A stretch of 64,000 bases of DNA, taken from the NCBI GenBank assembly GCA_002269645.1, contig NIVC01001510.1, forward strand, positions 186,001 through 250,000, read 5' to 3'. The DNA comes from Macrostomum lignano (taxonomy: Eukaryota). Every line of letters starts with the position of its first letter. Positions within the stretch are counted from its first letter, which is position 1. Below, piece after piece: positions 1-64,000 of the stretch. Position numbers and translations under genes: made by a program. The notes under the pieces were generated by a model that saw nothing but the letters and a program-made list of their open reading frames with translations, ran no database searches and was not told where the DNA came from.

Positions 1-907
1 AAGGCGCGATTTTGGAGGTGAGGTGGGTGTCAACCCTCCTCGCCTCTCATTGGCTGGCGCCCCGATCACTAGGTGATCGATACCCGTATCGATATCGGCG
101 CTCGGCGCGCGCGCGCCGCAGGCGCGTGGCGCCAAGCGCCGTCCAGCCGCAGGCGACCCTCCCCAGCCACCGGCGACCCTCCCCAGCCGCAGGCGCACCT
201 ACCGATATGTATGCCCACCCTACCGATATGTACCCCGATATGTACACCCTCCCGAGCCGCAGGCGCACCCTCCCGAGCCGTAGGCGCCCATGCCGCAGAC
301 GCCCATGCCGCAGACGCCCATGCCGCAGGCACCCCGAGTGTACACTCTACCGAGCCGCAGGCACCCCGAGTGTACACTCTACCGAGCCGCAGGCACCCCG
401 AGTGTACACTCTACCGATATGTACACTCTACCACTCTCCCGATATGTAGTCAACGATATTAGGCTAGTGAAAACTACTTATAGTAGGTGAAATTGAGTAT
501 ATTTACATAAAAATGTAGATAAAACATATTGGTAGGTGAATAATGACGCATATTGCATATTAAAATGTACATATTGGAGCATATGAGCAGCAAAAACACA
601 CAATGTAGGTGTATGGGCAGAAATAGACAAAGCAGGTACTGTAGGCGCTACATAGGTGGAAATACACACAGCAGGTTTACAAAGTGTACTTTCGATACAT
701 ATCGGATTAATGTATAAAGCAGGTTTACAAGGCATGCATAAGGCGTAGTTGTATAATGCAGGTGCGCATGTATAATCAGATTATAGGCAAACGCCCAGGT
801 GCAACAGACGCGTAAATAATGTCACACCGACTAAAGAGTAAATATTGTCTAACCCGCAGGTGCATAAAAATTTTAACCAAAAGCGGTTCGGGGAAATCCC
901 AAAAGGG
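1..907 (+). repeat. Left terminal inverted repeat (truncated by window start)
   Basis: Reverse complement of 8562-9468; mirror ORF pairs translate identically (12..449/9020..9457, 478..735/8734..8991). Identity stops at 907/8562. Confidence 0.97.
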
Positions 908-1269
908 TGGTTCACGACCTAATGACCCGATATACTTTCAACACAATTAAACCCACAAGTGGGCTAGAAAAATGGACAACGTATTTCGATTGCGCTATCA
1001 GTACGCTAATCAGCGCAGCAAGTTCATGTCAGGAGTTCTACTCCAAGAGGCGGACCGCTGGGCCACAAACCGCCCCGAGGGAATAGGTGTCAAATGGGAG
1101 TTTTAACACTTGAGGGGATCCCGCTCAATGTACAGTGGAGGCGCCAAATGAGTAAGGACCCCTAAGTACAGTGCGGGCGTAAAACCATTTTCATCCCCAC
1201 GAGTCAAGGGATCCCAAGTGGGCACATAGGGGAATCCCAGGCGTGCAAAGACAGATCCTTATCTTTCAC

Positions 1270-4200
1270 TCACTCCCGAAAGCCATACGGGCGGCTAGCA
1301 GCCCCATACACCCTCTTAGTCATTACGCGCTGGAAAGTCTTGTCCATCTCGAGGGTCCGGATTGTACAGCTAGCCTTATCGCGCCTGAACTGGGCCTGGG
1401 GCAGGCGGACAGAGCCCCCGTGGCGCAGAATTTCCTGCAGCTCGTCCTCGCGCTCGGAAATCTCGGGCGTGACTCTGATGCCCTTGCACTTGAGCACCGA
1501 GTACAGCGACCTGTCGGGCTTCTCCACCACGTACCGGTAGAGCTTGGGGCCTCCCGTGGTGAACTGTACCATGCGGCAGCCAGCAGGTACCTCGTCAGTC
1601 CACTGCCCCAAACTCGAACCGCCCGGAGGCTCGTACTCGCCCGGGGAGCAGCGGTATACGACCCTGGGAGGAGGAGGAGAAGGATAAAGTGTTAAGGGGA
1701 GAAAGAGAGACAGAGACAGTTGAAAAAATTACTTACGAATCGGTATCGGCGTAAATGACGCGGGTTCCTAGACCCTCCAGAGCCTCGTAGAGTCGCAGCC
1801 GGGCGTGGGAGGTGGTGAAAACGCCAATAGGTACATTGGCGTACTTGAACGCCCGCTCGCCAGCACCGCCAAATCGGGGCTTGTACTCGAGCATCATGAA
1901 GCTCTCCCCAATTGGCTCGCACGACTTGACCTTGATCGAGGGGTCTGTCAGGCGCTGCAGCCACGCCTCGTAGCTGTCCACAATCTCTGTGGAGGTCAGG
2001 TCGTCGCGCTGGCAGAACTTGCCCCAGAGCCTGCAGAGGAAAAATAAATTTTATGTAAGTAGAAAAACATGGCCCCCACTGCAAGTAGAAAAACTTACGA
2101 GTTTAGAAAAATCTTGGCAACAAAGCGCAGGCCAGGATTCTCCTCCACCTTTTCCAGCCGGACGCCTTCGCGCTCGAAAAAGCTGGCCATGTAGGCAGCC
2201 TTGGCGTCCTCAGCCATCCCCGGCGAACCGCTAGACTCGGCTTTGAGCTTCAAAAAGTGTTTACATAATCTGCAAACAGGCCCGTGCGAGTCTCGGTCCA
2301 ATAGGCCAGGGCATGAACTGACTGCAGCTTGTAACCCAACTGCAGGGCTTTGTGGAGCTCTGGGGTCGACCACGTGCCGCGGAGCATTCTCTCAGCGTCA
2401 GTGTGTGTACACTCGCTGCTGCACTGGGTCTCCATGCAGACGCGGCAGAGGCCGAAAACCAGCTTCTTGTTAATCTTGGCGGGCAGTAGCGGGATGTGGA
2501 GATTGGTTGGCGGCAGAATCGACACCTCGGCGATGCCAAAATACCGGGCCAGCTGCAGCTCATCCAGTAGATGAGGCTCGGGGTGGTGTACCGGGTGCCC
2601 GACAGGGTACTTGTCAAACTTGTTGACAGTCGGGTAGAGCGACACCTAGGGGATAAGGATAATAGAGAATTAGAGGATAAGATAAACTCAAACGCATGTC
2701 AACTGTGTGTACAAGTGTACAAACTTACCACATCCCGATAGCGCAGCTCTACAGTCTCGGTGGCCTCGGCATGCGGGACAAAAGCCTCGGTACGGCCGCC
2801 AAACAGGGCATCCTCCAGGCGAATAGGCTGCTGGACTGGCGCTCCCTCGTCCTGATAGTCGTGCTCCCACAGAACACGCACATTGTATGCAGTGGAGAGC
2901 AACCGGGTGAAGCGCTCAGTCTCCTCATAAATCGCCCGCATTGGCTGGTTCTTGAGCGGGTGCAGCACGTCGCCGTTGGGGAAGCACTTGGGACAGCCAT
3001 GGAAGAAGCAGCCATGAAACTGCAGCACTGTCCTGGTCTCTGGGTCGAAGCCGTCGACCTTACGGCCCATGGCGAAAGCCTCGCCGCCCGAGTCCGCTGT
3101 CCGCAACCGGCCGCCAAACTCGGTTGCATTTAAATGTGCCAGCCAGCACCGCGCCTTGTGCGACTGTACATCGGACCGGCGGGAAATCACCCCAAGAGTG
3201 TTGGGCTCCATAAACTTGGTGGTGAAAACAGCCATAGCCAAGCCCGCAATGGTGTTGGATTGACAAATGCGTCCAGTCCGCAAATGTCCTTAATCAGGCG
3301 GGTATATTTCAGACAGCCTTCCCGCAAAATTAACGTGTCCTGCAGGCAGTAGTCCAGGTACTCCTTATTGAAATTAAACACCTGTCCCTCCTGCTTGGCC
3401 CGCCAGTCGGCGATGGAGTCATGCTGCTTGTTTTTCTTTCCTCCGTACATATCAATTGAGCAGTAGGGACCGACGTACCCCCAGTTTTCCGGCTGGTTAA
3501 ACACGTGCGGGAAATCTCCTTTGGTCAGTTGGGTGCCCAAACCAAGCGCCTTTGGGAATTGCGCCAGACCAATAGGGATGAAATTGAGGCTGTCCTTGAA
3601 GGTGATCTTGTCGCACTTCATGTACATTAGGCGGCTGTTCTGGAAGATCACTTGCGGCTTCTTCTTGGCCAGTCCGTTGAGTAGGGCGCCGAGCAGGAGG
3701 AATGCGTCATACGCAGAGCCATTGTGCGCAATAGCAATTGCCCCCTGCTTGAACACACTAGTCAGCCAGCAGTAAAATGCATCGATAGAGTGCGGCCCGA
3801 CAGATACAAACTCTCGCATCCCACAGGCACAGTCATTGTGCGAGACACAGCTCGTGAAATCGAGTGCCAAATCGCGTCCCGCAATGCAATTGGCTGAGCT
3901 GTGTAGTCCCCGCACACGCTGCAGCGGGGCCTGGGGAAGAGTTTGGGACACGCCTCGCAGGAGGTGGCAGCCGTAACCAAGTGTACCCGGTGCTGCTTGC
4001 CAGAGTCCACGTACGTCTCGAAATCATAGTAAACATACGGGGCGCTAGACTCTTTGGCTTTGGGCGGGGTGACAAAGCACTCGTGGGTGGCAGTTTCGTC
4101 GTACTGCTTGCAGACTGGGCACTTGGCATAACCACACTGATGCTCAGGGGGCTGGCCTACTTTTAGTTCTTCTAGATAGCCACACGTGCCGCAAACGTGG

Positions 4201-6338
4201 ACCGAATCACAGCGCGATCTGCCGGCCTTATTCTTGCGCTTGTGATTTTCTAGGCACTGAGCATTATAGCAATTTAGCCCGCAATCATGGCATCTTACAT
4301 ATGCGCGGTTTGCCTTACAGTTGGAGCCCGGAGTCTTGCATGTGCTGCAGGCATCAGCGCACTTGTGCTTCTCATTATTGCAGTCGTGGGCCATCTCGCA
4401 CTTGTCGCAGTAGTGGTGGCTGCCGAAAAACGCAGGCAGCTTGGTGACCACATTAAAGTGCTGCTCGACCAGGTGCAGGTGCAGAATCTCGGTGCCAGGC
4501 AGGTTGAAGATGCACCTGTTGGCCTCCTCTGCCCGGTACACGCGTACACCAAAATCGCGCCCCGGATGCAGCCGGTTCAGGGCACGGATCGCTTCAGGCA
4601 GTGCATCCACGCCGAAAGGACCAGCCTGCGAGACGGTTTGAAGAGTCTGTGGAGGGTAAAATATTTCTTTTAGTATTCCCTGATACTGTGTAAAAAATCT
4701 TATCAGAAAATTTTAGTATTCCCCGATACTGTGTAAAAATCTTATCAGAAAATATATCTTTTAGTATTCCACGATACTGTGTAAAAATTCTTATCAGAAA
4801 ATTTTAGTATTCCATGATACTGTGTAAAAATTCTTATCAGTACACAACTTACCGTGTAGAGGCCAGCTTCGATTTGTAGCTCAGCCACCAGCTTAGTCTG
4901 CGTGGGCGAATTGACCTTGATTGTGTGCCACACCCGCTTGGTGATGGACTTGGCCACGAATTGCAGGTAGGCGCAGGCCACGACCAGAGCGCGCAGCAGG
5001 CATCTCTTGTCCGAGTTGGTGATGCGGACATAGTGCCTGGAGAAGGCATGCCGCTCTTCTAGATGCTTGTTCTCGAGAGCACATCCACCTCGAGGCACCC
5101 AGGCCTTTAGCAACCGGATAGAAAAGTTGCCCGTCAGGACAGTGGCATCCGACTGTACAATCTTGTTGATGTGCTTAAACAACAATTCAGCCGTCATGCG
5201 GGATGCACGCACCGGGGGAGTGTGGGCCGCTTTGAGCATATTGTCGCTCTCGAATTTCGCGGCCATAAAGTCATCACCAGCCAAATCTTGCTTGAAAACT
5301 TCGAGCATGTCAGCAAACACCTCCCGCAAATCTTCGGTGTTGGTAATATGCACCACATACTCGACACCCTTTGCCCTAAACTTGGGCAGGTCACGCTGAT
5401 TATCCAGCCGGGCCGTAAAACCTGCATGGGGGGAATGGGGGAGTGTGAGTCAGCCCGGGTCTGTGTGGGAAATGGGGGGCGGATAACTCACCCGGTCCGG
5501 TAACAGATTCCGGCTGTGTTGGCGGGACAAACGCGTCTGAAAAAACACAAGGAGATAAAAAACCAGAAGAATCTGTCATTTTCCTGGCCCCAGCGTGTTT
5601 CCCCGCCCTAGCCCCAGCAATTTCTTAACAGAGTTTACTCTGCTGTCCCCGCAGCAACTCTCTGCAATTTCTTATCTGCACCCCCGCTGCAGCCTGTCGC
5701 AGCAGTCTTTGTTTACTCACCCCTGCAACTCTCTGTCGCAGCAATTTGCACCCCAGCTGCAGCCTGTCTGGGTAGCGCCCTATCTGCAGCCCCAGTCTGT
5801 CCCAGCAACTCTCTGCCCCCACCTGGCTGTAACTTGTCTAGCCTGCCCCAACGATTCTGCAGCAATTTCTTATCTGCCGCAGCACCCTAGCAACTGTCTG
5901 TTTTTGCAGCAATTTCTTATCAGCACACCCCTCCCTGTCTAGACAACACCCCACCCCAGTCTTTGTTTACTCACCCCTGCAACTCTCTGTCGCAGCAATT
6001 TGCACCCCAGCTGCAGCCTGTCTGGACAACACCCCCTAGCAGCAATTTCTTATCAGCACACACCGGCTGAAACTTGTCTAGCCCTCCCCTGCAACTCTCT
6101 GTTACAGACCCTGCCGCAGCACCCCACCCTAGCAACTCCAGTCTAGACCCCTGCAGCTGTCGCAGCAGTCTTTGTTGTTTACTCTGCGGTCCCACAGACC
6201 CTGCAGCTGCTGCTGCTGCTCAGCCCCTACCCCCACCCTAGCAACTACAGTCTAGACAGAAATTAATTAAAACTTACCATAAAGACGTTGCCTCTTGTCA
6301 GCCAGGAAAGCAGTTGCTGCGGCGCTGCGTTTAGCCAT
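1270..6338 (-). CDS. polB: Protein-primed DNA polymerase B (Polinton type), 7 exons, ~1276 aa after restoring three 1-bp homopolymer deletions
   Basis: Exons 6338-6278, 5536-5492, 5421-4853, 4646-2729, 2645-2099, 2030-1737, 1663-1270; all introns are GT-AG with matching phases. Motifs: DKRCLLRAL...HFNVV (OTU-like), Cys-rich region, Exo YDFET / HNGSAYD / YCLQD, VDGF..QFHGCFFHGC insert, RDV|VSLYP (A), KIFLNS|LWGKF (B), YADTDS|V (C), terminal KRVY..SRPYGF. Frameshifts at ~3910, ~3266, ~2254. Confidence 0.93.
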
Positions 6339-6579
6339 TTTGCAAACAGAGAGCGTGAGAGAGCGAGCGGAGAGAGAAGGATTATCTCTCTACCCTGGCT
6401 CTGGGGGTCTGTATATATACTAAAAAATCTGCTCAGCTCGCCTGTTATTGGATAAATCGCCAAAAACCAACCAAAATCATCAAAAATCACCCCAAAATCA
6501 TCACCCACCCCACCCTCCATCCGGGGTATATAAGGCGCTGCACGGCTGTCAGAGAGCTCTCTGCTGCTGCTGCTAAATC
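6339..6579. promoter_or_regulatory. Divergent Pol II promoter region for polB (-) and the PC4-like gene (+)
   Basis: TATATATA at 6412-6419 upstream of the polB ATG (6338); TATATAA at 6527-6533 upstream of ATG 6580. Confidence 0.6.
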
Positions 6580-7113
6580 ATGTCTTCTATCTCTCTATAC
6601 GAAAACTTTGTGGCGCGGAAGCCCACATTTGAAACTGAACACAACTTGATTGAAATTCGGCGTCTCTACACCAACGAGGCCGGAGTGTGGAAGGACGGCT
6701 TCCCTGCAATCTACTTGGCCGAGCCAGAGTGGAAGAAGCTCGAAGCTGCGCGCCCTGACCTGGAGGCTGCTGCCCGCCTTCACGTGAACAAGCGGGTCCT
6801 GTTGGGCAATTTCAAGGCAGTTGAAGCTTCGCGAGGGAGGATCCGTTTGCTGCGCAATTGGCTCAATCAGGACCCAAAGTTTAATTGGCGCTACACGATC
6901 GAATTCACGCCTGAACTGTGGCGCCGGATGTTTGCCGCCCGTTTGGACAAGCTCTTCAAGCCGGCACCTGAGGCACCCCCTCCAGCCAAGCGAGTCAAGA
7001 CAGACACGCCTCCGGTAGCCGGGACTGAGGTGGATGTTCTTCAGCTCATGGGTCTCAAACCCTACCAATCTCCACCCTGGGAAAATCTGTTTAACGAGGG
7101 TTGGGACTGCTAG
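6580..7113 (+). CDS. Tandem PC4-like ssDNA-binding protein, 177 aa
   Basis: LIEIRRLYTNEAGVWKDGFPAIYLAEPEWKKL aligns without gaps to PC4 [32 protein letters not shown]. A second degenerate repeat follows (IRLLRNW...IEFTPELW), then NLS-like PPPAKRVK; TATA box upstream. Confidence 0.75.
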   Translation: MSSISLYENFVARKPTFETEHNLIEIRRLYTNEAGVWKDGFPAIYLAEPEWKKLEAARPDLEAAARLHVNKRVLLGNFKAVEASRGRIRLLRNWLNQDPKFNWRYTIEFTPELWRRMFAARLDKLFKPAPEAPPPAKRVKTDTPPVAGTEVDVLQLMGLKPYQSPPWENLFNEGWDC

Positions 7114-7149
7114 TTTCCTATTGGTTCGCACCGCCTCACTCGATCCGTC

Positions 7150-7156
7150 TATATAA
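7150..7156 (+). promoter_or_regulatory. TATA box of the orphan gene
   Basis: TATATAA lying 73 nt upstream of ATG 7229. Confidence 0.5.
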
Positions 7157-7228
7157 TTAGTGTTTCCCCCTCTCCAGAGAGTCAAACCCTATCTCAGCTC
7201 TAATACTTTACTCTCTGTTGATTCTAGC

Positions 7229-8243
7229 ATGTCCCGCCGAGCTCTATCCAACCTCTGGGATAATAATCGCCCGACTGAAGAGTTAACCAGCCTCGACGGG
7301 GATATCCCTGAACACATAGTTCCCCTAGGCACTGAAAACAACGGAACTGATAATTGGGAGGCTGATCAATATCTAGCTTGGGCTATGTCCTATGATAGCG
7401 ACACCGAGTCTGAAGTTTTTGACCTCCCGCTGCTGGCTATCGGCGGGGTTGTGAACGGTGCCCCTGCTGCTACTGCCTCCGATTTGACTACCGCCTCAGC
7501 CGCCCTCTTTGACGTCTCTGTTGAGGAGCTGACCACAACCGGCCCTGCCTCTGCTGCGCCCGTCTCTGCTGCTGCCGCCTCTACTACGCCCGTCTCTGCT
7601 GCTGCTTCAACTACCTCCCACCGGGCCTCAATATCATCAGCCGCTACGCTCCTTCTCTTCGACGACGAGGACGAGGATATGTCTGAGGAGATCGCCGTGG
7701 TTCGTGAGCGCTTTCCTCGCATTGTGGCCTCATTTTTCCGCGGGGACATTGACTGGCTGAGGTCTCGGCATCCTGGCGGGCTGCCCTCCCAAGCTACCTT
7801 TGTCAGAGCCTTTAATCGGGTTCTTGATACTTTGGTTGCGAGGGGTGCCGGCCTACGGGAGGTGCTGGAGGCTGAGACTCTGCACCAGGACTGGTTGATG
7901 GGGCGCAATTCGTATGCCCCCGACTCGGAGGCGTACCTGGCCGGTCCGGGAGCACGGCCAACTGCGTGGGATGAGCCCGCCGCATGGCCCTCCAACTGGG
8001 AGGAGCACCTTTCGTTGGTGCGCTATACAGCGTCTCTACGTCTGTGGCGGCTGGAGGACGATTTAGATTTGGTAAGATATTACATTATATACACAACTCA
8101 TCTAATCATATACCTTGCATATATTCTATCTACATTGACTGTTATAATTTCCACATTGCCAGTCATCCGACTACTGCTTCGAGAGCGTGGAGGAAGAGGC
8201 CGCGTACGAGACAGCCCTGAGGGAGCGTATGGAGATTGACTGA
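7229..8243 (+). CDS. Acidic orphan protein, 2 exons (7229-8071, 8163-8243), ~307 aa
   Basis: Long ORF from MSRRALSNLW. A phase-0 intron 8072-8162 (TTG|GTAAGA...TTGCCAG|TCA) removes an AT-rich stretch and gives the C-terminus SSDYCFESVEEEAAYETALRERMEID. No family recognised. Confidence 0.7.
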
Positions 8244-8561
8244 TAAGGGTATTTCTCTTTGTACGCGGTTTGGGGAACCCAACACTGTACACTGGGTAGG
8301 TTAGAATGGGCGCTAGCTGGGGGCCTCTATGTGTGTATACACGGGGGTTAAAAGACCAATTCTGATAGCTCGCTCCTAGGGAGGAAATTGGCAGAGGGGC
8401 CGGCCCAAAAAACTGAAATGGGCTGGCCCCGGGCTCGAGTCCACCCACCTAAAATATGGAGGGTCATTACAACCTAATGACTCGAAATACTTTCAACGCA
8501 ATTGTACCTATAAGAGGGTTAGGGCGGCGGCGGCGGTGGCGAAAACGGGCGGCTAAAACCT

Positions 8562-9486
8562 CCCTTTTGGGATTTCCCCGAACCGCTTTTGGTTAAAATT
8601 TTTATGCACCTGCGGGTTAGACAATATTTACTCTTTAGTCGGTGTGACATTATTTACGCGTCTGTTGCACCTGGGCGTTTGCCTATAATCTGATTATACA
8701 TGCGCACCTGCATTATACAACTACGCCTTATGCATGCCTTGTAAACCTGCTTTATACATTAATCCGATATGTATCGAAAGTACACTTTGTAAACCTGCTG
8801 TGTGTATTTCCACCTATGTAGCGCCTACAGTACCTGCTTTGTCTATTTCTGCCCATACACCTACATTGTGTGTTTTTGCTGCTCATATGCTCCAATATGT
8901 ACATTTTAATATGCAATATGCGTCATTATTCACCTACCAATATGTTTTATCTACATTTTTATGTAAATATACTCAATTTCACCTACTATAAGTAGTTTTC
9001 ACTAGCCTAATATCGTTGACTACATATCGGGAGAGTGGTAGAGTGTACATATCGGTAGAGTGTACACTCGGGGTGCCTGCGGCTCGGTAGAGTGTACACT
9101 CGGGGTGCCTGCGGCTCGGTAGAGTGTACACTCGGGGTGCCTGCGGCATGGGCGTCTGCGGCATGGGCGTCTGCGGCATGGGCGCCTACGGCTCGGGAGG
9201 GTGCGCCTGCGGCTCGGGAGGGTGTACATATCGGGGTACATATCGGTAGGGTGGGCATACATATCGGTAGGTGCGCCTGCGGCTGGGGAGGGTCGCCGGT
9301 GGCTGGGGAGGGTCGCCTGCGGCTGGACGGCGCTTGGCGCCACGCGCCTGCGGCGCGCGCGCGCCGAGCGCCGATATCGATACGGGTATCGATCACCTAG
9401 TGATCGGGGCGCCAGCCAATGAGAGGCGAGGAGGGTTGACACCCACCTCACCTCCAAAATCGCGCCTTACGGAATCCCTTAGTAGT
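8562..9486 (-). repeat. Right terminal inverted repeat
   Basis: 8562-9468 mirrors 907-1. The 9469-9486 extension (ACGGAATCCCTTAGTAGT) has no partner inside the window and is inferred. Confidence 0.93.
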
Positions 9487-9725
9487 GACAAACACATTAG
9501 ACAGATCTAAAAACACATTCAACACATTGACAAACACACTCAACACATTCAACACATTGAGAAACACATTTAATACATCGACAAACACATTAAACACATT
9601 GACAAACACATTCGATACATTGACAAACACATTCATCACACTAGCAAACACATTCGACAGATCGACAAACACATTCGACAGATCGACAAACACATTCGAC
9701 AGATCGACAAACACATTCCACAGAT
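9487..9725. repeat. Degenerate 21-bp minisatellite (GACAAACACATTCGACAGATC)
   Basis: Tandem copies visible; they explain the heptad-repeat ORFs in the track. Confidence 0.85.
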
Positions 9726-9822
9726 ATACATGTATGAATGCATCGGGCAGATAAACAAAATACATTAAGCAGATCGGCCTCTCAATACCCTCAGCACCTC
9801 CCCGCCTTCGCAACCCAATCAG

Positions 9823-10065
9823 ATCGAGGACAGACTGTTTCAACCAATCAAAAACGTCACGGCAGAACAGGCGAATTCGTGCAGCTTCGACCCCAGCAGG
9901 GACTACTTCATGTGCCTGACCAGCTTCTCCTACTGCGCCTACTACAGGGACCCCTACAGGCGGACCGCAGGCTGCGCCTGGCACACTGCCAGCACCAAGC
10001 GCTACAAGAAATGCGCCACAGGCAATCTTCAAATTGAAGCCCAGCGCAGAGGCATTACACGCTAA
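9823..10065 (+). CDS. Timp: Probable last coding exon of a TIMP (tissue inhibitor of metalloproteinases)
   Basis: After CAATCAG| the frame reads IEDRLFQPIKNVTAEQANSCSFDPSRDYFMCLTSFSYCAYYRDPYRRTAGCAWHTASTKRYKKCATGNLQIEAQRRGITR*. The pattern C..C-x6-C..C-x-W..Y-K-K-C fits invertebrate TIMP C-domains; it is antisense to and downstream of synapsin exon 5. This frame is not in the ORF track. Confidence 0.55.
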   Translation: MEDRLFQPIKNVTAEQANSCSFDPSRDYFMCLTSFSYCAYYRDPYRRTAGCAWHTASTKRYKKCATGNLQIEAQRRGITR

Positions 10066-10859
10066 CATAATCAAATAATATTAATAACCGGACGTTACAC
10101 TTTATCGACAAATCGGTGTTATTTTCCTCTGAATGATTAATATTATTCTGTTGATCCAACCGCCCACTGCACCCTTCGAGCTCGAACAATAGCAAAAGAA
10201 AATTTCTTAGTTGTTCCGACAGGCAAATCCATTATTGGCAGCAGCCCAGAAATGCTTTGATAGATTTCGTTTATTTCATGAAAGGTAATGTAAGAATGAC
10301 AGTGAACAGAATATGATAGGATGAGAGAAGAATATAAGATAAGAGTAATAGGCCGACTCAACTCTCAGTCTTTCTCTCTCTCTGTCTCCTCTCTCTGTCT
10401 CTATTCGGGTCAGTGTTTATGTGGCAGTGTGTAGCTCTTACGTTGGTGTTTTCCTCCTACAGAAGCACCATACGCAGTAGACAAAATGAAATTACTTCTT
10501 TAATAATAAAATCGTAGTTAAGCTTGAGTCTGAAGTTCTCAAGAGTTAGTCGTCTTATTTAGAAATCACTGCACGGATTGAACTGTTTTTAACAAAACAG
10601 CGCGCTGATTTGAATCAGGCTCAGTCAGTTCTAAAGTGCATTTATGCCGGTTTGCGGCTCCGCTAGGATTAGAAGTGAAAGCAAATCAGAAACCAAAAAT
10701 ATTAGGGCAGTTCCCCATTTGCAACGTGGATTTTTTGCTCGCTCATCTCTTCCAGTAGTTGTCGAGCCGTGTGGTGTCCCCTTCAAGTTTTTCCATCAAT
10801 TGCCGCTTTTCAATGAGTACCGCTAAGGCTGGCCGCGAAACCATTGCCACGCTGTTTTG

Positions 10860-11080
10860 TCTTATTATTGTTAATATTGTTATTAATTGTAATAATATTA
10901 TTACTATATATAAGAGTAATACGAGCGTATTATAATCTATAGTAATCTTTAGTAATATTGTAAGTATAATAGTAATAATTGTTATCACACTAGTAATTAT
11001 TACTATTATTATAAACACTATTACTATCTTTATTATTACTGTTATTATTTATTTATTTATTATTACTATTATTATTATGG
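10860..11080. repeat. AT-rich (TAT/AAT)n low-complexity tract
   Basis: Degenerate trinucleotide repeats. Confidence 0.8.
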
Positions 11081-11494
11081 ATGTATTTGCCGTTTCCTCA
11101 CACTAGCTCTCTCTCTCTGCAAGCAGTTTTACCTCGCTTACTCCGTACGGATTGATGTTTTTTGCATTATTTTTGTATGTCAGTCTCTGCCTCTGTGTGC
11201 TTTATTTTGCTGTATTCATTCTACTTTTATTGAAGAGGGAATCTACAGATAAACTGTGCAGACGGAGTCTCGGAGGCCCCGGTCTCAGACCTCTATTGAT
11301 GTTCACGCAGATCTCGCAAGTCGCCTCGTGATTCATAGGAGCTAAAATTACACCAGAAGATGATAATTTTCGAACTGATTGGTTGGCCTCGAAAATGAGG
11401 GATCTTGCGCATTCAAACTTGTCTTTTATTGATTAAATAAATTTGGAAATCAATGGCCGTCATATTTTTTCATTGAAACTGACATTGAGAGTCT

Positions 11495-12166
11495 AATGAT
11501 TGCAGAGTGGCTCAAATGATTGCAGAGTGACTCAAATGATTGCAGAGTGACTCAAATGATTGCAGAGTGACTCTGATGATTGCAGAGTGACTCTGATGAT
11601 TGCAGAGTGACTCTGATGATTGCAGAGTGGCTCAAATGGGAGCAGAGTGGCTCAAATGATTGCAGAGTGGCTCAAATAGGAGCAGAGTGACTCAAATGGG
11701 AGCAGAGTGACTCAAATGGGAGCAGAGTGATTCAAATGAGTGTAGAGTGACTTCAATCAGAGCAGAGTGACTCAAATGGGAGCAGAGAGACTAAAATGGG
11801 AGCAGAGTGACTCAAATGAATGCAAAAGTGTCTCAAATGAGTGCAGAGTGACTCAAATGGGAGCAGAATGACTCAAATGAATGCAAAAGTGTCTCAAATG
11901 ATTGCAGAGTGGCTCAAATGGGAGCAGAGTGACTCAAATGGGAGCAGAGTGACTCAAATGGGAGCAGAGTGACTCAAATGAGTGTAGAATGACTTAAATC
12001 AGAGCAGAGTGACTCAAATGGGAGCAGAGTGACTAAAATGGGAGCAGAGTGACTCAAGTCAGAGCAGAGTGACTCAATTGGGAGCAGAGTGACTCAAATG
12101 AGTGCAGAGTGACTCAAATGAGTGCAGAGTGACTCAAATCAGAGCAGAGTGACTCAAATCAGAGCA
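11495..12166. repeat. 20-bp minisatellite (GCAGAGTGACTCAAATGGGA)
   Basis: About 33 tandem units. Confidence 0.95.
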
Positions 12167-12819
12167 AAAACGAGTCCGATCATAACCAAGTGAGCAAAAA
12201 CTGACGAGTTCCAAAGACGCTATCTATCGAGCACGCTGTATTGATCTGTTTTCATCGAGAGTGACTTATTGAATTCACAGTAAATAAAATGAATACCTTC
12301 ACTCGGCACTTCTACTATGTAAGTTATGGCTCGAGAGTCGGATACTGCAGGCCTGGCTTCCCTAATTCGATCCCCATTCGCCCCTTCAAAGAACATCCGC
12401 CGGTTTTCTCCCAAGCCAGCAGGGGGAGGGGGAGTGGGAATTGCGCCAAATCGATTTAGGGGGGGGGGCGTGCCGCCACTGTAGCGCACAGTTTCTCCCC
12501 ATCTGCTGGGGAAAGAAATGTGATGAGGGAAGGGAGGAGAGGCGGCAAGCAGATAGGGGGCGGAGCTCCGCACCCAACAGTCTAGAAGTCATCGGCAGAA
12601 GTGGCATTTGCTCGCCAGCAGTAAACATAAGGGAGTTGGCTAACTATTCAAGCCTGAGGCGGCCAACCAATTCGCGTCTGGGCAGCTCGATCCCCCCTCG
12701 TCTCCCTTGATCGGCAGACCAATCAGGATAGAAAAATTACCGATTTAAAATTCCCCGGTTTAACTGCGGCAACAACTGCAGTGCTAAATTGATCTATGAT
12801 CTCTCCCTGGTCATTGTCA

Positions 12820-13973
12820 AATCTCTGTCTAATCTCTGGCTAATCTCTGGCTAATCTCTGTCTAATCTCTGGCTAATCTCTGGCTAATCTCTGTCTAATC
12901 TCTGGCTAATCTCTGTCTAATCTCTGTCTAATCTCTATCTAATCTCTGTCTAATCTCTGTCTAATCTCTGTCTAATCTCTGGCTAATCTCTGGCTAATCT
13001 CTGGCTAATCTCTGTCTAATCTCTGTCTAATCTCTGTCTAATCTCTGGCTAATCTCTGGCTAATCTCTGGCTAATCTCTGGCTAATCTCTGGCTAATCTC
13101 TGGCTAATCTCTGGCTAATCTCTGGCTAATCTCTGGCTAATCTCTGGCTAATCTCTGTCTAATCTCTGGCTAATCTCTGGCTAATCTCTGGCTAATCTCT
13201 GGCTAATCTCTGGCTAATCTCTGTCTAATCTCTGTCTAATCTCTGGCTAATCTCTATCTAATCTCTGTCTAATCTCTGTCTAATCTCTGTCTAATCTCTG
13301 GCTAATCTCTGGCTAATCTCTGGCTAATCTCTGGCTAATCTCTGGCTAATCTCTGGCTAATCTCTGGCTAATCTCTGTCTAATCTCTGGCTAATCTCTGG
13401 CTAATCTCTATCTAATCTCTGGCTAATCTCTGTCTAATCTCTGTCTAATCTCTGGCTAATCTCTGGCTAATCTCTGGCTAATCTCTGGCTAATCTCTGGC
13501 TAATCTCTGGCTAATCTCTGGCTAATCTCTGTCTAATCTCTGGCTAATCTCTGTCTAATCTCTGGCTAATCTCTGTCTAATCTCTGTCTAATCTCTGGCT
13601 AATCTCTGGCTAATCTCTGGCTAATCTCTATCTAATCTCTGGCTAATCTCTGTCTAATCTCTGTCTAATCTCTGGCTAATCTCTGGCTAATCTCTGGCTA
13701 ATCTCTGGCTAATCTCTGGCTAACCTCTGGCTAATCTCTGGCTAATCTCTGTCTAATCTCTGGCTAATCTCTGTCTAATCTCTGGCTAATCTCTGTCTAA
13801 TCTCTGTCTAATCTCTGGCTAATCTCTGGCTAATCTCTGGCTAATCTCTGTCTAATCTCTATCTAATCTCTGGCTAATCTCTGTCTAATCTCTATCTAAT
13901 CTCTGTCTAATCTCTGTCTAATCTCTGGCTAATCTCTGTCTAATCTCTGTCTAATCTCTGTCTAATCTCTGTC
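12820..13973. repeat. 11-bp satellite (CTAATCTCTGG/T)
   Basis: About 100 tandem units. Confidence 0.97.
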
Positions 13974-14479
13974 CTCTGTCCCCAATTTCTGCCTTCTCTC
14001 CCCAAATCTCTCTCGTCACTCCCTTTAATTTATCAATTTCGACCTAATCACATGATTTCTCAATGATGACCTTTCCATGATTTCGCTAGGATCTTTATTA
14101 GACCTCTCTATGATCTCTATTTGCCTCTGGCAGCCGCAGACTCCCCCACGCTGTCTCGCAAGTCGACCCAGGGGTACTCGTCCCCGCGTGTGTTCAAGGC
14201 AGACCCTAGGGCTGCTGGACAGACTGGGCTCCGGCGCTGGCGACCCTATCCAGTGGCTTCGGCCGAATTTGGGTATGCGGGTCTGGCTCACCAGCCTGCA
14301 GGCCGTGGTACTGCTTAACGTACCCTCTAATGCCTAAGGTGTTTGACCGTGCCGATGGGCTGGAAGGCCGGGGAGTAGTCCGGTCGCTAGCGGTCCTTTT
14401 TTCAAACCGGCTGGCTTGAGGTGTCGGCCAGTCGGGTACTCAACTCGCATAACGAGTAGCCCTCCCCCGCTTTTCAGCT

Positions 14480-15995
14480 ATGGCCACTAACGCCACCATC
14501 TCTAAAGAAACTGACCCGGTCGCCTCTGGCTCACCGGGATCAGCCGCTCCGGTAGCTACCACTGGTAGCACCAACGCCCAACCTGGTCCAACCGGGCCAG
14601 CTGACGCTGCCGCCGATCACCCTGGCCGCCAGTCTAGCCGACCGCGCACGGCCGAGTCTCGACGACAGCGGAACATCCGCCGCAACCGTAAGCGGCAGGA
14701 GAAGCGGGCTGCTGCTGCGTCTGAGGAGGGCGGGCAAGCCGCGGTGAGGCCTTCGGGAGCCACCGCAGCGGGGAGGCCCTCTGGGGAGTCCGGTGGCGCG
14801 GCTGGGCCGTCAGGAACCGCCGTGTCCTCGGGCTCTCAGGGGGGCAACCCTGCCGGCCTACCGCCTTCCAAAGACAAAGCGGCCCCGCTCAAGACCTCCG
14901 AGTCCTACGCGTCCAAGGTCAAGCAGCCGCTGCAACCCGCCGTGATGATCCTCGGCGGGGATTTCGACCTGACGCCCGAGCAGCTCGACGTCGCGTGGCG
15001 TACCATCGACGAGGGCTTGCTCAATCTAACCCTGGAGGGCGTCTTCGTGGACATCGTCAAGTCCACCAAGGCGAACGGGTGCATCCTACTGTGGTGCAAA
15101 TCCGAGGAGAGCACCCAGCTCCTGCGGGATCAGCTGCCCAAGTTCGACTGGCACAGCGACCTGGGCCAGCTGACCTTCGCCTTGGAGAGCGAGCGGCCGA
15201 AGACCATCCGCCATCGGATTTGGGTCCCGGCCGACAGTGCAATCAAGTCCGGGGAGCAGCTGCGGCAGCTCCTGCTCAAGCGGCACCCGGATCTCGACGC
15301 CAGTGGTCTTGTGTACCACAGCACGGTCCGCAAGGGCACGACCGGGGCCACAGTCATCCTCGGCCTGACGGAGGGATGGGCCAAGCGGCTACCGCACGGC
15401 ACAAACCTCCACCTTGGTCTCCATCAACTGACCATCCTCCGCTGTGAGGAGGGCAAGGTGGAGACCAAGAAAGACGGGAAGCGCGCCGCTCCCGGAGCTG
15501 GGGCTCATGCCCCGCCGGCCAAGCGGCAGCAGCAACCCGATCCCGAGCCTAACTGCTGAGTCCGCCTCGCGCGGACGTAGACCCGCCCGCAGTAGCCGGC
15601 GGTCCGGTCTAATCCAGCGCGCACTTGACGAAGCTCAGTCTCTGAGACTTCACCTCGAGCAGACTCGTGCCGCTCGCAAAAACACTGAAAGCCAGCCGAG
15701 GGAACTGGACGACGGCACGGCTCAGCCTTCCAACTGGTGGGATTACCACCAGGAGGACGCTGCCGGCCGAGCTCAGACTCCCGACGGCGGGGCGCAAGGC
15801 GAAGGCAGCAGCCGTACCCCAGTCGCTGGGGAGGAGGGCGGTGTAGCGCGGCTAGGTGACTCACCTGCCGTGGGCGCCGTGTCCGCCTCCGCGGCGGCTG
15901 GGGAGGCGGCTGAGCCTGAGCCAATGGAAATTGGCGACTCAACTCTCACCGATGAGGCTGAGAATGAGTTGCTTTTCTCCTCCCCTGGACAGTAG
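14480..15995 (+). CDS. LINE ORF1 (DUF4780-like), 14480-15559, probably continuing by frameshift to 15995
   Basis: RIWVP..E.LRQLLLKRHPDL..VILGL..L.LGL pattern resembles LOA-type ORF1. An overlapping frame (15444-15995) ends with TAG two bases before the ORF2 ATG. Confidence 0.65.
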
Positions 15996-15997
15996 AC

Positions 15998-18900
15998 ATG
16001 ACTGTCTCCCAGGGCATCCACTGCTTGCAGGTCAACCTGCAGCACAGCATTGCTGCTTCAGTCAACCTCTTGAAGCACACTGACCAATACGTGCCAGGGA
16101 TTATCCTTATCCAGGAACCTTGGACGCTTAGGGGCAGCCCCCAACATGTCCCCACCGGCTACCAGTGTTTAACCGCTGGTACCCGGGAGGGAAACCTGGC
16201 ACCAAGATCCTGCATCATGGTGTCCAGTTCTATTACGCATGGCTCAGATCAGACCTGTCCACCAGGGACATCTGTGTCATCCAGTCTGAAGACATACTCC
16301 CTGGGAGGACTACCCTCATCGCCTCGGTTTACCTACCGGGCGACGGCGAGATGATCCCAGTAGAGCTTGTCACACTGGTCGAGCTCTGCTCCACCAGAAA
16401 CTATGAGCTGCTCGTGGCAGGTGACATCAATGCCCACCACACCCACTGGGGCAGTTCTGATATAAACCAGAGAGGTGAAGACTTCCTGGCTTATATTGCT
16501 ACTACAACCCTTGAGTTCTGTAACTCGGGTAGTACCCCTACCTTCAATAACGGACGCCGATCGGAGGTGCTGGATGCCACCCTCGCCACGCCCAGGCTCT
16601 TCCGGAGCACTAGGGAGTGGCGGGTGCTTCCTGAGGCGTCCCTCTCCGATCACAAGTTCATCTCTTTCACGCTGGCCAGCGCCCGTAACGCAGGCCAGCT
16701 TTACTGGAAACGGAATGCTAGGAATACCGACTGGACCGCCTTCAGGCTTGCCCTGGAGGAGACCTATCGTTGCACTAGCACTCCAGTCTCCATCAACACC
16801 TGCGAAGAAGCAGATGAATTTGCGGCCGCACTTACGGACTCGCTCACTGCTGCCTTCGAAGCCTCATGCCCACTAAAGGCATATAAAGGCAAACAGTCGG
16901 CCCCATGGTGGAACCCGCAGCTTGGCGACCTCCGTCGCAGAACCAAAAGGCTTCACCGCAGGGCCCAAAAAACTAAAAACCCGGCCGACCAAACCGCCTA
17001 CCTGAACTCTATCCACGAGTTCAAGAGGCAGGTTAGGAACGCCAAAACCAACAAGTGGCGCGAATACTGTGAGGAACTTGAGGGCTCCCGCCCCACCTCC
17101 AGAATCGTTAAAGCCCTCACCCTGGACAAAATGTCCAAACTCTCCTCAGTCAAGAGAGCCGACGGCTCGCTCACTGAGAACCCAGGAGAAACACTGGAAG
17201 CGATGCTAACAGCGTTTTTCCCGAACGAGCCAGCCAGGCCCGACCCCCCTGACCACTCAGTGGGCGGACACGTACTGGCTGACTCAATCATCACGGAGGA
17301 CCGCGTTACTAAAGCTGTCTCCTCCTTCAAACCCTTCAAATCCCCAGGACCGGACGGCGTTGTGCCAGCCTTCCTGCGGGAGGCGGTGAAATGCACCGGT
17401 TTCCTGCGGAACCTTTGCCGGCTTCTGAAAGCTTGCATTGTGCTCGGCTTTGTTCCGAAATCCTGGACCGAGGCCAAGGTGGTCTTTATCCCCAAGCCTG
17501 GCCGACCGGACTACCGGTCCATTAAATCCTTCAGACCAATTAGCCTCACCTCCTCATTGGTGAAGCTGTTAGAGAGACTGGTGCTCTAACGCCTCCTCTC
17601 TGTGGAACTGAAGAACAAGCCGCTCAGTGAGAACCAGCATGCCTTTCGGGCAGGCAGGTCCACGGAGAGCGCGCTTCACGTTCTGGTTGACATGCTGGAG
17701 AAAGCCGTTCTTGGTAATGGCTACGCTCTCGCTGTCTTCCTCGACATTGTTGGAGCCTTTGATAATGTCCTCTTTGAGGCTTTTGACAGAGCTCTACGTG
17801 CTAGAGGAACCCACTCGCACCTCACCCGGTGGATCATGTATATGATCAGCCACCGTACTGCCACCGCACACCTGTTGGGCCACCAACGGACGGTAACCGT
17901 CTGCAAAGGCAGCCCCCAGGGCGGTGTCCTCTCTCCAGTTCTCTGGAACATGGTCATCGATGAGCTCCTCCAGGACAGCCATCTTGACCCCATCCTCAAG
18001 GTCGGTTACGCCGATGATGTCACTGCCGTGGCATCCGGACCGTCACCTGAAACCCTTAGAGATCTTTTGCAAAACTTCATTCGCTCTGCTGAACGTTGGG
18101 CGGACAGGTGCGGCCTCAGGCTCTCCGAGACCAAAACTGTCGCGATCATGTTCACCAGCAGGGTAAACTGGCGTATTCGCCCACTAAAGCTTTACGGGGT
18201 GGAAATTCCATCCTGCAAGCAAACCAAGTGTCTCGGCGTTACGCTGGACCACCGGCTGAGCTGGTCCACCCACGTCCAGGCCAAAACCAAAAAAGCCCTC
18301 GCGATTCTTGCGCAGCTGCGCAGAGCCGTCGGCACCACCTGGGGCCTCACCCCAAAGCGTCTCTGGTGGATCTATACCGCAATGGTCCGACCGGCCGTTA
18401 CTTACGCCGGCCTGGTCTGGACCAGCGCCTTGCAGATTAAAACCTGCCACGAAGCCCTCAAAAAGGTGCAGGGACGTGCGTGCCGCATGATCCTGAATGC
18501 CCCGCTCTCTGCTCCCTTTGACGGCCTCAACGCCTTTCTCTGCCTCCCGCCTCTGGACATCTTTGTCCGTCGCGAGGCTGCTAAAACCACCCGCCGGCTC
18601 ATCGAGGCTGGTGTTAGCTTCAAGCCACAAAGAGCGATGGCGAAGCGCAAGCTCCTGCCGCACTCTGACCTGTGCCTTAAAGTTCTGGAGGAGAGTGGGA
18701 GTGCGGCTGTCCTTTCGGACGCTGAACCGCGCTCCCTCAATCTCTACCAACGCTTCAAGGTCACGATCCCCTCCAGGGAGAACGCCAACGACAGCTGGGC
18801 CCCTCAGGAGGTTCACTGCTTCACTGACGGATCCTCCAAAGACGGTTTATCCGGCTTTGGAGTCTGTATCCTTATCAACGGCCGCGTGATTGCTACTCAC

Positions 18901-19701
18901 GCCCAACACACTGGCAGACTCTCCAGCGTCTTCCAGAATGAAGTCCTTGCCATCAGCTCCTGTGCAGCTGAGCTCCACTGCAAGGACTTCAAGGACAGAA
19001 GAATCTTCTTCCACTCTGACAGCCAGGCCGCTTTACAGGCCCTGTGTCACACCACTACGAACTCCCGAACAGTCCGCGACTGTATCGGGCAGCTCAACAA
19101 GCTGGCTCGGAGGAACACCGTCCGGCTCACGTGGATCCCAGGACACGCCGGCTTCAAAGGTAACGAGCTCGCCGACTCCCTCGCTAAGGCGGGCTGTTCC
19201 GGCTCGCCCCTTGGCCCCGTGCCCCTGGCCCCCATCCCCGCCACAGTCATTAATCGTCAGATTAACGACTGGGCGGACATCCTGCACTTGCGCAGTTGGG
19301 ATGGTATCTCCAACTGCCGCCAATCTCGTGCGGCAGTGCCCAATCCGTCCCTCAAGCTGCGGAGAATCCTTTTGAATCAAAATCGAAAAGATATCCGCGC
19401 TCTCACTATGACCTTCACAGGTCACGGTTGCTTTGCCAGGCACTGCTTCCTCCGATGTGTTCGCCGGAGTGAACTCTGCCCCTTCTGCAGCCTCGAGAAT
19501 GAAGATGCCAAGCACTTCGTCTGCTACTGCCCGGCCTTCAACCGAGACCGGCTCAACCACCTCGGGCCCAACCCGTCCCTGGACGACGTTTGCCGGCCCG
19601 AGAACATCCCACGGCTCATCCGGTTCCTCCGGGCCACCAAGCGAGCCTCCGTCTTCCCCACCGAAGACAACGCTGCAGACAGGACCGGCAGACCTCCCTG
19701 A
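15998..19701 (+). pseudogene. LINE ORF2: AP endonuclease, reverse transcriptase, RNase H, C-terminal CCHC; disrupted
   Basis: APE: QVNLQHS, IQEPW, GDINAHH, SDH. RT: QHAFRAGRST, FLDIVGAFD, PQGGVLSP, YADD, LGVTLD. RNase H: FTDGS, SDSQAAL, WIPGHAG..GNELAD. CPFC-x8-H-x4-C. One -1 frameshift near 16233 and an in-frame TAA at 17587-17589. Confidence 0.93.
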
Positions 19702-19812
19702 CCGGCCCCGCGCCCTAGCCTATGCGGGTCTTTCAGGGATTAGCGGAATGGGCGACGCTTGCCTCCCCGCTGCGTCTTCGGACCGCCCTGCAGCTAAGTC
19801 AAGTAAGTCAAG

Positions 19813-20557
19813 TCTCTATGATCTCTCTTTGATTTATCTATGATCTCTCTATGATCTATCTATGATCTCTCTATGATCTCTCTATGATCTCTCTATGATC
19901 TCTCTATGATCTCTCGATGATCTCTCTATGATCTCTCTTTGATCTTTCTATGATCTCTCTATGATCTCTCTTTGATCTCTCTATGATCTCTCTATGATCC
20001 CTCTTTGATCTCTCTATGATCTCTTTATGATCTCTCTATGATCCATCTATGATCCATCTATGATCCATCTATGATCTACCTATGATCTGTCTCCATCTCT
20101 CTATGATCTCTCTATGATCTCTCTATGATCTCTCTATGATCAATCTATGATCCATCTATGATCTGTCTCCATCTCTCTATGATCGATCTATGATCTCTCT
20201 ATGATCTCTCTATGATCTCTCGATGATCTCTCTATGATCTCTCTTTGATCTTTCTATGATCTCTCTATGATCTCTCTTTGATCTCTCTATGATCTCTCTA
20301 TGATCCCTCTTTGATCTCTCTATGATCTCTTTATGATCTCTCTATGATCCATCTATGATCCATCTATGATCCATCTATGATCTACCTATGATCTGTCTCC
20401 ATCTCTCTATGATCTATCTATGATCTCTCTATGATCAATCTATGATCCATCTATGATCTGTCTCCATCTCTCTATGATCGATCTATGATCTCTCTATGAT
20501 CTCTCTATGATCTCTCTAAGATCTCTCTAAGATCTCTCTATGATCTCTCTATGATCT
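19813..20557. repeat. 11-bp satellite (CTATGATCTCT)
   Basis: Tandem array starting directly after the LINE tail. Confidence 0.95.
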
Positions 20558-21589
20558 TTATAAACTCTGCCTAGTTGTTTCCATCTCTCCGCATATCCCT
20601 AAAAATATTGATTAATGCCGCCCAAAACACGCGCCACTCTCTGGAACTCCCTCTCGCCCGGTGCCCAACCCAGGGCTCGCTGAAGTTCGGCACTCTGCAG
20701 TGAAGAATCGCATTAAAATCAGAGCCCAGCCCTGGGGTGGCAAAGTGCATCCCCAGCCGATGCGAAATCAATACTGAGCACTGGAGTTGTGTAGGCAGAA
20801 GTGGATCAGTCTAGACAGTACAGGATTTCCGTACGGCTATATGGGCGGCCAGATTAAGAAAGTTCAGAATGGTACACATGCGGGCTAGAAGAGACGAAGA
20901 GACGGAAACAGATGTGCTTCCGAACAGACTATTTTTGCTACTAGAAGCAATCTGCCCCCCCCCCAACCAGCTCTGCTCAATTGGGACTCAGCCGTGAGCT
21001 CCAGCTTGCGCTTGCACGCGATGCCAATCTGCGAAGGCATCATTCATTGGGACACAATGCGGTCCCGGGACGGTGAAGCGGTGAGGCTCTGCACTTTACT
21101 CGTGCCCACCCGTTGCTAGGGACGCACAGCGCGCGCGCGGACACGGGTCTAATTAACCACAGCCAGCCCCCCCCCCGCCTCCCCCCAAGGACGGAGCGCG
21201 GACGCTGGAAAAGAAGCACAGAAAATAATTATCTCGGCGCAAGAAACGACAGGCTTTCAGCGAGAGGCGAAGCGGCCCCATCATTCCGGCAAAATTTGTC
21301 TTCATTGGCTGCTTGTTCTGCTGCTCGGAAAGCGAAACGGCAGATCTTTCTTCGGTTCTGTTAGCAGCCAGAAGATGCACAGCAGTGCCTTCGTTGCGAA
21401 ATGCATTAGCTAGATAGGGACTGCCCTATTGAGCTTAGCCTTATCAAAGTTACAGTTTACAGAATTATTTGTTTGAAAATCCGCCTAGCATACATCGCTA
21501 GTGAGAATCTGAAATTTTGCTTGAATTTCGCGGACCGCTAAAGAGACTAATAGTGCCAAATCGTGTCAACAACAGCCGGCAAGCCTTAC

Positions 21590-24477
21590 CAGGTCCAGGT
21601 ATCCCAGATAGATGGTCTGGTCAATCAGCGGGAAGGCCTCGGCGCCTGTTCGAGCCTGCAGTCGCGTCAGGTTGGCGAACTGTTGGAGCAAAGGGGGGCA
21701 ATGGATTTCCAGTATAGCAACTGGCTAAGTGGATATTCTGATGCGAGCGGGGTTTACTTGTCTCCGGGTACTCAAGAAAGTAATTTAGACTGCGCACCTC
21801 CCTATAACACGAACATGGCTAAAGAGTATACACAATCCTGGCTACTGACAGTAGCATCGGGGAAAATTTAGAGTAGAATGAGTGAGGTAGATTTAGGGAA
21901 AGGGAAAAACAGCTAGAGACACAGGTAGGGAGAGACAGAGATAGGGAGAGAGGACAGGGAGAGAAGACAGGGAGAGAAGACAGGGAGAGAAGACAGGGAG
22001 AGAAGACAGGGAGAGAAGACAGGGAGAGAGGACAGGCAGAGAGGACAGGCAGAGAGGACAGGCAGAGAGGACAGGCAGAGAGGACAGGCAGAGAGGACAG
22101 GCAGAGAGGACAGGCAGAGAGGACAGGCAGAGAGGACAGGCAGAGAGGACAGGCAGAGAGGACAGGCAGAGAGGACAGGCAGAGAGGACAGGCAGAGAGG
22201 ACAGGCAGAGAGGACAGGCAGAGAGGACAGGCAGAGAGGACAGGCAGAGAGGACAGGCAGAGAGGACAGGCAGAGAGGACAGGCAGAGAGGACAGGCAGA
22301 GAGGACAGGCAGAGAGGACAGGCAGAGAGGACAGGCAGAGAGGACAGGCAGAGAGGACAGGCAGAGAGGACAGGCAGAGAGGACAGGCAGAGAGGACAGG
22401 CAGAGAGGACAGGCAGAGAGGACAGGCAGAGAGGACAGGCAGAGAGGACAGGCAGAGAGGACAGGCAGAGAGGACAGGCAGAGAGGACAGGCAGAGAGGA
22501 CAGGCAGAGAGGACAGGCAGAGACGACAGGCAGAGGACAGGCAGAGAGGACAGGCAGAGACGACAGGCAGAGGACAGGCAGAGAGGACAGGCAGAAACGA
22601 CAGGCAGAGAGGACAGGCAGAGAGGACAGGCAGAGAGGACAGGCAGAGAGGACAGGCAGAGACGATAGGCCAGGAGCAGTATCTGGTTCTTCACCTTGAG
22701 TCTGCCGTGCGCGTGGACATGCAAGTTGGAAGTTCTAGATGTACTGTACACTGTAAGATCTTTACTTCACATTCTCTTCTGTGAGAGGCCCCTCGCTCAC
22801 CAGCCAGGCCCTGTCGGCGAAGTTGTACAGCGTGGCGGCCTGGTTGACGCACGGCACCCCGGCGTAGGTCAAACCGGCCAGCAGGCCGCGCCAATCGCTG
22901 CGAGCGTCGCGAACTCGCTGACGAATCAGTGCGCAGTCCGGCTTGAAGAGTCTGATGGGTTCGGGTGGAGCGCAAGTATCTGCGGTGAGCTAGAGACCTG
23001 TTAGACATCAAATTTGTTAGACACCAAACCTGTTAGACATGAAAACTGTTCGACATGAAACCGGCTAGACATCAAACCTGTTAGAGATCAAAACTGCTAA
23101 GTATCAAACCTGTTAGACACGAAACCGGTTAGACATCAAACCTGTTAGACATGAAACCTATTAGACATGAAACCTGTTAGACACGAAACCGGCTAGACAT
23201 GAAACCGGTTAGACATCAAGCCTGTTAGACATGAAACCGGTTAGACATGAAACCGGTTAGACATGAAACCTGTTAGACATGAAACCGGTTAGACGTAACC
23301 GGTTAGACACGAAACCGGTTAGACATCAAACCTGTTAGAGATCAAAACTGCTAGGTATCAAACCTGTTAGACACGCAACCCTAGTTTGACATCAATCTGT
23401 AAGGCCTTAAACCTATGATGCAGGAAGCCGTTGGACGCAGTCCAAGCCAGAGCTCCCCCTCGCTACCCAGTTGAGGAATTGCGGCACTCCAAATCTCATC
23501 CCTGACAATGCCAGTCCACTGCAACAGCTAAGAGTGCAGTCGCTGTGTTCTCCCGATTTGAATAGGCGGCAAATATTTGCTCTTGGGGTTGGCGATGGGC
23601 CACTGCGTTTCTGACAGGACAAGCTCTCTGCCCGGCCCCCAGCAGATGGCTTTGGGAGCTGTTCGACTATTGGAAGCCAAGCTTGCAGGACGAGTATCAA
23701 CAAAAAATCAATAGAATTATCTCATAACTATGAGCCTTCAGTAAAGTAGGAGTAAAATAAAGTAGGAGTAATTAGCACTAGTAACTAATGTCAAGGAACT
23801 AGTTAACGAATGGTCCTAGATACTGTTTTACGGCTGAGGGTTGTAGCCTAGTGGTTAGAGAGTCCGACTCAGACTTGAAGGTCGGGGGTTCGATTCCTGA
23901 TCCCACGGAACGATTTGTGTCCTTGAGCAAGACACTTAACTCTGCATTGCTTCAGTTCACCCAGCTGTAAAATGGGTGCCAGCATTAGCTGGGGTAGTTG
24001 AGGGGGTGCGTGGCGACCCCCCAGTCCTTGGACTGAACAGCCGTACGCAGCCTTCAGATGCGCAGCGCACAGCGGCTGAGCTGTCGGTTGCACATCTGGC
24101 CCAATTGGGCAGGTAATCAATTGTTATTAATATTTAAGTACTTATGAAACCTAAATGTGAATGCTCTGTGCGACTCTGCTGTAAAATCATGTCTGAAATC
24201 CGTCAATCTTCGATTAGATATGAGAGATTCTATTCATACTTTGTATGAAGAATAGTAATAAGTTGTGTGAGCAATGACTGTGACACTCATACTCATAAAA
24301 ATGAGTATTAAATGAGACCCCAGCATGAAGCTGAAATATTATTAGTCCTCGGAAACGGTATCAAAACCCCGGCCCACTCAGATGAATGCTTAGAATGGAA
24401 AGTCAGAGAAGGCACAGACGATAGGGTCAGGAAAAAACGGAATGTTCCTGAACCTTGGAGGAGCACCAAGAAACGCA

Positions 24478-24532
<55 letters not shown>

Positions 24533-26624
24533 CCGCTTTTAGTGCTTACTGAGCAAACATTAAAGTGATGAAGCCTCGTATGGATGGAAGATGAGACTGG
24601 GCTGGCGCCAAGACTCTGATCTACAGTCCATCGAAAAGGACTCTGGAGGGGGGTTGACGTTTATCAGGAATTTAAATGAGCATTTAGAAGAAAGGGTGGG
24701 GCACTGAGGACTGTCACAGGAAGGACAGGGCACTGAGGACTGTCACAGGAAGCACAGGGAACTGAGGACTGTCACAGGAAGCACAGGGCACTGAGGACTG
24801 TCACAGGAAGCACAGGGCACTGAGGACTGTCACAGGAAGGACAGGGCACTGAGGACTGTCACAGGAAGCACAGGGCACTGGGGACTGTCACAGGAAGCAC
24901 AGGGCACTGAGGACTGTCACAGGAAGCACAGGGCACTGAGGACTGTCACAGGAAGCACAGGGCACTGAGGACTGTCACAGGAAGCACAGGGAACTGAGGA
25001 CTGTCACAGGAAGCACAGGGCACTGAGGACTGTCACAGGAAGCACAGGGCACTGAGGACTGTCACAGGAAGGACAGGGCACTGAAGACTGTCACAGGAAG
25101 GACAGGGCACTGAGGACTGTCACAGGAAGGACAGGGCACTGAGGGCTGTCACAGGAAGGACAGGGCACTGAGGACTGTCACAGGAAGGACAGGGCACTGA
25201 AGACTGTCACAGAAAGGACAGGGCACTGAGGACTGTCACAGGAAGGACAGGGCACTGAGGACTGTCACAGGAAGGACAGGGCACTGAGGACTGTCACAGG
25301 AAGGACAGGGCACTGAAGACTGTCACAGGAAGGACAGGGCACTGAGGACTGTCACAGGAAGGACAGGGCACTGAGGACTGTCACAGGAAGGACAGGGCAC
25401 TGAGGACTGTCACAGGAAGGACAGGGAGACGGCAGAACCATCAGCTCACCTGGCAGACTTGCCGGAGCCCACGCTGATCTGACAGCCGCCAGCTGAACTG
25501 GCCGTCAGACGGATATCCGAAAATGCAGCCTGCAGAAAAACCGAACTCAGGTTTAATGAGTGCCAGTAGCCATCAACAATCAAGGCCATAGACTAGAGTA
25601 TAGAAAGTCACCTGTTCCACTCGAACATCCCAGTCGGACTGGATTTTGCGACTGCGAAAGTACTTGGACCTGCGGAGAGAAGTCGTATCGATTGCATAGC
25701 GATAAGGTTGGGCGGGGCTGAGAGTGCTGGCATGGCTAATCAGGTTTGATTCCATTAGTCTCATAGACTCGACTCACGATCGACTCAATTATCATGGGCT
25801 TGGGATGAACGCGCTGGGAGAAATTTAGCTTTCCAATCGGCTCAAGTATCCGGAAATATTGATCTAGAAAATACCGCCTAAAGTACATCGTTTGCGAATT
25901 GACGGAAATATTTTTATGATGGAATTTCTCAAGAAAAAACACTCCAAATGAAGCAGTTCAATTCATACGACTTCCGGCTGGATTTCCTGTTTTTATGCTC
26001 TCGAGACAAGATTAAATTGTACGTCACGTCATCAGCCCTTATGTACATAAGCTTCACCAGAGTCAATGGGTCCCGTGGGAGGCTAAGTTAAGCAAAGTTC
26101 GCCGCGGTTAGTGCCCACAAATAAACGGATCGATGACTAGAAAGTCAGGGCCCTGTGTGAGCGCGTGCCTGCGTGTCGGCCTAAATTATAAGGTGTGCAA
26201 GGACCAAAAGCCCAGATCTAGTCTCAGTAGTCCTTGCGCCGGCTCACCAATCCGTGTGCGGCTCGTCAACAACCAGCAGAACCTTGCAGCGGTCCCGGCT
26301 GGCCGACCGGCCGTGGAACAGCAGGCTGCGGCCGATGATGCTGCTGCCGATCTGCCCAGCGAAGCTGCTGGCCGAAGTTGGCGCCGGCTGCGCAGTTTTC
26401 GATGGCGACGTTGGCGCGCTTGGGTAGACCGACTTTCTTGGCTGCACCGGCGTGGCTGCCTGCGATTCCCGAGCTTCCGCTTTCTTTTGCTCCTGTTGCT
26501 CTTTTTGCTCTTTTTGCTGCTCTTGCTGCTGCTGCTGGAGCTCCTGTTCCTGCTGTGCCCGACTGTCAGCTCCTTCGCCTTGCAGATCGCCCGACGAGAA
26601 TCGGCGCTTCAGGTAGTTGAGCAT
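21590..26624 (-). CDS. Syn: Synapsin, exons 1-5 (26624-26248, 25669-25612, 25529-25450, 22951-22801, 21679-21590); later exons not found in window
   Basis: MLNYLKRRFSSGD (domain A, PKA site), KVLLVVDEPHTDW|SKYFR, DVRVEQ|AAFSDI, LFKPDCALIRQ...GVPCVN..LYNFADRAWL, FANL..L...G.EAFPLIDQT. All junctions are GT-AG and in phase. Confidence 0.93.
21945..22660. repeat. 13-bp satellite (AGGACAGGCAGAG) in synapsin intron 4
   Basis: Tandem array; explains the 310-aa repeat ORF. Confidence 0.95.
22999..23375. repeat. 16-bp minisatellite (GTTAGACATGAAACCG)
   Basis: Tandem degenerate units. Confidence 0.9.
23837..24135 (+). mobile_element. tRNA-derived CORE-type SINE
   Basis: A box TAGCCTAGTGG (23844), B box GGTTCGATTCC (23887), then GTGTCCTTGAGCAAGACACTTAAC...CAGCTGTAAAATGGG resembling the CORE domain; AT-rich 3' end, which is approximate. 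Confidence 0.75.
24479..24532. repeat. (GA)n microsatellite
   Basis: Directly visible. Confidence 0.95.
24698..25426 (+). repeat. 29-bp satellite (CACTGAGGACTGTCACAGGAAGCACAGGG), left arm
   Basis: About 25 units; the unit is the reverse complement of the 27359-28223 array. Confidence 0.95.
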
Positions 26625-27358
26625 GGCCGCAACAGGTGGCGCTGCAGTCTAACAGCCGTAGGAGATGTTTTACAATTTCCCAATGGATGAATAAAAACTC
26701 CAGGGGCGGCTGGGGATCTCCGAGGTTAATTCGATTCGAGACTCGCTGGGCCCTCGGGCAGATAAATTTCAAGAGCGAAGGAGACTCGAAAATAAATTGG
26801 AGGGCTGAAATTGCCGATCCGCTAAACGAGCCGACTCGCTTTCTCCCGGCTCTACTGCTTCTATTTCAGTTCGTCTCCACGGCCACTTCAGCCGGAGACC
26901 CAATCCACACCGAGTGGCTTTTCCCAGACCCTGTGCGCCTTCCTCAGCTGATCACGGGCGAGGCAGGAAAAGGGAAGAGGGAAGCGCCGAGGTGGATTGG
27001 GGAGTACGGTTGGGGATGGGGAAGAGAAGCTGCAAGGGGGAATGACGGCATGGTAGACGCTCTCCGCCAGCTCCAGCAGAGCCTTTGCACCGGGGCGGCT
27101 TCCACTGGAGACGAGATAAAAAATTAACGCCCGATGCCACTTTACCCCACCCTCTGCCAGCACCCCGGCCTCTGAAATATTAAAGCTCAGAAGCTCAGAC
27201 TGTTATACTGAGGACAAACCTGGACGGCCATGCTGAGTGGCTCCACTCTTTAGTGACCGAGCTGGCTTCGAAATTTAATTCTGTACCAGACTTGAATTGG
27301 GATTCGTGGGATTATTTATAATCACGAACAAATAAAGCAGAAGGAAGGCCGATTATTT

Positions 27359-28223
27359 CTGACAGTCCTCAGTGCCCTGTGCTTCCTGTGACAGTCCTCA
27401 GTGCCCTGTGCTTCCTGTGACAGTCCTCAGTTCCCTGAGCTTCCTGTGACAGTCCTCAGTGCCCTGTGCTTCCTGTGACAGTCCTCAGTGCCCTGTGCTT
27501 CCTGTGACAGTCCTCAGTGCCCTGTGCTTCCTGTGACAGTCCTCAGTGCCCTGTGCTTCCTGTGACAGTCCTCAGTGCCCTGTGCTTCCTGTGACAGTCC
27601 TCAGTTCCCTGAGCTTCCTGTGACAGTCTTCAATTCCCTGTGCTTCCTGTGACAGTCTTCAATTCCCTGTGCTTCCTGTGACAGTCTTCAATTCCCTGTG
27701 CTTCCTGTGACAGTCTTCAATTCCCTGTGCTTCCTGTGACAGTCCTCAGTTCCCTAAGCTTCCTGTGACAGTCCTCAGTGCCCTGTCCTTCCTGTGACAG
27801 TCTTCAGTGCCCTGTCCTTCCTGAGACAGTCTTCAGTGCCCTGTGCTTCCTGTGACAGTCCTCAGTTCCCTGAGCTTCCTGTGACAGTCCTCAGTGCCCT
27901 GTGCTTCCTGTGACAGTCCTCAGTTCCCTGAGCTTCCTGTGACAGTCTTCAATTCCCTGTGCTTCCTGTGACAGTCTTCAATTCCCTGTGCTTCCTGTGA
28001 CAGTCCTCAGTTCCCTGTGCCTCCTGTGACAGTCCTCAGTTCCCTGAGCTTCCTGTGACAGTCCTCAGTTCCCTGAGCTTCCTGTGACAGTCCTCAGTTC
28101 CCTGTGCTTCCTGTGACAGTCTTCAGTGCCCTGTCCTTCCTGAGACAGTCTTCAGTGCCCTGTCCTTCCTGAGACAGTCTTCAGTGCCCTGTCCTTCCTG
28201 TGACAGTCTTCAGTGCCCTGTCC
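27359..28223 (-). repeat. 29-bp satellite, inverted right arm
   Basis: About 30 units of CCCTGTGCTTCCTGTGACAGTCCTCAGTG. Confidence 0.95.
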
Positions 28224-30787
28224 TCTTAAGAAACCTGCTGCAAAAATACCCATGCTTGCTTAATTTGGAATTCCGAAGTCCAGGTGAAATATTGTGCAGT
28301 TCAGTGCTAAAAAACTGAAGACTTGTTATCTAGACTTAGCCATGCAGTAAATTTATTCGGGTGTTGCGTCCTACTCTTGCTGCTACTCGGGAAGATTTGC
28401 TATCGAATCGCGTGACCAACTGCTTTTGGCTTTCCGCCAGAGTCTAATTAACCTGAGCACAGAGCGCACCCTTAGGCGCCGAGGCCCCTAGCTTAGGGAA
28501 CAGGACAGATGGGATATAAAAAATTTGAGCATCGAGAAAGCGGAGGAACTGAGCCAGCTGGAAGGAGAGGCGGAGAGCGGGGCTTTGAACAGAAGTGGAA
28601 ACGGTTGGGGAGAATTGAAAAATCAATACGGATCGGTATGGACAGGACAGGAGCAGCAAGCGCCATCAGCTGTGGCATACTTTTATTTTCCATTTGGCCT
28701 CCTTTTGGCGGGAGAGGCAGGCAGCATCAGAGGGAGGCTGACGGGGGGGGGGCGGCGAACTCAGCATTAATCCCCTTCCTTCAGGCTCCCGCGCCATTTC
28801 ATGCAAATCTGCTGCTCGATTCGCCAGCCTGTTATATTTTATATTTTGCCCACCCGAATTTCTCTGCCTGCGTACACTCAGTCTTCCCGGTGGGATAAGA
28901 GAGAGAGAATGGAGAAATCCGAATATATCCATCACAGTCCTGCTCAACTGTGCCTACTGGCAGCCAGCCTAAATCCCCAGGAGGTCAGCTGCTACCATTC
29001 CTCCATCCCCACGATAATAATGGGGGGGGGGAAGCTGCGTGCAGATCTCGCGCGGCAACATCGGTCAAACTCAGTGTTCACTGCTTCACACGGGATTCGC
29101 CTTCATTCTCCTTTCTGGACCGCCGTCTCCATCATGCCTCAAGTTCCTTCCGCGTACCTCCATCCGCTGCTTATGAGCTTTGGATTCAAATTCAATGCCT
29201 CATCATGGTACATATCAATATCCTGCGCCCCGCAAGCTTAGGAGAGTGGATGGACAGGTCACCTCCTGATATATGCAATATAGTTTGTGTTACAGTTAAT
29301 GTTCCGGCTTCCATCCATCGATTATAAATGGCCATACGAACGAAGCTGTGTCTGCACTGCATCTCATCTCATAGTTTTGGCTCTCCATTTTTCATCCCCA
29401 CCTGGGGGAACTCCCGGGCCTTTCGGGCAGGGCCCATTCATAACTCTACTCGATTATCATATCTTACCTTTATTCTCAATCTTTCTTCTTATAACTGCAC
29501 TAGTTACTTCGTTCCCTGTCGATATAAAATGCAAGCGTCATAGCCCCCTCAGTGTCTACTCTCTCCCGTCATAGCCCCCTCAGTGTCTACTCTCTCCCGT
29601 CATAGCCCTCTCAGTGTCTACTCTCTCCCGTCATAGCCCCCTCAGTGTCTACTCTCTCCCGTCATAGCCCCCTCAGTGTCTACTCTCTCCCGTCATAGCC
29701 CCCTCAGTGTCTACTCTCTCCCGTCATAGCCCCCTCAGTGTCTACTCTCTCCCGTCATAGCCCCCTCAGTGTCTACTCTCTCCCGTCATAGCCCCCTCAG
29801 TGTCTACTCTCTCCCGTCATAGCCCCCTCAGTGTCTACCCTCTCCCGTCATAGCCCTCTCAGTGTCTACTCTCTCCCGTCATAGCCCCCTCAGTGTCTAC
29901 TCTCTCCCGTCATAGCCCCCTCAGTGTCTACTCTCTCCCGTCATAGCCCCCCTCAGTGTCTACTCTCTCCCGTCATAGCCCTCTCAGTGTCTACTCTCTC
30001 CCGTCATAGCCCTCTCAGTGTCTACTCTCTCCCGTCATAGCCCTCTCAGTGTCTACTCTCTCCCGTCATAGCCCTCAGTGTCTACTCTCTCGTGTCATAG
30101 CCCTCTCAGTGTCTACTCTCTCCCGTCATAGCCCTCTCAGTGTCTACTCTCTCCCGTCATAGCCCCCTCAGTGTCTACTCTCTCCCGTCATAGCCCTCTC
30201 AGTGTCTACTCTCTCCCGTCATAGCCCCCTCAGTGTCTACTCTCTCCCGTCATAGCCCCCTCAGTGTCTACTCTCTCCCGTCATAGCCCCCTCAGTGTCT
30301 ACTCTCTCCCGTCATAGCCCCCTCAGTGTCTACTCTCTCTCGTCATAGCCCCCTCAGTGTCTACTCTCTCTCGTCATAGCCCCCTCAGTGTCTACTCTCT
30401 CTCGTCATAGCCCCCTCAATGTCTACTCTCTCCCATCATAGCCCCCTCAGTGTCTACTCTGTCCCGTCATAGCCCCCTCAGTGTCTACTCTCTCCTGTCA
30501 TAGCCCCCCCAGTGTCTACTCTCTCTCGTCATAGCCCTCTCAGTGTCTACTCTCTCCCGTCATAGCCCCCTCAGTGTCTACTCTCTCCCGTCATAGCCCC
30601 CTCAATGTCTACTCTCTCCCATCATAGCCCCCTCAGTGTCTACTCTGTCCCGTCATAGCCCCCTCAGTGTCTACTCTCTCCCGTCATAGCCCCCTCAGTG
30701 TCTACCCTCTCCCGTCATAGCCCTCTCAGTGTCTACTCTCTCCCGTCATAGCCCTCTCAGTGTCTACTCTCTCCTGTCATAGCCCTC

Positions 30788-30945
30788 TGTTGTGGGTTGA
30801 TGGCTTTGCCATAGACATTTTTGTTACGCGACTGCGTTGATGAATGGAACCATGCTATTGAGTTATGAAATAAATGATAGACGCGTCAGAGGTCAACAGA
30901 CCGCTAGACTGACAATTGCTGAAGGCTAAAGCCAAAAGCACAACA
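30788..30945 (+). mobile_element. 158-bp solo LTR-like insert, copy 1
   Basis: TGTTG...CAACA ends, 5-bp TSD CCCTC, internal AATAAA. Confidence 0.7.
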
Positions 30946-32712
30946 CCCTCTCAGTGTCTACTCTCTCGTGTCATAGCCCTAGCAGTGCCGGCTCTCTCCC
31001 GTCATAGCCCCCTCAGTGTCTACCCTCTCCCGTCATAGCCCTCTCAGTGTCTACTCTCTCCCGTCATAGCCCTCAGTGTCTACTCTCTCGTGTCATAGCC
31101 CTCTCAGTGTCTACTCTCTCGTGTCATAGCCCTAGCAGTGCCGGCTCTCTCCCGTCATAGCCCTCTCAGTGTCTACTCTCTCCCGTCATAGCCCTCTCAG
31201 TGCCCATTCTCTCCTGTCATAGCCCTCTCAGTGTCTACTCTCTCGTGTCATAGCCCCCTCAGTGTCTACCCTCTCCCGTCATAGCCCTCTCAGTGTCTGC
31301 TCTCTCCCGTCATAGCCCTCTCAGTGTCTACTCTCTCCCGTCATAGCCCCCTCAGTGTCTACTCTCTCCCGTCATAGCCCCCTCAGTGTCTACTCTCTCG
31401 TGTCATAGCCCTAGCAGTGCCGGCTCTCTCCCGTCATAGCCCCCTCAGTGTCTACCCTCTCCCGTCATAGCCCTCTCAGTGTCTACTCTCTCCCGTCATA
31501 GCCCTCAGTGTCTACTCTCTCGTGTCATAGCCCTCTCAGTGTCTACTCTCTCGTGTCATAGCCCTCTCAGTGTCTACTCTCTCGTGTCATAGCCCTAGCA
31601 GTGCCGGCTCTCTCCCGTCATAGCCCTCTCAGTGTCTACTCTCTCCCGTCATAGCCCTCTCAGTGCCCATTCTCTCCTGTCATAGCCCTCTCAGTGTCTA
31701 CTCTCTCGTGTCATAGCCCTCTCAGTGTCTACTATCTCCTGTCATAGCCCTCTCAGTGTCTACTCTCTCCTGTCATAGCCCTCTCAGTGCCCATTCTCTC
31801 CTGTCATAGCCCTCTCAGTGTCTACTCTCTCCCGTCATAGCCCCCTCAGTGTCTACTCTCTCCCGTCATAGCCCCCCTCAGTGTCTACTCTCTCCCGTCA
31901 TAGCCCTCTCAGTGTCTACTCTCTCCCGTCATAGCCCTCTCAGTGTCTACTCTCTCCCGTCATAGCCCTCTCAGTGTCTACTCTCTCCCGTCATAGCCCT
32001 CAGTGTCTACTCTCTCGTGTCATAGCCCTCTCAGTGTCTACTCTCTCCCGTCATAGCCCTCTCAGTGTCTACTCTCTCCCGTCATAGCCCCCTCAGTGTC
32101 TACTCTCTCCCGTCATAGCCCTCTCAGTGTCTACTCTCTCCCGTCATAGCCCCCTCAGTGTCTACTCTCTCCCGTCATAGCCCCCTCAGTGTCTACTCTC
32201 TCCCGTCATAGCCCCCTCAGTGTCTACTCTCTCCCGTCATAGCCCCCTCAGTGTCTACTCTCTCTCGTCATAGCCCCCTCAGTGTCTACTCTCTCTCGTC
32301 ATAGCCCCCTCAGTGTCTACTCTCTCTCGTCATAGCCCCCTCAATGTCTACTCTCTCCCATCATAGCCCCCTCAGTGTCTACTCTGTCCCGTCATAGCCC
32401 CCTCAGTGTCTACTCTCTCCTGTCATAGCCCCCCCAGTGTCTACTCTCTCTCGTCATAGCCCTCTCAGTGTCTACTCTCTCCCGTCATAGCCCCCTCAGT
32501 GTCTACTCTCTCCCGTCATAGCCCCCTCAATGTCTACTCTCTCCCATCATAGCCCCCTCAGTGTCTACTCTGTCCCGTCATAGCCCCCTCAGTGTCTACT
32601 CTCTCCCGTCATAGCCCCCTCAGTGTCTACCCTCTCCCGTCATAGCCCTCTCAGTGTCTACTCTCTCCCGTCATAGCCCTCTCAGTGTCTACTCTCTCCT
32701 GTCATAGCCCTC

Positions 32713-32870
32713 TGTTGTGGGTTGATGGCTTTGCCATAGACATTTTTGTTACGCGACTGCGTTGATGAATGGAACCATGCTATTGAGTTATGAAATAAAT
32801 GATAGACGCGTCAGAGGTCAACAGACCGCTAGACTGACAATTGCTGAAGGCTAAAGCCAAAAGCACAACA
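32713..32870 (+). mobile_element. 158-bp solo LTR-like insert, copy 2
   Basis: Same sequence and TSD as copy 1. Confidence 0.7.
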
Positions 32871-34637
32871 CCCTCTCAGTGTCTACTCTCTCGTGTCATA
32901 GCCCTAGCAGTGCCGGCTCTCTCCCGTCATAGCCCCCTCAGTGTCTACCCTCTCCCGTCATAGCCCTCTCAGTGTCTACTCTCTCCCGTCATAGCCCTCA
33001 GTGTCTACTCTCTCGTGTCATAGCCCTCTCAGTGTCTACTCTCTCGTGTCATAGCCCTAGCAGTGCCGGCTCTCTCCCGTCATAGCCCTCTCAGTGTCTA
33101 CTCTCTCCCGTCATAGCCCTCTCAGTGCCCATTCTCTCCTGTCATAGCCCTCTCAGTGTCTACTCTCTCGTGTCATAGCCCCCTCAGTGTCTACCCTCTC
33201 CCGTCATAGCCCTCTCAGTGTCTGCTCTCTCCCGTCATAGCCCTCTCAGTGTCTACTCTCTCCCGTCATAGCCCCCTCAGTGTCTACTCTCTCCCGTCAT
33301 AGCCCCCTCAGTGTCTACTCTCTCGTGTCATAGCCCTAGCAGTGCCGGCTCTCTCCCGTCATAGCCCCCTCAGTGTCTACCCTCTCCCGTCATAGCCCTC
33401 TCAGTGTCTACTCTCTCCCGTCATAGCCCTCAGTGTCTACTCTCTCGTGTCATAGCCCTCTCAGTGTCTACTCTCTCGTGTCATAGCCCTCTCAGTGTCT
33501 ACTCTCTCGTGTCATAGCCCTAGCAGTGCCGGCTCTCTCCCGTCATAGCCCTCTCAGTGTCTACTCTCTCCCGTCATAGCCCTCTCAGTGCCCATTCTCT
33601 CCTGTCATAGCCCTCTCAGTGTCTACTCTCTCGTGTCATAGCCCTCTCAGTGTCTACTATCTCCTGTCATAGCCCTCTCAGTGTCTACTCTCTCCTGTCA
33701 TAGCCCTCTCAGTGCCCATTCTCTCCTGTCATAGCCCTCTCAGTGTCTACTCTCTCCCGTCATAGCCCCCTCAGTGTCTACTCTCTCCCGTCATAGCCCC
33801 CCTCAGTGTCTACTCTCTCCCGTCATAGCCCTCTCAGTGTCTACTCTCTCCCGTCATAGCCCTCTCAGTGTCTACTCTCTCCCGTCATAGCCCTCTCAGT
33901 GTCTACTCTCTCCCGTCATAGCCCTCAGTGTCTACTCTCTCGTGTCATAGCCCTCTCAGTGTCTACTCTCTCCCGTCATAGCCCTCTCAGTGTCTACTCT
34001 CTCCCGTCATAGCCCCCTCAGTGTCTACTCTCTCCCGTCATAGCCCTCTCAGTGTCTACTCTCTCCCGTCATAGCCCCCTCAGTGTCTACTCTCTCCCGT
34101 CATAGCCCCTCAGTGTCTACTCTCTCCCGTCATAGCCCCCTCAGTGTCTACTCTCTCCCGTCATAGCCCCCTCAGTGTCTACTCTCTCTCGTCATAGCCC
34201 CCTCAGTGTCTACTCTCTCTCGTCATAGCCCCCTCAGTGTCTACTCTCTCTCGTCATAGCCCCCTCAATGTCTACTCTCTCCCATCATAGCCCCCTCAGT
34301 GTCTACTCTGTCCCGTCATAGCCCCCTCAGTGTCTACTCTCTCCTGTCATAGCCCCCCCCAGTGTCTACTCTCTCTCGTCATAGCCCTCTCAGTGTCTAC
34401 TCTCTCCCGTCATAGCCCCCTCAGTGTCTACTCTCTCCCGTCATAGCCCCCTCAATGTCTACTCTCTCCCATCATAGCCCCCTCAGTGTCTACTCTGTCC
34501 CGTCATAGCCCCCTCAGTGTCTACTCTCTCCCGTCATAGCCCCCTCAGTGTCTACCCTCTCCCGTCATAGCCCTCTCAGTGTCTACTCTCTCCCGTCATA
34601 GCCCTCTCAGTGTCTACTCTCTCCTGTCATAGCCCTC

Positions 34638-34795
34638 TGTTGTGGGTTGATGGCTTTGCCATAGACATTTTTGTTACGCGACTGCGTTGATGAATGGAAC
34701 CATGCTATTGAGTTATGAAATAAATGATAGACGCGTCAGAGGTCAACAGACCGCTAGACTGACAATTGCTGAAGGCTAAAGCCAAAAGCACAACA
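34638..34795 (+). mobile_element. 158-bp solo LTR-like insert, copy 3
   Basis: Same sequence and TSD as copy 1. Confidence 0.7.
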
Positions 34796-36859
34796 CCCTC
34801 TCAGTGTCTACTCTCTCGTGTCATAGCCCTAGCAGTGCCGGCTCTCTCCCGTCATAGCCCCCTCAGTGTCTACCCTCTCCCGTCATAGCCCTCTCAGTGT
34901 CTACTCTCTCCCGTCATAGCCCTCAGTGTCTACTCTCTCGTGTCATAGCCCTCTCAGTGTCTACTCTCTCGTGTCATAGCCCTAGCAGTGCCGGCTCTCT
35001 CCCGTCATAGCCCTCTCAGTGTCTACTCTCTCCCGTCATAGCCCTCTCAGTGCCCATTCTCTCCTGTCATAGCCCTCTCAGTGTCTACTCTCTCGTGTCA
35101 TAGCCCCCTCAGTGTCTACCCTCTCCCGTCATAGCCCTCTCAGTGTCTGCTCTCTCCCGTCATAGCCCTCTCAGTGTCTACTCTCTCCCGTCATAGCCCC
35201 CTCAGTGTCTACTCTCTCCCGTCATAGCCCCCTCAGTGTCTACTCTCTCGTGTCATAGCCCTAGCAGTGCCGGCTCTCTCCCGTCATAGCCCCCTCAGTG
35301 TCTACCCTCTCCCGTCATAGCCCTCTCAGTGTCTACTCTCTCCCGTCATAGCCCTCAGTGTCTACTCTCTCGTGTCATAGCCCTCTCAGTGTCTACTCTC
35401 TCGTGTCATAGCCCTCTCAGTGTCTACTCTCTCGTGTCATAGCCCTAGCAGTGCCGGCTCTCTCCCGTCATAGCCCTCTCAGTGTCTACTCTCTCCCGTC
35501 ATAGCCCTCTCAGTGCCCATTCTCTCCTGTCATAGCCCTCTCAGTGTCTACTCTCTCGTGTCATAGCCCTCTCAGTGTCTACTATCTCCTGTCATAGCCC
35601 TCTCAGTGTCTACTCTCTCCTGTCATAGCCCTCTCAGTGCCCATTCTCTCCTGTCATAGCCCTCTCAGTGTCTACTCTCTCGTGTCATAGCCCTCTCAGT
35701 GTCTACTCTCTCCTGTCATAGCCCTCTCAGTGCCCATTCTCTCCTGTCATAGCCCTCTCAGTGTCTACTCTCTCGTGTCATAGCCCTCTCAGTGTCTACT
35801 ATCTCCTGTCATAGCCCTCTCAGTGTCTACTCTCTCCTGTCATAGCCCTCTCAGTGCCCATTCTCTCCTGTCATAGCCCTCTCAGTGTCTACTCTCTCGT
35901 GTCATAGCCCTCTCAGTGTCTACTCTCTCCTGTCATAGCCCTCTCAGTGCCCATTCTCTCCCGTCATAGCCCCCTCAGTGTCTACTCTCTCCCGTCATAG
36001 CCCTCTCTATATATCCACAAAATATAGCTACACGCAATAAAGCCGCTCAAAGAGAGAAGTGTAGCTACAATTTAATAGCACACGGAGTGCTGCGATGTCA
36101 ACTGGGAGTTTATATTGAATTCTTGAGGGTAAGAGGCGAAACCCAAGAAGACATGCAAACTAAAAGAAGTAATAACACAGGCATTGGGAATAGTTAAGTA
36201 GCAGCTGAAAGATTTTCAAATCAGACTGTGAGCAGAATCAGTTGTCAGGAAAATCCCAAACCCTCTGAGCACGGGGACCATACCGATACAGTATGGCTAT
36301 TTAGCCAGCTGGAACGGACAGAATCGCCGTCCTATTAATCTTCCCACAGACCCCGGCAATGGCAAACTGTATCATATAGTCGTATTATTCAGGCTACATA
36401 TCACTATATAATAAAAGCGTTAAAATATAAATGCAAAAACCAAACCAATTTAAGCAACGCTTTACGCCAACGCCAATGCTAATGTGATCACTGAGACCGA
36501 CAAATGACAAATAATTTAAGATTTGCACAACATGGGGGGCGTGAAATCCTGATGTCATTTAATTATTAAGGCATTAATAAAGCTTTGATGTTGATATGTT
36601 ATGCATTATCTATAGTTTTGCCTCATTCACACTACTGATAATAGACTAGCTAGCTATACGAGCTTATATTTGGCAAGTTTACTAAGTTCAGTGGGTTAGG
36701 GAACACCACCAAGGCAACAACATTAGCTGCAAGTTAAGCAGAGTTGGTCGCGGTTAGTAGATAAAAAAGCTGCTGAAGGGTGAGTGAGTGGCAAGTTAAC
36801 TTGAGGTCGCCCTACTGCGATAGGATGCAGCTCAGAACTGTACGTGGTATGAAATGATA

Positions 36860-38255
36860 TTGAGAATTGAGTGTCATATTCAGTGTCTCAGGTGAGAATT
36901 GAGTGTCAAATTCAGTGTCTCAGGGGTGAGATTTGAGTGTCATATTCAGTGTCCCAGGTGAGATTTGAGTGTCATATTTAGCGTCTCAGGTTAGATTTGA
37001 GTGTCATATTTAGCGTCTCAGGTGAGAATTGAGTGTCATATTTAGTGTCTCAGGTGAGATTTGAGTGTCATATTCAGTGTCCCAGGTGAGATTTGAGTGT
37101 CATATTTAGTGTCTCAGGTGAGATTTGAGTGTCACATTCAGTGTCTCAGGTGAGATTTGAGTGTCATATTTAGTGTCTCAGGTGAGATTTGAGTGTCATA
37201 TTCAGTGTCCCAGGTGAGATTTGAGTGTCACATTCAGTGTCTCATGTGAGATTTGAGTGTCATATTTAGCGTCTCAGGTGAGATTTAAGTGTCATATTTA
37301 GCGTCCCAGGTGAGATTTGAGTGTCATATTTAGCGTCTCAGGTGAGATTTGAGTGTCATATTTAGCGTCTCAGGTGAGATTTGAGTGTCATATTTAGCGT
37401 CCCAGGTGAGAATTGAGTGTCATATTTAGTGTCTCAGGTGAGATTTGAGTGTCATATTCAGTGTCCCAGGTGAGATTTGAGTGTCATATTTGGTGTCTCA
37501 GGTGAGATTTGAGTGTCACATTCAGTGTCTCAGGTGAGATTTGAGTGTCATATTTAGTGTCTCAGGTGAGATTTGAGTGTCATATTCAGTGTCCCAGGTG
37601 AGATTTGAGTGTCACATTCAGTGTCTCATGTGAGATTTGAGTGTCATATTTAGCGTCTCAGGTGAGATTTAAGTGTCATATTTAGCGTCTCAGGTGAGAT
37701 TTGAGTGTCATATTTAGCGTCTCAGGTGAGATTTGAGTGTCATATTTAGTGTCTCAGGTGAGATTTGAGTGTCATATTTAGCGTCTCATGTGAGATTTGA
37801 GTGTCATATTTAGCGTCTCAGGTGAGATTTGAGTGTCAAATTCAGTGTCTCAGGTGAGATTTGAGTGTCATATTTAGCGTCTCAGGTGAGATTTGAGTGT
37901 CAAATTCAGTGTCTCAGGTGAGATTTGAGTGCCATAGTTAGCGTCTCAGGTGAGATTTGAGTGTCATATTTAGCGTCTCAGGTTAGATTTGAGTGTCATT
38001 TTCAGTGTCTCAGGTGCGATTTGAGTGTCATAGTTAGCGTCTCAGGTGAGATTTGAGTGTCATATTTAGCGTCTCAGGTGAGATTTGAGTGTCATATTTA
38101 GCGTCTCAGGTTAGATTTGAGTGTCATATTTAGCGTCTCAGGTTAGATTTGAGTGTCATATTTAGCGTCTCAGGTTAGATTTGAGTGTCATATTTAGCGT
38201 CTCAGGTTAGATTTGAGTGTCATATTTAGCGTCTCAGGTGAGATTTGAGTGTCAT
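36860..38255. repeat. 32-bp satellite (CAGGTGAGATTTGAGTGTCATATTTAGCGTCT)
   Basis: About 43 units. Confidence 0.95.
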
Positions 38256-39272
38256 ACCCAAATCGGGATGATAGGGCATCCATATTCCATAAGACACCCA
38301 GATTAACCAAGAGTTGAAAAATGAAACGATAAAATGTCAATTAACTCATAGATGCAATGAATTATGATTATTTTGGCAAGCAAGCGATATGCCTTGCAAG
38401 GACTGGATTTACCAGCGAAGGGCTAACACGCAAGCTCAATCCATTTTACTTAATCAATGATGAAAAAGGACAATAGATGACTAACAGTAGTATATATAGT
38501 GCACCAAATGGATTAATATATATTTTTTCAATTTTACGAGTAAAAGCCAATGAAATCTGTGGGCAATTTGGGAATTATTAAAGAAAAACAGACCAAATCG
38601 GTGCATGGAATTTATAGCACACAGCGGGCGACTGACAGCGGAGTTGGAGAGACATTGTTCAACACAAATCTTGCAATTGGCAATGTGCTGCAGCTTACTA
38701 AATTATTATTCAAAGCAAACCAATCTTTGTGCCTAAATCCTGTCAGATAAGTCAGCGCTGTTAGTTCAACAAATCAAGATGATTGTTTTTATTGATAAAC
38801 TGATTTTGTCTTTTTTCTCTTTTTCATCTGCTATAGCTTTTATGCGAATCGGAATTCAAGCTACTATCAGTAGTAAATAAGGAACACGCGTGCATAAAAA
38901 AATTTGTTATGAGCTAAAAATAGTTTTCGTACTAGAATAACAAGGCCGAGAGACATTTCGGCAATTATTCCTCAAGCAACGAGACATTGAAGGCAGCGGA
39001 TATGAAAGCAGCAAAATGAGACACTCCAAAATAGATTTAACGGTAAGAATATTTTTATAACGATTTCAGGCAAGGACGCCGCAAGCGAGCGCACGGGAGT
39101 CACTATATGGGGAAATTCGAGACTGAGACACAGAGAAAAAGTGCAGAAATATTTTTTTCGATTAATTTATATACCTACCTACTGCCCATTTCTACTATCG
39201 ATAATATTAGTAGTATTTAACGAATATCAAAAGATAAATAAGACAGTCAGCACGGTGATAATCATTGGACAG

Positions 39273-42200
39273 CTAGTGATGATCGTCTTCTTCGTCTGCC
39301 TCGTTCTTCAGGTATTTGTCGTAGGCAGCCTGGTCCATCAGCAGCTTCAGCTCGTCCTTGTCGCTCAGGCTGACCTTGAAAATCCAGCCTGCAAAACATT
39401 TTCAGCATGCTTTTTTCTAGAGGAAATTTCTTTGCCAAACTTTCCAGCCTGAGTGAAACAAAACTATTATGTTTACTAGTTCAGGTATAGAAAATACCCC
39501 GGACTGATATGACACACTGCAGTTCAGGTATAGAAAATACCCCGGACTGATATGACACACTGCAGTTCAGGTATGGAAAATACCCCGGACTGATATGACA
39601 AACTGCAGTTCAGGTATGGAAAATACCCCGGACTGATATGACACACTGCAGTTCAGGTATGGAAAATACCCCGGACTGATATGAGAAACTGCAGTTCAAG
39701 TATAGAAAATCCCTAGACTGATATGAGAAACTGCAGTAGAGACACAGAGAATACCCCCCATTTGATATGAGAAACTGCAGTTCAGACACAGAGAATACCC
39801 CCCATTTGATATGACAAACTGCAGTAGAGACACAGAGAATACCCCCCATTTGATATGAGAAACTGCAGTTCAGACACAGAGAATACCCCCCCATTTGATA
39901 TGAGAAACTGCAGTTCAGACACAGAGAATACCCCCCCCATTTGATATGAGAAACTGCAGTTCAGACACAGAGAATACCCCCCCATTTGATATGAGAAACT
40001 GCAGTTCAGACACAGAGAATACCCCCCATTTGATATGAGAAACTGCAGTTCAGACACAGAGAATACCCCCCATTTAATATGAGAAACTGCAGTAGAGACA
40101 CAGAGAATACCCCCCATTTGATATGAGAAACTGCAGTTCAGACACAGAGAATACCCCCCATTTAATATGAGAAACTGCAGTAGAGACACAGAGAATACCC
40201 CCATTTAATATGAGAAACTGCAGTAGAGACACAGAGAATACCCCCCATTTAATATGAGAAACTGCAGTAGAGACACAGAGAATACCCCCCATTTGATATG
40301 ACAAACTGCAGTTCAGACACAGAGAATAACCCCCATTTAATATGACAAACTGCAGTAGAGACACAGAGAATTACCCCCTCCAGACAGATCTAGATTTCCC
40401 AAAAAAACTGCACAAAACTACTCAAAATCAGCAGATTAGCACGCTGGAATCCAAGAGAACGAATACACTTTATGATTCGGAATTTCGGGCACGCACTGTG
40501 GGGCGGAATTTTCTGCAAGCGGTCAAAAATAGTTAACGAGCCTCCCCCCCCAGGTGTTCCGTTGGGACGGAAATTTACTAAACAGACTTGCACCGGCACG
40601 TGAAGAAATGGCGCGAATCTCTGTGTACAAGACTGTACAATAGTGACGCCCAATTCAGATAACTATGTCTGCATAACTGATAAGGAAAATGTGCGTCAGA
40701 CAAGAGCTTAGACGCACGCTGTTGCGACCTGGAAAACTAGCGGCCAGTATTATATTATATAGGGTCAGCCGATACCCACACTGTTTAAATCAGTGAAAAC
40801 TGACCTTTTTCTAGGGGCGACTTGTTGATGAGGGCGAAGTCAGTTTCTAGCGATTTGTTAACATCGGTAACGGTGCCAGACACAGGGGAGTAGACTTCGC
40901 TGGCCGCTTTCACTGACTCCACTGCTGCTACGTCCTCTGAAATGGGCGGGAGACGCGAGCTGGATTGAGCTGCAATTGTCTGCGATATAATCAGAAGATC
41001 AGGGAGAGACAGGGATGAAAGGGGAAGAGATGGGGATGAAATGGGGAAACAGGGGTGAAAATACAGACAGGGATGAAAGGGGAAGAGACAGGGATGAAAG
41101 GGAAAGAGACAGGGATGAAAGGAAAGAAGAGACAGGGACAAAAGAAAAATGCAGAAATCTCACCATTTAACTCAATAATGCGATCCACTTCTGGCAGCTG
41201 CACATAGACTACGTCGCCGAGCTTCTCCTGAGCATAGTTGGAGATGCCAACCCGAGCCAGAGAGTCGGACTCCATGATTACATACTCGTGCTTCTTACTG
41301 TAGTAAACATCTAAAATTTCAAAATGAGGTACATTATTAATAGCAATTAAATTAATATCATAAATAAATGCAGTTTTTTAAATGATTTTTGACAAACTTG
41401 TTTTAATAATCTAAACAGTGGTACAACTTGGGTAGGAAAGTGGCTGCCACTCTTTTGAAGGAGATTTTGAAGGCAAAATGCACCCATATTTAATTATAAT
41501 ATATTTAGCATCATTATAAAAGTGCACATAATATGTAACATAAGCATATCATGCTATATATTATCTTAAATTCTACTAAGGATTTCTAGAAATCAAATTC
41601 ATGCAAAATTGCAAGCTTTTGGAGTTCTGTCATAGCTATAAATATAACTAGGCCTATAGGAAGTTATTGATAGGGGGTTTTAGACAAAACATTGGATATG
41701 GTTATAGGAACATTTCCCATATCTATTAATACTGGCCACCTAATAATTGAGACTTGGCTTATAAACAAATGTTTATTTACTTTCCTCTGGATATAACTAT
41801 TTTATTTTGCACTCAATCTCTAATACTAAAACATGATTAGAGCCTTTGATTTTATGAGTGGGAAGGCAAAAATGAATGAATGTTGTCTGTTTCAAAGCTT
41901 ATATAAGAGAGCTTTTTAGTCCTTGGGGTTAAGGACTTAAGCAAAAGATTTTCCATGCTGTATGCAATTCATATGCTACAAATGCAATGGACAGGTCTAG
42001 ATTAGCTAGCAATTTCTATTTCCAATGTTTCTATCTAAGACTTGGGAAATACTTAGGATAAATATAAATACTTGGGAAATATAACAAAGCTTATCAAATA
42101 TTATTTATCATTACCCTGATTTTGATTCATTAATTTTACAAACACTTTTCAAATAATTAATTTTTTACCTAAGTTCTATATCTTAAATAATATACACTCT

Positions 42201-43853
42201 GCTATTTCTTTAATGTATAGGCCCTAATTTTTATATTTCTTTAATATACACATAGTATTTTTTCTATTTCTTTAATTTCATTCCTGCCACCAAGTTATAA
42301 TAGAAATAATTGGTCCCTATGATTAAACCATAATTAGCAGTTACTAAGTTGTATTAATGTTCTTATATACCATAGTTGGGAAGGTGGCACAGTGTGCACT
42401 GGAACTATTTTGATGGCTTTTGAGCACTGTGCGCCGTGTGCCATGAAGAAAATATTTTGTGCGCCGCAGCGCGCCATGATAAGGTAAGGTAAGGTAATTA
42501 ATAATTCACTGGTAAACAAATTTGAATTTATGGTAGACAAATTTGAATTTCATTTACGTATTTTATATTGTGATTTATGTAATTTTAGTACTCTGATAGT
42601 ATAACATTTTATTTTACGAATTATAGAATTAGTAACAAACTAACAAACTATCAGTAAACTGCTTTATTTTAAGCTTTCTTTGCTTTATTTTATTAAATAT
42701 GAATTATGAAATTTGTTATTCTGCATAGATTCTCTTCACATGAAGAAGAATGTTAAATTTGTCCAGGGCACTTCCTAATTCATATTTAATAAAATAAAGC
42801 AAAAAAGCTTAAAATAAAGCAGTTTATTGGTAGTTTGTGAGGAATAAACAAATTTAATGCTTGTTCCTACGATTTGTATGACAGAAACTAAAGTGTCTGT
42901 AGAAGTGTCTGAATAAGTGTCGGCGAATGTTTCATATGTTAGTATAACATTTTATTTTACGAATTATGGAATTAGGCCTGATACTATATATTTTGCAAAG
43001 TATAACAAAGTGTAACTATATATTTTTTCAGTGCCATGCGCCATGTGCACCGCCAGAGCATTTCCAATTTTTCCTTGTACCCCGTGTGCGTCGTGTGTGC
43101 CAAAAAAGGGCCAATTTGTGCCGGAATTGCCACTTTCCCAGCTATGGCTTATATATACAATGAGCCAGCAGTAAGGGGGGACCAAGCAAATTTTTGCCAA
43201 AAACAGAGCCACCCCTCCACCCCCCTCCCAGAACTTTACCCTCCAGAATCTGCCCTCCCCTCAAAAAATTTCTGGTTGTGCTACTGTGAGCCACTTGATT
43301 AGCTACTAAGTGCTTTACTATAGTCAACAATATCCTTGCCATACATGCCCAACCCCAGCCAATTGGCCAATAAGTGGCAAGAGGTCTAGCCAAGGTAAAC
43401 TTTAAAAATGCAAACTTAAAAAATACAGATGCAGTACTAATTAGATGATGGGGCATTTTGCCTTAGTAGTTTAGTCATAGTTACTCCTGCTATTTACCCA
43501 AAATTATATAAATTATATAATCCCTTTTATACATCTAGGCCTAGATCAGGAAGGACAGGCAGGTGGAGGTTGGCCGGTTGGGATAGCTATCTCATTGACA
43601 AAAAATAGCTCACTTTAAAAGTGCACAGCACTGAAAAGTCAATGCAACATCTAGCTGAAAAGCACCAGACTATAAGTTATTATAAGTGTCAAAGATCAAA
43701 TAATTAATTTTCACCTTGGTTTTTATTCGCTTGTTGAGAAAAAGAACAGACTCGAAAATTGCCATGATAGATATTTGAGAGTTTAATGCTCTTTCCAACT
43801 GAAAGCAGGCGTGATGCTTGACCGCGAGTGACAATCGAAAGAAGAGAGTTCAT
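39273..43853 (-). CDS. GCSH: Glycine cleavage system H protein, mitochondrial; exons 43853-43715, 41310-41164, 40936-40805, 39388-39273 (177 aa)
   Basis: Transit-peptide-like exon 1, YYSKKHEYV, VGISNYAQEKLGDVVYVQLP, lipoyl motif VESVKAASEVYSPVSG, GWIFKV. Splice phases are consistent. Confidence 0.95.
39470..40375. repeat. 43-45-bp minisatellite in GCSH intron 3 (two related variants)
   Basis: CTGCAGTTCAG...ATACCCC...GATATGA units. Confidence 0.9.
42370..43147. mobile_element. Non-autonomous TIR DNA transposon (778 bp) in GCSH intron 1
   Basis: 20-bp TIRs CCATAGTTGGGAAGGTGGCA / TGCCACTTTCCCAGCTATGG (18/20 match); exact 8-bp TSD CTTATATA (42362-42369, 43148-43155). Confidence 0.85.
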
Positions 43854-44987
43854 TTGACACTGATTTACAATAAAATATTAATCTTTAACACTAAAAGTCG
43901 CTTTTAAAAGGTCTTGACACAGCTTTAAACTTGTTTTCTATCTATAAACTAATACACACTCGCTAGGTCACTATTCTATAGACTCGATCAAGTTCTAGGT
44001 AGAGCTCTCTATATATTAAGCGGACTGAAAAATTAAAAAGTTTTAAAATCGCGCCGAGTAAGATAGCAACATTATAAAAAATCGATCGTGTTTTATTGAT
44101 ATAGAACTTTTTTTCAAGATGATTTAGGATAAAAAATTATTTAAGAGCATTAATAAATAGTATCAATGGGTCCTAACTAAAGCATTGCAACTTAAACATC
44201 TAAGCACTGTGATCGAACAAGTCAGATATCTGAGGGTTGGATTTGCCACAACTTTAAGCAGCTTGTTTTTCTGGGCAGCTTGAAAACTCTTTTTGAGAAA
44301 ATCTGAGAACACGCTATCATACTTTTGTCATCGACATGAACAGTTAAATACAAAAGGAGGGACTACTCTACTCTCTCTCAAAAACTCGACTAAACGTGGC
44401 CCCTTGCAAGCTTTCGTTGGAACTCGCTTTGTCTCTCACACTGCAACAATGTTTTCTTAAAACATAGCCATGGCCTATGTATACATCTGTGCTTTGAAAT
44501 ACATATTTTGCCATAAACAACTATATTGGCTTGTTTGGTTTCCATTTCCACCAACAAATACCAAGTATACCAATTATTTTTTATTCTCGGAACTTTTTTA
44601 AATCGTCAAAACAAATGTATTAAGCAGAAAATAAATTATACGTAGGTTTATCACTGATATTGTACTCAGAAAAGAGTTTTAAATAACTTTTTGAGTAGTA
44701 AAAATATTTCTACTAGAGATAGGAATAGAGATAGAGTCATCCTTTACCCACAGTTTTCAACTTTCTACATTTTTTCTTGAATTGAAAATTTATATAACGC
44801 AGTCGAAGGCGGTTTTGCAGCATTTAATTTATAGTTCATGTTAAAAAATTACTGAATTTTCCATGTTTTGACTACAATCTCTTTATCCGCTAATCAAAAA
44901 ATTATTTTATAAATCAATTTAAATAAATACTGTTTGACATATATCAAGAATTTAAAACAATATTTCGCAAGTACTACGCGTATTGAG

Positions 44988-47900
44988 ATGTCATCCCAGC
45001 AAAATGTTTATGGTGCAGGACCTACTGTTGGTCTTAATTATACGTTTGACCCAGTCCTATTTCTAAAGCAACCGACAACTATTGTTAGAATAATTTCTTG
45101 GGTAAGTTTTTTTAACCAATATATCTACCGATTTGTGTATAATATTGTGGTTTCAAAATATATTGTACTGAAAAAAACGTACAGATTTAGGCTTATTATT
45201 TCATTTTGCATTAGCTGAAAGATTAACATTTTACACAGTGAACCAATGTCATTAAAAAATTGAAATGTGAAGCAGCGAAACTAAAATACTTGTAGTTGTA
45301 TTTTTCGTTATACATGACACAAGTAAACTTTAATGCTTTATTGTATTGTAAAATTGTCAAATTGACCCGTTGACAGAAATTATTAGCTGTACAAAACAAA
45401 TTGTTTAATTTAATTGTGTAGTTTAACTTGTGTTTAATTTAGTGTCTGAATTGATTAATATATTTTCCTTATTTTTATCCTTTCAGATATTCTCAATAAT
45501 TGTGTTTGGCTGCATCAGTAGCGGCTGCTACGTTGAGAGCATCTGCATCTTTAATTTTGACGCAAACGCCTGCGCCTACGGCCTAATCGTTGGTGTTGTC
45601 GCATTTTTGGCTAGCATGGGCTTCCTCGTTATGGACGCCCTGTTTCCAAGGCTGTCCTCGGCGCAGATCAGGAAGTATGTTGTCCTGGCGGATGCAATAT
45701 TTTCTGGTAAGCGCGATCACTTAGAATTGTAGCTCGTAGGGAGTTACCGTCATTTGGCTGCCCCATTCACACAATTTTCTGCATTGCAGAATATTTCCGC
45801 AATAATTTGTTAACAAAGAAACGTATATATATATTTCCAAAATTCCCATCTTCAATGTCCGAAAACTTACTTCGTTTCAATCGTGTCAAACTTAGAACCA
45901 AATTTAACCAAAACTTGCCGGATATCGGGTGCTGTAACCTTGCCTTTACACCGGTCTGTTATATAATTATCTGTCGATTCTCCTGTGCAGCCGTGTGGGC
46001 ATTCTTCTACTTTGTGGCCTTCTGCTACCTGACCAATCGGCTGGCGTCCCTGCCCGACAGCTTCGCGGCTTTGCTCAGCATTCAGCAGTGGCAGTTCAAC
46101 AACGCTCGGGCCAGCGTTGCTTTCTGCTTTCTCTCAATTGTCTCATTCGGCCTGCTGGTCTTCTTTGCCGTGCAAAAATACCGCCAGGGCCAGCAGGAGG
46201 CGTTTCCTGCCGCTGCTCAGGTGAGGTCCCACTATACTTACTATAGTAATGCGGATGCATGGCATTTGTTACAACTTTCAACTTCGTAATGACTCAATGG
46301 AAGATTGAAAAACACGCGAAAACCATAATCTTGTCTCGAGTTTCTTTTGTCAAAAACCCTCAAAATATTCACATGCCTCAAATCCCGAAGCCTTACAATC
46401 CCCAAACCTCATAATTCCCAAGCTCAACAATTCCAAGATTTTACAATTTCCAAACTTAACACTGAACGAAACTTAACAATCCCCAAACTTAGTAAAGCTT
46501 AGTGAAGTTTGAGAATTGTGAAGTTTGGGGATTGTGAAGTCTGGGGATTCTGAAGTTTAAGGTTTGTGAAGTTTGCATTGGGCTTGTGAAGTTTGGGGAT
46601 CGTGAAGTTTCGGGACAGTGAAGTATGTGGATTGTGAAGTTTGGGGATTTTGAAGTTTGGGGGTTTGTGAAGTTTGGGGATTTTGAATTTTGGGGATTTT
46701 GAAGTTTGGGGATTTTAAAGTTTGGGGATTGTGAAGTTTGGGGATTGTGAAGTTTAGGGATTGTGAAGTTTGGGGATTGTGAAGTTTGGGGATTGTGAAA
46801 TTTGAGAATTGTGAAGTTTGGGGATTGTGAAGTTTGGGGATTGTGAAGTTTGGGGATTGTGAAGTTTGGGGATTGTGAAGTTTGGGGATTGTGAAGTTTG
46901 GGGATTGTGAAGTTTGGGGATTGTGAAGTTTGGGGATTGTGAAGTTTGGGAATTGTGAAATTTGGGAATTGTGAAGTTTGGGGATTGTGAAGTTTGGGGA
47001 TTGTGAAGTTTGGGGATTGTGAAGTTTGGGGATTGTGAAGTTTGGGAATTGTGAAGTTTGGGGATTGTGAAGTCTGGGGATTCTGAAGTTTAAGGTTTGT
47101 GAAGTTTGCATTGGGCTTGTGAAGTTTGGGGATCGTGAAGTTTCGGGACAGTGAAGTATGTGGATTGTGAAGTTTGGGGATTTTGAAGTTTGGGGGTTTG
47201 TGAAGTTTGGGGATTTTGAATTTTGGGGATTTTGAAGTTTGGGGATTTTAAAGTTTGGGGATTGTGAAGTTTGGGGATTGTGAAGTTTAGGGATTGTGAA
47301 GTTTGGGGATTGTGAAGTTTGGGGATTGTGAAATTTGAGAATTGTGAAGTTTGGGGATTGTGAAGTTTGGGGATTGTTAAGTTTGGGGATTGTGAAGTTT
47401 GGGGATTGTGAAGGTTGGGGATTGTGAAGTTTAAGGTTTGTGAAGTTTGCATTGGGCTTGTGAAGTTTGGGGATCGTGAAGTTTCGGGACAGTGAAGTAT
47501 GTGGATTGTGAAGTTTGGGGATTTTGAAGTTTGGGGGTTTGTGAAGTTTGGGGATTTTGAATTTTGGGGATTTTGAAGTTTGGGGATTTTAAAGTTTGGG
47601 GATTGTGAAGTTTGGGGATTGTGAAGTTTAGGGATTGTGAAGTTTGGGGATTGTGAAGTTTGGGGATTGTGAAATTTGAGAATTGTGAAGTTTGGGGATT
47701 GTGAAGTTTGGGGATTGTGAAGTTTGGGGATTGTGAAGTTTGGGGATTGTGAAGTTTGGGGATTGTGAAGTTTGGGGATTGTGAAGGCTGGGGATTGTGA
47801 AGTTTGGGGATTGTGAAGTTTGGGAATTGTGAAATTTGGGAATTGTGAAGTTTGGGGATTGTGAAGTTTGGGGATTGTGAAGTTTGGGGATTGTGAAGTT

Positions 47901-48235
47901 TGGGGATTGTGAAGTTTGGGAATTGTGAAGTTTGGGGATTGTGAAGTTTGGGGATTGTGAAGTTTGGGGATTGTGAAATTTGTGAAGTATTAACAAATAA
48001 GATTAATTAATTAACTCAAAACATACAATAAATATTCTATCGTATTGCAACAGCCTATAAATTCTGGCAATTCCGCTCAGTTTCAATTCCCAAATCCTCC
48101 ATGCCGCAGGTCGAGTCGGAAGTGGCATCTCAGCAGCCACCGACCAGGCCGGATTCAAACTACCAGCAGCCGCCGTTCAGCTTCGGTGGCGCCGCTGCCG
48201 ACATCGACGATCAGCACAGGCAACCGACCTACTGA
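44988..48235 (+). CDS. SYNGR: Synaptogyrin (MARVEL domain); exons 44988-45101, 45487-45706, 45991-46220, 48110-48235 (229 aa)
   Basis: YGAG....FDPVLFLKQP..IVRIISW|IFSIIVFGCI, CIFN.DANAC.YG..VGV.AFL, AVWAFFYFVAFCYLTN, NNARASVAFCFLSI. AATAAA follows the stop. Confidence 0.94.
46500..47985. repeat. 16-bp satellite (TTGTGAAGTTTGGGGA) in synaptogyrin intron 3
   Basis: Tandem array with internal block duplications. Confidence 0.95.
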
Positions 48236-48734
48236 CAGTAGCTAGTTAAGATTTGTTTTTATTCAATAAATCTTACCAACTTTTTGCGTCTTATTTCATT
48301 CAACAGCTAACCGCATTACAAAATAGTTTCACTAACTTAAAACACAGAAGCTTGTTAATCCAGCTTTAAAGGATTTAAATTTAAATTTTGAGAATTTTAT
48401 TTAATTTTTTTTTCTCCCGAGTGGCCCTTGGTCCTGTGTGGTATCACTAATGAAAGATATTGAGATTGTGACCCCACCTCTTCTTCGAGATTAACTGACC
48501 AATGTACCTACTAATCTCTACTGTTGCTCATATTATAGCGTAAGTAAATATCCAGCTGACTTGTAATGTGTTTTAGTTTTTCTTATATCCCTCCGATACT
48601 TGTTTGTCATTGATTTAAAGTATAAATCTTATCTACATCCGCTAGCTCTTTTGAGAAATTTTACCGCGCAGAATGAATGTACGAGTATCGTAAATGAATT
48701 ATTGAACTTTAAAAACTTTTTGTCATTTTGACTT

Positions 48735-49525
48735 CCAAGGATTGTATATGACCAAATAGCGACCTCTAAGGATTGTCTATGACCCAATACGATCTCCAAG
48801 GATTGTCTATGACCCAATACAATCTCCAAGGATTGTCTATGACCCAATACGATCTCCAAGGATTGTCTATGACCCAATACGATCTCCAATGATTTTCTAT
48901 GACCCAATACGATCTCCAAGGATTGTCTATGACCCAATACGATCTCCAAGGATTGTCTATGACCAAATAGCGACCTCTAAGGATTGTCTATGACCCGATA
49001 CGATCTCCAAGGATTGTCTATGACCCAATACAATCTCCAAGGATTGTCTATGGCCCAATACGATCTCCAAGGATTGTCTATGACCCAACACGATCTCCAA
49101 GGATTGTCTATGACCCAATACGATCTCCAATGATTTTCTATGACCCAATACGATCTCCAAGGATTGTCTATGACCCAATACGATCTCCAATGATTTTCTA
49201 TGACCCAATACGATCTCCAAGGATTGTCTATGACCCAATAACGATCTCCAAGGATTGTCTATGACCCAATACGATCTCCAATGATTTTCTATGACCCAAT
49301 ACGATCTCCAAGGATTATACATGACCCAATACGATCTCCAAGGATTGTCTATGACCCAATACGATCTCCAAGGATTGTCTATGAACCAATACGATCTCCA
49401 AGGATTGTATAAGACCCAATACGATCTCCACGGATTGTATATGACTCAATAACCATCTCCACGGATTGTATATGACCCAATAACGATCTCCAATGATTGT
49501 CTATGACCCAATAGTGACCTCTAAG
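48735..49525. repeat. 30-bp minisatellite (GACCCAATACGATCTCCAAGGATTGTCTAT)
   Basis: Tandem array. Confidence 0.93.
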
Positions 49526-49814
49526 GATTGTACGAGCATACGACTCAAAAATGGCTTCCAATGATACCGTAGGATTGCTGTAACTTGGTAAGACATTTGA
49601 CTATATTACCAAGACTTACAAACTACTCTTTATAGATCTGAAGAAAATAAACATGATGGAACCATAAATGTAAGCCAAAGATGCGGATACCTAAAAATGA
49701 ATACTATATAAATATAACTGAAGCAAAATTTCCTGTAAAGTGTGAGTACAGCCTGAAATTTAAGTGCACAGTGTCTTTTTACGTCAAACCCAAGGGGGAG
49801 ACTCTGGCACAGAA

Positions 49815-52711
49815 TCAAGGTCCCACCAGCCTGTGTGCCAGTTCGGCATAGTCCAGCAAGCCCCTATCATCAACCAGGTGCTCCAGCATTCGATTAACAT
49901 CGGCTTCGTCGATTGGCTCGCCAAGGCTGGTCAGCCAGTGCCGGAGATCACCGGCGTTAATACGCCCGGTTGACTGCTTGTCGAAGACGGCCAGAGCTGC
50001 CCGCAGCCGCTTGAAGTCGCTGTCAGCGCTGGCCTCGCCGTCTTCCCCGCTGCCAAGTTCAAGACGAGCCTGTGGCGACGAGCGAATAGGAGGTGAAATT
50101 GACTTGGACCTGACTCTGCATCTATGACTCAACTGCGATTTCCTATGATATTTCATGACTCAACTGCGATTTCCAATGAAATTCCATGACTCAACTGCGA
50201 TTTACGATGATATTCTATGACTCAACTGCGATTTCCGATGAAATTCTATGACTCAACTGCGATTTCCGATGATATTCTATGACTCAACTGCGATTTCCGA
50301 TGAAATTCTATGACTCAACTGCGATTTCCGATGAAATTCTATGACTCAACTGCGATTTCCGATGAAATTCTATGACTCAACTGCGATTTCCTATGATATT
50401 CTATGACTCAACTGCGATTTCCGCTGAAATTCTATGACTCAACTGCGATTTCCGATGAAATTCTATGACTCAACTGCGATTCCCAATGATATTCCATGAC
50501 TCAACTGCGATTTCCAATGATATTCTATGACTCAACTGCGATTTCCGATGATATTCTATGACTCAACTGCGATTTCCGATGAAATTCTATGACTCAACTG
50601 CGATTTCCGATGAAATTCTATGACTCAACTGCGATTTCCGATGATATTCTATGACTCAACTGCGATTTCCGATGAAATTCTATGACTCAACTGCGATTTC
50701 CGATGAAATTCTATGACTCAACTGCGATTTCCGATGAAATTCTATGACTCAACTGCGATTTCCGATGAAATTCTATGACTCAACTGCGATTCCCAATGAT
50801 ATTCCATGACTCAACTGCGATTTCCAATGATATTCTATGACTCAACTGCGATTTCCGATGATATTCTATGACTCAACTGCGATTTCCGATGAAATTCTAT
50901 GACTCAACTGCGATTTCCGATGAAATTCTATGACTCAACTGCGATTTCCGATGATATTCTATGACTCAACTGCGATTTCCGATGAAATTCTATGACTCAA
51001 CTGCGATTTCCGATTAAATTCTATGACTCAACTGCGATTTCCGATGAAATTCTATGACTCAACTGCGATTTCCTATGATATTCTATGACTCAACTGCGAT
51101 TTACAATGATATTCTATGACTCAACTGCGATTTCCTATGAGATTTCATGACTCAACTCACAACTGCAATTTACAATGATATTCTGACTCAACTGCGATTT
51201 CCGATGAAATTCTATGACTCAACTGCGATTTCCTATGATGTTTCATGACTCAACTGCGATTCCCAATGATATTCCATGACTCAACTGCGATTTCCTATGA
51301 AACTCTGACTCAACTGACTCTAAGGCGACGTAAGCTTCATTAATTTTAGTGGCATAAATAGTAAGTGTGGATGAGCATATTAGACACTAATTAGCCTTCT
51401 TGAGCTATTAGAAAGTTAAGCACTAGTACGAGACTCTTGGGCGGCTCTTTCTCAACGCTTTTACGATTCTACAACACACGTGACTCGCTCATTACTCAAA
51501 AGTCGCCTCACCGTCGTATTAGAGCCGTTTGAGTCGTTAAAAAGTCACAAGAGTCACCCAGAGTCGCTACAGAGTTTTTACTAACGGCGTTTTCAACTGG
51601 CAGGTTACCTTGGCCGCCAGCGCTACGAAGGCATCGGCGCCGATCCGGCCAGTGCCGCCGGGGTCGGCCTCGGCGCGGTACTGCGCCACCTCCGCCTCCG
51701 TCACGACGAAGCCTGCCAGCCGGAGCGCGTCGCCCAGCTGCCCGACGGCAAGGCCGACGCCGCGGCGACGCGAAACAGTGCGAAAAGCCGACATCCAGGC
51801 TTCTCGAGTTGCGGCGTCAACGTTGGGTGGCTTCGGTGTCTCCCTCGCGTCGTCAACATCGTCGGCGCTGCTTGCTGCTTCTGGATTGTTTTGGGAAGCG
51901 ATGTAGGGAAAAATTAGTTTGTCCTCGTTTAATTTTAACTTATGAAGTCGCGAGAAGGAAGTATATGAAATACAGGAACCGAAAATGCGGGATTGTCTTG
52001 CTGAACCGCACTTGAAATAATTTCTTTGTGTCACGTCCAATGACTTACTGGTGCTTATTGTACGCTCTTATACGGAGTTTATTTCAAGGTTCAATGTTGC
52101 TTCAAAGGTGCATTATAGGAGTTTTTGCTCAAATTGTAGTTTGTCATCCAATTTGACAATTCCCATTCAGCAGGCAGCAGATTTAGTTTTGCCCATAGAC
52201 ATAAACAAAGACAGAAAAAGGCAAGCTTAAGGAAGGCGATTTTAAGCATGATACTTAACTGATTGAGCTTAAAAAATGAAAAACAGTTTTGAAAACTGGG
52301 AGATTTCAAGTCTATGAGAGAGGTTGCTGCTGGCATTCTTATTTGTGCTGATGTCTATGGCCGAATCATCAACTTGCTTGCCTGTTTTCCGTCTATGTCT
52401 ATGGGCAAGACCAAATCTACATGTACTTGCCAAATGGGAATTAACAACTTGGAATTGGCTAAACTACCAACTTGGCTGAAAAAAGCAATACATGTACTGA
52501 TCAATTAGTGCAAAAAGTTCTCTACTTGAACTTCTCTACTTTCAAAAATTGCCTATGACCCAATTACAAGGGTAATAAACTTCTAGGTGGTCCTTGAAAC
52601 GTACCTGTCTGGTTAAAACAGCCCCAAGACTCTCTTACCAAGCTCGTCAGATTCAGCGGAATTCTGGAATTTTCCCAGCGCAGTCTCCACACCGTGCTCT
52701 TGAACTGCCAT
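49815..52711 (-). CDS. Calmodulin/myosin-light-chain-like EF-hand protein; exons 52711-52639, 51880-51609, 50069-49815 (199 aa)
   Basis: LGDALRLAGFVVTEAEV, ADPGGTGRIGADAF, AVFDKQSTGRINAGDLRHWLTSLGEPIDEADVNRM, GLLDYAE. Splice phases are consistent; exon 1 is less certain. Confidence 0.82.
50120..51315. repeat. 31-bp satellite (ATGACTCAACTGCGATTTCCGATGAAATTCT) in intron 2 of the EF-hand gene
   Basis: About 38 units. Confidence 0.95.
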
Positions 52712-55170
52712 TAGAATTGGCAACTTTGGTTACTCAAATAATTTCGTTTTTCTATTGAAATTACCATACAATCTCGTCGAAATTGCGCCTAATATGCTGA
52801 AGATCATTAAACATGTGCTCACGATTGAGACAGGCAAATTTTCAAAAAAACTGGAATGAGCTATTTTTCTTTCACTTGGACGTTGCCAAGCATGCGTGAG
52901 CATACAACGTTTGATAGCTGGCTGTTCGTATCGCGCATGCTTGCATGTGTGCTCACAATTTGAGATCTCTTATCAAGTTCAGGCGTTATTCATAAGTAGC
53001 TCGTATGGTTAAAATTATTATTAAAATTATAGCTTGCATGTAGGTAGGTATAGTGAGCCCCAAACAGCCATGCAGAAATAGCGGTTCAATAGATAGACTT
53101 TTTCTATGATTTTTGTGTGAATTATTTTCTATAAGTTTCTGGGAAAAGTTTTTATTGTCTTACCGGAAAAAAAGTATTGCTGCTGTTCAGAACTTTGCTG
53201 CTAAAATTGCAAATGTACATGTACAGTCACCCCTCCGGAACTTTGATGGCTAATAATATGATAATTTTAGTAACTCGGATGAGGTTCAGATGTTTTTGAA
53301 GAACAAAGGCAAAAGGTCAAAAAGGTTATATCTTTTTTTTGATGGCTTAAGTAGTTTAGTCTCCTTTAAATGAAAATAATATTTATGCTTCAATACAGTG
53401 CAATTTGCAAGCACATACACCTTTACGCACACATCTTTTAGAGTTGTCATATTCATAATTTTTTCAATATTTTTATCTATCGCAGATAGCTACATGTAAT
53501 TATGTTAAAATCCCAGTACTTTTAAAGGTTGCGGCCAGAACCAAAAGTATCACTTTATGTGTAACAGCTATTGCCATCGAATAGAGCACGTACGCGTACG
53601 TGGGTATTCATGTAGTATATGTACATGTACAAGTACATGTACATTGGCAATATCACCGTTATGATATTTAACTTAAGAGAGAATTGAGACCCCTATTTAT
53701 ATAAGCTGAATTACGTTATTGAATTTTTTCTCTAGATTATATAAAGACTGCTGTTTGCTTAACTATTTTTAGCAAGATGTGAGAAGATAAATTATATCAG
53801 GCTATTTTGAAAACGTTGGTACAATGGAGCGGCTTTGTGGAAGCCTAATGTTTTGATACATGAATTAAACCAGATTCAATTCGACATCTTGTGACGAATT
53901 GTTCTGTAAAAAGATTTTTTTGAATTTTAACCGCCGATCTATGTTATTTATTGACGATTGTTGATCACTGAAGCAATTTCATTTTAAAGTCGGTCCATCA
54001 ATTATTGTAACGGCGTTCACATTTCCAAACCGAAAGCTACAAGCATTCAAACAAATATTCTTAAGAGAGTTTCAGAGATAAAATATAAAAAAAATAAAGC
54101 ATTTGAGATTAGCTGTATTGATAAAATTTAATTCAAAATTTGTGGTTCTTACCTGAAATTTTATACTAATATTGTAGTAACTACTTACGCCGTCTATGAC
54201 ATGACTTCAATGTTGGGAATTCTAGTTATTATTACTCCAAAAACACTCTTCACTTCGTCTGAAGATTCAACAGCATGCAGATGCAGATGCGAATATTTTT
54301 ACGATCCAATTTCAAAGAATATACAATGCGATACTATCTTTGTTTCTATTTATTATTCAATCTGTATGTATAGCTTTTACAGTTTGTTTGTGTGCCTTGG
54401 GGTTAACTGATTAATTTTTTTAAGTTTTGATGAGCTACAGCTGGCCAGGTATGTGATATTGATACCTATAGAAGCAGTAAGATTTCAATTGGATTTTATA
54501 GTTCTGAAAGTTTGAAAAAGATTACTCCAAATCATTCAAATATTAGATTTTTTAATTTTGAAGACTAATTTGCTTTACTTTCTCAGCTCGTAGTAGTAAT
54601 TTGCTCTGCTGGATGCATCCTCATTCCTTAAAAATGATTGTGAATGTGACTATAGAGTTTATCTATTAGCATCAGAAATGTTGCATTTATAACAAGCCAT
54701 ATTAAAAGTCCGAAATGTTTTTAATAGCAAACTACTAAGTTGTGTGATATTTTACTTTGTTTTTACGCTCGTATATCAAAATGAACTACTTAATACTGTA
54801 TGTAATTTATATTATTGTTACACGTTCTATAAGTCTAGGCTGATATTAAAGTTAGGGCTTAGCTGCTAAATTCAAATTCTCATGACCTTTAAAGTAAAAG
54901 TAAAAAACTCTTAGCTCAAATCACTAAGATTAAAAATGAGCTAGAACCAATAGTAGTGCCTTTCTTAACACAACTGCAAATAGCAACTTTGGCTGAAATA
55001 ATATTACTAAAAATGAGATTTTTTACCAATCTCCTATTTTTCACCTGAGTAGGTTATGCCTATTTTTATTTAACTCTTAAAACCGCTACTTCAAATAATA
55101 GCTTAAGTTCCATGGTTTACAATGGCTAGTATTGCTTTAATTTTGCTTTTGCTCAACATACACTGCAGAG

Positions 55171-56199
55171 ATGCAGCAGCGACCAGCTTCGCCAAACGCC
55201 GGCGACGGCGCAGACAGCCGCAGGCGAATCCAGCAGCTGGAACACGAAGCCGCCGAGCTGCGCACTCAACTGGCCACAGTGGTGGCGCTGGTCCGCGCCG
55301 CCTGGGCCGGCAGCCAGGAGGCCACCGACCAGCTGGCTGACGCCGTCAACTGGACTGGCGAAGTGGCGGTGGAAGACTTGGAGCCGTCGGCATCGACGTT
55401 GCTGCTCTCTCACGAGCAGAAAGAAGCCCTCCGCCGTCGCGTGTCTCAGCTGGAAGACCTGCTCAGCCAGGAGGAGCTCCGAGCCGCCTGGGACACCCAG
55501 AAGCGCCGAGTCTCATTTCGACCGACGTCCGGCAATGCCAGCCACTTTGGCGGCGGCAGCGGTGGTACCGGGGCTTCAGCAACGGGGATTCGAGTCCGCG
55601 ACCTCGTCTTGCCAGCTTCGGGCGCGCCAGTTGCCCGCGTATCACCGCGGATGCCGGCACCGGCACCACCGCCGCAGCCTCCAGACGACCTGTTCGACCC
55701 GCAGAGCCTGATGGCCCGCGCCAACGCCCGCGTCCAGTCGGCCGCTTGCCCGCCGCCTCCGCGTCCGAATTCGTCAATCGGCGGCGGGCGGCAACGGCCC
55801 CGCACTGGCGGCCCGGCTGAGCAGCGGCGACGTCAGCAGTCCTCGTCGTCGTCTTCGTCAATACCGCCGACGCCGATTCCGTCGGGGCCCGCCGGCGTCT
55901 CCGTGATCGGCGAGCGGCCGTTGAAGTTCGAGCGCGGCGGCGGGTCGGCGGTGGAGAGCGGCGGCTTCTCAGTCAGGAATCAGCAGCAGCCACAGCAGCA
56001 GCGCCTGGCCTCCGGGCGTCTCGTCCCATCTGGCAGACGGCGCGGTCAGCAGCAGCAGGCGCAGCAGCAGCAGGCGGACCGACTGGCAGCGGAGGTGTCG
56101 GCCGCGGAGCAGCGCGGTGGCCAACTGGAGTCGGAGTTCGACCGGGTGATGTTAGACCTGCAGCGCAAGCTCGGCCTGGACTCTCACGGCCTGGTATGA
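55171..56199 (+). CDS. Uncharacterised coiled-coil/low-complexity protein (342 aa; may be a terminal exon starting at 55169)
   Basis: GC-rich 1-kb ORF in AT-rich surroundings, with heptad segments at both ends and a polypyrimidine-CAG acceptor just upstream. Confidence 0.65.
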   Translation: MQQRPASPNAGDGADSRRRIQQLEHEAAELRTQLATVVALVRAAWAGSQEATDQLADAVNWTGEVAVEDLEPSASTLLLSHEQKEALRRRVSQLEDLLSQEELRAAWDTQKRRVSFRPTSGNASHFGGGSGGTGASATGIRVRDLVLPASGAPVARVSPRMPAPAPPPQPPDDLFDPQSLMARANARVQSAACPPPPRPNSSIGGGRQRPRTGGPAEQRRRQQSSSSSSSIPPTPIPSGPAGVSVIGERPLKFERGGGSAVESGGFSVRNQQQPQQQRLASGRLVPSGRRRGQQQQAQQQQADRLAAEVSAAEQRGGQLESEFDRVMLDLQRKLGLDSHGLV

Positions 56200-56384
56200 G
56201 GGGGGCTCAGGGCTGACTGCCTCTCCGATGGCGGTTTGACAGCTGCCTGCATCATCTTGTCCACCTCACCGGATGCGTTGTTTGCTGGAAGAAGAGCTTC
56301 ACGAGTCCAAAAAATTCACAAGGCCTAAACTTTGCAGCCTCTGATTTTTTCACGATTTTAAGAATCCAACTGGGCAAAGTTGGT

Positions 56385-56905
56385 GCTTTGAAGGTTGAGG
56401 TTTGTGAAGATTGAGGTTTGTGAAGGTTCAGATTTGTGAAGGTTGAGGTTTGTGAAGGTTGAGGTTTGTGAAGGTTGAGGTTTGTGAAGGTTGAGGTTTG
56501 TGAAGGTTGAGGTTTGTGAAGGTTGAGGTTTGTGAAGGTTGAGGTTTGTGAAGGTTGAGATTTGTGAAGGTTGAGGTTTGTGACGGTTGAGGTTTGTGAA
56601 GGTTGAGGTTTGTGAAGGTTGAAGTTTGTGAAGGTTGAGGTTTGTGAAGGTTGAGGTTTGTGAAGGTTGAGGTTTGTGAAGGTTGAGGTTTGTGAAGGTT
56701 GAGGTTTGTGAAGGTTGAGATTTGTGAAGGTTGAGGTTTGTGACGGTTGAGGTTTGTGAAGGTTGAGATTTGTGAAGGTTGAGATTTGTGAAGGTTGAGG
56801 TTTATGAAGGTTGAGGTTTGTGAAGGTTGAGGTTTGTGAAGGTTGAAGTTTGTGAAGGTTGAGGTTTGTGAAGGTTGAGGTTTGTGAAGGTTGAGGTTTA
56901 TGAAA
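56385..56905. repeat. 16-bp satellite (TTGTGAAGGTTGAGGT)
   Basis: Tandem array. Confidence 0.95.
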
Positions 56906-57454
56906 GGCCATGTTCTCGGGCTTTTGGCCCAGATTTGGCAGAGCCTCGTTGCAATTTGTTGAATTTAACTCGAGAAAAGCTACACCCTAATGAAATCTCC
57001 GTTTTCCCAATCAAATTTATTTGTTGCTTTGGTTTTGACAGTTATTTTGATAGCTAGTTTCCTGTAAAGCACTTGGATCACCGAATTCATTTTTTTGGTT
57101 TTCAGTCCTTTTCAAGAGAAGAAATAATACACTGATTACGCTTGATGCTTTGTATGTACAAGCCTATGTCAATCGCTTTTATGTCCTTGATATTACACAC
57201 TGTATATTGCTTGCTTAGTACGAAAGCTTCATTGAATTTGTATTTAAATTCAACGCGGGTGATTTCCACTACTTACTTGCAATCTCTTACTGTAAGTAGT
57301 ACATATAGTGACTGAATAATATTTTCAGGCTAAGCACATCGCATCCACGCTCAGAGCGTAGCCAAAATTTTCTATTTGGGGAAGGGTTGTCTGTACGCAA
57401 ACCTAATCTTCTTTCACTGGGCACCAATTGAGTTGAGAGTTGAGTACTCGTATG

Positions 57455-57627
57455 CGCCAGCACCAGAGGCGCCAGCACCAGAGGCGCCAGCACCAGAGGC
57501 GCCAGCACCAGAGGCGCCAGCACCAGAGGCGCCAGCACCAGAGGCGCCAGCACCAGAGGCGCCAGCACCAGAGGCGCCAGCACCAGAGGCGCCAGCACCA
57601 GAGGCGCCAGCACCAGAGGCGCCAGCA
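57455..57627. repeat. 15-bp tandem repeat (GCGCCAGCACCAGAG)
   Basis: About 11 near-perfect units; open in several frames, so no coding evidence. Confidence 0.95.
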
Positions 57628-60139
57628 CAATTTTTGTGCTTGTTTAAAAAAACGAACTTCTGAGCAGTTCTGAGCAATGCTCGATCAAAGCGTAGAAGCT
57701 TTTTGCCCGCGGTCGTAGGCTCGATTCTCAGCAGGCAAATGTGGATGAAACTAAAGTAATTTTTTAGCGAAAGACTGATAAAGAGGCCATTTTTGGTTAA
57801 ATTTTATATGGTTGCACACAGAGCCAGTGGGGTCAGTGCTCATCGATCATCTGCCCACAGTTTCTCAGGCATCAGATGCTTTTTGTAAGTGTATCGGATT
57901 ATCAACTTTGCATGGGAGACTGGCTTACAGAATTGAGAGACATGGATGGTTAAAGACACAATTGGCTCAATTCACTCAATTATTGATTGAAACATTTTTG
58001 ACTCAAAGCGAATTCTTGACTTTTGTAACGAAATTTTTTGAATCCCAGCCCGCACGGGGCAGATTGGCCGGTTCGATTGTTGCCGACCAAATGCCGGCGA
58101 AATTCGATTTCTAAAAAAATCTCTTTTGAACGGCGGTTCCTATCTGCGAGTTTTCCTATGAGCTATCAAGTTTCGATCGATCCAGATTGAGATTGAATAA
58201 CAATCGGTGATTTGGAGTTCTCAGCTCTCAAATAGCTACTCAGTTGACGAGTCTCCTGGCAACCGCCCCCCTCCCCCGAGGCTCCTTTTCGAATCTTTCC
58301 GGAAGCGCTCGATTCCGCTTTCTCCAATTTTTTTGCAGACGAAGCTGAAGCTTCTTCGTGCCCTGTCTTCCCCCCTCCCCGCCGCGGGGCCCGAGCGGAC
58401 TGATTGCCTTGACGGTGCGAAATCAGAAAGTCTTTCCCAGTGTGTGTGCCCTCCTCTGTTGGTCTCTGCATAATTGCCCGACAACCAGTGATGATACACT
58501 GCTGTGGGCTGGAGGGGGGGAGCAAAGCTTGTAGGAATGAGGAAATGGAAAATGAATGAGCAGCTCCCTTGCGGCTTCGGAGCAAACCGGAAGGCGAGGC
58601 TCGCTCAGAGTCGGCGTCTCGGCTCTTATTAGCTCGGAGGGAGCCGGCAGGGGGCCGCGGGCAAAGGCGGTTGCTGAGAGGCGGCTCCTGTTTGGGCAAA
58701 ACTCGCAGGGGCCGTGCTCCGAGGGGACGAACCGTTTTTCTATTGCGCTTTAAAAAGCTGGTTGAATCTTTCGCAAAGTTTTGCTAAAGAGAGAATGACA
58801 AAAAGGGAAAGCTGCCCAGAGGGTTCGAGAGCTGCTTTGAGCCGCAGGGGCGCCCGCCCGCTGAGCAGGAGAAGATGAGGCACGGGACGGGGGATTCTCT
58901 GAGCTCCAACGGCTGAGGAATCGTGACTGGTCATTGTTGGACACAGGCAATTAAGGGTCTCCTCTGTGCTTTGATGTCTAACGGAGGCCAGAAACTGAGC
59001 TGCCCCCCCCCCCGGTAAATTGGGACGCCTTGGAGACTCGAAAAGCCGGAAGAAGTCGCGATTTGAAATGACCAGAGGAAAAAGCCAAGTTAAAAAGAAG
59101 AGTCTGGTCAGCACAGGCAGAGAAACAGGATCCGCCAGTTGTTTAATTGTTTTCCAATTACGCTGGAAACTCTTTGTAACAAAGAGCGGCAGCGGCTCCG
59201 GACGGCCGGCCGGCCGAGTGGACGGCAAGTCACGTCCGAGCGGGCGGCTCAAAGGGCCAGTTGGTCGTTTTTTTGCCACACGGGCTTCGTTTGGGGGAGT
59301 TGGAGACGCCGGACACGCAACTGAGCTCGGATCAAACAGAGTTCAGTCAGGCCCTTCAGTCTGACTTTATCCTGGCTTTCTTTGGGGGGGGGGGTGGATG
59401 GTTGAGATCTAAGTTTTTCCTCATCGGTAAGCATTGTTCCCCTCTGTGTTCGAATGTTATCTTTAAGCCCTTGTCGAGATTCCAGTCCGCGTTGAGCAGC
59501 TTCTCAGCCACGTTGGATTTTTCAAGTTTTTTTTCATCAGACTCAATTTATGGCATAAATCATGGCGAATGAGGCATATTTGGATAACAATACGAGTATA
59601 TGGCTTTTGTAGATTAGAACTGAGTCAAGTGTTCTCAAATACAATGGCGGCCTCGATGCCTTAGGCCAGATTATGGTGAAAAATCCACTTGAGAAATAAG
59701 GAGATGCCAATAACGAAGTGACTCGCGCCTCTTATGCTGGAATTGTCATCTATAGTTGCACACAATGCCTCCCAGATCATTGGCTGGCTTTGACTTGTCG
59801 ATAACATCAAAAACTATTTAGTGCACTTTCAAGACTTTTTGAAAATCTTCGAAATTGGAAATGTCAGACTGTTTCGAACCGTCAACGTGTCTAATAGGGA
59901 ATAATACACAGTCCTTCCTTCCCTCGGAATCCCACACATTGCCATCAAAGTTGGCGTGTTGGCGAAGTTGCTCTGAGATCCCAACGGGGATCTCCCTCCG
60001 CGCTGCGCTCTCTCGCGGTCGACTGTATCTCCGCAGAGCATCGCGCCGCTCAGCGGGAATCTTCGAGACCCAGGGACACCTTGAACCTGACTCCTGGAGT
60101 GCCAATCCTTCCCCAACTCTCTCATTCACCGCATCTCAA

Positions 60140-60390
60140 CCAAGAGTTGGTGAAGAGTTGATGGTGAAGAATTGATAAAGAGTCAGTGAAGATCTGATAA
60201 ACAGTTGGTGAAGAGTTGATGAAGAGTTGGTGAAGAGTTGATAGAGTCGGTGAAGAGTTGATAGAGTCGATGAGATGTTGATAGAGTTGGTGAAGAGTTG
60301 ATGAAGATTGGTGAAGATTTGGTGAAGATTTGGTGTAGATTTGGTGAAGATTTGGTGCAGATTTGGTGAAGATTTGGTGAAGATTTGGTG
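60140..60390. repeat. 11-bp degenerate repeat (TTGGTGAAGAT)
   Basis: Tandem degenerate units. Confidence 0.8.
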
Positions 60391-61254
60391 AAAAGTGGGC
60401 ACTCCTGGTTCTGATTTAAGAAGTCCTTGGCCCAGCTTTAGCCACCCATAGCTAACGAGGGACCATGCAGATTGAAGGTCGGGGGCGGGGCCAAACACCG
60501 GACTGTATGGGACGGGGCCCCGCAAAACAAACAGCGACTGCTGCTGCTGCTGCGGCCCGGGTATCTGCGGTGGAAATCTGCAATTGGCCCCTCTATGGCC
60601 GGGAGTCCCCGCGGGGGCCATTGGGGCCGCGGGTCCCCCAGCCCCACCCGGGATTGATAGAGCAAGCGAGAGAGGGAACAACAAGGCAATTATCCCATTT
60701 TAGCCAACTCGCTCCAACCCTCCACTCCCCTCCCCAAGCGGCCGGCAGTCAGTGGTCAAGTGCGACTGTTCCTCCCGATTCCCATTCCAAGAAACACTCC
60801 AGGTCCCCTTGGGATGGGTTCGGTGGCAGCGAGGATCTCCGGTCAGATAAATGGTGCAGGCCCGCGCCGTCCAGAGGACCACCTGCGGAGACTGGGGAGC
60901 AGAGGCGCAGATTGGGGATAAAATAGAGTCAAGTGCGCGTGCGTGGCACAGCGGGGACACGGGGGGCGGCTGCAGCCAATGTTGGCCAAAACAAGATTAG
61001 TGCCTCCCAATGTCCCAGATCTCTGTCTTGGTCAATAAAGACTGTCGCACAAAGACTTTTCGAAGGGAAACAGTCGCATTTCTGTGCCTGTTGGCCACTT
61101 TGTTAAGCTTTTCAAAAATCTTTTGATTCAGCCAGACGCAGCAGGGGCGCCGTCTGTAAATTTTAGCTTTGACATCGCTGTGTTTGAATGGGACTTCGAA
61201 GGCTTCCATTTTTGTCCATGTCAGGCAACCCCACTTCTTCATAAGTCTCTCTCC

Positions 61255-61650
61255 CTCTGCATTCAGCCTGACTCTCACACTAGACTCCATATTCAGCCTG
61301 ACTCTCACACTATGCTCCATATTCAGCCTGACTCTCAAATATGCTCCATATTCAGCCTGACTCTCAAATATGCTCCATATTCAGCCTGACTCTCAAATAT
61401 GCTCCATATTCAGCCTGACTCTCACACTAGACTCCATATTCAGCCTGACTCTCACACTATGCTCCATATTCAGCCTGACTCTCACTATGCTCCATATTCA
61501 GCCTGACTCTCACACTATACTCCATATTCAGCCTGACTCTCACACTATGCTCCATATTCAGCCTGACTCTCACACTATGCTCCATATTCAGCCTGACTCT
61601 CACACTAGACTCCATATTCAGCCTGACTCTCACACTAGACTCCATATTCA
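61255..61650. repeat. 29-30-bp minisatellite (ATTCAGCCTGACTCTCACACTATGCTCCAT)
   Basis: Tandem array. Confidence 0.92.
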
Positions 61651-64000
61651 GAGAGTGTACATGCCTGACAGAATTGCCTCAGCGCTGGTTGTGAGACCTT
61701 GTTGCTGAAGGCGTTGCGCTAGGATGGTGCTCACAGCCTCCTCTGAGAATATTGATATTTATTTTTGTAGACAAAATACCTTTGAACTCACAAAGCTGGT
61801 CGCATGCAATACGCAGTGAGTCAATGAGATAACATACTCATAATGAGTGATTTTGAGTCGGCACTACTCAGATATTATGATAAATCGTTGCCACAAAACA
61901 CGCAGCCCTCCGCGTCTCAATATCGCGTTGGAAAAATAATGGTTACAGGCGCGCGCTGGTGGGGTTGGCGGCTCTGGTAAGTTACGGACGAGACAAAAAA
62001 ACGAGCGGATTGAGTTTCACCAGGCCCCGGACAGCCGGCCTGGACGGGCCCGCCCTCGGAGGATCTCGTTTCGGTTTTGTGCAAAGTTTGTGTAAGCCTT
62101 GCATGCCTACATGGCCTGTATAGTGGGGACAATTCGCACCATAGTTGTTTAGCTGGATGGGAATAGGGATGAGAGAGTGAAACTGGATACTGTTGGGAAT
62201 CTGTCTCAACATCAAAACTGCTACTTTTCTATAATGGTAACGGGATGTCCGTCCGTCTCTATAGTCTGTTATAATTGCATTTTACTAAAGCCGCCTCGCT
62301 AATGATAGGCGCAAAATTAATTCCGTCTTCGAGTGTGAGACCGTCGGCGCGTGCCACCAGATTGGCAGCACCTGGGCCTCCTATTCGTGGTGGGACAGCT
62401 CCCCCCAAGCAGCCGTTCTCTTCCGAATTCGGACAAACATTTCAAAGTCTCAATAAGAAAATTATTAACTGAAGCGAAGGAGGCGGACCAGCTCGGCGCC
62501 AAAGTACACACTGATTCGATTCGTACGTTGCCATGACACCCAAGGCACAGGGAGTGTACATGCCTGACGATTAGAAAGTCATGGCCGCTGTGCATGTAGA
62601 GTCAGTCCTCTGCGAGCAGCTAAAAATCAGCTCTGGGACTAAAACTGAAGCTTCGATGCTGTACAATCCGCCTCATCGCAAAAGCAACCTGACTTATCCA
62701 ACACGTTTTCGGTCTTGAATAAAAATCCCCACCGTTTGAGAGTGGCCAAGTCCTCCTAACGAAGAAGTCCCTTGTCACAAGTTGGTTGGGAGTGTTTTTG
62801 CACAACTTGAGCCGCAGCTGACTCAACACGACCCGCACTTGAGCAAGGCTTGAACGACTTTAAGTGCCGAATTTCCTATACTCGAGCCGGCATCGTGTCT
62901 CCCCTAAGACTTTCTCTCTGATTTTAACGCCAATCTAGCTTCTCCTGCTCTTCTGAGAGGTAGGTGCGGGCGGGTGGACTCAGGCAGGGGGAGGCTGAGA
63001 CGATGAAGCGATGAAGGAGCTCGCGGCTGACTGGGCCAAGCGGAGGGCTGGTGTGTGCTGATGGTGGCGCGGGCGCACCAGCACAATTGGCATAATTATC
63101 AGCGCCAACCTAATTGGAGACCTCACGCTCCGCATTCTTGCATGCGCTGGGAAGGGGGAGGGGGCTCGGCCTGGCACACTCGGACTCGGCGGGGCTCCTG
63201 ACTTTCCGGACTGGCGCTGAGCAGGAGGTGTTTGTGTGCGCGAGTTGTTGGCACACGGCTTGGCGCAGAGTTGGAGACTCCTGCAGACTCAACAGCCCTC
63301 GGTGCGTGCCTGGGCCCCTAAATAAGTCCCCCAGTTTATCCCATCCTCACACTTCCCAATTTGATTCCCCTCTCTTAGCCCCATCGACTCCGGCCGGGCC
63401 TCAACGCGTTTTCAAGCTGCTGGCTTAATGAGGCACCCCAGGTGGGCGCCCGGCTCACCGGGCTCGAACTCGAATGTCGAATTAGACCGAATGTTTGTTA
63501 AACACACGGCCGAACGGCGAGGCCTCTCGAGTCTGGCTTTGCTTAATCCATCTCGAAGGGGGTCGCGAACAGGGAGACGCTTCGCCCCAGTCTGCAACTT
63601 TAACAACTCCCGCTGTTAGTGGGCACCCGAATGCCGCAGCATGAGCTCATTAGAGGGCGGGTGGAGATTTGCTGAGCAAAGTGTCAGCTGACTCTGCATT
63701 TATGATCGGTCAGTTTGCGACCAGCCGCTTCCGTGCATAATTTTTGTTGTTGAAATTTCGCTTTTTAGTGGCCGTCAGGGCGGTCTAGCTGTCCCTGGAA
63801 TTTTCAATTTCTCTTACCTCCCGCCAGCATGGCCCGAATCGAAATGCAAATGCAGGGTGGAGGGGGGTCCCGTTGCAAGCTATCCGTCTTTATCTGCTCT
63901 CTTAATCAGCAGCCGGGGGCGGGCCTCATTAAATGCTGTCTAACAATAATGTAAAACCGATCCCCACAACTTTGCAGATTTCCAGGGACTCCCGGAATTC

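Follow-up and report, generated by a model that had tools for sequence, protein, structure and literature searches.

Organisation and termini of the element

The window analysed (64,000 nt of contig NIVC01001510.1 of the flatworm Macrostomum lignano) opens inside an element of 9,504 bp (G000:C1510:185983-195486), which starts 18 nt to the left of the window. Three genes were identified on it, namely a pPolB on the minus strand with six introns, a 177-aa PC4-fold protein on the plus strand and an orphan, also on the plus strand, with one intron (Table 1). Self-comparison showed the terminal inverted repeats (TIRs; window positions 1-912 and 8557-9468) to be 99.9% identical, and with the 18 nt outside the window they extend to 930 nt, in agreement with the initial annotation, which had reported apparently identical TIRs of at least 907 bp. 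The same annotation considered the 7.6-kb interior to be almost fully used, which applies once introns are added (~87% of 7,644 nt) but not to coding sequence alone (~69%).

The window copy was found to be inserted chromosomally, in the interior of a minisatellite, and is flanked by a 6-bp duplication (GACAAA). Fifteen two-ended copies at 14 distinct sites were examined, and all possess target-site duplications (TSDs) of 6 bp and ACTACTA…TAGTAGT ends, the terminal motif being (ACT)2//(AGT)2, i.e. a 3-nt terminal repeat. The terminal 75 nt were identical in ten of the 15 copies, with 12 end types present. Left and right ends were unlike in four of the 15, so that the homogenisation of the TIRs proposed earlier holds for the window copy but not throughout the family. 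A TIR of 930 nt and a TSD of 6 bp lie within the ranges stated for Polintons/Mavericks in PMC10748475 (TIRs of 100-1,500 bp, TSDs of 5-8 bp), and a 6-bp TSD is a signature of Mavericks (PMC8097293). The ends of the element do not match the canonical Polinton/Maverick motif, (AGT)2//(ACT)2 or (AG)3//(CT)3; a 5'-(AC)3A variant is known from one fish Maverick (PMC8097293), which makes it plausible, though no more than that, that a Polinton integrase could act on ACT ends.

Table 1. Features of the element and their positions in the window
Feature	Position	Strand	Remarks
Left TIR	1..912	+	930 nt overall; first 18 nt (ACTACTA start) outside the window, to the left
pPolB exon 7	1270..1663	-	Ends at stop codon
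pPolB exon 6	1737..2030	-	Remainder of motif B; motif C YADTDS
pPolB exon 5	2099..2645	-	From polymerase motif A into motif B (its first half); frame break ~2257
pPolB exon 4	2729..4646	-	vOTU histidine, Cys-rich region, exonuclease motifs I-III, nuclease-like insert, start of motif A; frame breaks ~3912, ~3264
pPolB exon 3	4853..5421	-	Terminal-protein-like domain (conserved VQS serine), start of vOTU-like domain including cysteine; putative names by comparison with PMC11161782
pPolB exon 2	5492..5536	-	45 nt; splice joints at both sides
pPolB exon 1	6278..6338	-	Start codon, basic N-terminus; splice joint in 2/4 runs
Divergent promoter region (predicted)	6339..6579	.	TATA-like boxes at 6412-6419 (minus, pPolB) and 6527 (plus, PC4); motif scan
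PC4-like protein, 177 aa	6580..7113	+	Two sheet-helix units of PC4 type; predicted to bind single-stranded DNA
Orphan exon 1	7229..8071	+	N-half acidic and rich in Ala/Ser; TATA-like box at 7150
Orphan exon 2	8163..8243	+	C-terminal motif and intron position common to third gene of sister family
Right TIR	8557..9486	-	TAGTAGT end; complementary to left TIR at 99.9%
Target-site duplication GACAAA, 6 bp	9487..9492	+	Identical six bases before left end; host minisatellite

Gene products and splicing

The pPolB matched PF03175 above the cut-off, in two pieces, and from its N-terminus onwards aligns colinearly with Polinton pPolBs of oyster and fish. The Ser of the terminal protein (TP) and the Cys and His of the vOTU were conserved over 26 aligned proteins, the gene product thus being, as in Polintons/Mavericks, a PolB of the protein-primed type that carries TP and vOTU domains at its N-terminus (domain boundaries predicted from sequence). 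It is a candidate member of the Alpha class of adintoviruses, whose definition (OTU and pfam03175-type PolB, distinct from Beta; Starrett 2021) it fits. A sequence search with the pPolB against the PDB gave no match. Compared with nearly all other copies, the reading frame in the window copy is broken by a single base at each of three places (near 2257, 3264 and 3912), and further frame differences are carried by the other aligned copies.

The 177-aa protein was modelled from a 7-row alignment (pLDDT 89.9; 36 for a single-sequence model), and the best match of this model among solved structures was human PC4 (TM 0.85 over target, E 0.003). Homologues from the sister family and from Polintons passed the cut-off of PF02229. 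The modelled protein has the sheet-plus-helix fold of PC4/Sub1, and DNA binding is predicted. For the orphan, no homologue was found beyond the host's own gene models (343 candidates), and a search in Atlas was uninformative (best score 0.76).

Contigs of public runs were found to lack the six introns of pPolB as well as that of the orphan, with the joints at GT-AG ends; mapping of RNA-seq had been suggested by the initial annotation. The evidence for expression consists of these spliced joints, no listed run being recorded as RNA. Together with the PF03175 match and the PC4 fold, they confirm the gene content first described (an intron-split pPolB, a tandem PC4-like protein and an acidic orphan). 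The TATA boxes of that description were recovered by motif scan as TATA-like motifs (6412-6419, 6527 and 7150), and the stretches downstream of the orphan and of pPolB yielded no canonical hexamer for polyadenylation.

Copies, selection and relatives

Dozens of copies of this family (family A) are present in the genome, with 66 family-A pPolB match positions among the matches listed (139 of 236 candidates scored). The three-gene layout recurs in 9.3-9.7 kb at 15 further loci with 95-98% identity, so that recurrence at independent loci, a check proposed at the outset, was found. Use of a TIR 28-mer (254 matches, control 0) as a measure of family-A copy number was dropped because the motif is also found in a non-coding class. 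Values of pN/pS (66 pairs, 12 copies) were 0.12 for pPolB, 0.10 for the orphan and 0.42 for PC4, the pairs overlapping in copies and hence being non-independent, with a possible contribution from older subfamily divergence. Judged from these alignments, purifying selection acts on pPolB and the orphan.

A sister family (family B) was read end to end in one copy of 10,443 bp, with its own TIR and ACTAC ends, which encodes a pPolB, a PC4, a third gene and a dUTPase and in which no integrase or capsid gene was found; a second copy (C2286) is missing the PC4 gene and one of the two TIRs. The pPolBs of A and B differ by a dN of 0.25 and a dS of about 2.1 (~65% DNA identity), and four pPolB intron positions and the third-gene intron are common to both. 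In a quick tree, in which the integrase-linked polymerase fragment of this genome covers 33% of columns, A and B form one clade (stem of 1.38 substitutions/site) among animal Polinton pPolBs.

Outside this genome, ordinary animal Polinton pPolBs are the closest relatives of the pPolB (27-37% identity to mollusc, fish, amphibian and insect enzymes). A metagenome scan using one pPolB gave no match, and 15 relatives on viral contigs were all distant; eleven of the related viral contigs were examined, of which three carry an integrase and none the three-gene TIR layout. This kinship, the integrases on those three contigs, the PC4-like genes also present in full Polintons of the same genome and the frame breaks are consistent with the element having arisen passively, by deletion, from an autonomous Polinton with a polymerase of the same class, unseen or recently lost, the genes of the element then being hitch-hikers, and the search for a parent was limited to the matches listed. 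We consider this improbable, as a reduced layout and intron positions are common to two families so far diverged, pPolB and the orphan are under selection, there are no remnants of missing genes and no parent among the 104 listed polymerase positions, and intact vertebrate Mavericks are intronless (PMC8097293). The recurring layout, splicing, purifying selection, distant sister family and lack of a longer parent among these positions argue against a random deletion relic and for an organised element, as the initial annotation had supposed.

Missing genes and resident Polintons

A set of 97 Polinton-type query ORFs, which as a positive control recovers the integrase of a full Polinton, revealed no similarity to integrase, ATPase, protease or capsid in the window copy, nor to the virion module as a whole (MCP, penton, ATPase, adenain), and the absence of integrase and virion genes noted initially was thus upheld. 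No rve integrase match was obtained in the window copy, five other A copies, B or a non-coding palindrome, and the exons and introns leave no coding room for a virion module in the interior.

The same genome possesses more than 100 integrase-bearing loci (116 of 2,414 candidates scored). Of the 116 integrase matches listed, 71 have another, different pPolB within 20 kb, and none of the 66 family-A or 38 other related pPolB positions lies within 25 kb of any of them. The integrase-linked pPolB was barely alignable with the flatworm A/B proteins (best E 0.11); its fragment scored 19.9 bits with PF03175 compared to 75-86 bits for A/B-type pPolBs. The two full Polinton ends examined were canonical, 5'-AGTAGTAG…CTACTACT (AGTAGT type), the reverse of the motif of the element, with no additional TIR sequence in common, and a 6-bp TSD was also identified at the full Polinton examined. 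A large ORF of the full Polintons, presumably major-capsid-like, had no match in Pfam, the PDB or viral contigs; this label, and that of another ORF which we take to be penton-like, are putative and derive from position and size.

According to the initial annotation, a longer element with the same TIR and polymerase and with integrase and capsid genes would speak against its reading; among the matches listed (104 polymerase positions) none was found, although with 116 of 2,414 integrase and 139 of 236 polymerase candidates scored an autonomous relative, if rare, may have escaped detection. A 21-kb TIR pair on C106 at first suggested a long helper bounded by the TIRs of the element. Junction mapping resolved it into a non-coding element that harbours a canonical Polinton of 12.1 kb, and the helper reading was rejected. 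As this Polinton has a visible, frame-broken Walker-A ATPase, a blank genome search with Pox_A32 was discarded as evidence of ATPase absence.

The ends of the element are shared by an 8.9-kb non-coding palindrome (terminal 156 nt at 95.5%), i.e. they are carried by other DNAs. This would suit a Polinton-like virus in two or more parts, with the element as its replication segment and with a same-ended partner that carries integrase and capsid genes, the two integrating separately. Segmented pPolB viruses exist, bidnaviruses being described in PMC11071296 with up to twelve segments; nine TIR pairs (3.1-9.8 kb, among the pairs listed) fit neither family A nor the non-coding class for certain, and the mosaic ends of 4/15 copies suggest recombination among co-replicating molecules. 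Such a partnership nevertheless appears unlikely, given that the sole end-sharing molecule read is non-coding, that none of the nine pairs is among the 116 listed integrase matches, their sizes mostly suiting the non-coding class, and that integrase-bearing loci possess their own, different polymerase.

Proposed replication and integration

Of the three options first offered (nuclear linear plasmid, helper-dependent satellite of a full Polinton, replication segment of a multipartite virus), the second fits best, because a 6-bp TSD typical of Polinton integrases was identified in every two-ended copy. The plasmid does not describe the observed state, all copies seen being integrated. A mainly extrachromosomal plasmid, inserted occasionally or by a non-Polinton enzyme (a retrotransposon or Ginger-type integrase), is quite unlikely: the gene set is that of a minimal plasmid, the ends are unlike those of the resident Polintons examined and the dUTPase of family B suits autonomous DNA synthesis, but uniform TSDs and unclipped ends in 15/15 copies are the Polinton pattern, and dozens of dispersed insertions imply integration that is both efficient and specific. 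LTR-type integrases, moreover, would require TG…CA ends.

We consider it fairly probable that the element is an offshoot of Polintons, of old origin, that retains the replication module alone, replicates itself without integrase or capsid genes and is integrated in trans. For its entry into chromosomes this virus-derived element would probably depend on a virus-like element that is larger and resident in the same genome. The earlier view of a self-replicating linear DNA of the animal nucleus without capsid or integrase agrees with gene set and splicing, but the copies observed are chromosomal; dependence on a full Polinton agrees with the 6-bp TSDs and co-resident full Polintons, but not with the terminal motifs, which are unlike those of the two helper families examined. 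Since the latter end in the reverse motif, the helper is a putative one.

The genes of the element are nuclear and of Pol II type, and are transcribed and spliced. From PMC11161782 and the conserved residues, the pPolB polyprotein would prime on its own terminal-protein serine. The vOTU domain may then cleave the primer off, which would make a separate protease gene dispensable. Synthesis would proceed from the ACT-ACT ends with the displaced strand coated by the PC4-fold protein, and the long TIRs could rebuild the origin, so that the two ends would tend to equalise. In adenovirus, jump-back priming occurs on a 3-nt terminal repeat. Insertion at unrelated sites is precise, with 6-bp duplications, and the enzyme responsible may be a Polinton-type rve integrase, either from the integrase-bearing loci of this genome or from another Polinton. 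The non-coding palindrome probably exploits both the polymerase of the element and a Polinton integrase.

Tentatively, a possible arrangement in the animal nucleus would comprise three tiers, with full Polintons giving integrase (perhaps capsids), an ancient intron-bearing clade without capsid or integrase, with a polymerase of another class and a reversed end motif, replicating itself as protein-capped linear DNA, and same-ended giant non-coding palindromes exploiting that replicon. If so, surveys demanding an integrase beside pPolB would overlook elements of this kind, which could be widespread. Polintons are defined by a polymerase plus an integrase. A large pPolB survey is described in PMC10748475 as having retained only integrase-linked pPolB genes, a filter which would remove elements like family A. 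The replication module appears to survive alone under selection in an animal nucleus, and the element would offer a present-day parallel to the passage by which Polintons gave rise to linear plasmids or transpovirons. Replication and integration of Polintons have so far been studied mostly in silico. With genes spliced in a laboratory flatworm, it becomes possible to observe directly any protein-capped free DNA, the recognition of ends by an integrase and the dependence on a helper.

Comparison with known systems

The element resembles Polintons/Mavericks (adintoviruses) in its TP-vOTU-exonuclease-palm pPolB, long TIRs, 3-nt terminal repeat and 6-bp TSD, but does not encode an integrase, ATPase, protease or major and minor capsid proteins, begins with 5'-ACTACT rather than 5'-AGTAGT, measures 9.5 kb compared to 12.7-24.6 kb in vertebrates and contains seven spliceosomal introns, which are absent from intact vertebrate Mavericks (PMC8097293). 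Capsid-less Polintons (nine elements, PMC4028283) have lost MCP, protease and ATPase together; the element is additionally without an integrase, its insertions still being precise.

Transpovirons are likewise linear and without a capsid, have a replicase derived from a pPolB with TP-vOTU and require another element, as described in PMC11161782. Their replicase has no exonuclease and forms a fusion with an SF1 helicase, whereas the element has exonuclease motifs and no helicase region. Transpovirons travel with giant viruses of amoebae and are not known to have introns. Fungal cytoplasmic linear plasmids of the pGKL type are capsid-less and Polinton-derived, with a TP-vOTU-EXO-PALM pPolB (as presented in PMC11161782). 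They are cytoplasmic and are not known to integrate with 6-bp TSDs, in contrast to the element, which is spliced in the nucleus. Plasmids of this type bring their own transcription system. Bidnaviruses and integrase-less MELD viruses have an Alpha-class pPolB without an integrase, as the element probably does, but encode capsid proteins; furthermore, the vOTU of bidnaviruses is inactivated according to PMC11161782, whereas its Cys and His are kept in the element.

Ends, insertion sites and copies of the element

The left end of the element was found to fall 18 nt left of the window start, and addition of the genomic flank gave terminal inverted repeats (TIRs) of 930 nt, a total length of 9,504 bp, and the ends ACTACTA (5') and TAGTAGT (3'). 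The two arms within the window are 99.9% complementary, and the insertion site is a minisatellite with GACAAA flanking either side. The initial annotation of three genes between TIRs (pPolB, a PC4-fold protein and an orphan) was confirmed. A DNA search of the 764-Mb assembly, in which the window lies on contig C1510 (16 loci scored among 426 candidates), showed that this layout recurs as a dispersed family, here family A, the element being present at 95-100% in 16/16 scored loci, mostly at full length, with one ended by a contig edge. Protein searches placed the polymerase and PC4 genes at approximately 60 loci each among the matches listed. A 6-bp duplication was present in all 15 copies with both ends available, which represent 14 distinct sites, as C1573 and C1640 share one.

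Between the invariant ACTACTA and the conserved TIR core, positions 8 to ~27 at either end form a hypervariable, block-shuffled stretch of ~20 nt (12 types in 15 copies), which could be a determinant of origin specificity. Over 75 nt, the left and right ends were identical in 10 copies, differed by one base in one and were clearly unlike in four, so that the homogenised TIRs previously proposed hold for 10/15 copies and fail for 4/15. Between copies, pPolB differs mostly by 1-4% and PC4, the orphan and non-coding parts by 0-1.3%, suggesting module exchange among subfamilies. On C157, C471, C1090, C1157, C1158, C1753 and C3431, several pPolB/PC4 matches lie in clusters or inverted arrangements, in some cases with members of family A next to those of family B (described below); five PC4-only matches at 37% lie on C1753/C1176. 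Elsewhere in the window, a non-LTR retrotransposon lies within minisatellites. The long minisatellite arrays of the window include one of 29 nt that is inverted and one of 31 nt.

Locations of features in the window and on other contigs of the assembly
Feature	Location	Detail
TIR arm, left	window 1-912	
Part compared between copies	window 913-8556	
pPolB frame breaks	window near 2257, 3264, 3912	single-base
TIR arm, right	window 8557-9468	
Minisatellite array	window 11489-13970	long
Non-LTR retrotransposon	window 14453-19812	ORF1, then endonuclease, reverse transcriptase, RNase H; single in-frame stop near 17587
Minisatellite array	window 19820-20560	long
Minisatellite array	window 21930-22690	long
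Minisatellite array	window 24689-28224	long
Minisatellite array	window 29390-36000	long
Minisatellite array	window 46500-48000	long
Family B copy, C1263	L057:715 to L058:1157	10,443 bp
Second, partial pPolB N-terminal region, C1263	near L057:8341-8588	
Near-palindrome, C106	353964-375023 (L052-L054)	8.9 kb
Full Polinton	L052:6493 to L053:8612	12.1 kb
Integrase family, 58% identity	C114:258766	

Genes, splicing and selection

The pPolB gene, on the minus strand, comprises seven exons and ~1,275 codons, and oyster and fish Polinton pPolBs align along the entire product, including its terminal-protein-like N-terminus. A VQS serine, the vOTU-type Cys and His, and exonuclease and polymerase motifs are present and conserved across 26 aligned proteins. 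We presumptively label a motif common to this pPolB and its relatives the 'VSR-like insert'. Domain names were taken over by comparison from the text available of PMC11161782. Homologues of the exonuclease region were in 45 of 46 cases gene models of the host, labelled Macrostomum lignano where a species label was given, and those of the orphan were found in the host's own gene models only. The model of the 177-aa protein (pLDDT 89.9) has two sheet-helix units, with human PC4 as its best solved match (E 0.003; nothing below 0.001), and its sister-family and Polinton homologues exceed the PC4 Pfam cut-off. The JGI/Logan proteins P0129, P0131 and P0132, on contigs <2 kb, are 31-38% identical to the PC4 of the element and are possible relatives in other organisms.

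In contigs from four public runs of four studies, presumed to be RNA, the intron of the orphan and each of the six in pPolB were skipped at GT-AG ends, with every joint seen in 2-4 of the 4 runs. As assembled, the window copy carries three frame breaks in pPolB relative to nearly all other copies, and the other 14 aligned loci have further frame differences of their own. The pN/pS ratio was 0.12 in pPolB and 0.10 in the orphan gene; in PC4 it was 0.42, on few changes (12 copies, 66 non-independent pairs, gapped codons dropped; C1640, a duplicate site, and two partial loci excluded). A passive deletion relic is a quite improbable reading of an element with a polymerase under selection.

A sister family

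Approximately 30 further loci, among the matches listed in the protein search, carry a pPolB ~62% identical to that of family A. C1263, the sole locus of this family B read end to end, has a TIR of its own, aligned over 370 nt at 92%, and ends ACTAC…GTAGT; it is inserted in a G-run, shows family A's divergent layout of pPolB and PC4, and carries a third gene and a dUTPase ORF. At a second locus, C2286, the polymerase and one end only were found. Four pPolB intron positions match between the families, as do the intron and C-terminal motif of the third gene, at dS ~2.1 and dN 0.25. In a quick tree, A and B formed one clade (SH-aLRT 100; stem 1.38) among animal Polinton pPolBs, the nearest outside being 27-37% identical. 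This divergence with common layout and introns, the long stem and the distant relatives argue that the reduced layout is old. A third pPolB type (43% identity) occurs on C237, C19, C89 and C4420. The IMG/VR contig L064 (13,142 bp) is a complete TIR-bounded virus whose pPolB is related; it has a double-jelly-roll capsid and an A32 ATPase, and gave no integrase match.

Integrase loci and elements with related ends

At least 116 loci with a Polinton integrase are present in the genome (116 scored among 2,414 candidates), and 71 of these have a polymerase of another class within 20 kb. Compared against these 116, none of the 66 family-A and 38 other related pPolB match positions, which include pieces of single copies, had an integrase within 25 kb. 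The integrase-linked polymerase barely aligns with A/B (best E 0.11); by the definitions of PMC8502044 alone, it would fit Beta and the pPolB of the element Alpha. The absence of integrase and virion genes stated initially was upheld, the element lacking both as a Polinton candidate.

The one full Polinton read has 135-nt TIRs, a 6-bp target site duplication (TSD), canonical ends (AGTAGTAG…CTACTACT), PC4, an rve integrase with chromodomain, adenain, a broken ATPase, presumed capsid genes and a TATA-binding-protein-like ORF (PF00352, 75 bits); several of its genes are frame-broken. An end of a second full-Polinton family is also canonical, and the ends of family A are therefore the reverse of those of these putative helpers, full Polintons that may supply integrase. 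A 5'-(AC)3A terminal motif is reported for one fish Maverick (PMC8097293), which would place AC-started ends within the range of Polinton-type integrases. A plasmid inserted by some other enzyme appears distinctly unlikely. An integrase family of 58% identity and different layout (C114, C291, C494, C592, C738, C2079, C3493, C255, C5126, C2385) is a candidate helper.

The full Polinton is nested inside a non-coding near-palindrome with 2.5-kb TIRs, a 6-bp TSD and ends ACTACTA…TAGTAGT. This molecule matches the family-A end at 95.5% over the terminal 156 nt (69-79% in other TIR patches) and gave no match to 97 Polinton-type query ORFs. Its TIR was found at at least 40 places (40 scored among 129 candidates), and similar elements of 8-9 kb are numerous. 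The near-palindrome is probably non-autonomous and would use the origin type of family A and the integrase that inserts family A.

Proposed mechanism and comparison with known systems

Spliced transcripts, a selected polymerase, precise 6-bp insertions and no integrase or virion genes in two old families are the observed basis. The pPolB would prime its own strand-displacement replication and be self-processed by its vOTU domain, the PC4-fold protein may act as SSB, and a Polinton-type integrase would integrate the DNA in trans; self-primed replication with integration in trans is, as a whole, the probable account. Despite lacking the integrase and virion genes of Polintons, the element seems to behave as the replication module of a Polinton with borrowed integration. 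The integrase-less, capsid-less replicon first proposed is partly supported: the reduced layout is found in two old families and pPolB is under selection; the copies are chromosomal and integration is probably borrowed.

Full-text literature searches gave no description of the family, nor of any integrase-less, capsid-less, intron-bearing animal pPolB element with TSDs; a Repbase entry may exist. The available portions of PMC6431247 and PMC3014272 yielded no closer system, and the eukaryote-wide survey PMC10748475, per its accessible text, was restricted to pPolB linked to integrase. Partial likeness was found, in the available text of PMC8502044 and PMC11071296, to MELD viruses (integrase-less, capsid-bearing) and segmented bidnaviruses. 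A segment of a multipartite virus is an unlikely identity for the element. Capsid-less Polintons (PMC4028283), and transpovirons and cytoplasmic plasmids (PMC11161782), as far as these sources were available, each partly resemble the element.

Follow-up and report, generated by a model that had tools for sequence, protein, structure and literature searches.

Polintons, or Mavericks (Polintoviricetes), have TIRs of 100-1500 bp and TSDs of 5-8 bp according to passages of 10.1101/2023.08.22.554363, and passages of PMC8097293 give their canonical end motifs as 5'-(AG)3 or 5'-(AGT)2 and report intact vertebrate Mavericks as intronless. Two linear parts acting together are known from Bidnaviridae, where Bombyx mori bidensovirus has two linear segments with conserved termini, a Polinton-derived protein-primed family B polymerase (pPolB) on one of them, and separate capsids (sections of PMC4061559), and from the yeast killer/helper plasmids pGKL1 and pGKL2, a pair of linear dsDNA elements, 9 and 13 kb long, that cooperate (PMC13348850). 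Spliceosomal introns in core genes have been described in mirusviruses (passages of PMC12768974) and in introner-bearing dinoflagellate Polinton-like elements (passages of 10.1101/2025.03.18.643946). In the relevant portion of a 2017 review, no multipartite dsDNA family is named, and segmented dsDNA genomes are those of Polydnaviridae only (PMC5680193).

We analyzed a stretch of 64,000 nucleotides of the Macrostomum lignano genome (contig NIVC01001510.1, positions 186,001 to 250,000), here called the window, in which the minus-strand gene at 1270 to 6338 encodes a viral-type, Polinton pPolB polymerase. The gene sits in element A1, which measures 9,504 bp and has 930-bp TIRs, a 6-bp TSD, and unusual 5'-ACTACT ends (Table 1). 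This element together with a partner, element B, is a weightier result than the intron-split polymerase on which the initial annotation of the locus had centered, and that annotation missed it.

Table 1. Positions of the features of element A1 in the window
Feature	Positions	Strand	Remarks
Left TIR	1..912	+	100% complementary to 8557-9468; terminus 5'-ACTACTA 18 bases left of the window; left end read in L011
pPolB exon 7, downstream of motif C, with GPKLY motif and stop	1270..1663	-	
Intron 6, 73 nt, phase 2, inside Ser codon of motif C (YADTDS/V)	1664..1736	-	joined in 3/3 RNA-like runs
pPolB exon 6, latter half of motif B through motif C	1737..2030	-	
Intron 5, 68 nt, phase 2, inside Ser codon of motif B (KIFLNS/LWGK)	2031..2098	-	joined in 3/3 RNA-like runs
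pPolB exon 5, from SLYP up to the middle of motif B	2099..2645	-	Pfam DNA_pol_B_2, E 3e-10
Intron 4, 83 nt, phase 0, in motif A (RDV/VSLYP)	2646..2728	-	joined in 2/3 RNA-like runs
pPolB exon 4, vOTU-like domain end, Cys-rich region, Exo I-III, inserted Vsr-like nuclease	2729..4646	-	Pfam, motif positions
Intron 3, 206 nt, phase 0, contains 43-bp tandem repeat	4647..4852	-	joined in 2/3 RNA-like runs
pPolB exon 3, putative terminal-protein part and vOTU Cys motif	4853..5421	-	assignment inferred from 10.1101/2024.03.18.585575
Intron 2, 70 nt, phase 1	5422..5491	-	joined in 3/3 RNA-like runs
pPolB exon 2, 45 nt	5492..5536	-	
Intron 1, 741 nt, phase 1	5537..6277	-	joined in 2/3 RNA-like runs
pPolB exon 1	6278..6338	-	ATG at 6338
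orfA, 177 aa, PC4-like putative ssDNA-binding protein, divergent from pPolB	6580..7113	+	Atlas 0.86
orfB, about 307 aa, exons 7229-8071 and 8163-8243, 91-nt intron 8072-8162	7229..8243	+	intron joined in 3/3 RNA-like runs
Right TIR, 930 bp, ends TAGTAGT-3'	8557..9486	+	
TSD, 6 bp, GACAAA	9487..9492	+	repeated left of element

The viral-type polymerase named by the initial annotation was confirmed by matches to Pfam PF03175 (DNA_pol_B_2) above the cut-off on two pieces, exon 4 (E 1e-11) and exon 5 (E 3e-10), and by the presence of Exo I-III and motifs A, B, and C, the hallmarks of the protein-primed family B polymerase of Polintons/Mavericks. The domain labels of exon 4 are in part putative, and the insert in this exon is presumably Vsr-like, as judged by its motif. 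Passages of 10.1101/2023.08.22.554363 were also used for the latter label. A PDB sequence search with the insert returned no match, and the matches of pPolB in viral contigs were confined to this nuclease-domain insert, all in large viral contigs. In a quick tree, which included no named pPolB2 reference and in which the 14-aa exon 2 of the window row was entered in the wrong frame, the window pPolB stood apart from five intronless EndoVII-bearing polymerases of the same genome; the Vsr-insert subgroup of pPolB2, to which it may belong, is defined by such a separation from EndoVII-bearing pPolBs and by a Vsr-like insert.

The window copy contains three one-base frameshifts, near 2250 (exon 5) and near 3260 and 3900 (exon 4), which are probably assembly errors, since the window bases at these sites differ from all four runs and from nearly all covering sister copies (11/11, 10/11, and 10/12, respectively). 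The polymerase pN/pS of 0.11, with in-frame stops absent in all 11 copies, indicates purifying selection and rules out the reading of this gene as a pseudogene.

All six introns are where the initial annotation had placed them, to the exact coordinate, on the minus strand and with matching phases (1, 1, 0, 0, 2, and 2), and three of the six split motifs A, B, and C as claimed. Splicing was assessed in Logan contigs of three runs from three studies, whose RNA nature was guessed by the tool, none being recorded as RNA; the contigs skip exactly 73, 68, 83, 206, 70, and 741 nt, the junctions that had been predicted, each intron being joined in two or three of the three RNA-like runs and none in run X19, the kind of which is not recorded. 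Intron 1 is also covered by unspliced contigs in the RNA-like runs, and such contigs cannot measure intron retention. The splice signals are GT(A/G)AGT donors and YAG acceptors, with a branch-point-like YTRAY in three of the six; the GT-AG borders, GTRAGT donor, pyrimidine tract, and removal in RNA-like runs are those of U2 spliceosomal introns. Of 11 full sister copies, 10 keep every one of the six GT-AG pairs (in the 11th, one acceptor is unaligned), and the sister family A2, at 62% amino-acid identity, retains all six positions; the introns are mutually dissimilar in sequence. The polymerase depends on host splicing, as had been proposed, and the expected confusion of annotation is evident in two UniRef models of the family that skip most of the exon starting in motif A.

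Placement of the introns relative to conserved motifs exceeds a random null, in line with the enrichment suspected earlier. Measured against 28 non-host homologs, the intron sites in motifs A, B, and C lie within the top 1-11% of conservation, and in this post hoc test, which rests on one evolutionary origin, the probability of at least three of six introns at sites this conserved was 0.0006, 0.005, and 0.02 at smoothing half-widths of 4, 6, and 2, respectively, or about 1e-4 to 1e-3 if only the three catalytic motifs count. One intron in each catalytic motif, at such sites, would be expected if the motif introns were relics of homing nucleases, intron-borne or free-standing, that targeted the most conserved sites, in the way of inteins and of mirusvirus homing introns, or if they gave protection against a competitor's nuclease. 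Consistent with these possibilities, mirusviruses have endonuclease-carrying spliceosomal introns (passages of PMC12768974), the window polymerase holds the nuclease-like insert with its matches in large viral contigs only, and canonical polymerases of this genome carry EndoVII. Nevertheless, we consider such an origin rather unlikely, since the introns contain no ORF, match no structure family, and do not resemble one another, three others lie outside the motifs, Exo I-III are hit by none, and C234, a decayed intronless relative of the polymerase, is without a trace of inserts. The homing link hinted at by the initial annotation is likewise unsupported as a present-day origin: no ORF in the 741-nt intron 1 exceeds 14 aa, the motif introns span only 68-83 nt, and Rfam over window positions 1-9600, to E 0.1, gave no match, including to group I/II introns.

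We find it moderately probable that the motif placement reflects chance or a generic bias of gain or retention, with introns serving expression only, or else gating by regulated splicing. The single origin, the post hoc nature of the test, and a P of up to 0.02 agree with this, as do a G on the 3' exon side in four of six introns, the presence of an intron in orfB, and the unspliced contigs over intron 1; in human cells introns counter the silencing of long intronless transgenes, which serves as an analogy only (PMC8770142). The lower P values, 0.0006 at half-width 4 and those for the catalytic motifs alone, speak against chance. A regulatory gate arising from motif placement, as the initial annotation proposed, is not supported: any retained intron, motif or not, leads to a stop 1-105 nt past the donor, so that retention of any of the six truncates the protein and motif position adds nothing to gating. 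We favor the explanation that these are ordinary spliceosomal introns that would go back to a single gain in the A-lineage ancestor, and that they may be retained because introns allow a long early transcript to be expressed or to escape silencing.

Like Polintons/Mavericks, element A has a pPolB with a terminal-protein/vOTU-like N-terminus, long TIRs, and a 6-bp TSD. It differs from them in having no integrase gene, no MCP, mCP, protease, or ATPase gene, a length of 9.5 kb instead of 13-25 kb, and no canonical end motifs, and neither the window element nor 29 A-type loci contain integrase, capsid, or any other B gene. The orfA product matches the PC4 proteins encoded by two of the genome's canonical Polintons, at 28% (E 4e-9) and 31% identity (E 5e-11), a family search with orfB gave none at the cut-off, and no Pfam match was found for the 21 other window ORFs. 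A CACTA transposon was also considered, as the right end reads CACTA, and was rejected: the C is part of the TSD, and other copies end in ACTACTA with 6-bp TSDs.

Element B1 of the same genome is about 10.5 kb long, with TIRs, a 6-bp TSD, and terminal sequences as on A. It encodes an rve integrase (Pfam rve, E 2e-9), a double-jelly-roll MCP, a putative minor capsid protein (mCP, labeled by position and size only), a protease identified by motif (Pfam C48, E 0.06), a packaging ATPase, and core-like proteins; polymerase, PC4, and orfB are absent from 16 B-type loci. The predicted fold of the MCP (alignment-based, pLDDT 79.7) matches the capsids of PBCV-1, Sputnik, and mavirus at E about 1e-16, and the ATPase, integrase, and MCP are 28-35% identical to their canonical Polinton counterparts. 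Scans of viral contigs returned no relatives of the B capsid, a metagenome scan returned one distant, decayed capsid, and B capsid proteins at 80-81% identity were present in ENA and Logan contigs. The split is repeated by a second pair, A2 and B2, both with 5'-ACTACG ends. B2 is 88% identical to B1 in MCP (pS 0.75) and 81% in integrase, and the two pairs differ in content, A2 being without PC4 and orfB and B2 without the Fic gene. The third polymerase family, A3, is deleted and has its own end, and no B partner of it was found. Finally, C elements are gene-less palindromes of 8-9 kb that share the ends of A and B; neither they nor the non-polymerase part of A2 had an Rfam match or a protein match at E 0.05. 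Wherever both flanks were readable, 6-bp TSDs were present (9/9 A1, 4/4 A2/A3, 6/6 B1, 3/3 B2, and 6/6 C).

The TAGTAGT class comprises 11 terminal 20-mers; A1 and B1 have 6 of them in common, 7 are present on at least two element classes, and 31-nt terminal haplotypes are also common to element classes; for A2 and B2, 0 of 14 terminal 20-mers are exactly shared, and the longest common end is 18 nt. A and B could instead be independent parasites of the canonical 16-17 kb Polintons, with merely convergent ends, as integrase-bearing canonical Polintons are abundant (115 integrase matches) and orfA resembles canonical PC4. We regard this as very improbable given the exact terminal haplotypes common to A and B, ends of 5'-ACTAC against the helpers' 5'-AGTAG, a B integrase only 35-36% identical to the canonical integrases of the genome, and the failure of the window-family polymerase to match any of seven intronless polymerases of the genome by blastp at E 1e-5. 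The five canonical-type Polintons with ends read have reversed ends, 5'-AGTAGT, and the two compared have no DNA in common with A, B, or C.

When 97 polymerase loci were compared with 62 B-type capsid loci, only two pairs shared a contig, with distances of 47 and 166 kb. Scores were computed for 98 of 451 candidates in the capsid search and for 114 of 1570 in the integrase search, both of which reached the 30-36% tier. Several loci duplicate one insertion (e.g., C1573 and C1640), so that such counts overstate independent events. Of 43 paired ends, 34 span 8.0-10.6 kb, and the three longer ones contain a nested canonical Polinton, a duplication, or a center without polymerase or capsid match. 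Outside the classed elements stand five end-paired ones that lack the palindrome marker, with lengths of 4.1 kb (three), 8.5 kb, and 1.4 kb, and four possibly chimeric loci with this marker 3-5 kb from a polymerase or capsid gene.

These data bear on whether A, B, and C arose by deletion from a full-length monopartite Polinton that survives as a helper, unassembled, extrachromosomal, or in other strains, the split being decay instead of a stable organization. DNA transposons often have non-autonomous derivatives, the assembly is in 5,269 contigs and thus fragmented, the palindromes resemble copy-back defective genomes, and both a polymerase-less canonical Polinton and the deleted family A3 exist in the genome; the former, C494, has canonical ends, so that polymerase loss alone is not special. 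We nonetheless judge decay improbable: all 115 candidates of an exon-6 polymerase search were scored and none was near a B capsid gene, none of the 43 paired ends bracket both modules, the split recurs, with gene sets that are non-redundant, in two lineages with high synonymous divergence, and the polymerase is under purifying selection.

Altogether, A and B are complementary segments with common replication ends, as in multipartite genomes, and it is quite likely that they form a bipartite Polinton with a replication half and a capsid/integrase half; together they encode the core set of Polintons (pPolB, integrase, MCP, mCP, protease, and ATPase) over a total of about 20 kb, with the differences that these core genes are divided over two elements, that the ends are 5'-ACTACT or 5'-ACTACG rather than 5'-(AG)3 or (AGT)2, and that six introns interrupt the polymerase gene. 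The pPolB mRNA would be made by host Pol II and the spliceosome, and the polymerase and its terminal protein would prime at the common ends, copying A, B, and C alike; the ACT-ACT repeat at the ends would suit slide-back priming. The B integrase would insert all three, and their co-replication would explain the common terminal haplotypes. In the weakest step, each piece would be packaged singly in the B capsid, as the tight 8-10.6 kb size class suggests. A fuller version, which we hold tentatively and at somewhat less than even credence, is a true multipartite dsDNA flatworm virus whose A and B are singly packaged in double-jelly-roll capsids that take up about 10 kb, and undergo reassortment and end exchange as they co-replicate, with gene-less palindromic satellites and motif introns from extinct homing or site protection.

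Compared to Bidnaviridae, the proposed arrangement likewise has two linear parts with conserved ends and pPolB on one, separate packaging being predicted here; their genomes are ssDNA with a single jelly-roll, parvovirus-like capsid and no integrase, whereas here the capsid is a predicted double jelly roll and both halves are integrated. Similarly, pGKL1 and pGKL2 are paired linear dsDNA elements, as proposed for A and B, but are cytoplasmic, are not known to form particles or to integrate, and have their own pPolB on each. Mirusvirus homing introns and dinoflagellate introners likewise show that core genes of DNA viruses of the nucleus can contain spliceosomal introns, whereas the introns here are endonuclease-free, are not repeats of each other, and are old and position-conserved between families. 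Our search of the openly accessible literature found no paper on Macrostomum Polintons or a bipartite Polinton; a prior listing, for example in subscription journals or Repbase, is possible. The text available from 10.1101/2024.03.25.586562 and 10.64898/2026.10.13.758929 describes no bipartite Polinton, and "bipartite" in PMC12220804 refers to a network rather than an element layout. No account of such a two-part layout was found for the Polinton group.

If true, a stable Polinton split would extend segmented/multipartite organization to double-jelly-roll dsDNA elements and would provide a natural model of the step inferred for bidnavirus origin. Surveys that need polymerase and integrase in one window, as set out in passages of 10.1101/2023.08.22.554363, or uninterrupted ORFs, would miss A and B. 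The motif introns pose a separate, smaller puzzle on intron gain in viral enzymes. Macrostomum lignano can be kept in laboratory culture, and its polymerase is both transcribed and spliced; the long-standing question of whether animal Polintons form virions could therefore be tested there, the bipartite reading sharply predicting three classes of DNA, 8-10.6 kb in length, that have their ends in common.

All six introns that the initial annotation had placed in the minus-strand viral-type polymerase (pPolB) gene of element A1, at the left end of the window, were found where it put them; their donors read GT(A/G)AGT, their acceptors YAG, and the phases are compatible. Splicing was assessed in four public runs mapped to positions 900-8600, three of which, from three studies, we guess to be RNA; each intron was excised in 2 or 3 of these 3 RNA-like runs, at exact lengths of 73, 68, 83, 206, 70 and 741 nt, and a seventh intron (91 nt) in a neighbouring gene was likewise joined. 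Run X19, of unrecorded kind, joined across none of the introns in this region. Intron 1 was also covered by unspliced contigs; because all runs are contigs, expression levels and intron retention are not measurable. The window copy carries one-base frameshifts near 2250, 3260 and 3900, which are seen in none of the four runs and are missing from the majority of sister copies. Every sister copy has its own indels, yet in-frame stops are absent from all of them; 11 sister copies compared with the window copy gave a pN/pS of 0.11, a pattern that fits a selected gene within an indel-prone assembly.

Introns 4, 5 and 6 lie inside catalytic motifs A, B and C, as had been claimed, at sites ranking in the top 1-11% of positions for conservation against 28 non-host homologs. 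The suggested test of enrichment near motifs, run post hoc and covering one evolutionary origin only, gave a probability of at least 3 of 6 introns at such sites of 0.0006-0.02, depending on smoothing width, and ~1e-4 to 1e-3, again post hoc, when only the three catalytic motifs were counted. The A2 polymerase (62% amino acid identity to A1) has six introns at identical positions and phases with unrelated intron sequences, and contig C234 has a relative, AT-rich and decayed, in which nothing interrupts motifs A, B and C; intron gain, or fixation, thus took place a single time, in the common ancestor of the A1 and A2 families. The initial annotation proposed that dependence on host splicing could act as a regulatory gate. 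The spliced polymerase stands, but a role for motif placement in such a gate is not supported: retention of any one of the six introns brings a stop within 1-105 nt of the donor, so a motif position is unnecessary for a splicing gate. We somewhat favor introns that serve expression or anti-silencing, the latter by analogy to human HUSH as outlined in PMC8770142, with placement by chance or bias. This ranks above motif introns as a homing relic or nuclease shield, which we consider unlikely; as to present-day homing, the introns showed no ORF, no Rfam match and no mutual similarity. Introns are described in Polinton-like elements of dinoflagellates, as young introner insertions (10.1101/2025.03.18.643946), and in mirusviruses (PMC12768974).

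Besides pPolB, A1 encodes only a divergent PC4-like protein and one orphan. An exon-6 search gave 105 matches (all 115 candidates scored); once four second fragments were removed, along with four matches that were short and decayed, 53 loci fell into A1 (93-100% identity) and 44 into A2/A3 (63-76%). The polymerase tree is a quick version, with no bootstrap or named references included. UniRef holds near-identical proteins annotated Macrostomum lignano. Several other copies likewise lie inside tandem repeats, and the motif-B donor is altered in both A3 copies viewed.

Coordinates and properties of features in the window and on other contigs of the genome (L, contig stretches)
Feature	Position	Length	Description
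Element A1	left end of window	9,504 bp	930-bp TIRs, ends 5'-ACTACTA...TAGTAGT-3', 6-bp TSD
A1 insertion site	9486-9722 and left flank in L011		21-bp tandem repeat
Non-LTR retrotransposon	14453-19701 (+)		ORF1-like frame, then endonuclease, reverse transcriptase, RNase H; broken by stop near 17587
Two 29-bp tandem arrays	24689-28224		inverted orientation, around ~2 kb; no Pfam match in three ORFs tested between them
Family A3 polymerase	L065, L066, L070		without vOTU-like and Cys-rich part
Element B1		10.5 kb	TIRs ~650 bp, 6-bp TSDs, ends as A1
B1 Fic-domain gene	L116:929-1708		motif intact-looking; not found in B2
C106 palindrome	L109:5964 to L111:7023	~8.9 kb	gene-less, ends as element A
C494 Polinton	L102:963 to L103:2871	11.9 kb	canonical ends, integrase and capsid genes, polymerase only as fragments
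C2285 canonical-type element	L087-L088		deoxynucleoside kinase and dUTPase genes adjoin 1,478-aa polymerase frame

A pattern search with element A's own ends reached two further classes, B1 and C. The ORFs of B1, every one continuous, comprise a Fic gene and several small frames besides genes for rve integrase, putative minor capsid, major capsid (MCP), cysteine protease and packaging ATPase; no polymerase is among them. The model of its major capsid matches capsids of the double-jelly-roll type from PBCV-1, Sputnik and mavirus. A second capsid family, B2 (MCP 88% and integrase 81% versus B1; MCP pS 0.75), is likewise without a polymerase; its ends, 5'-ACTACG, are those of A2. A capsid search gave at least 101 matches (98/451 candidates scored); one row per locus, with second fragments and a 30-33% canonical tier left out, these represent at least 27 B1 and at least 35 B2 loci. 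Locus counts in general are inflated by duplicated insertions. Capsid proteins P0069-P0071 from ENA and Logan contigs, 80-81% identical to B1, may belong to a third lineage or come from a related host.

Six of 11 terminal 20-mers were present on both A1 and B1, and 0/14 exact ones were common to A2 and B2; the sequence immediately inside the terminus is variable, usually the same at both ends of one copy. The palindromes of class C measure 8-9 kb and carry no genes; their arms combine terminal sequence of A with that of B in mosaic fashion, and an internal marker gave 105 matches. No polymerase locus lay <47 kb from retained B1/B2 capsid loci, and 34 of 43 paired ends spanned 8.0-10.6 kb, none of the 43 enclosing both modules. 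The C106 palindrome contains a nested canonical Polinton of 12 kb that has a TSD of its own; the same TSD is found on C2693, with a different center. Three 4.1 kb elements (C1242, C1300, C1923) with one end haplotype and no palindrome marker are possibly a further segment class. On C428, C4851, C38 and C382, where 3-5 kb separate the marker from a gene for polymerase or capsid, the loci are possibly A-C or B-C recombinants.

Canonical Polintons of this genome are 16-17 kb, with intronless polymerases, 0/7 of which matched the A1 polymerase by blastp, and 5'-AGTAGT ends, a type published for vertebrate Mavericks (PMC8097293). About 13 integrase loci resemble that of C494.

The gene sets of A and B are complementary and non-redundant, their ends and TSD length are common, the split is paralleled in two lineages, and the polymerase, whose transcripts are spliced, is under purifying selection. 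Counted against a bipartite reading are the accessory genes in which A2 and B2 differ from A1 and B1, the A3 family, with its own end type and no partner element found, and the polymerase-less Polinton with canonical ends on C494. The nearest precedent for the layout, the bidnavirus, is bipartite but ssDNA (PMC4061559); a 2017 review (PMC5680193) names no multipartite dsDNA family, and a literature search whose reach excluded supplements, Repbase and subscription journals found no study of a bipartite Polinton or of Macrostomum Polintons. By analogy to Polinton and adenovirus biology, terminal protein would prime at the shared ends (pPolB layout TP-vOTU-exo-palm; 10.1101/2024.03.18.585575), strand displacement would homogenize both TIRs of a copy, ends would be exchanged during co-replication, and B's integrase would insert all classes. 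More tentatively, the size limit suggests that each class is packaged singly; A and B as separately packaged virions is a possibility that we hold slightly doubtful. Element A would work like a Polinton, but taken alone it lacks an integrase and capsid genes and departs from the group in its size and its end motif; the Polinton gene set is present when A and B are combined, and judged from sequence they quite probably constitute a bipartite Polinton organization.
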